Shown here in pieces: positions 1-64,000 of a DNA stretch of 64,000 nt. The notes beneath the pieces were generated by a model, which saw nothing but the letters and a program-made list of their open reading frames with translations, did not search any database and was not told the DNA's origin. How positions within the stretch are numbered: the first letter of the stretch is position 1; each line of letters starts with the position of its first letter. A program made the position numbers and the translations under genes. Location: positions 62,001 through 126,000 of the forward strand of contig JAUPSS010000007.1 in NCBI GenBank assembly GCA_040285825.1, written 5' to 3'. Source of the DNA: Eukaryota sp. TZLM1-RC. Taxonomy: Eukaryota; Protista; Metamonada: BaSk clade.

Positions 1-157
1 CTCATTTAACAAAATTTTTGATTTACTTTTTCAATTTGTTATGAATGTAAAATCGACGAGAAAGGCTGTCCCAATATAAGAAAAAAAACAAAACTATGGC
101 ACATCAACTATTGAAAAGTGTGGGTGATACTAGATTTTTTGATGTAATTCGAGAGCG

Positions 158-872
158 GTGTCGATTGGGCAAGCAGCTGAATCTGTCAATGAGGCTGATT
201 ATTTCACCGCTCTTAGTCAAATACAAAATGACAAGGTTCGAACAGAGCTTCATTCGATTAAGGATCATTGGGCAACATATCGTTGCGAAAGTAAACGTTA
301 CGGACACATGACTTCCAATGTATCAGAATCTCTGAATGCTGTTTTAAAATCAGCCCGTAACCACAGAAATACACAGAATCTTTGGAGTCAATCAGAAATT
401 TAGTCTCGTCTGGAATTGCAAAAAGACAAGAGAAGGGTCGTGATTGGTTAAAAAGTGAAGCTATAGTCGTACCTAATATCAGCAAAGAAATTGACAAAAA
501 CTCGACATAGCAGCTGAATATACTACAATTTACAGAGGTAAATGACGTCTACGAGGTTCAAACCGAACTTGGTAATTATAAAAGGGTAAATATTGCTCAG
601 CGGCAATGTGATTGTGTAAGATGGCAGCAACTCGGATATCCTTGTTCCCACGCTGTTGCTGCTGTTGTGAAAGGAAAGCATAAGGTTGAAGAATATTGTG
701 ATCAAGTCTATAGCATAGCTGCTTATGTGAACATGTACTCCAGAACAATTATACCACCACGAAGCAGAAATCAATGGATAGATTTAGAACCACCATCCAG
801 TCTTCCTGTTTGAAAACGCAGAGCTGGTCGTCCATCCGTTAATAGGAAAAAAGGTTATATAGAACGTCGATA
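158..872 (+). pseudogene. MULE/Mutator transposase C-terminal relic with SWIM zinc finger
   Basis: 158-403 encodes RYGHMTSNVSESLNAVLKSAR (MULE T-x-N-x-x-E-S-x-N motif). A different frame from 511 reads VNIAQRQCDCVRWQQLGYPCSHAVA (SWIM CxC..CxH) then KRRAGRP. Broken by a frameshift and stops. Confidence 0.85.
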
Positions 873-1408
873 GATTGTATTTGGTTCTTGTTTATAAAAG
901 TATATAAGAGTTTGGGATATGATTAAGACGTTTATAACACAAAGACAGAAGCTATCGACGAAAGTCATGTGCAAAAAAAACGTAAAAACCGGATGATAGG
1001 ATACATGTACAAGTAGTTGGTATGATTGGCCCTCTCACGTCATTCGTCACTGATTGGTATGAAACGAATTTGTTCTGACATCCCAAGACGCTTTTTTCTA
1101 TACCACTGGTATAAAACGAATTTTGGAATTCAAGTAATGGTATAGAAAAAATTAACCCAATGAAAAAAACAATATGCAACTGCTGAAAGAATGGAACAGA
1201 CAACACTTCGTTAAGTCATTTTTTCCACATGTTAGTCACTACCATGCTTCTTTCAGCACATATGAAACCCTCTTGGCTACGCTGTTGTCAACAGCAGTTG
1301 TTTTATCTTTTAATAAAAATCCGGGAATCTTGCTTGTTCACCTTGATGTACTTCTTTTGGCTATTGTTTATATGTTCGACTCAGCTACATGATGTCAGCT
1401 TTCCATTG

Positions 1409-3465
1409 TTTCTATTTGCTTTATCTCTTTTGCATCTGTTTCAATGTTGTTTTTTTGTATAACCTTCTATTTCAGTCAAAATCATGATCTTAGCTTCTTC
1501 TGTGGTTCTCTTTATTTTTCTTTAATGTTTAATGTTGTTTTTCTAATTGTCTGTTTTACCAACATGATTCCTCCATACATTGGCTTCAAGTATTGGCAAA
1601 GTACTCTTTTTGTTTTCTTCATCTTTATTCTCCAAGTTATGGTTTTGATGAATACACATATTGAGAAATCGATGGAAATTGTTGGGTTTTTCATTATAGT
1701 TTGCCTGCCTCCTGTACTTTGCGCCTTCTGTTCGTATTTCTGTCTTTTTAGTTTTTTCGGATTAAGTCGCCACGATCGGTTCACCTCGATGCTTCATTGG
1801 TTAACGATGGATCATCCTCAAATAGGCATGAAAAAAAGGGTCACTCATGATCGTAATCCTATCAAGGAGATCATTCGAGATCTGTTAGTGTAGAGTCAGC
1901 AGCTTGTACCTTCACTGTGATGTTTTTACCTATGGTGTCCCCGAAATTTATTGAACAACCCAACATCTTATGCTCATTCAACTTGTTTTAGCAAGTTTAT
2001 TCGATTGGTGGATCACTCGAAGTAAAAAACTATTTTGTACATTATGTATTGTACTGTTTGTTATTTCCTGTTTGGATAGAATTAAATTTGTATATATGTA
2101 TATTTTAACAGCATCATTGGTTATTTTAAAGCACTTTTATAACCTCTATCAAATTAGGAAGGCGAAAAAGTTTCTTGAACTCAAAACAAAATTCAATAAT
2201 CTTAATCTGCCCCCAATAATTGAGAAGCATAATGATTTTTGTTGGATTTTGTTAATCTTCATATTTCCTTCTATATTTGTTTGCTAAGAAAATCAAAATT
2301 CATCAAATTCTAATATGAATATAAATAAATCTGACCACGTTCGAGTTTTACGATTGATGGACGTGGATAATCTTAAATCAAATGAAAAAATAGAAATTTT
2401 TTGGAAGCAGAATTTTCAAAAAATGAAATGAAATGCCTGAAGCGCCAGCAGTTTTCCCCTTTTCCAACGGCACTTAAAGTTCTTGAGGATGAAAAGGATT
2501 CTCAAGCCAATCTTGACAAACTCAAGGCTTTATAGGAAGAAAATTTTCTGTTAGATGAAGTGCTTTCAGTTTTTCAATTCTTTCAAAATTAATATCTGCA
2601 TCAAACCACTTCTATCCCTCAACGCATTATGTAAACCATAATTTTATTTGAAGAAGCTGAGAGAAAACATTTAATGTTATTCCAATTGTTCGAAACTCTT
2701 GGATTTATTGAAGTTGATAGCCAATTTATTTCGCTCTCCTTTGTTATAGATGATGAAATAACTTGGCAAAAGAATAATTCAGAGTGGAATTCAAAGACTG
2801 ACATTGAGCGTGTGAGTCCAGAAGACCAAAATTTGTTTTGGTAAGAGAAGAATGGTTGGTTGAAAAACCTGTTACACCTAAATTATGTTTAACATTACAC
2901 AGGATAATTGAAAATGCTTCGCCTTTCTTCTATGTGCTTTATCTCTTTTGTATCTGTTTCAATGTTGTTTTTTGTATAACCTTCTATTTCAGCCAAAATC
3001 ATTATCTTAGGTTCTTCTATGTTTCTCTTTATTTTTCTTTAATGTTTAATGTTGTTTTTCTAATTGTCTGTTTAATCCACAAAATTCCTCCATGCATTGC
3101 CTTTAAGTATTGGCAAACAACGCTTCTTTTTGACTTCTTCATCTTTATTCTCCAGATTCTGGTTTTGGTGAATATACATATGGAGAAATTAATGCAAAAA
3201 TAAATTGGAAAATAAATTGGATTGTACATTATTTATTGTACTGTTTGCTATTTCCTGGTTCAATAGAATTATATTTATAAATATGTTAGTTTTAACAGTA
3301 TCTTTGGTTGGTTTTATTTTGAGGTACTTTTGTAACCTCTGTCAATTATGGTAGATTAAAAAGTATAATCAAACGTTCGATGAACTGAAAATATCCACAG
3401 AAGTCCAGAAGCATAATGATTTTTGTTGATAATTGTTAATCTTCTTATTTCCTTCCATATTTATT
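1409..3465 (+). repeat. Diverged direct duplication of decayed hydrophobic (multi-TM-like) coding sequence
   Basis: 1409-1680 resembles 2927-3200, and 2038-2285 resembles 3226-3465. ORFs 1444-1893 and 2838-3203 share FCITFYFSQNH...SLYFSLMFNVVFLIVC. Confidence 0.7.
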
Positions 3466-5619
3466 GGCTTAATTAGTAAACTTGTTGCGACTCTCGGCAA
3501 TGAAGTGTGGTTTGTTGTTGATGGTCTTGAATAATATGCACGTTCATCAAGTAGTTATTCCACGTAAAGTCGTTAATGACACTAGAGATTACTATTGTAG
3601 ACATATTCTTGCTGATATACATCCATAGAACATGAATTTATGGGCACTGAATAGTTCAATTCGTAAAATCTCTCTGACCAAATTGTTTCATCGTTGACTT
3701 TTTGAACGTCGTGAAGTTTCCCACTTCTTGCTTAAATCATTTCTCAATCTGGTTACTACGCTACAGTTCTGATTTGTTTTTCGTAATTCGATTATGGACT
3801 TTTGTTTAAGAAAATGTCAAGACAAATGAGTCATTTCCAAAGCTTCCTTCCCAACCAACAAACTTCATTCTATATGGCATTTGTAATTGTAGCATGTGCC
3901 TGAACTTATTGTGTAAATTCAAAAAGACAAGTACATTTTGCTATCTTAAAACTGTATTCGCGTTCCTGTCAGTTCAATAGTTCAAAATTCCAATGTGTAA
4001 TCAAATTAAATGAAATGAATTTTACAAATTCAGATCCAACCATTCTCGACACATTGGTCCTATCAGCAAAGATTGCCTTAAACAAAAGTTCCTTTTCATT
4101 AGTGGAAGAAGAAATAGTGATTGCTAAATTGACACCTTCTCTACTGTATTCATCAGTTGAAATTCTTGTTCGTAATCTAATATCATTGTTTAAAATGAAA
4201 AAAAAACAAGATGAACAGAAATCATTATAGTCTCACTAGTGACAAAGTCTGGAATCCAGACGGACCAATTGAGAGAGCATAAACTGAAAATAATGAAAAA
4301 TCAGAAATTAAGAAATTAAAGAAATATGGACCACAAAAAGGTTGTAGACGAAATGAAACAGGGAATTGAAGAGTTCCCATTAATTTCTGAGAAGTAGAGG
4401 ACAGAATAGAAAAAAGCCGATAGCATGTAGTTGAGTCAATAATCAGTATTATATATAAATTATCCAAAAGGAGTAAACCAAGGTTAACAAGCAAGATTCA
4501 ATAGTTGTTATAAAAAGGAAAAACAGTGTTCTTGACAACAACAGCCAAGGGGGTTTCACATGGGCTAAAAAAGCATTATAGTGGTTTGATAAAGTTATAT
4601 ATCTAGAATTGCTTGGAATAGTATTGGGAAATTTTTTTGAGGGATTAAAAGCTTTGTTTTCAGAATAAAAGGCAAATTATTCAGAAGTTGAGAAGGACCA
4701 TCAATTGAAGTAGAAACCAAACAAAAGCTGTTTCTTAATTGAGTAATTGTCCCACAACTATTCAGAAAAATAAAATCATCTCTTCCCCTCTACAAAGATC
4801 CAAAAACATGTAGACTATACAGACACACGTGATCGGATCTTTCTTTGACCGTAATCAACTTCAAACAGTTAAAAACTGAATGATTGATGATTACTCAATC
4901 GCATATGTATTTCTGAATAGAGACTCTAAAGAAAGAGAATTACTCTCAATATTTTGTAGAGACTGTAGAAAACCCGAAAAAAAACCGAATGAATAACCGA
5001 TCAAAGAAGCAACAAGAAGCATTAAATCTTGCAACAATAAAAACAGCAGAAAGTAAAAGCAACAAACCAAAATTCAAAAACATAAAAAGAAAAAACAGAA
5101 AAAGAGCTAACCACCTCAGAAAAGAGCAAATGAAGAATCAGTGAAAGGAATAAAAAAGGTAATAGAAAGATATAGTAAATAACAAATAGATTAACAAAGA
5201 GAATAGTCTAGGTGAGATCTTAAAAATGACTTTTAAATAAACAAGAAATATTGCGATGTAATTCATAAGGGAAAGGAAAGAATGGCATAGCAAACTAAAA
5301 AAAGGCCAACAACAGCAAAACCTAAAAATAATAGAAACAAAAGTTTTGATACAATAAAAAAGAGTGAAAAGAGAAAAAGGAAAAAGAAACAATAATTCAA
5401 GGTGGCTAAATAAAAGATGAACGAAGATAAAGAAAAAGTAAAAATCAACAACGTAATTATAGGAGGAAAAGCAATGAGTTAAAGAAAGAAAAGAAAGGTG
5501 TCATGACTAGAAGAGAAAGAAATCAAGTGAAGAAAGAAAAAGCACCAAAAAAACAACAAACCTAAGATAAATAATATTAATAAAACAAAAATACATTAAA
5601 TAAACAAAACAAAAACTAA

Positions 5620-6955
5620 CTAATCAGCTTCATAAAGCTCCAAGGCTCTCTCATACTGAACAAACTCTTCTTCCCGACATTCACAGACCGAGAACCAAGG
5701 CGTGTGCACCTTGTCACGATCTGGAAGCCAATCGTAAGAGATAAATACCTCGCAATCATTCATTGGAATCCGGGCATAAATCCCAACCAGCTTCTCACCT
5801 GAAATATCGTTAAAATCTTTAACATAGGCGTTGGGGCAAGAGCGGTGGTTAGCGTACTTGCCAAGACAAGCACCCATACGACCATCAAGCCATTGGCCAT
5901 CGGTTCGTTGAATGAGATAGGCAGACAAAGAGCGCTTAGCGGCATGTTCAGAAATCGGGAGACCCCTCCAATAAGCGATTAAGTCACCAGGGACCACAGA
6001 CCCATGGATGAAAAGCCCATTACCAATACCAGGAATGGTGGAGGGACGGATGGAAGTGGTGAAGTACCTCCCTGTGAGGATGGATGTGATATGTACTAGG
6101 GTGAGATGATCTGAAAAACAACATACAACCAAAAACATTGTGCTCCTTATCATGATTAAGCTTCCTTCCTACCCAAAGCAGCGATCTACTGGAGTTTAGA
6201 TGTAGGTACTTCTCCTTCAGCTCAATAAATTCTTTCTGTGATTAGCTATTGGGATTACACAAACCATCATGCTACATTGGCCACAGCAGTATTTACTTCC
6301 ATCAAATACTAAACATTCCTTGTGAAATGGCCACATACAATACACCTCACAATAAATACATTCATCTTCGGAGACAATCTTGGCACATCCAGGACATTGA
6401 AACTCAAAGGCATAGGTACTGAAATCTTCAGAGGAATCTGAGGAGCAAGAGTCCACTTCTTCGTCCTTGTTTGAGGGATGAAGGGGGTGAGAGCGATGAT
6501 ATCTCTTCAGCCCCGACTTCTTTTCAATGCAGAACCTGTCCAGGAGCGGTACATCGGAGTGGGGGCCTGATTGGGCAGCATGAAACCCAAGATGTTTCCA
6601 CATATCATTAACTACAATGAATTCAGACGAACATCCAGACACTCCACAGCGGAACCTTGTCAAGCGAGTTCCCACTCGGGGGCACCCAAGTTCATGTGTT
6701 TTGCAGTTGGATCGTTGATTGAACCCCTTCCCACAACCAGAGCAAGAGAATGGTGTCTCACCGGTGTGGGTCCGGGTGTGGTCGGCTAGAGAAGTAGCGG
6801 ATCGACAGCACTAAAGTTAATAATTAATTATCACATGCTTTTCCACAAGTCTCACACTTGTACTTATCGGTGTGACAGCTGATATAATGTTTAGAACGAG
6901 CACTGCTTGATGAATATGAGGCATCACATCCAGGGAAGGTACATTGATATTTCAT
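5620..6955 (-). CDS. 4x C2H2-type zinc finger - PHD-like finger - SET domain protein (~415 aa, 4 exons)
   Basis: Exons 6955-6839, 6810-6265, 6235-6127, 6095-5620. Introns 6811-6838 (GC-AG), 6236-6264 and 6096-6126 keep one open frame. Motifs: CTFPGC..H..H; CETCGK..H..HTGETPFSCSGCGKGF; CGVSGC..H..H; CPGC..CEVYC..FHKEC..CGQC; SET motifs GIGNGLF, YANH..PNA, EVFISY. Confidence 0.85.
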
Positions 6956-7038
6956 GAGGAAGGCAAAACTGTTTCTTTCACTATTTTGTTTGTTTTTCCT
7001 AACTCAAAAAATGCATATTTCTATCCATGCTAAACATT

Positions 7039-7745
7039 CTATCCCACACTCACTGATTGTTGCAGTACCATTGGTCTACAATTATCATGAATATGAGAGT
7101 ACGTAATCCTGTTTATGTTTAGAGCACTGTTAACGATAGACGCCACATTGACTGTTTTGACAGTGTAGCAGTCCATGGCATGGGACTAGTTTGACATTGT
7201 TCTGCCCTTGATTCCATTCTCACGAATCCCAATAGCATCATCATCCAACTGCTTCCTTTTTGCCACTCGTAAATCATTCTTGAGTCTCTTTCTTTTACGT
7301 TTGAATCTCTTTTATGAATTGTTTCTATTTTTATCTTTCACCATTACATCGCATTTGGTATTACCTTTGCGATCATCCTCAACACAAGCAGCACATCTCT
7401 TACTGGTACGATACTCGTCTACCAAGTATACTTTTATGCCAGCTCTTCTCAGACTTCTTCTTAGCCCAACACCTCTGATTGTGCTTGCTTTACCTTTATG
7501 ATTGGTCTTTGCGTTCCAATCACCAAAGCCAATTACAATGTTGCATATGCATTCAATTTGGCTTTTAATCGATTAACCCATGCAGCCTCGTTCTTTTGTC
7601 TATTTATATATTTGTATAGAATGTGGCACTTAAAGAGAGGGTCTTGATAAATCGTACAGAGCAATTCATCGTGGAGTAATTTCATTTCAAAGTACCTCTT
7701 GAATTTTTGCAGGCTTGGAGATTTTTTGGAATATTCTGATATTTT
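7039..7745 (-). pseudogene. Fanzor1-like (eukaryotic TnpB) RNA-guided nuclease relic, C-terminal half
   Basis: Manual translation gives YINRQKNEAAWVNRLKAK / IVIGFGDW..IRGVGLRRSLRRAGIKVYLVDEYRTSKRCAAC..PCHGLLHCQNSQC..VNSALNI..RP, i.e. RuvC-II (DEYRTS), zinc ribbon and the RuvC-III region. Contains frameshifts and a stop. Confidence 0.85.
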
Positions 7746-8849
7746 ATCAATTTTGATGTAACCTCAGGTTTGCATTGAGTTGAAACAGCAAGTATAGATT
7801 TATTTGTAGAACTAGAGAAGAGCTTTGGAATTTGTGTTGCTTGAGACATGGTGATCAATCTATCTTACCTTTCCAGTAGTAGATCCACCCATATGAATCA
7901 TAGGAGTATGGTCCATAACAATCGAATAAATATCTTTTATAGTGAAGATATAAAATTTAATTATTATAATTCAATGTGAAAAACTTCATATCTCGATACT
8001 ACAACACAGAAACACTACTTTGATTATTATTTTGAACTAAGACTAAGATTGAGTGATTGATATTGTTACCATGATAACTAACTTGAACAAGAAATCAGAT
8101 GAAGTTTATTGTTTCAACGTCTTTTTAGTTTCATTTCCTTCATTTCCACAGCGAAAGCTTTTGTTTTTCAGTTTTTTTATTATATGCTTTATTATGGGAC
8201 TCTGATCAATGTGAATGTTTAGTTATTTCTCTTCACCTTTGACATAAAATGTGTCTCAACAAACATCTTTTTAAAAGTAACTCGGGATATACAATCAAGC
8301 AAATGTTCTTTCATACCTACACCCTCTTTTTGGGTTGAAATTCTCTTGGGTCGACGGTTCTACATCATATAATGATCGTCTTTGTTTCCAGTACAATTCA
8401 GCTTCAGCCGTCTGAGCAGCAATTGTATCATTGGTTAGTTTTTATTGAAGATTTATAGGAATGAAGATGAACATTAGGTCGAAATTTATTAAACCTTTCA
8501 AAGTTTGTTTTTCATATTTCAAATGAAACTTGTCTCTAAAATAAGAAATTACAGAAGATAAGTAAAGATATGAAACAAAACAGCAGCAGAACTGTCCGAG
8601 GACGAATAGCGTCATAAAAAAACAAAGGAAGAAATAGAGGTTTTATTAACAGAATGAAAAAAAGCAAAAAGACAAAGCAAAAGATTTTAAACTTCAGACA
8701 AAAACAAAATCCTCCTCCTCCAAATGAAAACAAGAAAACAAAACTAAAGGAATATACCTTCAAGAGGCTCACTGCTCCTCAAAGAAGAGGAATTAAAACA
8801 ATTTTCAAAAAACTCCCGAACATGAAGAATTCCTAATCTACTGCAAGGC

Positions 8850-9366
8850 AAAAAACAACTTTTCTCTCCATGTTAGAGCTTTTTACTTTAATAAAGAATC
8901 ATTAAACTGCAAAGATTCATGGCCACAGAGAGGTTTGAAGCAAAATGGATGAATTAAATTGAAAATAAGTTTGGAGGTCCTGAAGATAGCATTGTAGTGA
9001 TGGGTGATTGGAAGCAAAACCAATTTTAAACATCAAGCACCTACAAAGAATGTTGGTTATCGAAAGATGTTCAAAAACCGTAACTTCCGTCTATTGCTGC
9101 TGGACGAATATAGAACAACTTGTCGATGTCATGCATGTGTACTCGAGGGAAAAGAAGGTGAAAATGTAAAGCAGCATCGAGTACCTAATCCAAGACCTTA
9201 CAGGAGAGCAAAGACTCCAACGGTCCTAAGACATGGATTACTCACTTGCAAGAAGTGTGGATGTCTATGGAATCGTAATGTCAATGCTGTTCTTAATATG
9301 ATTCATGTTGTGGATGTGTATATCAAAGGAAATGAAAGGTCTCAAGTTTTCACAGCAGGACCTTGA
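8850..9366 (+). pseudogene. Second Fanzor1-like relic
   Basis: KFGGPEDSIVVMGDW / KHQAPTKNVGYRKMF..LLLDEYRTTCRCHAC..HGLLTCKKCGCLWNRNVNAVLNM. The RuvC-III NRD motif reads NRN. Stop and frameshifts upstream; 5' boundary approximate. Confidence 0.85.
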
Positions 9367-9418
9367 ATCATTCCATCTTCATCTCATCTACTATTTGACA
9401 TTTTTGTGCTGCTAGCCG

Positions 9419-11557
9419 ATGTCCAGTGTCCTCCAAGCCTTATCTGATGACCTTAACCACCTGCGTGAAGAAGCAGTCACAGTTCTCACTTCAGGCCTTC
9501 GCCTGAGTCACGCTTCCTTCCCCAGAATCGCTCCTTACCCTCTTCCATCACTCTCCTCCTCCACTAACATCATCCATGCCTTAGATCTCAACCCTCCCCT
9601 CTTCATCGGTATCGACCATCTTACCTCCAAACTTCCTTCCCCTTCATCAACTCGACCTCTCTTTGTTCTCCGTGGACCTCCCCGTTCTGGCCGTTCTTCA
9701 CTCCTCACCACTGGCCTTCCTTTTGCTTTAACCTATACTACTAAGCATTTCCCAACTCTTCCTTCCGTCGTACATCTTCCATTCTCTAATATTAAACCTC
9801 GGTACACGTGTTCAGAGTGCTTGGGGGAGTTTTTTAGGCTATTGAAACAATATTCAACCAGGTATGTGGTAATTGATCAAGATAATGATGAAATGAAATT
9901 GAATGAAACGATGATGTCTCCGATTAGGTCAAAATTAGCGATCAAAAATGATGAGGTAATGTCATCATTTGATAGTCCTGCAGTTGCGAAAATTCCATGG
10001 TCTGAGAGATTCAATGTACCTTCCAGTCCATATAAAGCATCAAATTTTGAATTGAGCACTTCTGAGCAAAATTTTAAAAAATTAGATGATACTGATGAGC
10101 TGGGTGATCCTATCATGTCGCTTTCGGAGCAAATTACCAAAATTTTGAAATATTTGTCTCTTTTAAAACAATATACCGGAAATCTATTAATCACAATCGA
10201 TGATTTTGACCTTTTATTCAAAAATATCTCAGACCAAAAAGACAAACAGATAGTTTTACAAGCTTTTGGTTGGATTTTTTCAAATAGTGGTGTAATTTTC
10301 GCCATTTCGATGTTTTCTCATTTAATTATGGATTCCCCAAATGACCTTTCTTTGTTAGTCCAAAATAAAAATGTCAAAATTCATATTATTGACCCTATTC
10401 CTCTTATCTCAGAGCTCAATTACGTGATGGATGACGTTTTTGACTGTCTTGATGACGTGTACAACATCAATCAATCAAAGCATTTGATTAATTTAGTTTG
10501 CTCGTATTTACCATCAAATTTGCAGTATTTATCCATAATTCTTCCATTTTTTCATAAAATTGTCGATTTAAATATAAATGACAAGGACTTTGATTATTTC
10601 TTTAAACAATTTATTAATCAAGAATTTTCTTTTGTTGTTTCTAAAAATGTTCATTTAATAGAAACTCAAGAAACAAAATTAATCGATTTCAATCAAAACT
10701 TACCTATTTTGACCTGGTCTTTTGACTTTCAACGAGTTTTTGATGGCAGTTTATCTTTCAAAAATGATCTATTACGCCTTTGTCAATTATGTTTTGGGAA
10801 AAATCAAATTCAGGTGAACTTAACATTAAACCCGATTGTTGATTCAACTTTAGTTAAAATTGTAAACATTTCAAAGGCAAACTCGTTATATCACCTCAAC
10901 AGATCAATCATTTCTGATCATTTCAACAATAATGACCTTGATTTTGATCTATCTGGACTGGTCAAATTTTTACATTCTTCGATCAATTCAATTAATCCAT
11001 CAAAAATGATTAAAAGAGGTGTTTATGATTATCATTATTCAGATGTTTGTGGACTGTTTCTCAATTCTTGTAATATTAAAAGACCCAATTTAATTGATTA
11101 TAAGTTCATTCACGAAAACTCGAGAAAACTATCAAATTTGATTGATAATCTGATTGGAAATCATTTCAGCTCACTCAATCAATTATTTTCTTTTGTTGAT
11201 GTCTGTGAGTCTGCAATCACGTCAAGTCCTGCTGTTTCTGACCGTTTTGTGATTATTGTGAGCTCTGATTATGATCTTCCTTCTTTAGAAGCAGTCAAAT
11301 CCTTTTTTATTCAAACCTTTAAAATCAAAATTTTCGATCTTTGGCAAAAATCAAACCAAATTTTCGTTTTGATTAATACTTTACAATCCTGCCAAGTGGT
11401 TATTCAGAAGCCTGTGGTTGTTGTGAAATACGAAAAAGTTAAACTTTCGGTAGCTGATTCTAGTACCGCAAAGGGTTGTTGGGAAGTTTATTTTTCAAAA
11501 AGAAAGGGAATTGAAAGCAGCAATTCCACTATTGATTTACTTAGTTCTATGAGCTGA
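9419..11557 (+). CDS. 712-aa protein with degenerate P-loop NTPase-like N-terminal region
   Basis: Long intact ORF. FVLRGPPRSGRSSLL is Walker-A-like with K replaced by R; LLITIDDFD is Walker-B-like. Confidence 0.6.
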   Translation: MSSVLQALSDDLNHLREEAVTVLTSGLRLSHASFPRIAPYPLPSLSSSTNIIHALDLNPPLFIGIDHLTSKLPSPSSTRPLFVLRGPPRSGRSSLLTTGLPFALTYTTKHFPTLPSVVHLPFSNIKPRYTCSECLGEFFRLLKQYSTRYVVIDQDNDEMKLNETMMSPIRSKLAIKNDEVMSSFDSPAVAKIPWSERFNVPSSPYKASNFELSTSEQNFKKLDDTDELGDPIMSLSEQITKILKYLSLLKQYTGNLLITIDDFDLLFKNISDQKDKQIVLQAFGWIFSNSGVIFAISMFSHLIMDSPNDLSLLVQNKNVKIHIIDPIPLISELNYVMDDVFDCLDDVYNINQSKHLINLVCSYLPSNLQYLSIILPFFHKIVDLNINDKDFDYFFKQFINQEFSFVVSKNVHLIETQETKLIDFNQNLPILTWSFDFQRVFDGSLSFKNDLLRLCQLCFGKNQIQVNLTLNPIVDSTLVKIVNISKANSLYHLNRSIISDHFNNNDLDFDLSGLVKFLHSSINSINPSKMIKRGVYDYHYSDVCGLFLNSCNIKRPNLIDYKFIHENSRKLSNLIDNLIGNHFSSLNQLFSFVDVCESAITSSPAVSDRFVIIVSSDYDLPSLEAVKSFFIQTFKIKIFDLWQKSNQIFVLINTLQSCQVVIQKPVVVVKYEKVKLSVADSSTAKGCWEVYFSKRKGIESSNSTIDLLSSMS

Positions 11558-11850
11558 TTTATTTTATTTTTAACTAGTGTATTTTAGATTTGGTTGTATA
11601 AATTTTTTTATTTGATATTTTTTTGCCTAATGACCACAACTTTTTTAATTTTCCTGAAACTAGTCACAATCAGTTGATCCCTTGTTATTCTCAAATAGGT
11701 AAAGGATTGATTACATCACCAATTGAATCTTTCAACATTGACTCTGCAGAATTTCATTCATTCCTACTAAGTGGATCAGAAAGAGCTATTTGTCTTTATG
11801 AATATTTCTGTACACGTGTTCAAATACGTGTTTACACAACTTTGCGCCAA

Positions 11851-11877
11851 TTAGGGTTAGAGTTAGGATTAGGGTTA
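11851..11877 (+). repeat. Short degenerate (TTAGGG)n telomere-like tract
   Basis: TTAGGG TTAGAG TTAGGA TTAGGG TTA. Confidence 0.55.
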
Positions 11878-12139
11878 CTGCCTTCAAACAATTTTCTTTA
11901 AAGGATGAATTCTGATGGTGAAAAACGTTGCTGCTAGTTTGATGAGTAGAACAAAAAAGAATTAAGAATCTACAAAAGGTGAAATGTTGAGCACACCATA
12001 TTCTTTACATAACTTATCAAGAACCTTGTATAAAAAAATAACTGTTCAATAATACAAATCCAATTTTGGTTTTGGTTCAAAAATAATATGCTAATTTCTT
12101 TCCGATTACAACTTGTTAACAATTTTCTAAAAAACGGTT

Positions 12140-13010
12140 TAATTTATTGAACTTGCACATTTAACAAAATAAACTCAGACCTAATGGGACGAAATTCTTT
12201 GAACCAAAATATTCTCTACAAAATCTTGATCTGCTTGCTGTCTAGCTAAAGCTTCTCTTATTCGATTGAAAAACCGTGGCAATCTATTAATAATGGTAAA
12301 TTGAATTCGAAAGCGCCATAAAAATATATCAAATTTTTTCATTGTTTTTTCTTGAACCATTTTTTCGAAATCATTCAAAAAAGTTCCTGCTTCTACTGAT
12401 AGTCTTCCGTTTATAGAAAATGGGAAAGCAATAAAAACAAATGGTCTATTTCTATCAGCATTAACTTCTTCGATATCTCTGTCATATTTTCTATGTTTTT
12501 CTTTGGCCTTAAATTCAAGAGCACTCACAGGATTAAGTTTTCATCTGTGAACCAAGGTGTCATTAGCAACATTAAATGAGACAAAGTCAACGATAGCTTC
12601 AGAGTTATCAATCCAATCACAGTATACATCACCTGTATCATCAGAACCAAAATTATTCAGAGAAAGTGTTTCCTTCAGCAGGGACTCTTTGATACAAGAA
12701 ATTCTTGCAGTTTGTGCGATATTGAAAACAGTGTCTCTAACAGCATGAAGTAATGATAAACGATAAGTTATCAATTTCGAACAGTATCTGAGCATATCGC
12801 AAAGTGAGTTGAGGTGAATTCGAACAATTACATTTTTCTTTTGGTAATAATTGATTAATGGGGATATTCAAATAAAATCTCATTTTTGTTACAAACGCTT
12901 CATTAGTAGCACACAGTCCAAATCTTTGTAATATAATGGTCACAAACAGTGAAGAATCTGATGACTGGTTTTCACAAACACCCTTTTCCAATAACAATGA
13001 GTGAAGATCT
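12140..13010 (-). mobile_element. RLE non-LTR retrotransposon family 1, 5'-truncated and frameshifted copy
   Basis: LLEKGVCEN..HAVRD..GDVY..KHRKY..FPFSINGRLS, matching the other copies; 3' UTR CGTCCCATTAG..AATAAA. Confidence 0.9.
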
Positions 13011-13014
13011 TTTT

Positions 13015-13240
13015 TTGTAATTTATTTATTAAAAACCTATAAATCAACATCTAAATAATCCATCTCTCCCAAAACAAAAACACTAGATGCAACTCTCTCA
13101 TAATGAGATTCAAGAGAGAGCAAAGCATCAGAAACCAAATTCAACATCCCCTTAAAAATAGAAAACACATTTCTACTTTGCCAAAACAATCTGTTGAAGT
13201 TGCTGCCAGTTCTTCTCATCGAATTTAAAGTCAACAAAGT
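13015..13240 (-). mobile_element. 3' end of a second RLE retroelement family (also at 37260-37440)
   Basis: FNRLFWQSRNVFSIFKG resembles the family 1 C-terminus FDIFLWRSRIQFAI; followed by AATAAA and an A-run. Diverged copy at 37260-37440. Confidence 0.6.
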
Positions 13241-15003
13241 TAAGGTATTTTAAATAACTATCTATTCTTACAATCATTCTGTTTAATCACAATCACACAT
13301 TGTGACTTAATTGAATTCAAAGACAATACAGTCGACTTTTTGCAATAACATAATAATGACGATAACCAGCATCTATAGTTGTAGAACTTATGTGCAATTG
13401 GCAAGTCAACATACTTAATTTCAATACTGTCCGTTTTTCAGGATCATCAAAAGTATAAAATTTTTGCAATTTTACCTTCTACAATATTCCATGGAACATT
13501 CTGACGCAACTGTCCATTCTAAAGAAAAAGAAAGAAAAGTGTGATGCACTTCAGATGCTCGAAGAGCCCATTGTAGAACGTTATAATGAATGTTTTGAAA
13601 TTGATTTAAGAGAAACATTTGAGGAAGAAGTACAAGACGAATTCATTTTGAACGATCAGCTGCATTGTTTATCTCCAACACTGGTTGACGAGTTGGATAT
13701 GGAGTGGAATACATCCAAAATGGTTGATAAGGTTCGTAGAAGAAGTAGCTTTTTGCGACAAACGGCTTAATGTCCTGTTATCACTCAAATAGAAGAAAAA
13801 AACCGAAACATAAAGACATAATAAATACTTTCATACATTGTGATTGATCTCCTGATAATGTTTGAACCTCAGTTAATGTTAAGGACCAACACAATCCAAA
13901 AAACTGAATCATCAAGCACTTAAACTGAACAAAAAAGAAACTACAAAATAGAGTTTTGTGGTAGAATCAAAGCATAACAACATACATTGTTGCTTAACCC
14001 ATTTCAAAATCTTCATCAAAAAAGTCTTCTAGCATCAGCTAGTTTAAAAAAAAGATATTGATACTGCCTTTTTTTACGAACTGCTGACCTTGGTAAACTC
14101 CTCAAAAGATTGACAATAATTGTTGATGAACTTTTCAACAAGAAAAACTTCTCCTCGACAGAGACTGAGTGAAAGGCGCTGTTATCGGATTGTTTTCAGT
14201 TGTCATGTCTTGAGGGACAGTCAGTTCAAATACAAGCTGCACAATTTGTGGAATTGTATTTGAATAATTAGATTATAATTTTGATAAAAAAAGCTTTTGT
14301 TCATCTTTTAATATAACTAACAGATCTCCTTTTCACAGTCTAATTTTTGAAATCTTCTCAATAGTGGAATTTTTATATTTTGTAACACATAATCAATCTG
14401 ATTACTCCAAATGTGGTCATTGTTGAAACAATAAAATTAAACAAAATTAAACTAGTACAAAATACAAAAAAATATTTATTACTTACAATCTACAACTGAG
14501 GATTTACCACTCTTAGCTCAGGTCCATATATCAGATAAAAAAACCACAGGAACTTGCTTTGATATCACTGGATCTTTGTAATTCAGAAGTAGCTCAATTA
14601 TTAAGTATATCGATAACTATTTTTTACCTTTCCTTAATTGCCAAATAAAATAATTCAATTATAAGTCTTGACATTCTTGCACCTACAATAGTACAACAAC
14701 CAATTGACTCAACAAAGTAACAAAAGATTGATGACACTGACGAAACAATGCCCAGAATAACCTTTTGAAAATGGATACCATATAGTTTTTTTTGAGTTAA
14801 TTCAGTATCAATCAAGTTCTCACCTATTGACTAAATTTGGGCTATTGAATCTTCAAAATTATGTTCATCATCAAAAAAGTTTAAGTGAAGTTTTTCACCA
14901 CTTTCTTCATCTACTTCTGACTCTTCAGTAAATGGTTCAGTTATTCTTCCTGATTTTCTTCCAAGTTTTCAATATTTGATTGATCAATCTCTTTTGTTTT
15001 TTG

Positions 15004-18000
15004 TTATTCAGTATGTCGAGTTGGATGATCTGTCGTTTCAGATGCAGAATCGAGAGATCCCTCCTCAAAGGACCTTCTAAAATCGAATTGAGAAAAACTT
15101 TCCTCATTGTCACTAGAGGATGTGGTACCAAAGGCAGGAGCATCAGCTTTCTTGTCATTGGTTGAGGGGGCAGTTACTCCAAAACCTGCAAAACTAGAAA
15201 CACTTTCCTCATTGTCAGTAGAGGATGTGGTACCAAAGGCAGGAGCATCAGCTTTCTTGTCATTGGTTGAGGGGGCAGTTACTCCAAAACCTGCAAAACT
15301 AGAAACACTTTCCTTATTGTCAGTAGAGGATGTGGTACCAAAGGCAGGAGCATCAGCTTTCTTGTCATTGGTTGAGGGGGCAGTTACTCCAAAACCTGCA
15401 AAACTAGAAACACTTTCCTCATTGTCAGTAGAGGATGTGGTACCAAAGGCAGGAGCATCAGCTTTCTTGTCATTGGTTGAGGGGGCAGTTACTCCAAAAC
15501 CTGCAAAACTAGAAACACTTTCCTCATTGTCAGTAGAGGATGTGGTACCAAAGGCAGGAGCATCAGCTTTCTTGTCATTGGTTGAGGGGGCAGTTACTCC
15601 AAAACCTGCAAAACTAGAAACACTTTCCTTATTGTCAGTAGAGGATGTGGTACCAAAGGCAGGAGCATCAGCTTTCTTGTCATTGGTTGAGGGGGCAGTT
15701 ACTCCAAAACCTGCAAAACTAGAAACACTTTCCTCATTGTCACTAGAGGATGTGGTACCAAACGCAGGAGCATCAGCTTTCTTGTCATTGGTTGAGGGGG
15801 CAGTTACTCCAAAACCTGCAAAACTAGAAACACTTTCCTTATTGTCACTAGAGGATGTGGTACCAAAGGCAGGAGCATCAGCTTTCTTGTCATTGGTTGA
15901 GGGGGCAGTTACTCCAAGACCTGCAAAACTAGAAACACTTTCCTTATTGTCAGTAGAGGATGTGGTACCAAACGCAGGAGCATGAGCTTTCTTGTCATTG
16001 GTTGAGGGGGTAGTTACTCCAAAACCTGGAAAACTAGAAACACTTTCCTTATTGTCACTAGAGGATGTGGTACCAAAGGCAGGAGCATCAGCTTTCTTGT
16101 CATTGGTTGAGGGGGCAGTTACTCCAAAACCTGCAAAACTAGAAACACTTTCCTTATTGTCACTAGAGGATGTGGTACCAAAGGCAGGAGCATCAGCTTT
16201 CTTGTCATTGGTTGAGGGGGCAGTTACTCCAAAACCTGCAAAACTAGAAACACTTTCCTTATTGTCACTAGAGGATGTGGTACCAAAAGGAGAGACAGAT
16301 AGTTGGAAGGGGTTCGAAAACGAGAAAAATGACTTGGATTCGCTACTGACAAATGGTAAAGCACCAAAAGGGTTAGTTTTGATAGATTCAATTTGATTGG
16401 AATTGTACTTGGACTCTCTACCCAATAACTGTAGACATAGTTGGCCAATAGTATCCACTGAACAATTCTTAACAATAACCTTTTCCAACCATTCTTCCTT
16501 GTTTTTATTGACTGAATAATTAATAAGCTTGTAATCATTGAATCTCACTTCATCAATGCTGAGATGCCTGTACTGGTCCATGGCTGAAATGGATTGAACT
16601 TTCCCCTCAGAGTCCATTGCTGGTGTGAAAGGTGAACAACTGGGAGGAATATCGTTTTCAGACCAAATATTTGTCTTGTTGTTATTAATTAAATTGGACA
16701 GACTTAAATTTAGTAATAAATCAGTTGAAATAGTAAAAATATCTGGAAGTGAATTAAATTCATAATGATCTATAGCTTTACCTAATAACCAAGAATTTGA
16801 ATATTTGATTGAATAATTAATGAGAGAAACGAATTGATCTTCGTCCAAGGTGTTGAATTCTATTTTTGGATGGGCTGATTCAAATTCATTACTAGAAAAA
16901 AGAGGAGAACCAAATGGACTTGAGTCGAGATTGAAAAGAAAAACAAGATCATTGGTGCTAATCAATTTGGAATTATTAACAAAATTAAGAACCAATTTCT
17001 TTTTTAATTCTTCATCAATGAAAAGAGGAAGAAATTCTTTTAATTGTTCAATTGAAGGAAGATATTCTGGGTCAACTTGCACCATAAAAAGAACTAATTG
17101 AGCTCTTTTCGAAATATTCAGCGCGTTAACATCAATTATTTCTTTTCCCAGTATTTCTCTTAAAAGATTTATTTGAAAACAACTCGATTTCGATTCCAAA
17201 TCATTAAGGCAAGTGTTTAGAATTGTTTTGAATTTTTGAAGAGAATCAATAGCTCTAGATATACTTTCTTCTGCTTTAACCTTGACATTTTCATCAAAAT
17301 TGATTGATTCTTCAATAACATTGCAGGAATCGATTTGTTGAATTTTTGACTGTGACTGCCAAATCAAATCACCAATCAAATCACACATAATTGATTGGTT
17401 TCCTTCAATAGTTTCCTTTACCAAATTCAACACTTTACCACCATATTCAACCAAAGGGACACTAACAGTAGTTAAACCAGTTTGAAGTTCATTGGCTTGT
17501 TTTGTAAAGATTTCCCTAGCTTTTGTGAATGGAATGAGACAATCTTGATGGAGAGAATGACTATTGTTTTCCGATCGATCGGAATTACAAGAATCGCAAA
17601 GAGCGACCTTGCATTTGGTACAGAAATAACTTAAAGTTTTTCCTTTGTGGTGAGGACATCTCGGAAGGGAAAGTTCTGATCGAAGAGAAATGGGAACAGG
17701 ATGGTGGGATTGGAACACTTTCATTTGGTGAACTTCAGAGGAACAGTCTTGGCAAAAAGAGACATCACAATCCTTGCAGAAGAGGGTAGCATCAGCATCT
17801 TCGCAATTGGGACAAAGTTCGGGTTCGGGTTCGAGTTGGGTTGTGGTAGAGGTCTGATTCATGGCATCGATGGCCTGCTGAATAACGACAGTGATGTGAA
17901 CAGCATCAGACGTAAGGGGTTCCCGACAGACCGGGCATGTAGAGTCGGAGTTCTTGCAGATTAGAAGACATTTATCACTGCAGAAATTATGTCCGCAAGG

Positions 18001-18060
18001 AAGAGTTGTTGGTGATTCGATGGTTTCTAGGCATTGGGGACATTTTTTGAAGTCAGTCAT
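15004..18060 (-). CDS. TRIM-like RING-Bbox1-Bbox2-coiled-coil protein with GLEBS-like motif and FG-repeat tail (1018 aa)
   Basis: RING CPQC..LPCGHNFC..C..CPVC; B-box CPNC..CKDC..CQDC..H..H; B-box2 CPHH..CTKC..CDSC..H..H; helical region; QSISAMDQYRHLSIDEVRFNDY; 35-aa repeats containing AFG and GFG. Confidence 0.9.
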   Translation of the reverse strand: MTDFKKCPQCLETIESPTTLPCGHNFCSDKCLLICKNSDSTCPVCREPLTSDAVHITVVIQQAIDAMNQTSTTTQLEPEPELCPNCEDADATLFCKDCDVSFCQDCSSEVHQMKVFQSHHPVPISLRSELSLPRCPHHKGKTLSYFCTKCKVALCDSCNSDRSENNSHSLHQDCLIPFTKAREIFTKQANELQTGLTTVSVPLVEYGGKVLNLVKETIEGNQSIMCDLIGDLIWQSQSKIQQIDSCNVIEESINFDENVKVKAEESISRAIDSLQKFKTILNTCLNDLESKSSCFQINLLREILGKEIIDVNALNISKRAQLVLFMVQVDPEYLPSIEQLKEFLPLFIDEELKKKLVLNFVNNSKLISTNDLVFLFNLDSSPFGSPLFSSNEFESAHPKIEFNTLDEDQFVSLINYSIKYSNSWLLGKAIDHYEFNSLPDIFTISTDLLLNLSLSNLINNNKTNIWSENDIPPSCSPFTPAMDSEGKVQSISAMDQYRHLSIDEVRFNDYKLINYSVNKNKEEWLEKVIVKNCSVDTIGQLCLQLLGRESKYNSNQIESIKTNPFGALPFVSSESKSFFSFSNPFQLSVSPFGTTSSSDNKESVSSFAGFGVTAPSTNDKKADAPAFGTTSSSDNKESVSSFAGFGVTAPSTNDKKADAPAFGTTSSSDNKESVSSFPGFGVTTPSTNDKKAHAPAFGTTSSTDNKESVSSFAGLGVTAPSTNDKKADAPAFGTTSSSDNKESVSSFAGFGVTAPSTNDKKADAPAFGTTSSSDNEESVSSFAGFGVTAPSTNDKKADAPAFGTTSSTDNKESVSSFAGFGVTAPSTNDKKADAPAFGTTSSTDNEESVSSFAGFGVTAPSTNDKKADAPAFGTTSSTDNEESVSSFAGFGVTAPSTNDKKADAPAFGTTSSTDNKESVSSFAGFGVTAPSTNDKKADAPAFGTTSSTDNEESVSSFAGFGVTAPSTNDKKADAPAFGTTSSSDNEESFSQFDFRRSFEEGSLDSASETTDHPTRHTE
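15097..16287 (-). repeat. Coding tandem repeat, 105-bp unit, about 11.3 copies
   Basis: TGTGGTACCA recurs every 105 nt from 15121 to 16276. Unit encodes AFGTTSS(S/T)DN(K/E)ESVSSFAGFGVTAPSTNDKKADAP. Confidence 0.97.
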
Positions 18061-18099
18061 TGTGAAAAAATTTGTTAAAAGCTCACCTCATGCAATTAC

Positions 18100-18172
18100 C
18101 AAAACTATCTACTACGCAGATATTGTGACCTATCAGTACTTCTCATTCTGGTTTCGGCAATTGCAAACATAT
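18100..18172 (-). promoter_or_regulatory. Upstream element shared by the TRIM-FG gene and the B-box/SPRY-like genes
   Basis: AAAACTATCTACTAC(G/A)CAGATATTG..TTCTGGTTTC(G/T)GCAATTGCAAACATATTA also occurs at 47358-47431 and, inverted, at 28193-28266. In each case it has the same orientation relative to the nearby start codon. Regulatory function is inferred. Confidence 0.5.
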
Positions 18173-18593
18173 TAACGCATGTTAGCTTAGTTCTATTGAA
18201 ACGCTTTGTTAAACCATTGCTAGTGAATTTACATCTTTCACTATTACAAGCTAATAAATTATGAAATGAAGCAACAGGATTCTATTCTCTCTTGGGTGAT
18301 TCTTTATATTATTTTATACAGACAAAATGAGGATCTCACATATTGACATTTGCTTTCCAAAAAAAAATTATGGCGGCCAAACTTGCCAATGTGATGTGAA
18401 TTTAAAAAAATAGATTTTTTTCTGAAATTTATTCATAAATTCTTCAGTTTCACTCTGCAAAAGATTTGGACCTTGTTTCCATATTTTGTCACTAAACAAC
18501 CTTACTAGGTTTTATAGAAAAAAAAATAACTTTATTGCAATCTAAAGAATCTGTTTGTTTTAATTTTAAACAATTATCACGGGTAACCTATCC

Positions 18594-18710
18594 ACTCGTG
18601 TATTTTCCTCTTTGGGATTGTTGAGAATACCTAGCTGGAATATTTTCCAATTTATAACATGTTAAATTGTAGCCAAAACACACCAATGGAGCTTTGTAAT
18701 GAACGATTAG
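18594..18710 (+). repeat. Dispersed ~120-bp repeat (also 29910-30028, and inverted at ~45595-45713)
   Basis: Shared TTGTTGAGAATACC..TTTATAACATG..AAATTGTAGCCAAAACACACCAATGGAGC. Confidence 0.8.
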
Positions 18711-19175
18711 TTGAAACCTTGGTGTTATCGAAAAAATCACCAAAAGCGGTTCTTGTTGTCATGTTTTCTTTGCAATTTCTTTGCAGTTGATTCAATTTAA
18801 AATTATTTATACAATTAAATGTGGTAAGCTCTACTGATCCCCTTGCGTGTCATTGAATTTTTTGAATTTCCACCTTAGAACTAAATCAATTTGACACTCT
18901 CAGAAAATTCCACAAACCAAAAGGGATTATGGTGGTAAATTATCAGTCAAAACATAACATCTTTTGAATGACATTTTTGATTTAATTTTTTGATGAAACA
19001 CTTCAGCAAAACCAAACTCTGTGTTTGTTGTCAAATATTTGATAATATCATCCAATACGGGGTAGGGTGTAGTTTTAGTTCATGGTTTAAGTACAAAAAT
19101 TTCCTTTTTTTTGAAATAAAAGGGATTCTTTCAACAATGAAAAATGATATGATAGATTGATTTCAGGTCAATTCC

Positions 19176-19276
19176 AAATCATCATTGAAATTACAAGACT
19201 CTTCCTTGACCACTGTTGACTGGGTTGACGATAGTTTAAATGTAGAACCATATTGTGTGGCCAACTTTGCCACATC
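19176..19276 (-). pseudogene. 101-bp orphan copy of part of the kinase coding sequence (42777-42877)
   Basis: Reverse complement matches the kinase segment DAAKLATQYGSTFELSSTQSTVVKEESCNFNDD with a few substitutions. Confidence 0.9.
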
Positions 19277-19560
19277 CTACTAGCTTGATTTAGGTGAAAT
19301 CTTCATTAATTTAAGAAATATCTTTGTTTTAAAATAAACATATTGAATGGTCTTCGCAAAATTTTATTTAATTTGTATTATTGTGTATTAATTCAAATCA
19401 AGCAAAAATAACCTAAAATCAACGTAAACCTACCAACAATCAAAAGAAATGCAAACATTAACATAAAACTGATTAAAAAACCAATAAATAAACTCAAGCA
19501 ACTAATAAAAGACTACCTAAGTAAACAAAAATATACATACGTGTCACTCTAATCAAACCT

Positions 19561-20571
19561 TCAATCAAAATCTAATACGCCAGTGAACCTTGACCCTATT
19601 CCACCAAGATCAACCAACGTACTACTCTCTAATTGAGCTGCCTCTAAGTTTTGTTTAGCAGTAATAGACACCACTCTTTCGTCAAAGGAAGGACCAACAG
19701 ATTTGCATACATCCAAGGCCAAACCATTCTCAAAGACTAATTTAACCTTCCCAGACTTGAATACTTTCAATTTTCCACAATAACCGGGAGTAACATTGGA
19801 CAAGGAAGAATCAAACAAATGGCCACAGTTACTTGGAAAAGGTTCAAAAGGTTTCGGTGGCCTCTTTCCACTACTTTTAGCCTCAGCTACCTCTCTATCA
19901 GACGCCACCTTCTTCCTTCTTGACTGTACGGGTGTGGTAGGTTGTCCTTTTTTAGCTGCAAATGGGTCCTTGCTTGGTAGGAAAGGTAATGAAGAAGGTA
20001 GTTGTAACATGAATAATCCTGAAATTAATTAAATAAATATAGACAAACCATTGGTGTTCTTCCAATCCTCGGCAGCTTTCTCAAACAACACCCCACAACG
20101 AGGAGCAAGGTGATACACTGGTTTTTCTTGAGGATCAGAAGGGAGAGGTTCAGGGGGAGGAAGAAAAGGAAGTTCTGCTGGCTGGTAGTTTTCTTCAAAT
20201 ACTAATTCCCTTTCGGCATAGTTGTTTAGTAATTCAGGTTTAAGTTCATCTACTGGACTGAATGCGAACGGGACGGAAGCATCGTTGGCTTTGGCAGAGA
20301 AGAAGGTCGCTCCCATTTGCATTTGGGGTTTCTGACGCTTCACCTTAGGGGCGGTGGGTTTAACGTCTTGCTTCCTTTCAAGCTTGCGCTCTATGGATTT
20401 GAGAAGTCCAGGTATAGCTCCAGACACGGAAGGTTCACCTGAGGAGCGAGGACGTGGAGGGGCAAAGGGTACAAATGACTTTTTAGGAGCCCCACCAAGA
20501 GTGGTGTTGGAATTGCGTTGAAGGGAGAGTGAAGGAAGACGGCGTGGTGGAGGTGGTTTGGAAGGATCCAT
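19561..20571 (-). CDS. POLR3D: RNA polymerase III subunit RPC4 (C53), one intron at 20019-20048
   Basis: A 30-nt GTTTGT..TTAATTTCAG intron joins two ORFs into GLFMLQLP..GKLKVFKSGKVKLVF..LDV..LVDLGGI, the Rpc4 C-terminal domain pattern. Confidence 0.85.
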
Positions 20572-20952
20572 CGTTGAGTTGGGGTTGTGGACTAGGGAAG
20601 TATGTGTAAGTTGGAGTTGAGAGGTTGGCAAATTGGGTTTTAAAAACTTTTAATGTTTGTTATTGTCAACAACTATTACTCACCCTACAGATGACCAATT
20701 TGAAATGTGATATGTTACGGAGGTATGATAACATAAGCAAAAATCATTAACTGAGAGCTTGTGTCAAGGACAGCACTATTATAAGTTTTGGCTCAAATTG
20801 CATTGCTCTTTCACTACTAATATCGCATAGCATTCAATTAACAAACTCAGGTGCAAGTTATTATTATTTGCAAGTCAATGGAAGAATTATTGATAGTTCG
20901 TGAGAGGATTATCAGCTGAATTCAAAATATTTTTTGCCTCAAAGCTCAACTC

Positions 20953-22513
20953 TTGAGTTCTACTGGACAACCATCTAAAACCTCTGTTCATCGGCTACAA
21001 AGTCAAGTCGAATGTCTTCAAAAGGAAAATGCGGACTTTAGAATCAGGATCTCTAGTTTAGAACAGCGATTAAACGAACAATCCACTCGTGGAACAACTA
21101 GAAGAAGCAAAGGTCCTGATGCTACAGCAAAATCTAAATCTTTGAAACAGGCACAAAAATCTAAAGATGTTGCAAAAGTTGAACAACCCTTGGTCAAAAA
21201 GAAAAGAAAAGAAGCCACTGGTTCCTCTGTCACGATCCATTCCCAGCCACATCTCATGGACAAATGCCTGACCAGTAGGCAAAGACACAAACAAAAATTG
21301 TTGTCTCAAGATTATATATGCGGATCTATTTCTGATTTAGAAGACCAATATGTTCCCGATGATTATCTGACTGATTCAAGACATGAAATTGTAGTCAATG
21401 GACGTCGCCTTAGATCAATGGAGGCCATTATGATGGACTGGGACAGTTTTTCTCCCCGAAAGACCTGCATCGGTGACGTAGAACAGCCTTCTGGAACAAT
21501 TAACTTTTGTGGTAATGATTGTCAGTGGTGTGGTCATTGTCAGTGTTTGGATACTTTGAGCATTCTCGAATTATATTTCAATAATTGTACACTTGAACAA
21601 GTAGTTTTTATAGATACAATTCATTTGAGAACATAAAACTGAGGGATAAAGTGCAACTTTTGCTAAATATTGCTCTGAATATTTTTGATGTCCTGTGGGT
21701 GGAGGGATGAGACATTGTTGGAACGAATTAGTTAACAATGACGGTCTTTTGAGACGCTTCAAGCAGGAAATTAAAGAATTAGGGGTAAAGTCTAGACCTA
21801 GCACTGGCAAAAGAAGACATACTTGTGGCTATTCTGCAACTTTTCAGCATACTCTTTCCAATAGAGACAAGGAACTTTCATTACTAAAGTCTGAAATTCA
21901 ATCATTACATGGCAAATTTGATGATTTGATTGCTAAAAATAGCGAGTTAGAAGTAGAGAACTCTTTTCTTTTCAGCAAAACAAGATGCTCATTCACAACT
22001 ATGAAAAGAAATTCAGTGAATTTAAAATCAAAAGCAGTCAAGAGCTGGACCAAAAGAACAGTGAAATTGTTGCGTTGAAAAGCAAGGTAAAAGATCTGGA
22101 AGATTTAAAGTCAAAAATTGGTTAATTAAAAGCAGAAAATAAATCACTTTTGGTCCTTTTCTCTGCTCCCATTGCTGCCTCTGTTCCCATTACTGGTAAA
22201 CGGTATGTTTAATCATGTACTAGTTAACTTTAGCCAAATACGAAACATCAACCGTCCCTTTAACAGAGCGGTCCGTTAGTTTTTGATGACTTTGAAAGAA
22301 CAAAAGCGAGAATCTTTTGTTTTCACTTTTCTGCTTACTGAAGCAAAAGTTGAATGTTTGTCAATAGAAAATCCCAAGGACATCATAGATTGGGTAAATA
22401 GTGCAGCAGCTGGCAAGGTAGCCACTGTTAACTGGTCCAACCCAGAAAGCGACATTAATAGGAAAAATTCCATCAAAAGAGATTGGAATAGTTTTGATGA
22501 TGATTCTGAATAA
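20953..22513 (+). pseudogene. Decayed coiled-coil / Cys-cluster gene of unknown family
   Basis: Three consecutive same-strand ORFs separated by stops and frameshifts. A recognisable 31-nt intron remains at 22203-22233 (GTATGT..TTAACTTTAG). Confidence 0.5.
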
Positions 22514-23424
22514 AACCTTTTTTTATTTTTTTGATTGTTTAAACTTCAACTTTAAATAATTTTAGCAAAACAAGATATATCTTGATCGAATCACTTTGAT
22601 TTTAAGTACAACCTACAGAATCAATGCTAGGAATCATCAATGTCATGTTGTCCCTACAATGCTTTACTCTTCTTCCTTGAAAGGAATTGAAAAGTTTTCC
22701 ACAACTTTTCTCCATTCAGTTTTGAACCATCTATATTGTGACCAAAATTTCAACAATTTTCACTAGTAGTTATGGGATACAAAACCATTTTGTGTTAGTC
22801 AAGGCTAAAGGCTACCTTCTTGTTTAGGAATGTATCACGTGAAGAATCACATCATCAATAGTTTAAATTCTGTTCTTGTTTAGTTTTAGTTAATTGTTCT
22901 TATTCCTTTTCACAAACTTTTAGTTTTATTTGTTTATGAACAACAGCGCACGAAAGTGAACAACTAGTCGTTGTAAATAAAAAGTGTTTGTCGTTTATCC
23001 ATTAATAAGGTGAAATGCAATCCACCAGCACAAATATAAGGAGCTCCTCCCTTTTCCGTGGTAATGCTAATGAAACAATAAATTGTTCCATAAAACCTCA
23101 TAAACAACGAGTGTAGCGTGTGCTCAAATAGTGAATTGCTGGTTGTAATTTAGTTATCTAATATTAAACAGTGACAAAAGGTGAGCAAAGTATACAATTC
23201 ATTTTTTCTATCAATAATATATTCAGAATCCATCACGTCATCTGGAGACAATTCGTTGTAATGAATAGGAAAATTGAAACAGACGTTACTAAGTTGTTGC
23301 TGAACTTACAAAAGCAATAGACCAGGAACTATAACAAGTCCACCTTTTCCGCAAATAAGATAGACAAAACCAATCGAATATTTGGATGCACAATTTCTAC
23401 TGAAATTTGGAGAAGTTTATTAGA

Positions 23425-24024
23425 TTTCTGCTTCTACTGATAGTCTTCCGTTTATAGAAAATGGGAAACTGATACACACAAAAGGCCCATTTCTATCACC
23501 AATAGCTTTTTCGACATCTTTGTCATATTTTCTATGTTGTTCGCTTTAAATTGATGAACACTTACAGGATTAAGTTTGACTGGATCACTCTACCATAAAT
23601 ACACAGTGGTTATCTATTTGTCTCAAGAAATTTCATCCAGTGCTTCACGGTAAAATACAATTTTTTGTTGTTCTCAATCCAGGTACGATTTCTTTGAATA
23701 ACTTTCAAAAACTGGTTCAAGAAGTTTTTATTGCTTTCCCATTTTCGATAATTGGAAGATTTTCAGATGAAGCAGAAACTTTTTTGAATGACTTCCAAAA
23801 AATGGTTCAAGAAAGAACAATGAAAAGATTTGATATTATTTTATGGCGTTCTCGGATTCAATTTGCCATTATTAATAGATTACCTCGGTTTTTCAATCGA
23901 ATAAGAGAACGTTTAGCTAGACAGCAAGCAGATCAAGATTTAGTAGAGGAAATCTTGGTTCAATGATAGCCGTCCCATTAGTTGTGAATTAATTTACCTA
24001 AGTGTGCATATTCAGTAAATATAA
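23425..24024. mobile_element. Two family 1 retroelement fragments in opposite orientation (23425-23580 minus; 23695-24024 plus)
   Basis: Plus fragment encodes FIAFPFSIIGRFSDEAETFLNDFQKMVQE..RQQADQD and keeps the 3' UTR. The minus fragment matches 12385-12540. Confidence 0.85.
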
Positions 24025-24838
24025 AGAGCATGAAACAAAAATGACGAACAACTCAACTTGAGTCAGTAAAAATAGTTGTTATAAAGTAGCTTATAATGTT
24101 CCTGCTTTTAGGCACTAATTTATCAAAATTATTAACTCAATCCATCATTTCCCCCTTTATCTTAAACTTTAATTTTAGGAAATTTCTTGTCAATTGTTCA
24201 AGTTTTAACTATTAGAATGTATACTGATTTATAAGAAAATAAATGCTAGAAGGGGGTTTCCTTTATGTGTAGTTCATACACCAATACACCCAACCTTTAT
24301 TTTGAAAGCAATTTTACAACTCATTCTAGTGGTTAAATAATTCATTGAATTGTTGAATACAATCCATCAGTGCATTTCATTTTGAAAAACGGTATTGAAG
24401 TATCATTATGGTTGCCTACCAATTAAATTTACGTTTATTGCTGCCGTATTTTATTTGATAATGTATAATGGTTAACATTGTTTATTTCAACAATTGATTC
24501 TTCAAAGAACATCAAAAATCCAATGCGTAGAAATCAGTATTGGTTGAACAACAGAAAAGTAAACAAAAACGAAATAAAAAGGGGAAACTGATGAGAGAAG
24601 CTAGATAGCAAAGGGATTATCTGAAGTATTAAGTTTTGCTCAAGTAGTTTCAGAAGGAGAATGAAATAGAATATAATAGTTTATAACTTGGAAGAGTTGG
24701 TTGAAAAATTTCATCGTTAATGTAAAGATCAATCGACTTTATTCTATACAAGAATACAACAAAACGATTAAAAAGCACATCAAACAGATTATTTTTGCTT
24801 AAAAACAAAAAAAGCGAATACAAGAACAAGAACAAACA

Positions 24839-26950
24839 CTATTTGGTAAAGGGACTTGTTACTGAATTACTACTAGAAGCTGTTGCAAAAGAAGATTGGT
24901 TGGACCCCATCATTCTTGCAAATGCCTGGTTGTTATTAACTGAACCAAATGGAGATCCAAAAGAAGGTGAATCTGTGGTGTTTTGATTTCCAACTAAACT
25001 CATGTTACCAAAAGAACTACTGAAATTAGGTTGCGGTCGTGTTGAGGTAATGCCACCGGAATTGGTAGCAAAAAGACCACTGGGTTTGGTGGATTTAAGT
25101 TTGGTGGTACTGTGATGCTCACTTGAAGTGGTATTGGTTGAGGGGGCAGTGACACCAAAACTTGTAAAGCTAGAAACACTTTCCTTATTGTCAATAGTGG
25201 ATGTGGAACCAAAAGCAAAAGGAGAACTTGAAGAAGCAGACGGTTCTTTTGAGTTGACGAATCTTAATGACGAAAACTGTGGTAGTAAATTATTTTCATC
25301 ATCAACAAAATTTGAATCTTTAGTTGATGTGTTTTGAGAAATTTTGATAAACCTCCTTGACCCTGCCGATCGATCGGAAATGTGAGGGAAAGATGAAAAT
25401 GACTTGGATTCGCTACTGACAAATGGTAAAGCACCAAAAGGGTTAGTTTTGATAGATTCAATTTGATTGAAATTGTACTTGGACTCTCTACCCAATAACT
25501 GTTGACATAGTTGGCCAATAGTATCCACTGAACAATTCTTAACAATAACCTTTTCTACCCATTCTTCCTTGTTTTTATTGAGTGATTTAGAAAGATTTAA
25601 ATTTAATAATAAATCAGTTGGAATAGTAAAAACATCCGGAAGTGAATTAAATTCATAATGATCTATAGCTTCACCTAATAACCAAGAATTTGAATATTTG
25701 ATTGAATAATTAATGAGAGAAACGAATTGATTTTCGTCCAAGGTGTTGAATTCTATTTTTGAAAGGGCTAATTCAAATTCATTACTAGGAAGAAGAGGAG
25801 AACCGAATGGGTTTGAGTCGAGATTTGAAATAACACCAAGATCATTGGTGCTAATCAATTTGGAATTATTAACAAAATTAAGAACCAATTTCTTTTTTAA
25901 TTCTTTATCAACAAAAAGAAACAGAAATTCTTTTGATTGTTCAATTGAAGGAAGATACTCTGGATCAACTTGCACCATAAAAAGAACTAATTGAGCTCTT
26001 TTCGAAATATTCAGCGCGTTAACATCAATTATTTCTTTTCCCAGTATTTCTCTCAAAAGATTTATTTGAAAACAACTCGATTTCGATTCTAAATCATTAA
26101 GGCAAGTGTTTAAAATTGTTTTGAATTTTTGAAGAGAATCAATAGCTCTAGATATACTTTCTTCTGCTTTAACCTTGACATTTTCATCAAAATTGATTGA
26201 TTCTTCAATAACATTGCAAGAATCGATTTGTTGAATTTTTGACTGTGACTGCCAAATCAAATCACCAATCAAATCATAAATGATTGATTGGTTTTCTTCA
26301 ATAGTTTCCTTTACCAAATTCAACACTTTGCCACCATATTCAACCAAAGGGATGCTAGCAGTAGTTAAACCAGTTTGAAGTTCATTGGCTTGTTTTGTAA
26401 AGAATTCCCTTGCTTTTGTGAATGGAATGAGAGAATTTTGATGGAGAGAATGACTGTTATTTTCCGATCGATCGGAATTACAAGAATCACAAAAAGCGAC
26501 CTTGCATTTGGTACAGAAATAACTTAAAGTTTTTCCTTTGTGGTGAGGACATCTCGGAAGGGAAAGTTCTGATCGAAGAGAAATGGGAACAGGATGGTGG
26601 GATTGGAACACTTTCATTTGGTGAACTTCAGAGGAACAATCTTGGCAAAAAGAGACATCACAATCCTTGCAGAAGAGGGTAGCATCAGCATCTTCGCAAT
26701 TGGGACAAAGTTCGGGTTCGGGTTCGAGCTGAGTTGTGGTAGAGGTCTGATTCATGGCATCGATGGCTTGCTGCATAAGATAGTTGACACGGAATAGACC
26801 CGGGGGAAGGGGTTCTCGACAGATTGGGCATGTGGAGTTGGATTTCTGCCAGACCAGAAGACATTTATCCCTACAGAAACTGTGTCCGCAGGGAAGAGTC
26901 GTTGGTGTTTCCATGGTTTCTAGGCATTGCGCACATTCGAGATGAGACAT
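24839..26950 (-). CDS. TRIM-like RBCC protein with short Ser/Thr/Asn-rich FG-containing tail (703 aa)
   Basis: Core nearly identical to 15004-18060 but lacks the GLEBS-like segment. Has one copy of the repeat unit plus SSFG and PSFGSPFG. Confidence 0.9.
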   Translation of the reverse strand: MSHLECAQCLETMETPTTLPCGHSFCRDKCLLVWQKSNSTCPICREPLPPGLFRVNYLMQQAIDAMNQTSTTTQLEPEPELCPNCEDADATLFCKDCDVSFCQDCSSEVHQMKVFQSHHPVPISLRSELSLPRCPHHKGKTLSYFCTKCKVAFCDSCNSDRSENNSHSLHQNSLIPFTKAREFFTKQANELQTGLTTASIPLVEYGGKVLNLVKETIEENQSIIYDLIGDLIWQSQSKIQQIDSCNVIEESINFDENVKVKAEESISRAIDSLQKFKTILNTCLNDLESKSSCFQINLLREILGKEIIDVNALNISKRAQLVLFMVQVDPEYLPSIEQSKEFLFLFVDKELKKKLVLNFVNNSKLISTNDLGVISNLDSNPFGSPLLPSNEFELALSKIEFNTLDENQFVSLINYSIKYSNSWLLGEAIDHYEFNSLPDVFTIPTDLLLNLNLSKSLNKNKEEWVEKVIVKNCSVDTIGQLCQQLLGRESKYNFNQIESIKTNPFGALPFVSSESKSFSSFPHISDRSAGSRRFIKISQNTSTKDSNFVDDENNLLPQFSSLRFVNSKEPSASSSSPFAFGSTSTIDNKESVSSFTSFGVTAPSTNTTSSEHHSTTKLKSTKPSGLFATNSGGITSTRPQPNFSSSFGNMSLVGNQNTTDSPSFGSPFGSVNNNQAFARMMGSNQSSFATASSSNSVTSPFTK

Positions 26951-26974
26951 GGGGTTGATTAAATTTCAGGAGAA

Positions 26975-27290
26975 AATTTCGCTTGTTTTGATTGATCTTA
27001 AAGACAGTTGCTCAAGTTGCCTAATCTCCCAAATTCCCAACATTTATGGCCTTCTACTTAATGATCACCAATGGACCACTGCAATGAGAATGAGATGTTT
27101 TCTATGGCCTTGTTCTTTACCAAATGATTTTATTTGTCGCTGCAAGAGTGTTGGTTCGCTTTCCCATATTTCAAACTGTAAGTATTTCATAACTTATCGC
27201 TTAATTGTTCATGACTCAGTTCATGATCAATTATATGCCATGTGCAAAAGTTTCGATATAGAGGCATTTATTGAGCCATTAGTACGTATG
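26975..27290 (+). mobile_element. Family 2 RLE retroelement fragment (mirror copy 48335-48650, minus strand)
   Basis: PNIYGLLLND..MRMR..CRC..SHISNCKYFITYR..HDSVHD, homologous to family 1 PRRFGLCATN..CIC..HALNCSKLITYR..HDAVRD. Confidence 0.8.
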
Positions 27291-28337
27291 GATCTCATAA
27301 TGTTAGTGCTTCATTCTTTTTGCTTATACAGATAATTCAATTGACTAATTATAGAATAATGATAGACATACTCGACTGGGCGTATAGATTGAGTTTTCCA
27401 AAGCTAAGATGTCCAATTATAAGTTTGGAAATTGGTCAAAAACTGAGTTGTAGATAACATACATTTTTAGTATTAAATGGTATGAAATTACAGTCTCTCT
27501 ACAGTTCTCTCTTCTAATCATCGACAAAGTGTGGGTTCCTTTGGATAATAGATTTGAGCTTTGAGGAGATTTAATGAAATATGATCTTCACAGTATTTTC
27601 AAAGTATTAACAACCCGCAGGAAACAACATTTTACATATTCTGGAAAAGATATAGTAGCACAATTGTCTTTCACCAAAAGCATAAATTGTACATTTAATA
27701 TATTTTTTGTCTTCAAAAATACAAAAGGGGTTCACCCAAAAATATGGTCAACAATTTTTCAAGTTCAATTTTTGAAAAATTGAAAAATAGGTTAGGATTG
27801 TTCATCATTTTACCGAATCTTCAACAAAATATAAGGACAAGTATGACAATATTTTGAAAAGATTAAATGTTTAGGTTGAAATGAAACTGTCATGAATTAA
27901 CAACTAACAAACTACATCATCTCTCCTACATATCCACGGAATACATTAACCAAAAACATATCAGATATATGAAAACATTTAATACCATGGTAATCTGAAT
28001 GATAATCGACATCGTTATAAAAAGGATTAAGTTATTTAATTCTAGTATTCATCATTTTATGACCATTGCAATTTGTAGCTAATTGTAATTGTGATTGACC
28101 AGTATTTTCTTTTAATTCTCAATTAGTCTAGTGTGATAGAAAAATCACTAACAACTGTTCACAAAAGCTTTTCAATAGAAATAATTGTTCTATAATATGT
28201 TTGCAATTGCAGAAACCAGAACGAGTGGTAATGAAAGGCCTCAATATCTGTGTAGTAGATAGTTTTTCTGATTCATTCACACGAAAATTGATCATCCTTG
28301 TTGTTTTGGGCTTTCAATTCAACCTGTGATCCTCGAA

Positions 28338-29066
28338 ATGAAATACTTGTTCGGCAAAGCTAAACCTGAAACAGAACCATGTGCACATTGTGAAGCAGGT
28401 CCCATATCTCTCTTTTGCTCTGACTGTAAGTTTTCTTTCTGTGAAGCCTGTGCCTCTCGGAGCCACTTCAGCATGCTTTTGAAATCCCACAACCTCGTCT
28501 CCGTTTCACAGAAAAGCTCTGTCTCTTCCTCTCGTTTTTCTCAACCAGTTTCAAGAAAGAGATTGAGCAGAGAAAGTTACCGAAATTTGTACTCAGTTAA
28601 TGTCTCGCCACATCAACCAATCCAAAAACCCAAAACCTTCAATACTCATAGAAGTGGTTCTGGCATGATTTTTTCTGATGATAATAGAAGGACGATGAAT
28701 ATTTGCTGTAGTGAATTTGAGCAGTGTAACTTTGCGGTCATTAATTTCAACCCTGAGGAATTCCAAATTGCCCTCCAAAGAACTCATGTAGATGACCATT
28801 TTCTCAGTGAATTCATTGGGTTTTGGGAATCACACAGGATTAAGATTGCCAACCATCGTGGTGGTATTTGTTATGGTACATCTGATCGGCAAGAATTCCT
28901 TCTTCCTCCAATGAAAACAGGAGACATTTTGTATGTCAATATAGAAGGTGGAAGAGCATGTTTCAAACTCAATGACTACAGCGATACCAAAACAATTCCT
29001 TCTGGTACTGTATTTGGTATATGGACTCGTAAGGGTAGTGAATACTCAATTGTAGATTATAAGTAA
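28338..29066 (+). CDS. B-box + SPRY-like domain protein, no RING (242 aa from ATG)
   Basis: B-box CAHC..CSDC..CEAC..H..H. FNTHRSGSGMIFSDDNRRT and MKTGDILYVNIEGGRACFKLN resemble a PRY/SPRY-type beta-sandwich; the SPRY call is tentative. Confidence 0.7.
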   Translation: MKYLFGKAKPETEPCAHCEAGPISLFCSDCKFSFCEACASRSHFSMLLKSHNLVSVSQKSSVSSSRFSQPVSRKRLSRESYRNLYSVNVSPHQPIQKPKTFNTHRSGSGMIFSDDNRRTMNICCSEFEQCNFAVINFNPEEFQIALQRTHVDDHFLSEFIGFWESHRIKIANHRGGICYGTSDRQEFLLPPMKTGDILYVNIEGGRACFKLNDYSDTKTIPSGTVFGIWTRKGSEYSIVDYK

Positions 29067-30124
29067 TCAATTTTTTTAGAATCAGGAGAATTAAATAAAT
29101 ATTTATAGAATTTATTCAATTTTTTCAAGGAGACTTTGTATCTGCAAATTTATTATAAATTAATTCAAATTATTTCCAATATTGTGTCGAGGAGATGTTT
29201 TCTTTGAAAGACAAATTGTGCTCACAATTCACTGTTTTTCCGCCGAAGTACAGATTGGTCACAAACCATGTAACAATGTTTTAAATGGCAATTTACTTTT
29301 TCTTTACGTTTTTGATAGAATTGAACTTCAGTTCAAGTAACTTTCAGCTGATGCAATTGGCAACCCAGATTCTATTTTAGGCAAAATTGATGAAATTTCC
29401 AATATATTATTTGAAAGATTGATTATAATTTCTGAAACAGTTGAACAATTCTACGAATTGGTTGTACAGAAACAGAGCAACTTTACCATGATAAGAGGCT
29501 GTTTCACTTTGATAGTCTATTTAAATCCACAAATGCTTTCATGACGAAACTTGAAGGTTAATGAGTTTAGTGCTAAAGTTTGAAAATTCAGTTGATTGGG
29601 TGTGGACTCTAACCATGCTTATGCTAGTCGACAATATGGTGGTTTGAATTGACCTTAAACTGATATTTGTCACTATTGTGCCACGAAAGTTTGGGCTTTG
29701 TGCTAATAATGGTGCTGTCTAAATGTAATCAAATATCTCTGCATTTACGACATGATCGTATTTGCTGGTATAAAAGCAATTCGACAAAATACTTAGATAC
29801 TACCTCAATAAAAACCATTGACAATTCCACAATCAAAATAATTTGCTGGTTTTAATCTTGGACAAAACAATTAGCAAGGGAATATTCACGATCAAAAAAG
29901 CAACCTATTCACTCTTGTATTGTCGTCTTTGGAATTGTTGAGAATACCTTGCTGGAACATTTTCATATTTATAACATGTGAAATTGTAGCCAAAACACAC
30001 CAATGGAGCCTTGCAATGAATGATCAGCTGAAGTTAAAGACTTTTCAAATACATTTCAAAAAGGGACAAGAGAGTTTTGTGGTAAGAATATTTTATGTTT
30101 TTTCGGAATTTCTGTGCAATTTAT

Positions 30125-32570
30125 AAATAAATTTATATTTATTGAATTTGTACACTTGATTAAATTAAATCATAACTAATGGGACGACTATCATTAAACC
30201 AAGATTTCCTCTACAAAATCTTGATTTGCTTGCTGTCTAGCTAAAGCTTCTCTAATTCGATTGAAAAACCGCGGTAATCTATTAATAATGGCAAATTGAA
30301 TCCGTGAATGCCATAAAAAAATATCAAATCTTTTCATTGTTTTTTCTTTCACCATTTTTTGGAAGTCATCCAAAAAAGGTTCTGCTTCAACTGATAATCT
30401 TCCATTTATCGAAAATGGGAAAGCAATAAAAACCAGCTGTGTATTTCTATCGACATTTGCATCTTCAATTTCTTTATCATATTTTCTATGTTTTTCTTTT
30501 GCTTTAAAATCCAGAGCAGCCACAGGATTAAGTTTTCTTCTGTGAACCAAAGTATCGTTTGCAACATAACATGAGACAAAGTCAACAATAGCTTCAGAAT
30601 TATCAATCCAATCACAGTATACATCACCTCTATCTTCAGAACCAAAATTATTCAGAGAAAGTGTTTCCTTCAGCAGGGGCTCTTTGATACACGATATCCT
30701 TGCAGTTTGTGCCATATTGAAAACAGTGTCTCTAACAGCATCATGTAATGAAGAACGATAAGTTATCAATTTAGAGCAATTTAGAGTATGGCGCAAAGTA
30801 AGTTGAGGTGAATTCGAACAAATACATTTTTACTTTTGATAATAATTGGTTAATGGGGATGTTCAAATATAATCTCATTTTTGTTACAAATGCTTCATTA
30901 GTGGCACACAATCCAAATCTTCGTGGTACAATGGTTACAAAAAGTGAAGAATCTGACGCCTTGTTTTCACAAACACCCTTTTCCAATAACAATGAGTGAA
31001 GATCTTGATTTAAAACAGCCGAGCTCCAAATATTATTATAAAGATCTTTTTCATACATTCCAGTCAATCTTTTCTGTAATGTTCGAAGAGTGTACTTCAA
31101 ATTTAAAACAGTTTTTTCTGGAATATTGCCATTGAATGATTGGGGAAAACATCGACCCCATTTTTCTACATCAATTCTTGAAATTTCTTCATTTAATGCA
31201 AAAACAGTGGAACTTTGCGTTGTCATCAATAAATCTTCCCAATCTGCAAATCTTTCGGAAAACTCAAAGATTGCATTTCTGCATCCACCAACAAAAGCAC
31301 ACGAGGTAAGAATAGAAGCCTTCGTCCACCCTAAACCACCATAATGTGGACTAACGTAAGCATGATCTGGAATTTGAAACATTTTACATCCCAGTAATTG
31401 AGACAGAACTTTTGCACGTAACTCATTAAATTTTTGAGCCAAAGGTCTAGTGACGAGAGGATTTGTAGATCGAAATATATGATTAAAATTGGAACAAAAC
31501 ACAGTCTTATAATGGTAAATTTGATGTGTTTTTTTATATCTAAATTCATCATTCGGTCAATTTTGTCAGAAATTGAGTTCAACTTTTCAAACAATTTTTT
31601 GGTAATTTCATCATTATTTCCTAAAAATGAACCCAAATGACGAATAGCATCAATTGAATATAATTTGGCTTGAATTTCAATATCATCAATTATTGTGGAA
31701 ACTGGAGAATTCGATAACAAAACACATTTAAGTAAATTAAGTCGGAGACCAATTTTGGTAAATAATTCTTTAAATCATACAGTTGCTTTTTTCACAATAT
31801 TTAAATCACCAATAAGCACAACATCATCCATATATGCAATCATTTTTAGTGAAGGAAACATCTCTTGAATTTGCAGTAGAATAGGATGAATGGCCAAACA
31901 AAACAAAAGAGGTCCTAACGGATCTCCTTGCTTTATGCCACTTGATGAACTCAAAATGTTGTTACCAAAATGTAAATTAGAATATGTGCAATATGTTGAT
32001 TGAAAATATGGTATTAATTCCGGCATATATTGCAATAGAGCACCATGGATACTGCGACGACTTAGTGAATTGAAAGCATTACTAAAATCCAATGACATGC
32101 AAACATTGGATTCATTTTGACGAAATAAGTCATCAGCAGCAAAAATCGCTGAAGAGACTCCATCTGTAGTATTTATACCATATTGAAAGGGTAATAAAAT
32201 CTTTTTAGCTTTTTCATTGAACCTGCTTAAGCAACACGCAGAAAAAATATTGTGTAAGCTCTCAGAGACTGCAATAGGACGAACATCCATTTTTGAATTT
32301 TTGACAAGTGCAGTCAAACGAGAACTTCTTAATTCTTCTGGGTATTTGCGTTGACCAGATAATATTTGGTTGAAAAATTTGGTCAATAAACCAAGGCAAT
32401 CTTCTGAAGAAATAATCGCGGCTTTTACATGATCAATAGTAATACCAGAAAGTCCGGCAGACTTACCACGAGGTCTCTTTTTGATAACCGAAAAAACTTC
32501 TGATGGCATCAATGGATAATTTTCCCAATGGTGCAATTTATACAATTTAGCTTTGGTATCAGCACAAAAG
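30125..32570 (-). mobile_element. Longest family 1 CRE-like non-LTR retrotransposon copy (RT + Zn knuckle + RLE), 5'-truncated and frameshifted
   Basis: RT motifs VRPIAV, FQYG, LDFSNAFN, GIKQGDPLGPLLF, YMDD, HLGS, GGLG; then HDAVRD, RGD..IVD, KHRKY. No APE domain seen. Confidence 0.92.
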
Positions 32571-34694
32571 AAGTTTTATTGAGCTCTTGAACTGCTGAAT
32601 GTTTGATTAGGGTGTAGATTTTGAGCTTCAACGCACCTTTGTTTTGTCTTGGATTCAACAATAACCAAAATTTGTTGGATGAGAACGTTATAACGAGAGG
32701 TGTGACAGTTATCCATTTCAATTGAAAATCAGAGTGTATTTGTCTATCGATTTTGTTGTCAATAAAGAAGCTTTCTCCATCTTCTCCATAGAATAAATTG
32801 TCGTTTCTGAATAGGTCTTCTCTGTTTTATTTTAGGAATGTAATAATAGTTTCAACAAATGTGATTGGTAATCCACGTATTTGTACTTCCCAACAGAAAT
32901 TGTTTTGGAAAACATAGTTCACCTAATTTGATCTTGATAATTGTTTCACAACGCATAAGTGGAAACACTAAGGGCAATACAAACATCTGTTGGGTATTGT
33001 TTCCTGATACGCGTTTCTTTGTTTATCAAAGAAACAAGCTCGAAATCTTCAATTTTTAAGAGAGAATTAGTGAATGTAAATATGACATCAATTATGGAAA
33101 AAGCCAATGGCACCATTTTTCTACAGCTGCAACGAAATAATTAGTCCATTTGAGAACAGAAAATGTTATTTTGGAAGAACAAGAGGATAGATGATTCTGA
33201 TCTACCAAATAGATCAATGTCATCAGCAAAAGCAATATTTGTTTTTCATTTTCACGGTCAAAGTGCTGTACCCTAGTTTGCAAATCAATAGAATCACAAC
33301 TCAAGGAAATCACGTTACTGGTAGACATAAATTCAATGTCCATTTTGTCCAAATCAACCAATCATTATCTTCTGAGAAATTACTCACTGCAAATCATAGA
33401 GCTCCTGCTCCCAATACTAATTTATGCTCCATCTGTAGTATTTATACCATATTGAAAGGGTAATAAAATCTTTTTAGCTTTTTCATTGAACCTGCTTAAG
33501 CAACACGCAGAAAAAATATTGTCTAAGCTCTCAGAGACTGCAATAGGACGAACATCCATTTTTGAATTTTTGACAAGTGCAGTCAAACGAGAACTTCTTA
33601 ATTCTTCTGGGTATTTGCGTTGACCAGATAATATTTGGTTGAAAAATTTGGTCAATAAACCAAGGCAATCTTCTGAAGAAATAATCGCGGCTTTTACATG
33701 ATCAATAGTAATACCAGAAAGTCCGGCAGACTTACCACGAGGTCTCTTTTTGATAACCGAAAAAACTTCTGATGGCATCAATGGATAATTTTCCCAATGG
33801 TGCAATTTATACAATTTAGCTTTGGTATCAGCACAAAAGAAGTTTTATTGAGCTCTTGAACTGCTGAATGTTTGATTAGGGTGTAGATTTTGAGCTTCAA
33901 CGCACCTTTGTTTTGTCTTGGATTCAACAATAACCAAAATTTGTTGGATGAGAACGTTATAACGAGAGGTGTGACAGTTATCCATTTCAATTGAAAATCA
34001 GAGTGTATTTGTCTATCGATTTTGTTGTCAATAAAGAAGCTTTCTCCATCTTCTCCATAGAATAAATTGTCGTTTCTGAATAGGTCTTCTCTGTTTTATT
34101 TTAGGAATGTAATAATAGTTTCAACAAATGTGATTGGTAATCCACGTATTTGTACTTCCCAACAGAAATTGTTTTGGAAAACATAGTTCACCTAATTTGA
34201 TCTTGATAATTGTTTCACAACGCATAAGTGGAAACACTAAGGGCAATACAAACATCTGTTGGGTATTGTTTCCTGATACGCGTTTCTTTGTTTATCAAAG
34301 AAACAAGCTCGAAATCTTCAATTTTTAAGAGAGAATTAGTGAATGTAAATATGACATCAATTATGGAAAAAGCCAATGGCACCATTTTTCTACAGCTGCA
34401 ACGAAATAATTAGTCCATTTGAGAACAGAAAATGTTATTTTGGAAGAACAAGAGGATAGATGATTCTGATCTACCAAATAGATCAATGTCATCAGCAAAA
34501 GCAATATTTGTTTTTCATTTTCACGGTCAAAGTGCTGTACCCTAGTTTGTAAATCAATAGAATCACAACTCAAGGAAATCACGTTACTGGTAGACATAAA
34601 TTCAATGTCCATTTTGTCCAAATCAACCAATCATTATCTTCTGAGTAATTACTCACTGCAAATCATAGAGCTCCTGCTCCCAATACTAATTTAT
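32158..34694. repeat. Tandem direct duplication with 1269-bp period (32158-33425 / 33427-34694)
   Basis: Identical ORFs offset by 1269 (32509/33778, 33092/34361). The unit holds the RT 5' part plus non-element flank; a few SNPs separate the copies. Confidence 0.95.
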
Positions 34695-34781
34695 CTCTAC
34701 ATTAATTTTTCAACGTTTTTCTCATGGTACCCAACACAAATTTATAAGAATTTTTATTTACAAATGAACCAAACCCAAACC

Positions 34782-35567
34782 CTAACCCGCAAAGAGTTGG
34801 GTAAAATACCAGGTTGAACCAAGTCTAAACACCCCAATAGCACAAAAGCTAAACCTTCCTAATAAATTCTTACAATGCCCTGGAGACTTAATCCATCCAT
34901 CGACGGCAACCTTTGCTGGCTCACTACAACCACTGTTATAAGCAACATTCTCAGCAGCTGAAGTGAATGAAAACCCAAATTGTGCTGTCCTTTGGTTGAA
35001 CCCTTGATGCCCAAACGGAACCTTCTTTTCAGCCATATTTTTAGAATGAACCACTCCCACAGTGTACATTGTCTGATGCCATTGTAATTCTGGCAAATTA
35101 CGAGACCTCCGGAATTGGTTAGTCAAAGTGAGGCATTCCTGACCCATTCTGAGCGGATCATTGACTGTATTCTCTATGGTGTGAATCCTACCTCTGTCCA
35201 CTCTTTCGATATGGCTGTCTGGAGGTGGAGCTGCTCTTGCTCTTGCTTCCAGCTTTGCTAATGTGTTTACCTCTCTTGGTTTCCGTGTCTGTCTCCATCG
35301 TTGATGTGCCACCTTTCTAATGTCAGCAAGAGAAGATCTCGGAGAAGGTTTAGTCTTCACTGTACCTCGTCTTGCTGTTCTTTGAGAGTGTAAATTGCGG
35401 AGAAGACTGTTAGAAGGATTGGAAGCAGGTGTAGGAGATTCGTTTAACCGTAGACATTCATCAATGATTTTGTTCTCTCCCTCAGATTTATAGGTATTCA
35501 CTATTTGTTGAATCTGTTGTTGAGACAGGTTTGGAAATGCTGTTGCTAGAAATGATATCGAATCCAT
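34782..35567 (-). CDS. CAP/SCP domain protein with possible N-terminal CUE-like domain
   Basis: LTNQFRRSRNLPELQW..HSKNMA..FGHQGF..AENVA..VDGWIKSPGHCKNLL..AIGV..YFTQLF; N-terminal FLATAFPNL. Confidence 0.88.
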   Translation of the reverse strand: MDSISFLATAFPNLSQQQIQQIVNTYKSEGENKIIDECLRLNESPTPASNPSNSLLRNLHSQRTARRGTVKTKPSPRSSLADIRKVAHQRWRQTRKPREVNTLAKLEARARAAPPPDSHIERVDRGRIHTIENTVNDPLRMGQECLTLTNQFRRSRNLPELQWHQTMYTVGVVHSKNMAEKKVPFGHQGFNQRTAQFGFSFTSAAENVAYNSGCSEPAKVAVDGWIKSPGHCKNLLGRFSFCAIGVFRLGSTWYFTQLFAG

Positions 35568-35704
35568 CAAGGTACACCACTAGCTAATGACAGAGGGACA
35601 CAACAGAGGAGTTGTCTTCAAAGTATGACGTATGGAAGATATACAGTATATGAGGATTATTAATATGTTAAAATGTTGGTCTCTTTTGTCTTTGAAAAAA
35701 TCAA

Positions 35705-36610
35705 TATAATAATATATGCAGCTCGGCTGTTTTAAATCAAGATCTTCACTCATTGTTATTGGAAAAGGGTGTTTGTGAAAACAAGTCGTCAGATTCTTCA
35801 CTTCTTGTAACTATTGTACCACGAAGATTTGGATTGTGTGCCACTAATGAAGCATTTGTAACAAAAATGAGATTATATTTGAACATCCCCATTAATCAAT
35901 TATTATCAAAAGAAAAATGTATTTGTTCGAATTCACCTCAACTCACTTTGCGCCACGCTCTGAATTGCTCTAAATTGATAACTTATCGTTCTTCATTACA
36001 TGATGCTGTTAGAGACACTGTTTTCAATATAGCACAAACTGCAAGGATATCGTGTATCAAAGAGCCCCTGCTGAAGGAAACACTTTCTCTGAATAATTTT
36101 GGTTCTGATGATACAGGTGATGTATACTGTGATTGGATTGATAATTCTGAAGCTATTGCTGACTTTGTCTCATGTAATGTTGCAAATGATACTTTGGTTC
36201 ACAGAAGAAAACTTAATCCTGTGGCTGCTCTGGATTTTAAAGCAAAAGAGAAACATAGAAAATATGATGAAGATATTGAAGAGGCTAATGTCGATAGAAA
36301 TACACAGCTGGTTTTTATTGCTTTCCCATTTTCGATAAATGGAAGATTATCAGTAGAAGCAGGAACTTTTTTGAATGATTTCCAAAAAATGGTTCAAGAA
36401 AAAACAATGAAAAGATTTGATATTTTTTTATGGCGTTCACGGATTCAATTTGCCTTTATTAATAGATTACCTCGGTTTTTCAATCGAATTAGAGAAGCTT
36501 TAGCTAGACAGCAAGCAGATCAAGATTTTATAGAGGATATCTTGGTTCAATGATAGTCATCCCATTAGTTATGAGTTAATTTAATTAAGTGTGCAAATTC
36601 AATAAATACA
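35705..36610 (+). mobile_element. Family 1 retroelement, 5'-truncated, with open RLE domain
   Basis: 266-aa ORF 35753-36553 followed by the conserved 3' UTR. Confidence 0.92.
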
Positions 36611-36699
36611 TTTTATGTTAAAAAAATCAAACTTATTTCTGCTAAGTTTCTTCTTGCACCACGCTGCAGGTTTCCACACATAATTGAGGAATATTCAGG

Positions 36700-37124
36700 C
36701 TATTCCTCAAGTTCAAAAACATCAGGTAATTTTGTTTCAATCAGATACTCTTGCAAGCTCTGAGCGGAATAAGTATTACGAGTTGCTTGAGTGAGAGGAG
36801 GAGGGTGATTTGATTTTCGTTCTGTTTTTAGCAGGAGGCCAGAACCCTCAAGTACATTTGCAGAATTTCGAAAAGAACCAACAGTCCAACCACAATAATT
36901 GCTGAGGTTGTGATCAATTGCTACAAAAAACAAATTCTCATCAGGATCTCTGTAATTGGGCTGTTCATCCATTGGTAACCGTGGTCTTTGCTGTGGATTA
37001 GCCTTTCTATGGACATTACATTTACTTTCCCTTTCAATAAATCATAATTTCCAGAGACACGTCTCGACTTAAATTCCGCTTCAGTCGGGCGATTATGTGT
37101 TTGCCTTGCCTTCTGGGTCAGCAT
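36700..37124 (-). CDS. Small hypothetical gene with one predicted intron (36991-37025)
   Basis: A GTAAAT..GCTAATCCACAG intron joins ORFs 36921-37124 and 36700-36972 in frame. No family recognised. Confidence 0.45.
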
Positions 37125-37569
37125 GAACCGCCAAGAATCACCATTTAAAAAAACGGTATAGTTAATAAATTTGAATTTATTAAAAAACCGATAAGGGTTG
37201 TCCAGCAGCTTTTTGGTTTCATTTAGCTTTGTGAATTTTTTTAAAAATCATTGATTTGTCAAAAAACTTATAAATCAACATCTAACTAATCCATCTCTCC
37301 CAGAACAAAACAACTAAATGCAACTTTCTCTAAGTAAATCCAAGAGAAAGCAAAGCATCAGAAATCATTTTCAACATCCCTTTAAAAACAGAAAACACAA
37401 TTCTATTTTGCCAACACAATCTGTTGAAAGTTCTGTTGGTTCTTTTTTAGTCAATTCAGAATCTGCCAAAAAATGTAAAACCAAATGAGCAAGTCAGGAT
37501 TTCTAACATTGATGACAAGAAACATATCATCAATTTCGTTCAATTAATCCTTTTATCTTTAGCATTATG

Positions 37570-38340
37570 GTCCCAAGTTTTAATGAAAAACATGCTCAAT
37601 GTATGTCTCAACCGATAGGGTGTAAAATGTCCCAATCTACTAATCATGCTCATCAAGGTCCACATTATGGCGGTTCAGGCTGGACTAAACCCTCGACTTT
37701 TACTTTATGTGCTTTTATTGGATGTCAACATGTCATTTTCAAATTTTCGGAAAGATTTGTAGATTGGAAAGAAAATATCACTGGCAACCCAAAGTTCAAC
37801 TATTTGAATGAAGAAATTTCAAAAATTGATACTGAAAGACGGAACCGATGCTTTCTCCAATCTTCATCAGTTTGGAGTAAAAATAATTGATGGTACTTCT
37901 TTTGCTGCTCTTGCCTCTGACACTTTCTTCCATTCAGAAAACATTGATTGTATCTTTTATATTGATTTCAAAAATGCTTATTATTCTGTCATATTACGAA
38001 AAGCATTGTTTGATGTAAAACAGCAAATGCGAGCAATTGCATCCTGATCGGATCATCTGCTCAAGCCCTTGTGATTAATGTATCTGCTGTTTCCTTTACT
38101 AATCATAGTAGTGATGCTTTCAAATTTTTTGGTTGCTGGTTAGGAAGTGTGCCGCAAATTCTTAATGCACTACTAAAAGATTTGGAAAAAACGAAAATTA
38201 ATCTTCATTCAATTTTTCTGTGGATTCAGAAAAACATTTTAAATTTTGATGCTAGAAAATCGTTATGCTGGGTGAATAATTCACATTTTGAGATTGTTTG
38301 CTCCTTCCACAGCATTAGATTATAAGCTCCTAACATTGTG
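37570..38340 (+). mobile_element. Scrambled old retroelement RT fragments
   Basis: HAHQGPHYGGSGWTK, HQFGVKIIDGT..IDFKNAY, FKFFGCWLG. Confidence 0.7.
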
Positions 38341-39054
38341 GCAAAAATATTGTTCAAACCTTTGCGATATCCAGACACACATCATATTAACACTGACAAA
38401 CACTTTCCTTGCACGGTCTTTCTGAAATGATGAATAAATTATTTTTGTGGATTGATATTGATATTCTTTGGTTTAGAACTAAAATCCCAAAAAAAGACAA
38501 TGTTTCAATTAGAAATTAACCATAATTAATTTGAATCACGCGTGATATGAAATAAGTAAACTTTTGTTTTGTTTTATTTTCAATTACTTTCAATCGTTTT
38601 TGGTTCAGATTTTGAAGAGATGATGTTTTGTTTGAAATACAATCTGAATTTCTGAATCAACTTTAATGTCACTTCTCAATCATTTGGCTGTACATGATTT
38701 CGTTATAGACGTAACTGAGGCTGCTTTTGTCCGCACAATAATGGTGAAAATTAATGTGGTTTCTCTGGAGGACATAATAGTATACTACCAATAACAAAGG
38801 CTTCGTTGAACAAAACAACTGCCTTGTTGATCTTTTCTTGAACAAGGTTTGTATTGACGTATCAGATAACGAATCAAAAGCATCAAATACATAAACAAAG
38901 CTCAACATCCGCAAAACCTGCTTCTCCTACATCGAATTAGTTAATTACTAAAGATTCAGAAAATTTACCAAAAGATGAAAGTGTTCAGAGTCAGACATGG
39001 GAAGAAAAAATGCCCGTAAAAACTTCCCTGATAGTGAACACAAATGTTAAACTT

Positions 39055-39126
39055 CACGTGCGATGGGACTCGAACCCACAATCCTTTGCTTAGGAAACAA
39101 AAGCCTTTCCATTAGGCCACGCACGT
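39055..39126 (-). tRNA. tRNA-Arg(CCT)
   Basis: 72 nt. Acceptor stem ACGTGCG/CGCACGT, D arm GCC..GGC, anticodon loop TT-CCT-AA, T loop GGTTCGAGTCC. Confidence 0.93.
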
Positions 39127-40119
39127 CCTTGGTGAAATTATTCCTATCGTGCATAAACAACAATTTTGATAGCCATTGACAACATTGAGAATTTCCTTAC
39201 AAAGGTTAGAAGCATTACTGTTTTGCCTCAGTTTATATAAAATGTAGTATTATATAATTGTGTTATATAATTGTTATTCTAACGCTATCTTTTATCACAA
39301 ACTAGATTATTTTTCAAGAAGAAAAGCACTTATGACAAAGCCACCAAGTTTTTGCAACGAACGAATTTCTTTTCACCGGAATTATGTTCAAAATCATCAT
39401 ATTTTCAGTTATGAATCCATCAATTGCATCAACATTTTGTGCCGAATACCACCTTGGTCAACACCCTGCTTTGTTTTTGTTGGATGATCCGTAACTACGT
39501 GTTGCCTTGCGAAATTGGGTTTTGTGTTCAATATTTCTACATTCTTCCCATTTTGAATCAACAACTCCTCGAGGGAAGGAACTACAGCAAAATCCGATTG
39601 AATGTAACCTTTACAAGGCGTTGTCATAATTTGAGGTACTTCAAAGCACTTGAGGTGGTTGATTGAAGTCATTCAAAAAATTGAAACCAAATATTTGACA
39701 ATTCACATTCCAATCAATATTGTCTGTTGGAGCACTCGAATAGAACTGAGGGACTGAATTTAGCAGTGTTCTACCTTAGTGGTCTCGTGTGTCCTACTAT
39801 GTATATGCCCTGACTCTTCAACATTCAACACGAACTGTTCCTTACACTGAGCCTTGTTTTCGTTTCAAGATGGAAAACACCTCACACTTTTCACGAATTT
39901 TCTCAGCATAACCTCCATTGGTTTCGTGTTCGAATAACTGAAATTGAAAAAATCTGAAGCTCTCTTTATTCAACAGCAGGTTAGCTAAAGCCTAATTATA
40001 TTCATTTCTATAAAGAAGTACATATTCCATTTTATTATTCAATTATCAGTGCAGTAATAATGAACGAATTACAGATACAACTAATGTATTACCTAAAGAA
40101 AGAACAACAAAGGCTGTAA

Positions 40120-40430
40120 TTAAAGCTTAATGAACAAAAACCATTTGCTGAAGTTCGTAAACGAGACAAATATACAGAGATGTTAAATGATTTAAATAAG
40201 AACCTTGACTCGAAGTTTTCGTTTGTTCCTTTTGCTTCCTCCATTTTTGCCAACATTGGACAATCTGCCTTGATTTTTCTCAATGATTTTTATAATTTAT
40301 GTCGTTCATGTGAAAAATTTTTCAATGAATTTTTGGAAGAATCGTATCATTTTTGTTTTGTGCAGAAGTGTTCCCAAATACTTAAACTTAATGATGTCCA
40401 AGCTGTATAAGGATTCATCAAGAGTTGACA
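40120..40430 (+). mobile_element. RLE domain fragment of a non-family-1 retroelement
   Basis: AEVRKRDKY..FSFVPFASSIFANIG..FLNDF../FWKNRIIF. Confidence 0.7.
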
Positions 40431-40621
40431 TGGAGAATTTTGTTTCTTATGTGTTGTAGTTTGCTTTGTTTTGTTTCTTCGTAGAAAAAAAGAAATAGAA
40501 TTTAATAAAACCATTTTCATTTATTTAAAATAAAATTTAAGTTATATAATTTAAGTTATATAAAAATTGTGAGCATGTTGCCACGTCACAACACATCACA
40601 CTGTCCCACCTTTGAAACAAA

Positions 40622-41545
40622 TTACACCATCCCAGGCAAAGTTTCCATCTTGATCTGTCCATTTATCGTAGATGGTGTAAGCATAGGAGAAAGCCTTGGA
40701 GAATGTGGTTCAACTCGACCTGGAGTGAAAGCACTGAGGTCGGCCGACGTATTCCAACCATCCTCCACATCCTCGTCAACCGTTTCTCCCGGTAAACTGC
40801 CCACTTTTCTAATGGGGATATCGATGTTCAACCGTGGAGGTTTTGGATTGGGTTTGGGTTTACGAACAAGACATATAGGAATACACCATTGTTTTTTGTC
40901 ATACAAATGTCTGTTTTTTAGGTAATTATAAGTTGTGGTGTGAAGAGAAATTAATTTTAAATGAAATAAGAATAAAGGAAAAAGCAATATTAAAATCGCA
41001 ATAATGAGAATAAAGTTGAGGAAAAGTAAAAGAATGATGAAAATACCCAAAGTTAAACTATCAAAAAACAAATCAAATAAAACAAGAAAAATAAAGATGG
41101 CTAAAATTGCACACAAAGACAATGTTGACGATAATAACACCATAAAGGCGGAATAATTTCTAGTTTTGGCGGAGTCTGAGCCCTTGGATACACAGTTATT
41201 GATCCATATGCAGTGATGATCAAATACATCAACACATTTATTGCACACTCTGCAATGCTTGGAAGTTTTCAAAACATTCCTTTTACAAATGTTGCAAAAG
41301 AGTGTGTTGCCAAGGGAGAATGTCTCCGTCGTATCGGCGGGATTAACCAGCGATGTCTTGACGAAGGATGTGATGGTAATGGTTATATTAATGAGAAGAA
41401 TGAATGCAGAAGTCCATGAAAGTACAGGGGAAAGGATTGGAAGAACCAAGAAGAAGTAAGACGTGATGAGAAAGAAGAAGACTACAAAAGCGCCAAGCTG
41501 AGCAGAACCAAATGGACGATGCAATCCATGACGTCTTGATGGCAT
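40622..41545 (-). CDS. DHHC palmitoyltransferase (zDHHC1/11-like)
   Basis: RRHG..P..Q N-terminus; FCNICKRNVLKTSKHCRVCNKCVDVFDHHCIWINNCV; TM helices; TTYNY. Confidence 0.93.
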   Translation of the reverse strand: MPSRRHGLHRPFGSAQLGAFVVFFFLITSYFFLVLPILSPVLSWTSAFILLINITITITSFVKTSLVNPADTTETFSLGNTLFCNICKRNVLKTSKHCRVCNKCVDVFDHHCIWINNCVSKGSDSAKTRNYSAFMVLLSSTLSLCAILAIFIFLVLFDLFFDSLTLGIFIILLLFLNFILIIAILILLFPLFLFHLKLISLHTTTYNYLKNRHLYDKKQWCIPICLVRKPKPNPKPPRLNIDIPIRKVGSLPGETVDEDVEDGWNTSADLSAFTPGRVEPHSPRLSPMLTPSTINGQIKMETLPGMV

Positions 41546-41930
41546 GGGGTTGGTGGCATCAAACAAGAGGGTAGGGGCTCTCTATCAATTGATTTGTTGG
41601 GAAAAATATAAATGGGTTCTGTTGAATTGGATCATCTTGAATAGAAGGGTTTTACAGCAAATGTTGAAACATGTTTCATCAAGTTAAACCAAACCCAATC
41701 ATAAACATTGCTACTGTCATACCATATATTTTCGTTTACAACAGAGATCAAGCCACAATAAAATTTGTCTGAGAACCAAGGGCACAATATGTTAAACAAT
41801 GAGTCAAATAGGCTGATTAATCACAAACAAATCTTTCCCAGTTAATGAAGAGTTGGGTAGTTTCAATTCATTTTCTTTAGAGAAATGATTGGGAAATCAA
41901 TATACTCTTCAACAACCAAACACCACTCCA

Positions 41931-43256
41931 ATGGCACATTCTTCAAAACTTTCCATCACAGACTTTGAGCTACTTGAGACTATTGGTGAGGGCAGCTATG
42001 GTAAGGTCTTTAAAGCTTTATCTAAAACCGGTCAACTCTGTGCAATCAAGAAAATACGGCTTGATAGCGCCAACAAGGGTGATGTATCCACTCTTCTCAA
42101 AGAAGTCGAACTTCTCTCATCATGTGAGGGAGACTTTGTCCTTAGCTATATTGGAGCCTTCATGGATGACGATTTTCTCTACATTGTTCTTGAATACTGT
42201 CCATATGGTAGCTTCTCTGACCTTATATCTGGGGCCGGTCCCCTGTCCGAAGACCAGATCCGAGTCGTGCTCAAAGGGGTCCTCCATGCACTCGCTCTCC
42301 TTCATGAACGTCGCATCTGCCATAGAGACATTAAAGCTGCCAACATTCTGCTCTCCAATGATTTCCGTCCCCGTCTTGCTGACTTTGGTGTGGCAGCTCA
42401 ACTACAACACACTCTAAGCAAACGTAATACAATAGTAGGCTCCCCTTTCTGGATGGACCCCGTAGTAATTAAAGGAAAGCCTTACTCTTATCATTGTGAT
42501 ATTTGGTCACTTGGTATTACTGCCATTGAACTTGCTGAAGGACATCCACCCTATAGTAAGGAATTTAAACATCCCATGGGTGCATTATTAGCAATTCCAA
42601 ATAGACCACCTCCACAGCTTAAAAATAAGGAACGCTGGTCAACTGAATTCCACTCATTTTTGACCTACTGCCTTCAATCAGACCCTGCACAACGTAAAAG
42701 TGCCACCGAATTGCTTGAATGTGATTTTATTAAGAAGCAACCTAATCAGGCCAGCAATTTACTATTAGAATTAGTTGATGCGGCAAAGCTGGCCACACAA
42801 TATGGTTCCACATTTGAACTATCGTCAACCCAGTCAACAGTGGTCAAGGAAGAGTCTTGTAATTTCAATGATGATTTTGATCCTTCCACCTATGGAACGG
42901 CAAGGTGGACAGGTGACACTATTGGCGGGACCACTGATTTTGACTTTGAAACAGTGCGGTTATCTACACAAGGAGGTCAATTAAAGCTAAATGATCAAAG
43001 TACTCCTTTGTTTGTAAAGAAAATAAGAGAAGAGCAAGAAGGAAAAGAGCGAAGTAGTAAGTTGGAAAAGAAAAAAGAAGAAATTTATAAAATGAATAGT
43101 AACGAAGTTGAATCACATAAGAAAGATCTAATAAGACAAAGAGATTTACTCGAGTTGGAACTTGCTGAGCTAAATGAATTGATTGATTTATGTAATACTC
43201 AAGATAATGATGTCAATGGAACAGCTGTTTTTATTCCAAATAAAATAGTTGATTAG
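41931..43256 (+). CDS. STE20-family Ser/Thr kinase, MST/Krs-like, with C-terminal coiled coil
   Basis: GEGSYGKV, AIK, HRDIKAANILL, ADFGVAAQL, KRNTIVGSPFWMDP, LAEGHPP. Confidence 0.93.
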   Translation: MAHSSKLSITDFELLETIGEGSYGKVFKALSKTGQLCAIKKIRLDSANKGDVSTLLKEVELLSSCEGDFVLSYIGAFMDDDFLYIVLEYCPYGSFSDLISGAGPLSEDQIRVVLKGVLHALALLHERRICHRDIKAANILLSNDFRPRLADFGVAAQLQHTLSKRNTIVGSPFWMDPVVIKGKPYSYHCDIWSLGITAIELAEGHPPYSKEFKHPMGALLAIPNRPPPQLKNKERWSTEFHSFLTYCLQSDPAQRKSATELLECDFIKKQPNQASNLLLELVDAAKLATQYGSTFELSSTQSTVVKEESCNFNDDFDPSTYGTARWTGDTIGGTTDFDFETVRLSTQGGQLKLNDQSTPLFVKKIREEQEGKERSSKLEKKKEEIYKMNSNEVESHKKDLIRQRDLLELELAELNELIDLCNTQDNDVNGTAVFIPNKIVD

Positions 43257-43611
43257 TAGTTATTGGTGGTGTAAATAATAGTAATAAAATTTAATCTTTT
43301 GATTTTGTTGTTGTTGGGCTGGATGAAATTGAGTTATTGATTGTTGAAAGATGGATTTAATCAAACACTTCAATTCCAACTTTACACTCTTTTTCATTTT
43401 GAAATTCCAGAATACTCCGCAAAATCAACAATGATTACTTCCAGTAGCAGAGACTTTTGGATGAAAACCAAGATGATATTTTAAAGTGGTGAAACACTTT
43501 TTGATAACATAATTGCTGCTGACGTTAGCAGATTGGTTCCAGAAAGTAAACCATAAATTAATCACTTTTTGGCTCCTTTGCTGAAATTTCATTTGAATTT
43601 GCTTCAACAAT

Positions 43612-45498
43612 ATATTTTCAATCAACATATTGCACGTATTCTAATTTACATTTTGGTAACAACATTTTGAGTTCATCAAGTGGCGTAAAGCAAGGAGATC
43701 CGTTAGGACCTCTTTTGTTTTGTTTGGCCATTCATCCTATTCTACTGCAAATTCAAGAGATGTTTCCTTCACTAAAAATGATTGCATATATGGATGATGT
43801 TGTGCTTATTGGTGATTTAAATATTGTGAAAAAAGCAACTGTATGTTTTAAAGAATTATTTACCAAAATTGGTCTCCGACTTAATTTACATAAATGTGTT
43901 TTGTTATCGAATTCTCCAGTTTCCACAATAATTGATGATATTGAAATTCAAGCCAAATTATATTCAATTGATGCTATTCGTCATTTGGGTTCGTTTTTAG
44001 GAAATAATGATGAAATTACCAAACAATTGTTTGAAAAGTTGAAGTCAATTTCCACCAAAAATGACCGAATGATGAATTTAGATATAAAAAAACACATCAA
44101 ATTTACCATTATAAGACTGTGTTTTAGTTCCAATTTTAATAATAAATTTCGTTCTACAAATCCTCTCGTCACTAGACCTTTGGCTCAAAAGTTTAATGAG
44201 TTACGTGCAAAAGTTCTGTCTCAATTACTGGGATGTAAAATGTTTCATATTCCAGATCATGCTTACCTTAGTCCACATTATGGTGGTTTAGGGTGGACGA
44301 AGGCTTCTATTCTTACCTCGTGTGCTTTTGTTGGTGGATGCAGAAATGCAATCTTTGAGTTTTCCGAAAGATTTGCAGATTGGGAAGATTTATTGATGAC
44401 AAAGCAAAGTTCCACTGTTTTTGCATTAAATGAAGAAATTTCAAGAATTGATGTAGAAAAATGGGGTCGATGTTTTCCCCAATCATTCAATGGCAATATT
44501 CCAGAAAAAAATGTTTTAAATTTGAAGTACACTCTTCGAACATTACAGAAAAAGATTGACTGGAATGTATGAAAAGATCTTTATAATAATATTTGCAGCT
44601 CGGCTGTTTTAAATCAAGATCTTCACTCATTGTTATTGGAAAAGGGTGTTTGTGAAAACAAGTCGTCAGATTCTTCACTTTTTGTAACCATTGTACCACG
44701 AAGATTTGGATTGTGTGCCACTAATGAAGCATTTGTAACAAAAATGAGATTATATTTGAACATCCCCATTAACCAATTATTATCAAAAGAAAAATGTATT
44801 TGTTCGAATTCACCTCAACTCACTTTGCGCCATGCTCTAAATTGCTCTAAATTGATAACTTATCGTTCTTCATTACATGATGCTGTTAGAGACACTGTTT
44901 TCAATATGGCACAAACTGCAAGGATATCGTGTATCAAAGAGCCCCTGCTGAAGGAAACACTTTCTCTGAATAATTTTGGTTCTGAAGATAGAGGTGATGT
45001 ATACTGTGATTGGATTGATAATTCTGAAGCTATTGTTGACTTTGTCTCATGTAATGTTGCAAACGATACTTTGGTTCACAGAAGAAAACTTAATCCTGTG
45101 GCTGCTCTGGATTTTAAAGCAAAAGAAAAACATAGAAAATATGATAAAGAAATTGAAGATGCAAATGTCGATAGAAATACACAGCTGGTTTTTATTGCTT
45201 TCCCATTTTCGATAAATGGAAGATTATCAGTTGAAGCAGAAACTTTTTTGGATGACTTCCAAAAAAATGGTGAAAGAAAAAACAATGAAAAGATTTGATA
45301 TTTTTTTTATGGCATTCACGGATTCAATTTGCCATTATTAATAGATTACCGCGGTTTTTCAATCGAATTAGAGAAGCTTTAGCTAGACAGCAAGCAAATC
45401 AAGATTTTGTAGAGGAAATCTTGGTTTAATGATAGTCGTCCCATTAGTTATGATTTAATTTAATCAAGTGTACAAATTCAATAAATATAAATTTATTT
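43612..45498 (+). mobile_element. Family 1 retroelement, truncated within RT
   Basis: GVKQGDPLGPLLF, YMDD and RLE motifs; two frameshifts in A-runs. Confidence 0.92.
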
Positions 45499-46557
45499 AT
45501 AAATTGCACAGAAATTCCGAAAAAACATAAAATATTCTTACCACAAAACTCTCTTGTCCCTTTTTGAAATGTATTTGAAAAGTCTTTAACTTCAGCTGAT
45601 CATTCATTGCAAGGCTCCATTGGTGTGTTTTGGCTACAATTTCACATGTTATAAATATGAAAATGTTCCAGCAAGGTATTCTCAACAATTCCAAAGACGA
45701 CAATACAAGAGTGAATAGGTTGCTTTTTTGATCGTGAATATTCCCTTGCTAATTGTTTTGTCCAACATTAAAACCAGCAAATTATTTTGATTGTGGAATT
45801 GTCAATGGTTTTTATTGAGGTAGTATCTAAGTATTTTGTCGAATTGCTTTTAAACCAGCAAATACGATCATGTCGTAAATGCAGAGATATTTGATTACAT
45901 TTAAACAGCACCATTATTAGCACAAAGCCCAAACTTTCGTGGCACAATAGTGACAAATATCAGTTTAAGGTCAATTTAAACCACCATATTGTCGACTAGC
46001 ATAAGCATGGTTAGAGTCCACACCCAATCAACTGAACTTTCAAACATTAGCACTTAACTCATTAACCTTCAAGTTTCGTCATGAAAGCATTTGTGGATTT
46101 AAATAGACTATCAAAGTGAAACAGCCTCTTATCATGGTAAAGTTGCTCTGTTTCTGTACATCCAATTCGTAGAATTGTTCAACTGTTTCAGAAATTATAA
46201 TCAATCTTTCAAATAATATATTGGAAATTTCATCAATTTTGCCTAAAATAGAATCTGGGTTGCCAATTGTATCAGCTGAAAGTTACTTGAACTGAATTTC
46301 AATTCTATCAAAAACGTAAAGAAAAAGTAAATTGCCATTTAAAACATTGTTACATGGTTTGTGACCAATCTGTACTTCGGCGGAAAAACAGTGATTTGTG
46401 AGCACAATTTGTCTTTCAAAGAAAACATCTCCTCGACACAATATTGGAAATAATTTCAATTAATTTATAATAAATTTGCAGATACAAAGTCTCCTTGAAA
46501 AAAATTGAATAAATTCTATAAATATTTATTTAATTCTCCTGATTCTAAAAAAATTGA

Positions 46558-47286
46558 TTACTTATAATCTACAATTGAGTATTCACTACCCTTACGAGTC
46601 CATATACCAAATACAGTACCAGAAGGAATTGTTTTGGTATCGCTGTAGTCATTGAGTTTGAAACATGCTCTTCCACCTTCTATATTGACATACAAAATGT
46701 CTCCTGTTTTCATTGGAGGAAGAAGGAATTCTTGCCGATCAGATGTACCATAACAAATACCACCACGATGGTTGGCAATCTTAATCCTGTGTGATTCCCA
46801 AAACCCAATGAATTCACTGAGAAAATGGTCATCTACATGAGTTCTTTGGAGGGCAATTTGGAATTCCTCAGGGTTGAAATTAATGACCGCAAAGTTACAC
46901 TGCTCAAATTCACTACAGCAAATATTCATCGTCCTTCTATTATCATCAGAAAAAATCATGCCAGAACCACTTCTATGAGTATTGAAGGTTTTGGGTTTTT
47001 GGATTGGTTGATGTGGCGAGACATTAACTGAGTACAAATTTCGGTAACTTTCTCTGCTCAATCTCTTTCTTGAAACTGGTTGAGAAAAACGAGAGGAAGA
47101 GACAGAGCTTTTCTGTGAAACGGAGACGAGGTTGTGGGATTTCAAAAGCATGCTGAAGTGGCTCCGAGAGGCACAGGCTTCACAGAAAGAAAACTTACAG
47201 TCAGAGCAAAAGAGAGATATGGGACCTGCTTCACAATGTGCACATGGTTCTGTTTCAGGTTTAGCTTTGCCGAACAAGTATTTCAT
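46558..47286 (-). CDS. B-box + SPRY-like protein (mirror copy)
   Basis: Protein identical to 28338-29066. Confidence 0.7.
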   Translation of the reverse strand: MKYLFGKAKPETEPCAHCEAGPISLFCSDCKFSFCEACASRSHFSMLLKSHNLVSVSQKSSVSSSRFSQPVSRKRLSRESYRNLYSVNVSPHQPIQKPKTFNTHRSGSGMIFSDDNRRTMNICCSEFEQCNFAVINFNPEEFQIALQRTHVDDHFLSEFIGFWESHRIKIANHRGGICYGTSDRQEFLLPPMKTGDILYVNIEGGRACFKLNDYSDTKTIPSGTVFGIWTRKGSEYSIVDYK

Positions 47287-48674
47287 TTCGAGGATCACAG
47301 GTTGAATTGAAAGCCCAAAACAACAAGGATGATCAATTTTCGTGTGAATGAATCAGAAAAACTATCTACTACACAGATATTGAGGCCTTTCATTACCACT
47401 CGTTCTGGTTTCTGCAATTGCAAACATATTATGGAACAATTATTTCTATTGAAAAGCTTTTGTGAACAGTTGTTAGTGATTTTTCTATCACACTAGACTA
47501 ATTGAGAATTAAAAGAAAATACTGGTCAATCACAATTACAATTAGCTACAAATTGCAATGGTCATAAAATGATGAATACTAGAATTAAATAACTTAATCC
47601 TTTTTATAACGATGTCGATTATCATTCAGATTACCAAGGTATTAAATGTTTTCATATATCTGATATGTTTTTGGTTAATGTATTCCGTGGATATGTAGGA
47701 GAGATGATGTAGTTTGTTAGTTGTTAATTCATCACAGTTTCATTTCAACTTAAACATTTGATCTTTTCAAAATATTGTCATACTTGTCCTTATATTTTGT
47801 TGAAGATTCGGTAAAATGATGAACAATCCTAACCTATTTTTCAATTTGTCAAAAATTGAACTTGAAAAATTGTTGACCATATTTTTGGGTGAACCCCTTT
47901 TGTATTTTTGAAGACAAAAAATATATTAAATGTACAATTTATGCTTTTGGTGAAAGACAATTGTGCTACTATATCTTTTCCAGAATATGTAAAATGTTGT
48001 TTCCTGCGGGTTTTTAATACTTTGAAAATACTGTGAAGATCATATTTCATTAAATCTCCTCAAAGCGCAAATCTATTATCAAAAAGGAACCCACACTTTG
48101 TCGATGATTAGAAGAGAGAACTGTAGAGAGACTGTTATTTCATGCCATTTAATACTAAGGATGTATGTTACATAAAACTCAGTTGTTGACCAATTTCCAA
48201 ACTTATAATTGGACATCTGATCTTTGGAAAACTCAATCTATACGCCCAGTCGAGTATGTCTATCATTATTCTATAATTAGTCAATTGAATTATCTGTATA
48301 AGCAAAAAGAATGAAGCACTAACATTATGAGATCCATACGTACTAATGGCTCAATAAATGCCTCTATATTGAAACTTTTGCACATGGCATATAATTGATC
48401 ATGAACTGAGTCATGAACAATTGAGCGATAAGTTATGAAATACTTACAGTTTAAAATATGGGAAAGCGAACCAACACTCTTGCAGCGACAAATTAAATCA
48501 TTTGGTAAAGAACAAGGCCATAGAAAACATCTCATTCTCATTGCAGTGGTCCATTGGTGATCATTAAGTAGAAGGCCATAAATGTTGGGAATTTGGGAGA
48601 TTAGGCAACTTGAGCAACTGTCTTTAAGATCAATCAAAACAAGCGAAATTTTCTCCAGAAATTTAATCAACCCC

Positions 48675-50789
48675 ATGTCTCATCTCGAATGTGCGCAATG
48701 CCTAGAAACCATGGAAACACCAACGACTCTTCCCTGTGGACACAGTTTCTGTAGGGATAAATGTCTTCTGGTCTGGCAGAAATCCAACTCCACATGCCCG
48801 ATCTGTCGAGAACCCCTTCCCCCGGGTCCATTCCGTGTCAACTATCTTATGCAGCAAGCCATCGATGCCATGAATCAGACCTCTACCACAACTCAGCTCG
48901 AACCCGAACCCGAACTCTGTCCCAATTGCGAAGATGTTGATGCTACCCTCTTCTGCAAGGATTGTGATGTCTCTTTTTGCCAAGACTGTTCCTCTGAAGT
49001 TCACCAAATGAAAGTGTTCCAATCCCACCATCCTGTTCCCATTTCTCTTCGATCAGAACTTTCCCTTCCGAGATGTCCTCACCACAAAGGAAAAACTTTA
49101 AGTTATTTCTGTACCAAATGCAAGGTCGCTTTTTGTGATTCTTGTAATTCCGATCGATCGGAAAATAACAGTCATTCTCTCCATCAAAATTCTCTCATTC
49201 CATTCACAAAAGCAAGGGAAATCTTTACAAAACAAGCCAATGAACTTCAAACTGGTTTAACTACTGCTAGCATCCCTTTGGTTGAATATGGTGGCAAAGT
49301 GTTGAATTTGGTAAAGGAAACTATTGAAGGAAACCAATCAATCATTTATGATTTGATTGGTGATTTGATTTGGCAGTCACAGTCAAAAATTCAACAAATC
49401 GATTCTTGCAATGTTATTGAAGAATCAATCAATTTTGATGAAAATGTCAAGGTTAAAGCAGAAGAAAGTATATCTAGAGCTATTGATTCTCTTCAAAAAT
49501 TCAAAACAATTTTAAACACTTGCCTTAATGATTTAGAATCAAAATCGAGTTGTTTTCAAATAAATCTTTTGAGAGAAATACTGGGAAAAGAAATCATTGA
49601 TGTTAACGCGCTGAATATTTCGAAAAGAGCTCAATTAGTTCTTTTTATGGTGCAAGTTGATCCAGAGTATCTTCCTTCAATTGAACAATTAAAAGAATTT
49701 CTTTTTCTTTTTGTTGATAAAGAATTAAAAAAGAAATTGGTTCTTAATTTTGTTAATAATTCCAAATTGATTAGCACCAATGATCTTGGTGTTATTTCAA
49801 ATCTCGACTCAAACCCATTCGGTTCTCCTCTTCTTCCTAGTAATGAATTTGAATTAGCCCTTTCAAAAATAGAATTCAACACCTTGGACGAAAATCAATT
49901 CGTTTCTCTCATTAATTATTCAATCAAATATTCAAATTCTTGGTTATTAGGTGAAGCTATAGATCATTATGAATTTAATTCACTTCCGGATGTTTTTACT
50001 ATTCCAACTGATTTATTATTAAATTTAAATCTTTCTAAATCACTCAATAAAAACAAGGAAGAATGGGTAGAAAAGGTTATTGTTAAGAATTGTTCAGTGG
50101 ATACTATTGGCCAACTATGTCAACAGTTATTGGGTAGAGAGTCCAAGTACAATTCCAATCAAATTGAATCTATCAAAACTAACCCTTTTGGTGCTTTACC
50201 ATTTGTCAGTAGCGAATCCAAGTCATTTTCATTTTTCCCTCACATTTCCGATCGATCGGCAGGGTCAAGGAGGAGGATTAAGAAAATTTCTCAAAACACA
50301 TCAACTAAAGATTCAAATTTTGTTGATGATGAAAATAATTTACTACCACAGTTTTCGTCATTAAGATTCGTCAACTCAAAAGAACCGTCTGCTTCTTCAA
50401 GTTCTCCTTTTGCTTTTGGTTCCACATCCACTATTGACAATAAGGAAAGTGTTTCTAGCTTTACAAGTTTTGGTGTCACTGCCCCCTCAACCAATACCAC
50501 TTCAAGTGAGCATCACAGTACCACCAAACTTAAATCCACCAAACCCAGTGGTCTTTTTGCTACCAATTCCGGTGGCATTGCTCCAACACGACCGCAACCT
50601 AATTTCAGTAGTTCTTTTGGTAACATGAGTTTAGTTGGAAATCAAAACACCACAGATTCACCTTCTTTTGGATCTCCATTTGGTTCAGTTAATAACAACC
50701 AGGCATTTGCAAGAATGATGGGGTCCAACCAATCTTCTTTTGCAACAGCTTCTAGTAGTAATTCAGTAACAAGTCTCTTTACCAAATAG
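48675..50789 (+). CDS. TRIM-like RBCC protein with FG-containing tail (704 aa, mirror copy)
   Basis: Paralog of 24839-26950. Start placed at MSHLEC by homology, because the upstream extension is antisense retroelement sequence. Confidence 0.9.
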   Translation: MSHLECAQCLETMETPTTLPCGHSFCRDKCLLVWQKSNSTCPICREPLPPGPFRVNYLMQQAIDAMNQTSTTTQLEPEPELCPNCEDVDATLFCKDCDVSFCQDCSSEVHQMKVFQSHHPVPISLRSELSLPRCPHHKGKTLSYFCTKCKVAFCDSCNSDRSENNSHSLHQNSLIPFTKAREIFTKQANELQTGLTTASIPLVEYGGKVLNLVKETIEGNQSIIYDLIGDLIWQSQSKIQQIDSCNVIEESINFDENVKVKAEESISRAIDSLQKFKTILNTCLNDLESKSSCFQINLLREILGKEIIDVNALNISKRAQLVLFMVQVDPEYLPSIEQLKEFLFLFVDKELKKKLVLNFVNNSKLISTNDLGVISNLDSNPFGSPLLPSNEFELALSKIEFNTLDENQFVSLINYSIKYSNSWLLGEAIDHYEFNSLPDVFTIPTDLLLNLNLSKSLNKNKEEWVEKVIVKNCSVDTIGQLCQQLLGRESKYNSNQIESIKTNPFGALPFVSSESKSFSFFPHISDRSAGSRRRIKKISQNTSTKDSNFVDDENNLLPQFSSLRFVNSKEPSASSSSPFAFGSTSTIDNKESVSSFTSFGVTAPSTNTTSSEHHSTTKLKSTKPSGLFATNSGGIAPTRPQPNFSSSFGNMSLVGNQNTTDSPSFGSPFGSVNNNQAFARMMGSNQSSFATASSSNSVTSLFTK

Positions 50790-52748
50790 TGTTTGTTCTT
50801 GTTCTTGTATTCGCTTTTTTTGTTTTTAAGCAAAAATAATCTGTTTGATGTGCTTTTTAATCGTTTTGTTGTATTCTTGTATAGAATAAAGTCGATTGAT
50901 CTTTACATTAACGATGAAATTTTTTTCTACCAACTCGTCCAAGTTATAAACTATTATATTCTATTTCATTCTCCTTCTGAAACTACTTGAGCAAAACTAA
51001 ATACTTCAGATAAACCCTTTGCTAACTAGATTCTCTCATCAGTTTCCCCTTTTTATTTCGTTTTTGTTTACTTTTCTGTTGTTCAACCAATGCTGATTTC
51101 TAGGCATTGGATTTTTGTTGTTCTTTGAAGAATCAATTGTTGAAATAAACAATGTTAACCATTATACATTATCAAATAAAATACGGCAGCAATAAACGTA
51201 AATTAAATTGGTAGGCAACCATAATGATACTTCAATACCGTTTTTCAAAATGAAATGCACTGATGGATTGTATTGAACAATTCAATGAATTATTTAACCA
51301 CTAGGATCAGTTGTAAAATTGCTTTCAAAATAAAGGTTGGGTATTTTGGTGTATGAACTACACATAAAGGAAACCCCCTTCTAGCATTTATTTTCTTATA
51401 AATCAGTATACATTCTAATAGTTAAAACTTGAACAATTGAGAAGAAATTTCCTAAAAAAGTTCAAGATAAAGGGGGAAATGTTTGATTGAGTTAATATTT
51501 TTGATAAATTAGTGCATAAAAGTACTAACATTATAAGCTACTTTATAACAACTATTTTTACTGACTCAAGTTGAGTTGTTCGTCCTTTTTGTTTGTTTCA
51601 TCGTGTACCTATATTTTTCATTACAGAAATTTGTGATTTGAGGTTTATTTTTCTTAACCAAAAGATAAGACTTATTTGAAATGATCAGATTTTATTTGTA
51701 AACTCAAAACTATTCTCAAATATTCTCAACAATCAGCTTGGTCATAATGAATTAATTGTTACTTTTATTATGGTTTTCAGCATAAATTAGATAAGACTTG
51801 TGAAATCAGTAATATTAGAGGTTTCTTACTATTCTGTTCGTAAATTATAAAGTTATATGCCACATAACCATTACCAATAATAAACCAAATAAGTTATTCC
51901 TAAACAGTGTTAATATCGTACACTTCAGGTTTACTCATTGGTTTAGCAAATTGGGCTACTCAAAGCTTTTAATTTTCATTCACCTTCATTAACTGAAATA
52001 TTCACCTGAATTATTCCAATTAGCGTCATGCACCCGAATTATTTCAATAATTCTAAAGAATTTCCATTGCTCGTTGAGTTTGAAATCACAGAAATTTTCG
52101 AGAATTAAACCATAATAGAGAATGACTTTTTTGCACTAATCTATGACATTCGTTAAATCAGAATCATTAGAAATTATGTAGAACCCAAAAACAAAAATTA
52201 AATTTTTTTTACAAACATAGAAATATTATTAACAGTAAAGAAGATTAAAATTGCTGAAATAATATTTAAACAAGGCACAATAATACAAGTATACTAAATT
52301 GGATAATAACTTCGCTCACTAAGCAAATTGAAGGTTTCTAATTACTTCTTCAAGAGGAAACAACAATAAATCGACTGAGTAATTGAACTTTATCCAAAAC
52401 TTAACTCAATTTCAAATGCCGAATACACAGCTTAGAAACAAGCAAAGGCATCTCGGCAGGATTAGAGACTGGTATCTTATACGTGGGTGGATCCGCAGGG
52501 GAGAAAGGAGGTGGTCTACATTGTCTGGGAGGGTCAACTATTGGGGAGGGAGGAGGTCGTGGAACAGTGTTTTGCTTTTGAGGGGAAGATGTTACTGAGG
52601 GTTTGGGTGGTTGGCATCTTGTTCGCGGTTCAATGTAGGGACAGCGTGACTGAAGAACTTTATGGTATCGGGACATTTGGTGAAACAAGATTGACTTCAA
52701 AATCTCAACAATCTCAACTTTAAATACATCTTCCCACTTTAAAACATC

Positions 52749-53150
52749 ATGCGCATCCTTGATAAGTCTGAAGAGATTGAAGCTGATGTTACCTTTGAGG
52801 ATCAAACTAATATATGCGAATACAGTCGTCTGAATCATCACCGTGTCGATCTAAAGGAAGAACTTGACAAGATTTCCAAGGAAATTGAGTCTCTCAAATC
52901 CGCACAAGACGATCTAGAGTTGGTTATGCCAGAAGATGATACTCCCATCTATGTCCACGTTGGCACTTCTTTCATAGTGTCCTCTGAAGATGATGCAGAG
53001 AGTTTCATCAGTGCAGAGCTCCGACGTGTTTCTGCAAAAGCCCAGGAGAAACAAGAACAGTACAATTCAGTCGTTGAAAGAATGAAAATCCTTCGTGAAG
53101 CTTTGTATGCCAAGTTCAAAAGCACGATAAACCTCGAAATCGACTATTAG
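52749..53150 (+). CDS. PFDN4: Prefoldin subunit 4
   Basis: VTFEDQTNICEYSRLN..HVGTSF..LYAKFKSTINLE. Confidence 0.9.
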   Translation: MRILDKSEEIEADVTFEDQTNICEYSRLNHHRVDLKEELDKISKEIESLKSAQDDLELVMPEDDTPIYVHVGTSFIVSSEDDAESFISAELRRVSAKAQEKQEQYNSVVERMKILREALYAKFKSTINLEIDY

Positions 53151-53417
53151 GTGTATTAGTTGTTTAATATATATAATATATGGGTGTTTTTGTTTATGAC
53201 CAAGTAATCATCACTAGGTGAAATATAACCAATTAATTTTCTTGGCTATACATTAATGAGTACTCTAGGTTTTCAAAACAAGAATCAAATCAAAGGTGTT
53301 TAATCATTTCTGATCTTACACTTATAGAGCTCTTCTGAGGATACTGACACAAAAGCCATGTAAAGATAACCCAGATGTTAGAACGTTGAAAAGAAAGTAA
53401 AATTGGATCCTGAATTA

Positions 53418-53651
53418 ATGCCAGTCTTTGAGGTGGTACATCCAGCGGATCGGACACAACCTTATTTGCAGTTCGATGTCCCACCAAAGGCCCCATTCTT
53501 CACAGTTCAGCGTTATGCTGCTGAGCACTTCTCGTTGAATCCTCAAAAATCAAGACTCGCAACCAAGACTGGTGAACATCCTCCTTCAGATGCTTCAGCA
53601 CAATCAGTGATTTCTGATTTTGGGTCTGAGTATGTCATCTTTTCATATTAG
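53418..53651 (+). CDS. Divergent UFM1-like protein lacking the C-terminal RDRVG
   Basis: PYLQFDVPPKAPF..YAAEHF..T.TG..SA.SV..FGSE aligns with UFM1 PYKVLSVPESTPF..FAAEEF..TNDG..TAGNVF..HGSE. Confidence 0.7.
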   Translation: MPVFEVVHPADRTQPYLQFDVPPKAPFFTVQRYAAEHFSLNPQKSRLATKTGEHPPSDASAQSVISDFGSEYVIFSY

Positions 53652-55540
53652 GAAAACATCTCCTTTTTGTGAATAGCCCTACCATCAACCGGGCTTTTCA
53701 GTGGTTTTTCTTATCTTGTTGCTTTTCTGTTCCTCATTTGTGTAAAATTGGGCTTTCCTGATGTAAATAAATTGATGTTGTTTTCGTTCTCATTCAATAC
53801 GTCATGGCACAATGCAGTTGTATTTTGGTGTGAAATTTAGACCTTGTTTTACCACACCCATCAAGGTGAATACTTTTTAGATTTGAAAATTGCTTTCAAC
53901 TTGATGAAGCGTAGTAGTTAGTATGATGTGCTTGAAGATAAAAATACAGATCTCTTAATCTATTTCTATTGGTAGACAAACATACTTTGATGGAATAAAG
54001 TGTATACCTTTCATTCCTCAAGATGCATTTAGCTTTGTTGGGCAATTTTGGTAATATTTATTCACAGTTAAACAATTTTTTGAAAATTTTTGAGGAATCA
54101 AGTTTAATCGCTGAATTCATGATTGAAAGAAATATCAAATTTTTTATTTCAAGTAGTTGTTGTGTCGGGAAATGTGCTCAAATTCCTCTTTTGCTTTTCA
54201 AAATTCCTGAAACTATTTAAAACTTGATGTCAATTACTGTTAAAAGATATTGAGTCCAGATATTTTGATTTATTTGAGATTGATTCTACAAAAGCATCTG
54301 TTTTATGTGAAGCAGTTTTTTTTCAAGATTTTTCATTGATGTCCATCACATGAGTATCGGTTCTTAGTTAAATTAATACCAATGCAATTTAGTCAATTTC
54401 TTACCAGTGACATTTGGATCCAGAGTTTTTCTCAAAATAGTTCACAATATCAAATCGTTCATTCATTAAATGATCTTTTTGACTCCGAAAGCTACAACAT
54501 CAATTTACGCATGTTCAGAAACATATCAGTTTCATCAGTCAACGTCCACAAGGAAGAAAATGACTAAAGTACAACCAATTAATGGTACTTCCAGGGAATT
54601 GATCATCAATTTAACATTGTTTGTAAAAACAGAAACTCATTTGAACATTCAATTCAAGACCTATGAATAGCTATAATGCAGTAGCTTCATTAGCAGCTCT
54701 ATGAATTGTACTTTCAGGGCCATTACAAAATGTAATAGTTTTTGAGAGTATTCGAAACAAACCGTGTGTCTTCAAAACAAAATGTTAATGTTGAACATGT
54801 TTTGAAGGTGTGGTTGACCAAAAACCAAGCTTTTTCTCCTTATTGTTTATATGTTAATTTTTATAGAAAGCAGATTGTTCTCGTCATCTACTAATCCAAT
54901 CTCCGTTCATAGAAGCCTTCTTGATCAAGCTCTGGAACTGTAATCATCAGTTCGTCATCGCAAGAATAGTGCCAGCGGTTTGTACGAGAGGTCGGAGATA
55001 TATCTGAAAAGGTCGAGAGTTCTATATCTGTTGGACAGTCATTTGTAATGATCGGTCTTTGCCCTCTACAATCATCGCAAGTTTCCCGTTCAGGTATGGA
55101 AGAAGAAGAAGTGGCTAATGTATTTGAATTGAAAACACAGGAAAATTTGAAACAATCATTATTGGAATGGAATACCAAATCTTTTTTTACTGAATTGCTT
55201 ACATCAAATAAAGATTAATAAAATTAAATACAACTATTGCTCCAGCTCTTCAAAAGCTGCCTCGCCTACATCAAAGCAATCAATTATTTAAGATGCAGAA
55301 AAAATCCCACAATAACAGTCATTGTATGTCATTGGATTTTAGTAATTCAAACTGTTTAAAACTGGACTGGAATGTTGGTTTAATGAATATCGTTCGATTT
55401 GTTATGAGTTCATTTTGTTAAGTGTTAAAATTCTCATTAAGCCAAGCAAATTGGAAAATTGCAGAATTGAAATTTTGACACTTTTGAAATAACGTTTTTC
55501 TCTTCCAAATATCTAACCATCAGCTCACCTATCAAAAGAC

Positions 55541-57291
55541 ATGAGCCAATCTCAGCAATTACCTGTATGTAAGCTGCCGTTTTTGACGATAGCAGGAATC
55601 TTGTCCTTCAGTTGTTGTGACACAACCACCCATTGTATGACGTTAGTCTTGACTAACCAAAGTACAATGTTCCTGTTCAACCCATCTATGAGCCACAAAA
55701 GAAGAAGGGAATGGGACTGCTCATCATCGCCAGCATTGTATTATTAGTGATAAGTATCACTATTGTATTAGCTGTGGTTTCAACTGATGAGAACTCGTCC
55801 GATCCATCCCCAGCACCTGATCCATCCCCAGCACCTGATCCATCCCCACAACCCACTGACTATACGATTTCTGGATCCGTGTTAGTAGAAGGTCATTCCT
55901 TCGAAGCCGATGTTACTGTTCGTATCATAGACTCACAGATAGAAGAGTCTACATCTACCACTAACGGCCAATTTGAAATCGAATTACAAGGAAGGCCAGA
56001 TGATGAAGTAAAAATCGCCGTCTCAAGTCCTGATGACTGTTTTCAAAGCACAGTGGTGACCGAATTGGTAACTGAGGCTAAGGAATTAAACATTTGGCCC
56101 AATCCAGCTTCTAAAGCGTTTAGGGTGTCAGGAACAGTCTATTTTGATGGTTCGCCTTCATCCAACGCTAGAATCTCTGTTAAAGCTACTGAAGGAGGGA
56201 CTTCATCAAGAAGCCAATCTACTGACTCTTCCGGAAAGTTTGACATTCTGGTTGATGCGTATTGCTATTCTGATTTTGACATTACTGTCACTGCTGATGA
56301 TGATTCCTTCGATAGCAAAACGCTTACCGTCTCCATGAATGATCGTCAAAATGTGGATATAACAGTGATTAAGACATTTACTGTTACAGGAACATTGACT
56401 CTATATGGAACTCTCACTAATATTGTCGACGTTCAGCTTGTTGATTCTGCAGGTACAACCCACCGGGTCACTCCTAGTCCCCATGGTTGGTATAGGTTCC
56501 ATAACGTTGCTAAAGGTAATGGCGAAATTAGTATTTTCCCTTACAGTTATTGGACTACTCAAGAGATTGGTGTCAATCAAGACATGAACTTTGACATTGA
56601 TGAATCGTTCACCATTGAAATTTCCTTGAAAGTCGAGGAAAGAGGCTCTCCTGTTTCTGGTGCAATGATTGGATTCAATAACTACGTGTATATTACCCTT
56701 GCTGATGGAATTGTTAAGAGCACCGTTCCCCTGGATCCGTCAAGTGACTCTTATTATATTGAAGTTTATGGCCAGCGCCATATTCCCACTGGGACTTGGT
56801 TTGGCGTTGGCAATGATCCAACAGTCACTATTGCTCTTACCCCAGCTTCCATAGAGTTTACCCATGGTGACGATGTTGTTGCTATAGATTTTGCAAACAA
56901 CAACTGGTATGATTCTTCCTCATTGCACTCCGAATGGTCTGATGTTGCTTTTTGTCAAGATAGGACACTTTACTGGGGTAACTGTGAAAGTTATATGAAT
57001 AACGTTAATTGCGGCACGCATATCAGCTCTTTGTCTTTTGAACTTTTTCCAGATTGGACGAGAGGGCTGGGATTTACAGGTGAAAGTCACACAATTGGAG
57101 GTCAATTTTGTCACGAAGTAATTTGGGAAGAAGAATCCACTGTTCATCATTATTGGTGCTTCACACCATCTAACCACAATCTCAGATATCACCGCAGAGA
57201 ACGTAGTTGGGGTTTTTGGAGTACCGCAGAAGAACTTCATTTCAGAAATCATGCGTACCATACTTCCTACACTCAATGGAGGAGTTGTTGA
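55541..57291 (+). CDS. Type II membrane/surface protein with carboxypeptidase-regulatory-like beta-sandwich repeats (~564 aa, 3 exons)
   Basis: 28-nt introns at 55565-55592 and 55635-55662 extend the 526-aa ORF in frame. KKK then a TM helix, a DPSPAP stalk, and repeats ISGSV..TTNGQFEI, VSGTV..TDSSGKFDI, VTGTL..GWYRFHNVAKG. Confidence 0.75.
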
Positions 57292-57681
57292 ATGGAAATC
57301 AGTTGTTACTGATAAGTGTCCCAAAATAATAAATATTGTGACCATATTATTCGCCAGCATATAATATTACCATTCAAAAACGCCTTACATCATCCAATCT
57401 TTTTGAATCTTATACAAACATTTCACATTGGACAAACAATAAAATTTCCTTCATAACTCTGGACGAGAACGTGATTGGATTTTCTCTGTTGCCTGTACCA
57501 AATCAGATCATTGCAACACATTTAAATAAATATTTATTTGCAGCACACATTCACTTATTAGTGTTGAAAATTCGAGAAGTGGATTGGTTGAGCAAACATT
57601 TTCCCAGTCCTGTGCTGATTTTGCGTTTTGTAGAGGGAAATCTATTTATTTAGGACCTCAAAATACAAAACTTAACCTAAA

Positions 57682-57906
57682 ATTAACAAAATTAAACGCT
57701 TGTTTGAAGGAACAAATACTATAGTTTGGTTCGGCAATGGTGGCGATGGTCCATCTCGTCAAGCTGTGAAATCCCTCAGAAAGAGATTTCTCAAACAAAT
57801 TCAATAACACTTTGAATACGTGAAAGTAGGGAACGAGTTTATGACCTCAGCAAAAGTGAATTGTTGTAAGGTCTTCCTTAGAAAGATATATCATGTGAGA
57901 CAGTAG
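57682..57906 (+). pseudogene. Possible third Fanzor/TnpB-like fragment
   Basis: INKIKRLFEGTNTIVWFGNGG..P..LRKRFLKQIQ*HFEYVKVGNEFMTSAKVNCC resembles the RuvC-II region (FGNG..EFxTS). Confidence 0.5.
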
Positions 57907-58014
57907 TATCGTTTTCTACAATGTATTTCCAGGGAGTTTAGTGTATACTAACCGTTGGTGCTGAGAAGTTCACTGTTAGGATATTGAAAAAGATCTATTC
58001 AGAAATGGAGGATA

Positions 58015-60005
58015 TTGATAGTCGTCCCATTAGTTATGAATTAATTCAGTGTGCATGTTCAATAAATATAAAAATCTATTTAGAAATGGAGGAAAAATAG
58101 TCATAATATTGTGAAATCACATTGGAAAGAATGCCGTATTTTCAATCAACATATAGCACAAATTCTAATTTACATTTTGGTAATTGCATTGTTAGTTCAT
58201 CAAGTGGTGTAAAGCAAGGAGATCCGTTAGGACCTCTTTTGTTTTGTTTAGCCTTCATCCTATTTTATTGCAAATTCAGGAGATGTTTCCTTTGCTAAAA
58301 ATGATCGCATATATGGATGATGTTGTTTTTATTGGTGATTTAAATATTGTGAAACAAGCAACTGTATGTTTCAAAGAATTATTTACCAAAATTGGTCTCC
58401 GACTTAATTTACTTAAATGTGTTTTGTTGTCGAATTCTCCAGTTTCCACAATGGTTGATGGTATTGAAATTCAAGCCAATTTATATTCAATAGATGCTAT
58501 TCGTCATTTGTGTTCGTTTTAGGAAATAATGATGAAATTACCAAAAAATTGTTTAAAAAGTTGAACTCAATTTCTGAAAAAATTGACCGAATAAAGAATT
58601 TAGATATACAAAAACACATCAAATTTACTATTAGAAGACTGTATTTTAGTTCCAATTTTAATCATATATTTCGATCTACAAATCCTCTCGTCACTAAACC
58701 TTTGGCTCAGAAGTTCAATGAATTACGTGCAAAAGTTCTATCTCAATTACTGGGATGTAAAATGTTCCAAATTCCAGACCATGCTTATTTTAGTCCACAT
58801 TATGACACTTTAGGTTGGACGAAGGCTTCTATTTTTACCTCGTGTGCTTTTGTTGGTGGATGCAGAAATGTAATCTTTGAGTTTTCCGAAACATTTGCAG
58901 ATTGGGAAGATTTATTGATGACAACGCAAAGTTCCACTGTTTTCGCATTAAATGAAGAAATTTCAAAAATTAATGCAGAAAAATGGGGTCCATGCTTTCC
59001 CCATTCAATCAATGGCAATATTCCAGAACAGAATGTTTTAAATTTGAAGTACACTCTTCGAACATTGCAGAAACGATGGACTGGAATTTATGAAAATGAT
59101 TTTTATAATATTATATGCAGCTCGGCTGTTTAAAATCAAGATCTTCACTCATTGTTATTGGAAAAGGGTGTTTGTGAAAATAAGTCATCAGATTCTTCAC
59201 TTTTTGTAACCATTGTACCACGAAGATTTGGATTGTGTGCCACTAATGAAGCATTTGTAACAAAAATGAGATTATATTTAAACATCCCCATTTTTCAATT
59301 ATTATCAAAAGAAAAATGTATTTGTTCGAATTCACCTCAACTCACTTTGCGCCATGATCTTAATTGTTCTAAATTGATAACTTATCGTTCTTTATTACAT
59401 GATGCTGTTAGAGACAGTGTTTTCAATATGGCACAAACTGCAAGAATATCTTGTATCAAAGAGCCTCTGCTGAAGGAAACATTTTCTCTGAATAATTTTG
59501 GGCTGATGATAGAGGTGATGTATACTGTGATTGGATTGATAATTCTGAAGCTATTGTTGACTTTGTCTCATGTAATGTTGCAAATGATACTTTGGTTCAC
59601 AGAAGAAAACTTAATCCTGTGAGTGCTCTTGATTTTTTAGCAAAAGAAAAACATAGTAAATATGACAAAGATATTGAAGAGGCTAATGCTGATAAAAATA
59701 CACAGCTGGTTTTGATTGCCTTCCCATTTTCGATAAATGGAAGATTATCAGATGAAGCAGAAACCTTTATGAATGACCTCCAAAAAATGGTTCAAGAAAA
59801 AACAATGAAAAGATTTAATGTTTTTTATGGCGTTCTCGGATTCCATTGACCATTATCAATAGATTACCTCGGTTTTTCAATCGAACAAGAGCAGTTTTAG
59901 CTAGACAGCAAGCAGATCAAGATGTTGTAGAGGAAATCTTGGTTCAATGATAGCCGTCCCATTAGTTATGAGTTAATTTAATTGAGTGTGCAAATTTAAT
60001 AAATA
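58015..60005 (+). mobile_element. Family 1 solo 3' UTR (58015-58072) followed by a truncated, degenerate copy (58132-60005)
   Basis: KQGDPLGP, YMDD and RLE motifs with several frameshifts; 3' UTR GTCCCATTAGTTATG present twice. Confidence 0.9.
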
Positions 60006-60009
60006 TTGT

Positions 60010-60220
60010 ATTTGAAATCACATAGAATTGCTTCCTGTTTAGAACCATTGCTTTCCCGGTTGGTTGATGAAGATACTTTGAATTCGTTTGGTCGATATAG
60101 AGGCGATTTAATGCTTGAAGGTCTTGAAGGTACTACCATTATTACATATGTGAGATCCACTGATGTATGCAATGATTCTTTTATTCTTGGGATAAATATA
60201 ATACAAAATATTGTGAAATT
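60010..60220 (+). mobile_element. RLE fragment of another retroelement family
   Basis: EPLLSRL..FG..RGDL..IIT.VRS, homologous to family 1 EPLLKET..FG..RGDV..IVDF. Confidence 0.65.
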
Positions 60221-60334
60221 CTGAGGACTGACGATCGATCGGAAAACTAGACCAACTGCCACCTCACACATTGTCACAAGCCAATATGCAATCCTCATGA
60301 TGAGTGGGAACACTTTTTATCACTGAAGACATCA

Positions 60335-62078
60335 ATGAAACTCCTCTTCCTCCTGGTCTTGATAACACTCTCCTTTTGTGAGGAACACTCTGTTGAAGAA
60401 ACAGTCATAAACGAATATGTGCCTCCACTTTCCGCTGGAGACTATACCTTCTTTGAGAGTTTCACTGGTGACAACTCTAAATGGGTTGTAAGTACACATC
60501 CAAAGTATGGTGGTGAATGGCTTGTTGAATTGCCACAAGAACCTGCTGGTATTCCCAACGACAAGGGCCTTGTTCTCAAAACTCCTGCCGCCCACTCAGC
60601 CATTTTCACCAACCTTGAACAGCCCATTGTCTTGGAATCTGATCCTTTTGTATTCCAATACGAAGTCAGATACCAGAAGGCTCCCATCTCATGTGCCGGA
60701 TCTTATGTCAAGCTTCTTCAAAAGGTCCCGATCGACAGTGACTTTTCTGATAAGGACTCTTACACCATCATGTTTGGTCCTGATATCTGTGGTACCAGCA
60801 GAGTACACTTCATCTTCCGATCCAGGGTAAGTTACATACAAGCACGACTCACCACAGAATCCCAAGACCGGAGAAATGGAAGAACATCACATGACCAACC
60901 CACCTCCTGTTCGTAATGACGGTGTTGTGAGTCTCTATACACTTGTTGTATATCCAGATACCAATAACTTTGAAATACGCATTGACGGAAAGAAGGTAAG
61001 CTCTGGAAACCTTCTCACTGACTTTGAACCCCCTGTCAACCCTCCCAAGCAGATCCCCGACCCTAATGCTGTTAAACCCGAAGACTGGGACGAAGAAGAA
61101 TTCATTCCCGACCCCGAAGCTGAAAAACCTGCCGATTGGGATCAGCCAGAGTACATCCCTGATCCAGAAGCGACCATGCCGGAAGACTGGGACGAGGAGG
61201 AAGATGGTATGTTTCGCTAATCCCAACAATTACTAATTCTAGGTGAATGGGCCCCTCCTATGATCAATAACCCTGAATATAAGGGTGAATGGGTTGCTCC
61301 AATGATTAAGAATCCCAATTATCAAGGAAAATGGGAAGCTCCTCTTGTTGATAATCCTAACTACTTTGAAGTTGATTATCCTCTCAAGGGTGCCACCATA
61401 GGATCTATTGGTATTGAGGTCTGGTCTATGGACAAGGATATTTTATTTGACAATATCCTTATCTCCAACGAAGATGCCCATGCCAAGGATGTAGCCAAGC
61501 ACACTTTCCAAGTAAAACACAAGAAAGAGACCAAGTTACGCCAAGCTGAAGAAAAGAAAGCTGCTGATGAAATGAAAAAGGCTACTGGAAGTACAATGGT
61601 TGCTCTTTTCCACAGAGGGTTTGATTATTTACAACGAAAAATTACTGAAATTGCCAGAATTGTAAAGCAAAACCCTATTGTTTCATTGGTTACCGCCTTT
61701 GCTCTTGCTCTCTCTACCATTATTCTACTCTCAAGAAAGCGTGAAGTTCCTACTCCAAGGGAATCACAAACAGAAACTGAAATTGAAGAATCAGCTGCTG
61801 AATCTGTAACTGAAGAAAAAGAAGAAGTTGGTCAACCTCTGGCTAAATCTGAATTCCAACCCGAATCTGATGCCGGTATTCATGAAGCTACTCCTGCTGT
61901 CACTAAGCCTACTTTGGTAGAAGAGGTTGAAGAGACCAAGGAGGTGGTTTCTGAAAGTGCTAATGTTGAGGAAGAAAAGGTACCTGAACAGGTGGAAAAA
62001 GAAGATGATTTTATTGAAATTAAACCAAAATCTTCAACAAAAAAAAGAAGGGGTCGTAGTACAAGAATGGCAGAGTAG
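60335..62078 (+). CDS. CANX: Calnexin, introns at 60827-60857 and 61207-61242
   Basis: Signal peptide, [17 protein letters not shown], spliced [11 protein letters not shown] and DGEW, P-domain KPEDWDE repeats, TM helix and acidic tail. Confidence 0.95.
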
Positions 62079-64000
62079 TGTAGTATTAATTTTTTGATTA
62101 TTGGTTACTTATAAATAGATTATGAGCTTCTTTGTTTCAATATCTTAATTAATTTTTTCAGTTATTGTGATAAACAAGTAATTTTAATGGAATTTGATCA
62201 ATAACTTCAAATGCCGAATGTTGAAATATCATTTTGAATTTAATTATCAGCCTATCCATCTTACACTTTTCAGGACACTAAAAAATTGAATTTACTGAAA
62301 GTGAATAGTGTTTGTATTCAAATGTTGATGATCCGAAAATATTTTACAAAAATTATCAACCAAAAGTTCAGACTAGTTGCTTTAAATGTATATTAATTGA
62401 GCGGAAAATTCCAAGTTATTTCTTTGTTATTTCAATTGTTTGTTGTTGGAAGTTTTTGGAAGTGTAGTAGTAAAGCAGCAGTTCATACCAATGATTCTTC
62501 TCTTTCGTTTGGTTTCCATGGACTCAGATCTTCCAAATATATCAACATGAACATATCAGTAGGAGCAATTTCCCGTCAGATTCACCTAATTGTGTTACTG
62601 GGGACCGTACTTTTTTTCGTAATAATTCCATTGATCTTGTGCTCCAGGTAAAGTTTCATAGTGCATCTTCAAAATTTTTCTGCTAAACTGATTTGACACG
62701 GTAAATCATGAATCTATCGTCTTGTTGAAATCAATATTGTTGGTTATAACATTGTTGTCTGATAGCAATCCTTCTGTAGCCTAATTGATTTTATAGGTAA
62801 TTCGTTTTAAATGATCTAATGGACTTACAAATGCATCAATTAGCAAGTGGCAGGGTTTGATCTACAATTATGCGAATACAATAAGTTAATTCTTATATTC
62901 TAATCCTTCAGTGGTTAGCGGAAAACTACAATCACTTGTAAACTAAAGATATCAAACATCTTGAACCCATTTCAATCTGCGTTGTTGTTTGATGAATTTC
63001 TTAACAGATTATTTCAAACAATCAAGTATTGTCACTTTTAGTAAGGGTAAATGGTGATGTTAATGTGGTGGGACTATTTTCATTTTTTATTGATATAGAT
63101 GTCAGATATTTCAATTATTCTATTCTATTATTGTGTTTTATTTACCCGAACAGTGAGGAAGTTTGCCATGAACGCAAATCCGTTTTCTTTAGTTTGAGCG
63201 CAAAGGATCAATTGTGCATTAATCTATACTAAAGTCAACTAATAGTTGTCACATCAACTATCCAAAGTTAATACTTATGGGAAAAAGTGTTCTTTTTCAT
63301 TAGTTTACATGTAAATTGGAGCAAAATGAGGTATATTGTCCAATTAAAATGTTGTTCTGGTGGAATTTCCTAAAGACTGCTCATGGTTGAGTATAAATTC
63401 AGGAAAAAAAGCATGTTGAATGAAATTTTATTTATGGAGAAAATTATTACAAGTGTTGAATTACGCCAACATTTCTGTTTCTCTGATGACCAGGAGAACG
63501 ACAAACAAAATTAAATAGAAATTACATATGATTTCACTAAAAAATTCATTTACTTTGAAGACTGAGACAAGACTATTTTCCATAACCAAATTGATCCAAA
63601 CATATTATCTTTGAGAAGCACAAATAAGAACTCACTATTTGTTAACAAAACTTCACGAAGACCTGGATCAATTACAGGTTTCAGCAACAGAAATCTCCAT
63701 TTAAATCTACAAAGTCACGAACACCCTGAGTTGAGCAATCATCACCAGAATACTGAATCGTCCATGGAAAACAAGATAACTCCACCAAATAATCATTATC
63801 AATTTGTTTAGCAGATTCAATCAAACCTTCATCAATAAGATTTGTTGGAAATAGTTCAGAATTTGCCAAACTTTGCTTATCAGGTTTAATCAATTGGATG
63901 AATTTCAAAAAAGGAAAGTTTTGTTCAGTGATATTGGTAGGAACAGAGCTATGAATAACCAATTCCTTTAAGTTTGGTAATTGTATTTCAACATTGTCAG

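Follow-up and report, generated by a model that had tools for sequence, protein, structure and literature searches.

A TRIM-like gene of the metamonad Skoliomonas litria combines a Nup98-type GLEBS motif with an FG-repeat tail

What might a TRIM-like protein do with pieces that recall a nucleoporin, and where did these pieces come from? Both questions are raised by a gene read from the reverse strand of the 64,000-nt stretch of DNA analysed here as a whole (hereafter the window), and also annotated, with 1018 residues, in assembly GCA_040285825.1 (contig JAUPSS010000007.1). Its product consists, in this order, of a RING finger, two B-boxes, a helical hairpin, a family-specific helical domain carrying a GLEBS insert, and an FG-rich tail (Table 1). 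The original prediction, made from the sequence alone, of a RING, B-box and coiled-coil module (RBCC) joined to a GLEBS motif and an FG array was borne out by Pfam, PDB matches, AlphaFold2, phmmer, and Tandem Repeats Finder. No such architecture was known to its author, and none was found here: RBCC, GLEBS, and FG repeats were not found together elsewhere, either by phmmer among 1.84 billion representative proteins or in the literature, leaving one gene in one genome. The host, S. litria TZLM1-RC, is a free-living anaerobic protist of the metamonads.

Table 1. Positions, within the window, of the gene, of its parts and of two paralogues.
Feature	Residues	Window coordinates	Strand	Basis or description
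Whole gene	1018 codons + stop	15004..18060	(-)	Single ORF, intron unnecessary; called NCBI gene
RING finger	5-50	17911..18048	(-)	Pfam zf-C3HC4; TRIM21 RING alignment; family alignment
B-box 1	80-120	17701..17823	(-)	Pfam zf-B_box and ANCHR-like_BBOX
B-box 2, C-x2-H type	133-175	17536..17664	(-)	Second zf-B_box stretch; TRIM3 alignment (residues 120-175)
Coiled-coil hairpin	178-304	17149..17529	(-)	AlphaFold2
Family-specific all-helical middle domain, first part	305-456	16695..17148	(-)	AlphaFold2; family conservation
In-frame insert, 177 nt	457-515 (59 residues)	16516..16694	(-)	Protein and DNA alignments
Nup98-type GLEBS core	478-512	16525..16629	(-)	phmmer; tblastn; alignment to host Nup98
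Middle domain, last helices	516-562	16375..16515	(-)	Alignments; AlphaFold2
Whole FG-rich disordered tail	563-1018	15007..16374	(-)	Composition
Tandem array, 105 bp x 11.4 (repeat family D1)	592-990	15091..16287	(-)	Tandem Repeats Finder
Paralogue	703 aa	24839..26950	(-)	Same RBCC and middle domain, without GLEBS insert; one FG unit in degenerate FG tail
Paralogue	735-aa ORF	48582..50789	(+)	About 99% identical to 24839-26950; opposite arm of inverted segmental duplication

The N-terminal third recalls TRIM/RBCC ligases, and in particular the class IV TRIM-SPRY proteins TRIM5, TRIM21, and TRIM25, whose order of RING, B-box 1, B-box 2, and coiled coil it shares, the coiled coil being a predicted one. 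Pfam scores the RING as zf-C3HC4 with 22.9 bits (cut-off 21) and recognizes two zf-B_box stretches with 41.6 bits (cut-off 24.1), while the matches among PDB sequences are TRIM21, TRIM3, TRIM56, and TRIM25, the best one for the RING being TRIM21. All eight zinc ligands of the RING can be placed, with a C-x3-C spacing at ligands 5 and 6 that is found throughout the family. The isoleucine of the C-x-I-C motif, which touches the E2 in many RINGs, is replaced by glutamine in the clade of this gene, and the tryptophan that precedes the last cysteine pair in the family is a cysteine here; the arginine following this pair is retained. The RING is also the segment that has diverged most from the paralogues (67-83% nucleotide identity, dS of 0.62), and AlphaFold2 models it with low confidence. 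Ubiquitin-ligase activity can only be predicted, with two canonical E2-contact positions being atypical. The hairpin that follows, made of helices 178-244 and 257-304, is modelled with moderate confidence (pLDDT of about 60-70).

The likeness to animal TRIMs is one of domain architecture, in a non-animal lineage, and an extra all-helical domain separates the coiled coil from the module at the C-terminus. This middle domain is modelled with pLDDT values of 77-90 across residues 310-450 and of 86-90 over its last helices (residues 520-550), and it is kept in all paralogues as well as in three BTB proteins (P0017, P0018, and P0023), the same family cassette being found there behind the BTB domain. 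When the model of RBCC and middle domain was compared by fold with the PDB, only generic helical repeats and low-probability TRIM RINGs were returned, none of them significant, and no relatives of residues 401-560 were found in a metagenome scan. An LLGRE family motif closes the middle domain and marks the point at which C-terminal modules are exchanged: at least 14 paralogues are encoded in the same genome, in clusters, and alignments and a tree show that their middle domain is followed by SPRY, DUF7408, or an FG tail. Recognition of the SPRY ends, a feature shared with class IV TRIMs that the FG-tailed protein studied here does not have, needed a fold comparison (Foldseek, probability 1.0), as the profile of this SPRY-like domain had no match among PDB sequences. 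The original prediction had invoked the swapping of target-selecting C-terminal modules known from TRIMs, and such swapping is indeed seen inside this family, both in the three types of ends and in the cassette placed behind BTB. Family copies further display a mosaic identity pattern, which suggests gene conversion, and the surrounding DNA contains many segmental duplications and retroelements. As judged from these alignments, the TRIM-like family is specific to this lineage and can interchange its C-termini.

The GLEBS motif had been expected after the coiled coil; it is present, but it sits within the helical middle domain, in an insert that is missing from every other family member, outgroup paralogues included, according to alignments and tree. 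Comparison within the family thus identifies the insert as a derived feature of this gene. It occupies a loop of the middle domain and is predicted to be disordered (pLDDT below 50 at residues 458-514). Its junctions consist of A/T-rich DNA with short direct repeats, the insert bears no evident mark of poly(A) or retroposition, and a word-based search with the insert alone matched solely the query itself. An intron was considered and rejected, since the borders are not GT..AG and the segment is in frame and encodes a significant GLEBS.

The Pfam Nup98_GLEBS model is weak when used alone on this motif (E-values of 0.0036 and 0.00091; 17.8-19.7 bits for a cut-off of 27), but it is also barely passed by the host Nup98 itself, P0024 (27.2 versus 27). 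When residues 462-720 were used as a phmmer query against the same 1.84 billion proteins, the only non-family matches on the motif were P0020 (E 1.4e-11), P0022 (E 6e-9), and P0024 (E 1.9e-5), all of which Pfam confirms as GLEBS or Nup98; two other non-family matches, P0021 and P0025, fell on the repeat region and are compositional. P0024, whose relatives are all Nup98, is encoded in the assembly that also contains the window, as are the TZLM1-RC family proteins; the latter are therefore paralogues, and P0024 is the Nup98 of the host itself. The GLEBS core is identical to residues 162-196 of this Nup98 at 24 of 35 positions (69%, E 6e-14), with a score of 58 bits compared to at most 37 bits for more than 140 other Nup98s, and it is the sole match of the host Nup98 on the window by tblastn. 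It keeps all six columns that are invariant in the aligned GLEBS sample (I, S, E, R, D, and Y) and shows the Nup98-type signature Q-x-I-[ST]-A-M-x-x-Y, followed by S-I-D-E-V-R-F-N-D-Y. Sequence comparison thus identifies a genuine Nup98-type GLEBS that originates from the host's own Nup98.

This copy is not recent: at the DNA level it is 64% identical to Nup98, with synonymous change saturated and a pN of 0.18. As the protein sequence has been kept in spite of this saturation, the copy is old and purifying selection has maintained it. At 0.51, the GC3 of its core falls in the top 5% of 35-codon segments (mean 0.31), which was set aside as too weak an argument for a foreign origin.

A derivation from host nucleoporins, which the original prediction suggested testing for the tail, holds for GLEBS, which is closest to the host Nup98, but not for the FG tail, where homology is absent. 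The expected array of about 11 repeats with two FG each is present: Tandem Repeats Finder reports a period of 105, 11.4 copies, 97% matches, and a score of 2268, corresponding to 35-residue units, and both FG are kept in 10 of 11 units, one unit reading GLG. The array includes 22 FG at a median spacing of 18 residues, and the whole 456-residue tail 23 FG, 32% serine and threonine, and 20% charged residues, for a net charge of -25. Many FG at about 18-residue spacing in a disordered tail is what defines FG nucleoporins in general (spacings of roughly 10-20), and S/T-rich spacers with charged residues are also found in Nsp1/Nup62. Nevertheless, the assignment of the tail to the Nsp1/Nup62 type had to be abandoned: FxFG is absent, as is GLFG (0 occurrences of each), no Nsp1_C coiled-coil domain is matched, homology to any nucleoporin is undetectable, and the net charge is negative. 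A phmmer search of the 1.84 billion representative proteins found no homologue of the tail outside the three window paralogues, nor is there one in the host Nup98, whose FG regions are only 0-1% charged. In the single-copy tail of the 703-residue paralogue, 6 FG are present where shuffled sequences would give 1.16 (P about 1e-4), so that FG enrichment is not solely an effect of amplification. Comparison of the three genes indicates that the tail arose by recent tandem amplification of a unit pre-existing in the two other paralogues. Capture from Nup98 or Nsp1 was therefore rejected, given the lack of homology, the different composition, and this single-copy precursor. Nor did tblastn detect, within or downstream of the gene, any trace of an SPRY or DUF7408 sequence from which the tail could have decayed.

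Taken together, these observations lead us to favour, with about an even chance of being right, a ligase-type, TRIM-like scaffold acting as a Nup98 mimic, through which Rae1 and FG-binding transport factors would be engaged, its target-selecting end having been rebuilt from nuclear-transport parts. The coiled coil would dimerize the protein, as in TRIMs, and GLEBS would recruit the WD40 mRNA-export factor Rae1/Gle2, as in Nup98, while the multivalent FG tail may bind karyopherins, NTF2-like or Mex67/NXF1-like factors, or partition into FG phases. The RING/B-box end would thereby be brought beside the mRNA-export and transport machinery, and could ubiquitinate this machinery or its bound cargo. 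Since neither Pfam nor the fold search found a known pore-anchoring domain in the protein, and since the tail with its charged spacers is acidic, the protein is expected to mimic Nup98 in soluble form or in transient association with the pore rather than as a stable subunit of it. In canonical FG domains basic residues tend to prevail, in transport receptors acidic ones, and binding of receptors by such an acidic tail may therefore be weak.

This last property also bears on another possibility, namely that the TRIM-like paralogue is an ordinary one whose tail is incidental, i.e., a young and neutrally expanding low-complexity array unrelated to nuclear transport, GLEBS being the functional part if anything is. 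The array units are 97-99% identical, which makes the array too young to show selection, and the differences between them are nearly all non-synonymous. The lack of a nucleoporin homologue and of FxFG and GLFG, together with an acidity unlike that of the host Nup98 FG regions, fits an incidental tail as well, and array copy number could be off in an assembly made from Nanopore reads with Illumina polishing (PMC11316075). However, FG is enriched in the non-amplified tail of the paralogue, the 17-18-residue spacing is nucleoporin-like, nearly every unit keeps both its FG motifs, and the presence of GLEBS and FG repeats in one protein is a hallmark of Nup98/Nup116, all of which makes an incidental tail rather unlikely.

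It is also conceivable, as the original prediction proposed beside a pore-resident quality-control ligase, that the protein is an integrated decoy, analogous to TRIMCyp and to the integrated decoys of plant NLRs. The Rae1-GLEBS surface and the FG repeats would then be bait for viral, retroelement, or parasite factors that attack the Rae1-Nup98 hub or FG repeats, and factors bound to the bait would be ubiquitinated. With its clustered paralogues, exchangeable C-termini, and mosaic identity, the family does resemble a fast-evolving recognition family, its surroundings are rich in segmental duplications and retroelements, and the captured motif corresponds to the Rae1-Nup98 surface that is targeted in animals by VSV M and SARS-CoV-2 ORF6 (literature cited in PMC13189347). 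The purifying selection on GLEBS, however, fits a Rae1-binding decoy and a housekeeping role equally. None of the data show a skoliomonad virus or parasite, and we know of none; we regard the decoy as improbable.

GLEBS motifs bind Rae1 or Bub3, and a mitotic role can be envisaged in which GLEBS would bind Bub3 and not Rae1, the tail would condense on the spindle or kinetochores, and the RING would regulate Bub3 levels. BuGZ/ZNF207 likewise unites a zinc-binding N-terminus, a long low-complexity region, and GLEBS in a non-nucleoporin; yet its fingers are of the C2H2 type, it lacks RING and B-box, its GLEBS is of the Bub3 type, and it is not an E3. Turnover of BuGZ/Bub3 is reported to be controlled by Ubr5 (PMC4602037). 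On the other hand, the motif is of the Nup98 type, the host Nup98 GLEBS is by far the nearest to it, and all non-family phmmer matches aligned with it are Nup98-type GLEBS, making a BuGZ-like role a distant prospect. Finally, a non-functional chimera or assembly artefact, which a single genome, a repetitive region, and retroelement-rich surroundings could suggest, is hardly credible given an ORF that stays open for 3 kb including 1.2 kb of repeats, an ordered pattern of distinct unit variants, a GLEBS protein sequence conserved despite saturated synonymous change, and an insert that is in frame and in a loop.

The protein departs from Nup98/Nup116 in several respects, even though it shares with them a Nup98-type GLEBS and FG repeats: the autoproteolytic S59 domain is absent (no PF04096 match, while P0024 has one), as is GLFG, the spacers are charged and acidic (20% versus 0-1% charged residues), and GLEBS lies in a helical domain instead of the FG region. 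Ligases coupled to Rae1 or to FG repeats are known in other forms. RanBP2/Nup358 is an FG nucleoporin with SUMO E3 activity, and the RING ligase Highwire/RPM-1/MYCBP2 binds Rae1. Human TRIM34 co-precipitates RAE1 and nucleoporins, but it lacks both GLEBS and FG repeats, and it may touch RAE1 indirectly (PMC13189347). None of the three combines RBCC, GLEBS, and FG repeats. In primate TRIMCyp (TRIM5-cyclophilin A), a TRIM-type scaffold has similarly captured a piece of another host gene, and with it a new binding specificity; here, in contrast, it is an internal loop that received the captured segment, of only about 40 codons taken from the donor's middle part, the copying happened long ago, and there is no evident poly(A) or retroposition signature.

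The locus thus appears as a natural experiment in domain capture, in which the Rae1-binding motif of Nup98 was taken into a ligase-type scaffold and kept under selection, and an FG tail was added. Should the proposed binding be true, nucleoporin mimicry would direct a ligase to the machinery of mRNA export and nuclear transport, and the protein would provide a handle on the turnover of Rae1, of transport receptors, or of their cargo. Were it a decoy instead, it would represent an innate-immunity-type sensor that marks viral or retroelement factors attacking nuclear transport for destruction, and a free-living protist would have arrived on its own, outside animals and plants, at a solution of the TRIMCyp or NLR-ID kind. 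Outside animals, only a TRIM37-like subfamily had been found (Marin 2012, PMC3503706), whereas the family described here is a sizeable metamonad TRIM-like one, in which SPRY, DUF7408, and FG variants occur beside a sister architecture built on BTB, and it bears on when TRIM-SPRY-type recognition arose, or on how often it was reinvented.

The candidate gene at 15004-18060 (-) is a single uninterrupted ORF of 1018 codons, and its exact protein has already been called as a gene on JAUPSS010000007.1 (GCA_040285825.1). Its host, Skoliomonas litria, is a free-living anaerobic metamonad of soda lakes, whose genome is a Nanopore assembly with Illumina polishing (PMC11316075; PMC11603281). The window, of non-human DNA, carries neither toxin nor animal-virus genes. 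As originally predicted, the protein begins like a TRIM, with RING, B-box 1, B-box 2 and coiled coil (RBCC): Pfam confirms the RING and both B-boxes, the top PDB sequence matches are all to TRIM proteins (RING/B-box regions of TRIM21, TRIM3, TRIM56, and TRIM25), and AlphaFold2 predicts a helical hairpin at the position of the coiled coil (Table). The model covers residues 1-600, with 19 family sequences as input and a mean pLDDT of 59; a structure search with its middle domain gave no significant match. The protein counts as TRIM-like by architecture, which does not imply orthology to any animal TRIM, and outside animals only TRIM37-like proteins have been reported (Marin, 2012; PMC3503706). 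Ligase activity calls for caution, since the first RING zinc loop has Gln where Ile is usual in all members of the FG clade (see below), and the Trp that precedes the last RING Cys pair in the family is replaced by Cys in the candidate.

Table. Features of the candidate gene and of its surroundings in the window.
Feature	Window position (strand)	Candidate residues	Basis or remark
RING		5-50	Pfam
B-box 1		80-120	Pfam
B-box 2		about 133-175	Pfam
Helical hairpin		178-244/257-304	AlphaFold2; position of the coiled coil of TRIMs
All-helical middle domain		310-450 and 520-560	AlphaFold2, pLDDT 77-90
Insert with GLEBS	16516-16694 (-)	457-515	Alignments to family; 177 nt, in frame
FG array	15091-16287 (-)		Tandem Repeats Finder
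Disordered tail		563-1018	23 FG
Long ORFs antisense to FG array	15107-15985 (+), 15992-16396 (+)		Repeat by-products, not genes
RBCC-FG paralogues	24839-26950 (-), 48582-50789 (+)		No GLEBS insert
Inverted segmental duplication	24173-30321 and 45302-51457		6.1 kb, 99% identity
B-box/SPRY-like ORF, one per arm	28326-29066 (+), 46558-47298 (-)		246 aa; B-box at 24.2 bits (Pfam)
Reverse-transcriptase repeat copies	about 12142-13016, 23724-24025, 30120-32545, 35693-36624, 43612-45487, 58237-60005
RVT_1 ORFs in these repeats	31775-32545 (-), 43667-44572 (+)
Called gene	9419-11557 (+)		712 aa
RNA polymerase III subunit Rpc4	19561-20631 (-)		Apparently two ORF pieces
tRNA-Arg(CCT)	39055-39126 (-)
DHHC palmitoyltransferase	40622-41566 (-)
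Protein kinase	41889-43256 (+)
Calreticulin-family fragment	61260-62078 (+)

The GLEBS-like motif (Gle2/Rae1-binding sequence) noticed at the outset proved to be a real one. Pfam Nup98_GLEBS matches the candidate under the model cut-off (E 0.0036 to 0.00091), which alone is suggestive, and four Nup98 GLEBS entries ranked first in the PDB search, but with E-values of about 0.4-0.6. An exhaustive phmmer search with residues 462-720 against 1.84 billion representative proteins (threshold E 0.001) returned, outside the family, three proteins aligned to the motif and two compositional matches to the repeat region (P0021 and P0025). All three of the former are GLEBS proteins: a Salvia splendens NUP98A-like protein with seven GLEBS copies (P0020; E 1.4e-11), a metagenomic protein with three (P0022; E 6e-9), and a bona fide Nup98 with FG repeats, GLEBS and S59 autopeptidase domain by Pfam (P0024; E 1.9e-5), which as a query returned only Nup98s. 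As the last, KAL0226409.1 on JAUPSS010000001.1, is encoded in the same assembly as the window, it is the host's own Nup98. Over a 35-residue core (candidate residues 478-512, Nup98 residues 162-196), identity extends to 24 positions and similarity to 31 (E 6e-14), and of 153 proteins compared, most of them Nup98s, the host's Nup98 leads with 58 bits and no other exceeds 37. All six columns invariant in a GLEBS sample are kept, while the acidic pair ahead of the GLEBS Arg is D-E instead of the E-E of Nup98. These sequence comparisons show the motif to be genuine and Nup98-derived. P0022, like the rest of its cluster, stems from JGI/ENA metagenome contigs and is an environmental eukaryotic protein with an unassigned N-terminal domain, FG repeats and the three GLEBS; together with the Salvia protein, it indicates that duplication and grafting of GLEBS have also taken place elsewhere.

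The DNA of the two GLEBS cores is only 64% identical, with almost all synonymous sites changed and a pN of 0.18, from which it follows that the copy is old and that selection has preserved the peptide in both genes. The insert is absent from all other family members and is a derived state on the tree described below. It forms a disordered loop in the AlphaFold model (pLDDT below 50 at residues 458-514), as would suit a motif that folds upon its partner. Its A/T-rich borders with short direct repeats fit, without proving, microhomology-mediated insertion; an intron is rejected, as the borders are not intron-like and the insert is in frame.

On either side of the insert, the sequence shares 89-100% identity with both window paralogues, with a dS against them of 0.11 across the middle domain and 0.03 immediately downstream of the insert. 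Nucleotide identity drops to 67-83% in the RING, where dS is 0.62, whereas 180-nt stretches of the B-box region are 100% identical to the 24839-26950 paralogue. We read this mosaic as typical of gene conversion among clustered paralogues that would have spared the RING, insert and array, in which case the flanks give no date for the insertion. The alternative is a recent, precise loss of the insert in the ancestor of the window paralogues.

The FG array has another origin. It comprises 11.4 copies of a 105-bp unit with 97% matches, each encoding 35 residues with two FG motifs (AFG and GFG; GLG in one unit) and differing from the others in S/T and K/E substitutions that form an ordered set. The predicted repeats of about 11 units, with two FG each and S/T-rich spacers containing DNKE and NDKKAD, are thus present, but their assignment to the Nsp1/Nup62 type fails, as the protein has neither FxFG nor Nsp1_C; nor does it belong to the Nup98 family, as it lacks S59 and GLFG. 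The tail (residues 563-1018) contains no GLFG or FxFG; its FG motifs have a median spacing of 18 residues, and it is 32% S+T and 20% charged, with a net charge of -25. This is sharply unlike the FG regions of the host Nup98, which are uncharged, Q/N-rich and spaced by 9 residues. Derivation of the tail from that protein, raised for checking, finds no homology behind it, nor did phmmer against the 1.84 billion representative proteins reveal any nucleoporin homologue. The window paralogues' tails are themselves FG-enriched (6 FG versus 1.16 expected, P about 1e-4) and each holds the unit in single copy, so that, taken together, these data indicate local amplification and not capture.

Relatives were found in skoliomonads only. 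Besides the two window paralogues, S. litria has eleven more RBCC proteins (P0003-P0013) as well as three BTB proteins, and Skoliomonas sp. GEM-RC1 has three proteins of the family. The family is modular, its C-terminus varying downstream of a conserved helical domain that ends in LLGRE. P0003-P0005 carry a domain of about 135 residues with a SPRY fold (AlphaFold pLDDT 72; Foldseek top matches SPRY, probability 1.0); P0006-P0014 and P0016 a DUF7408-type module (Pfam on P0006, sequence alignment for the others), inside which P0015 stops; and the candidate and window paralogues an FG-rich tail. The helical-domain and SPRY cassette also lies behind a BTB domain in P0017, P0018, and P0023, on other S. 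litria contigs, and one recognition cassette thus seems to serve both RING-type and BTB (cullin-3-type) scaffolds. In a maximum-likelihood tree of RBCC and middle region (17 rows, BTB rows excluded, rooted on the GEM-RC1 sequences), the FG and SPRY clades are sisters (SH-aLRT 99), and the pair is in turn sister to the DUF7408 clade. Of note, P0004, P0006, P0010, P0011, and P0012 are annotated from MEQPTT and miss the first RING Cys pair; these are probably mis-called start codons, not RING-less proteins.

That the RBCC-GLEBS-FG combination is undescribed held up, as no second example was found in the literature, the whole-library protein search or a metagenome scan; the library search used cluster representatives, so that any relatives more than 50% identical to the proteins P0001 or P0002 would be hidden in their clusters. 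The architecture is represented by a single gene, in an organism that has been little studied, and its function is a matter of inference. The protein would dimerise via its coiled coil, GLEBS would recruit Rae1/Gle2, and the tail would engage FG-binding transport factors or FG phases, thereby bringing the RING/B-box ligase module to Rae1/Gle2 and transport factors. Since it has no pore anchor and its acidic tail has charged spacers, a soluble Nup98 mimic, or one that associates with the pore transiently, seems more likely than a permanent subunit of the pore. Rival readings are the integrated decoy first proposed, a Bub3/BuGZ-like role, an incidental low-complexity tail and a dead chimera. The functionally closest systems include TRIMCyp, a case of domain capture; BuGZ, which combines zinc fingers, a low-complexity region and GLEBS; RanBP2, an FG nucleoporin that is also a SUMO E3; and Highwire/MYCBP2, a ligase that binds Rae1. 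TRIM34, a ligase associated with Rae1 (PMC13189347), also belongs here.

Both window paralogues lie, with their neighbours, in the inverted segmental duplication. Each arm also carries the 246-aa ORF, in which the B-box precedes an SPRY-like domain that shares 55% identity with its counterpart in P0003; the ORF represents either a short gene of B-box-SPRY type or the remains of an RBCC-SPRY paralogue. At least six copies of a repeat family containing reverse-transcriptase ORFs lie in the window, several of them adjoining RBCC genes, and they may have mediated the rearrangements. The 712-aa protein could be assigned to no family and has no PDB sequence match; a sub-threshold nSTAND1 match (E 0.0054) and a P-loop-like GPPRSGRSS suggest that it may be a STAND-type NTPase beside the TRIM-like cluster.
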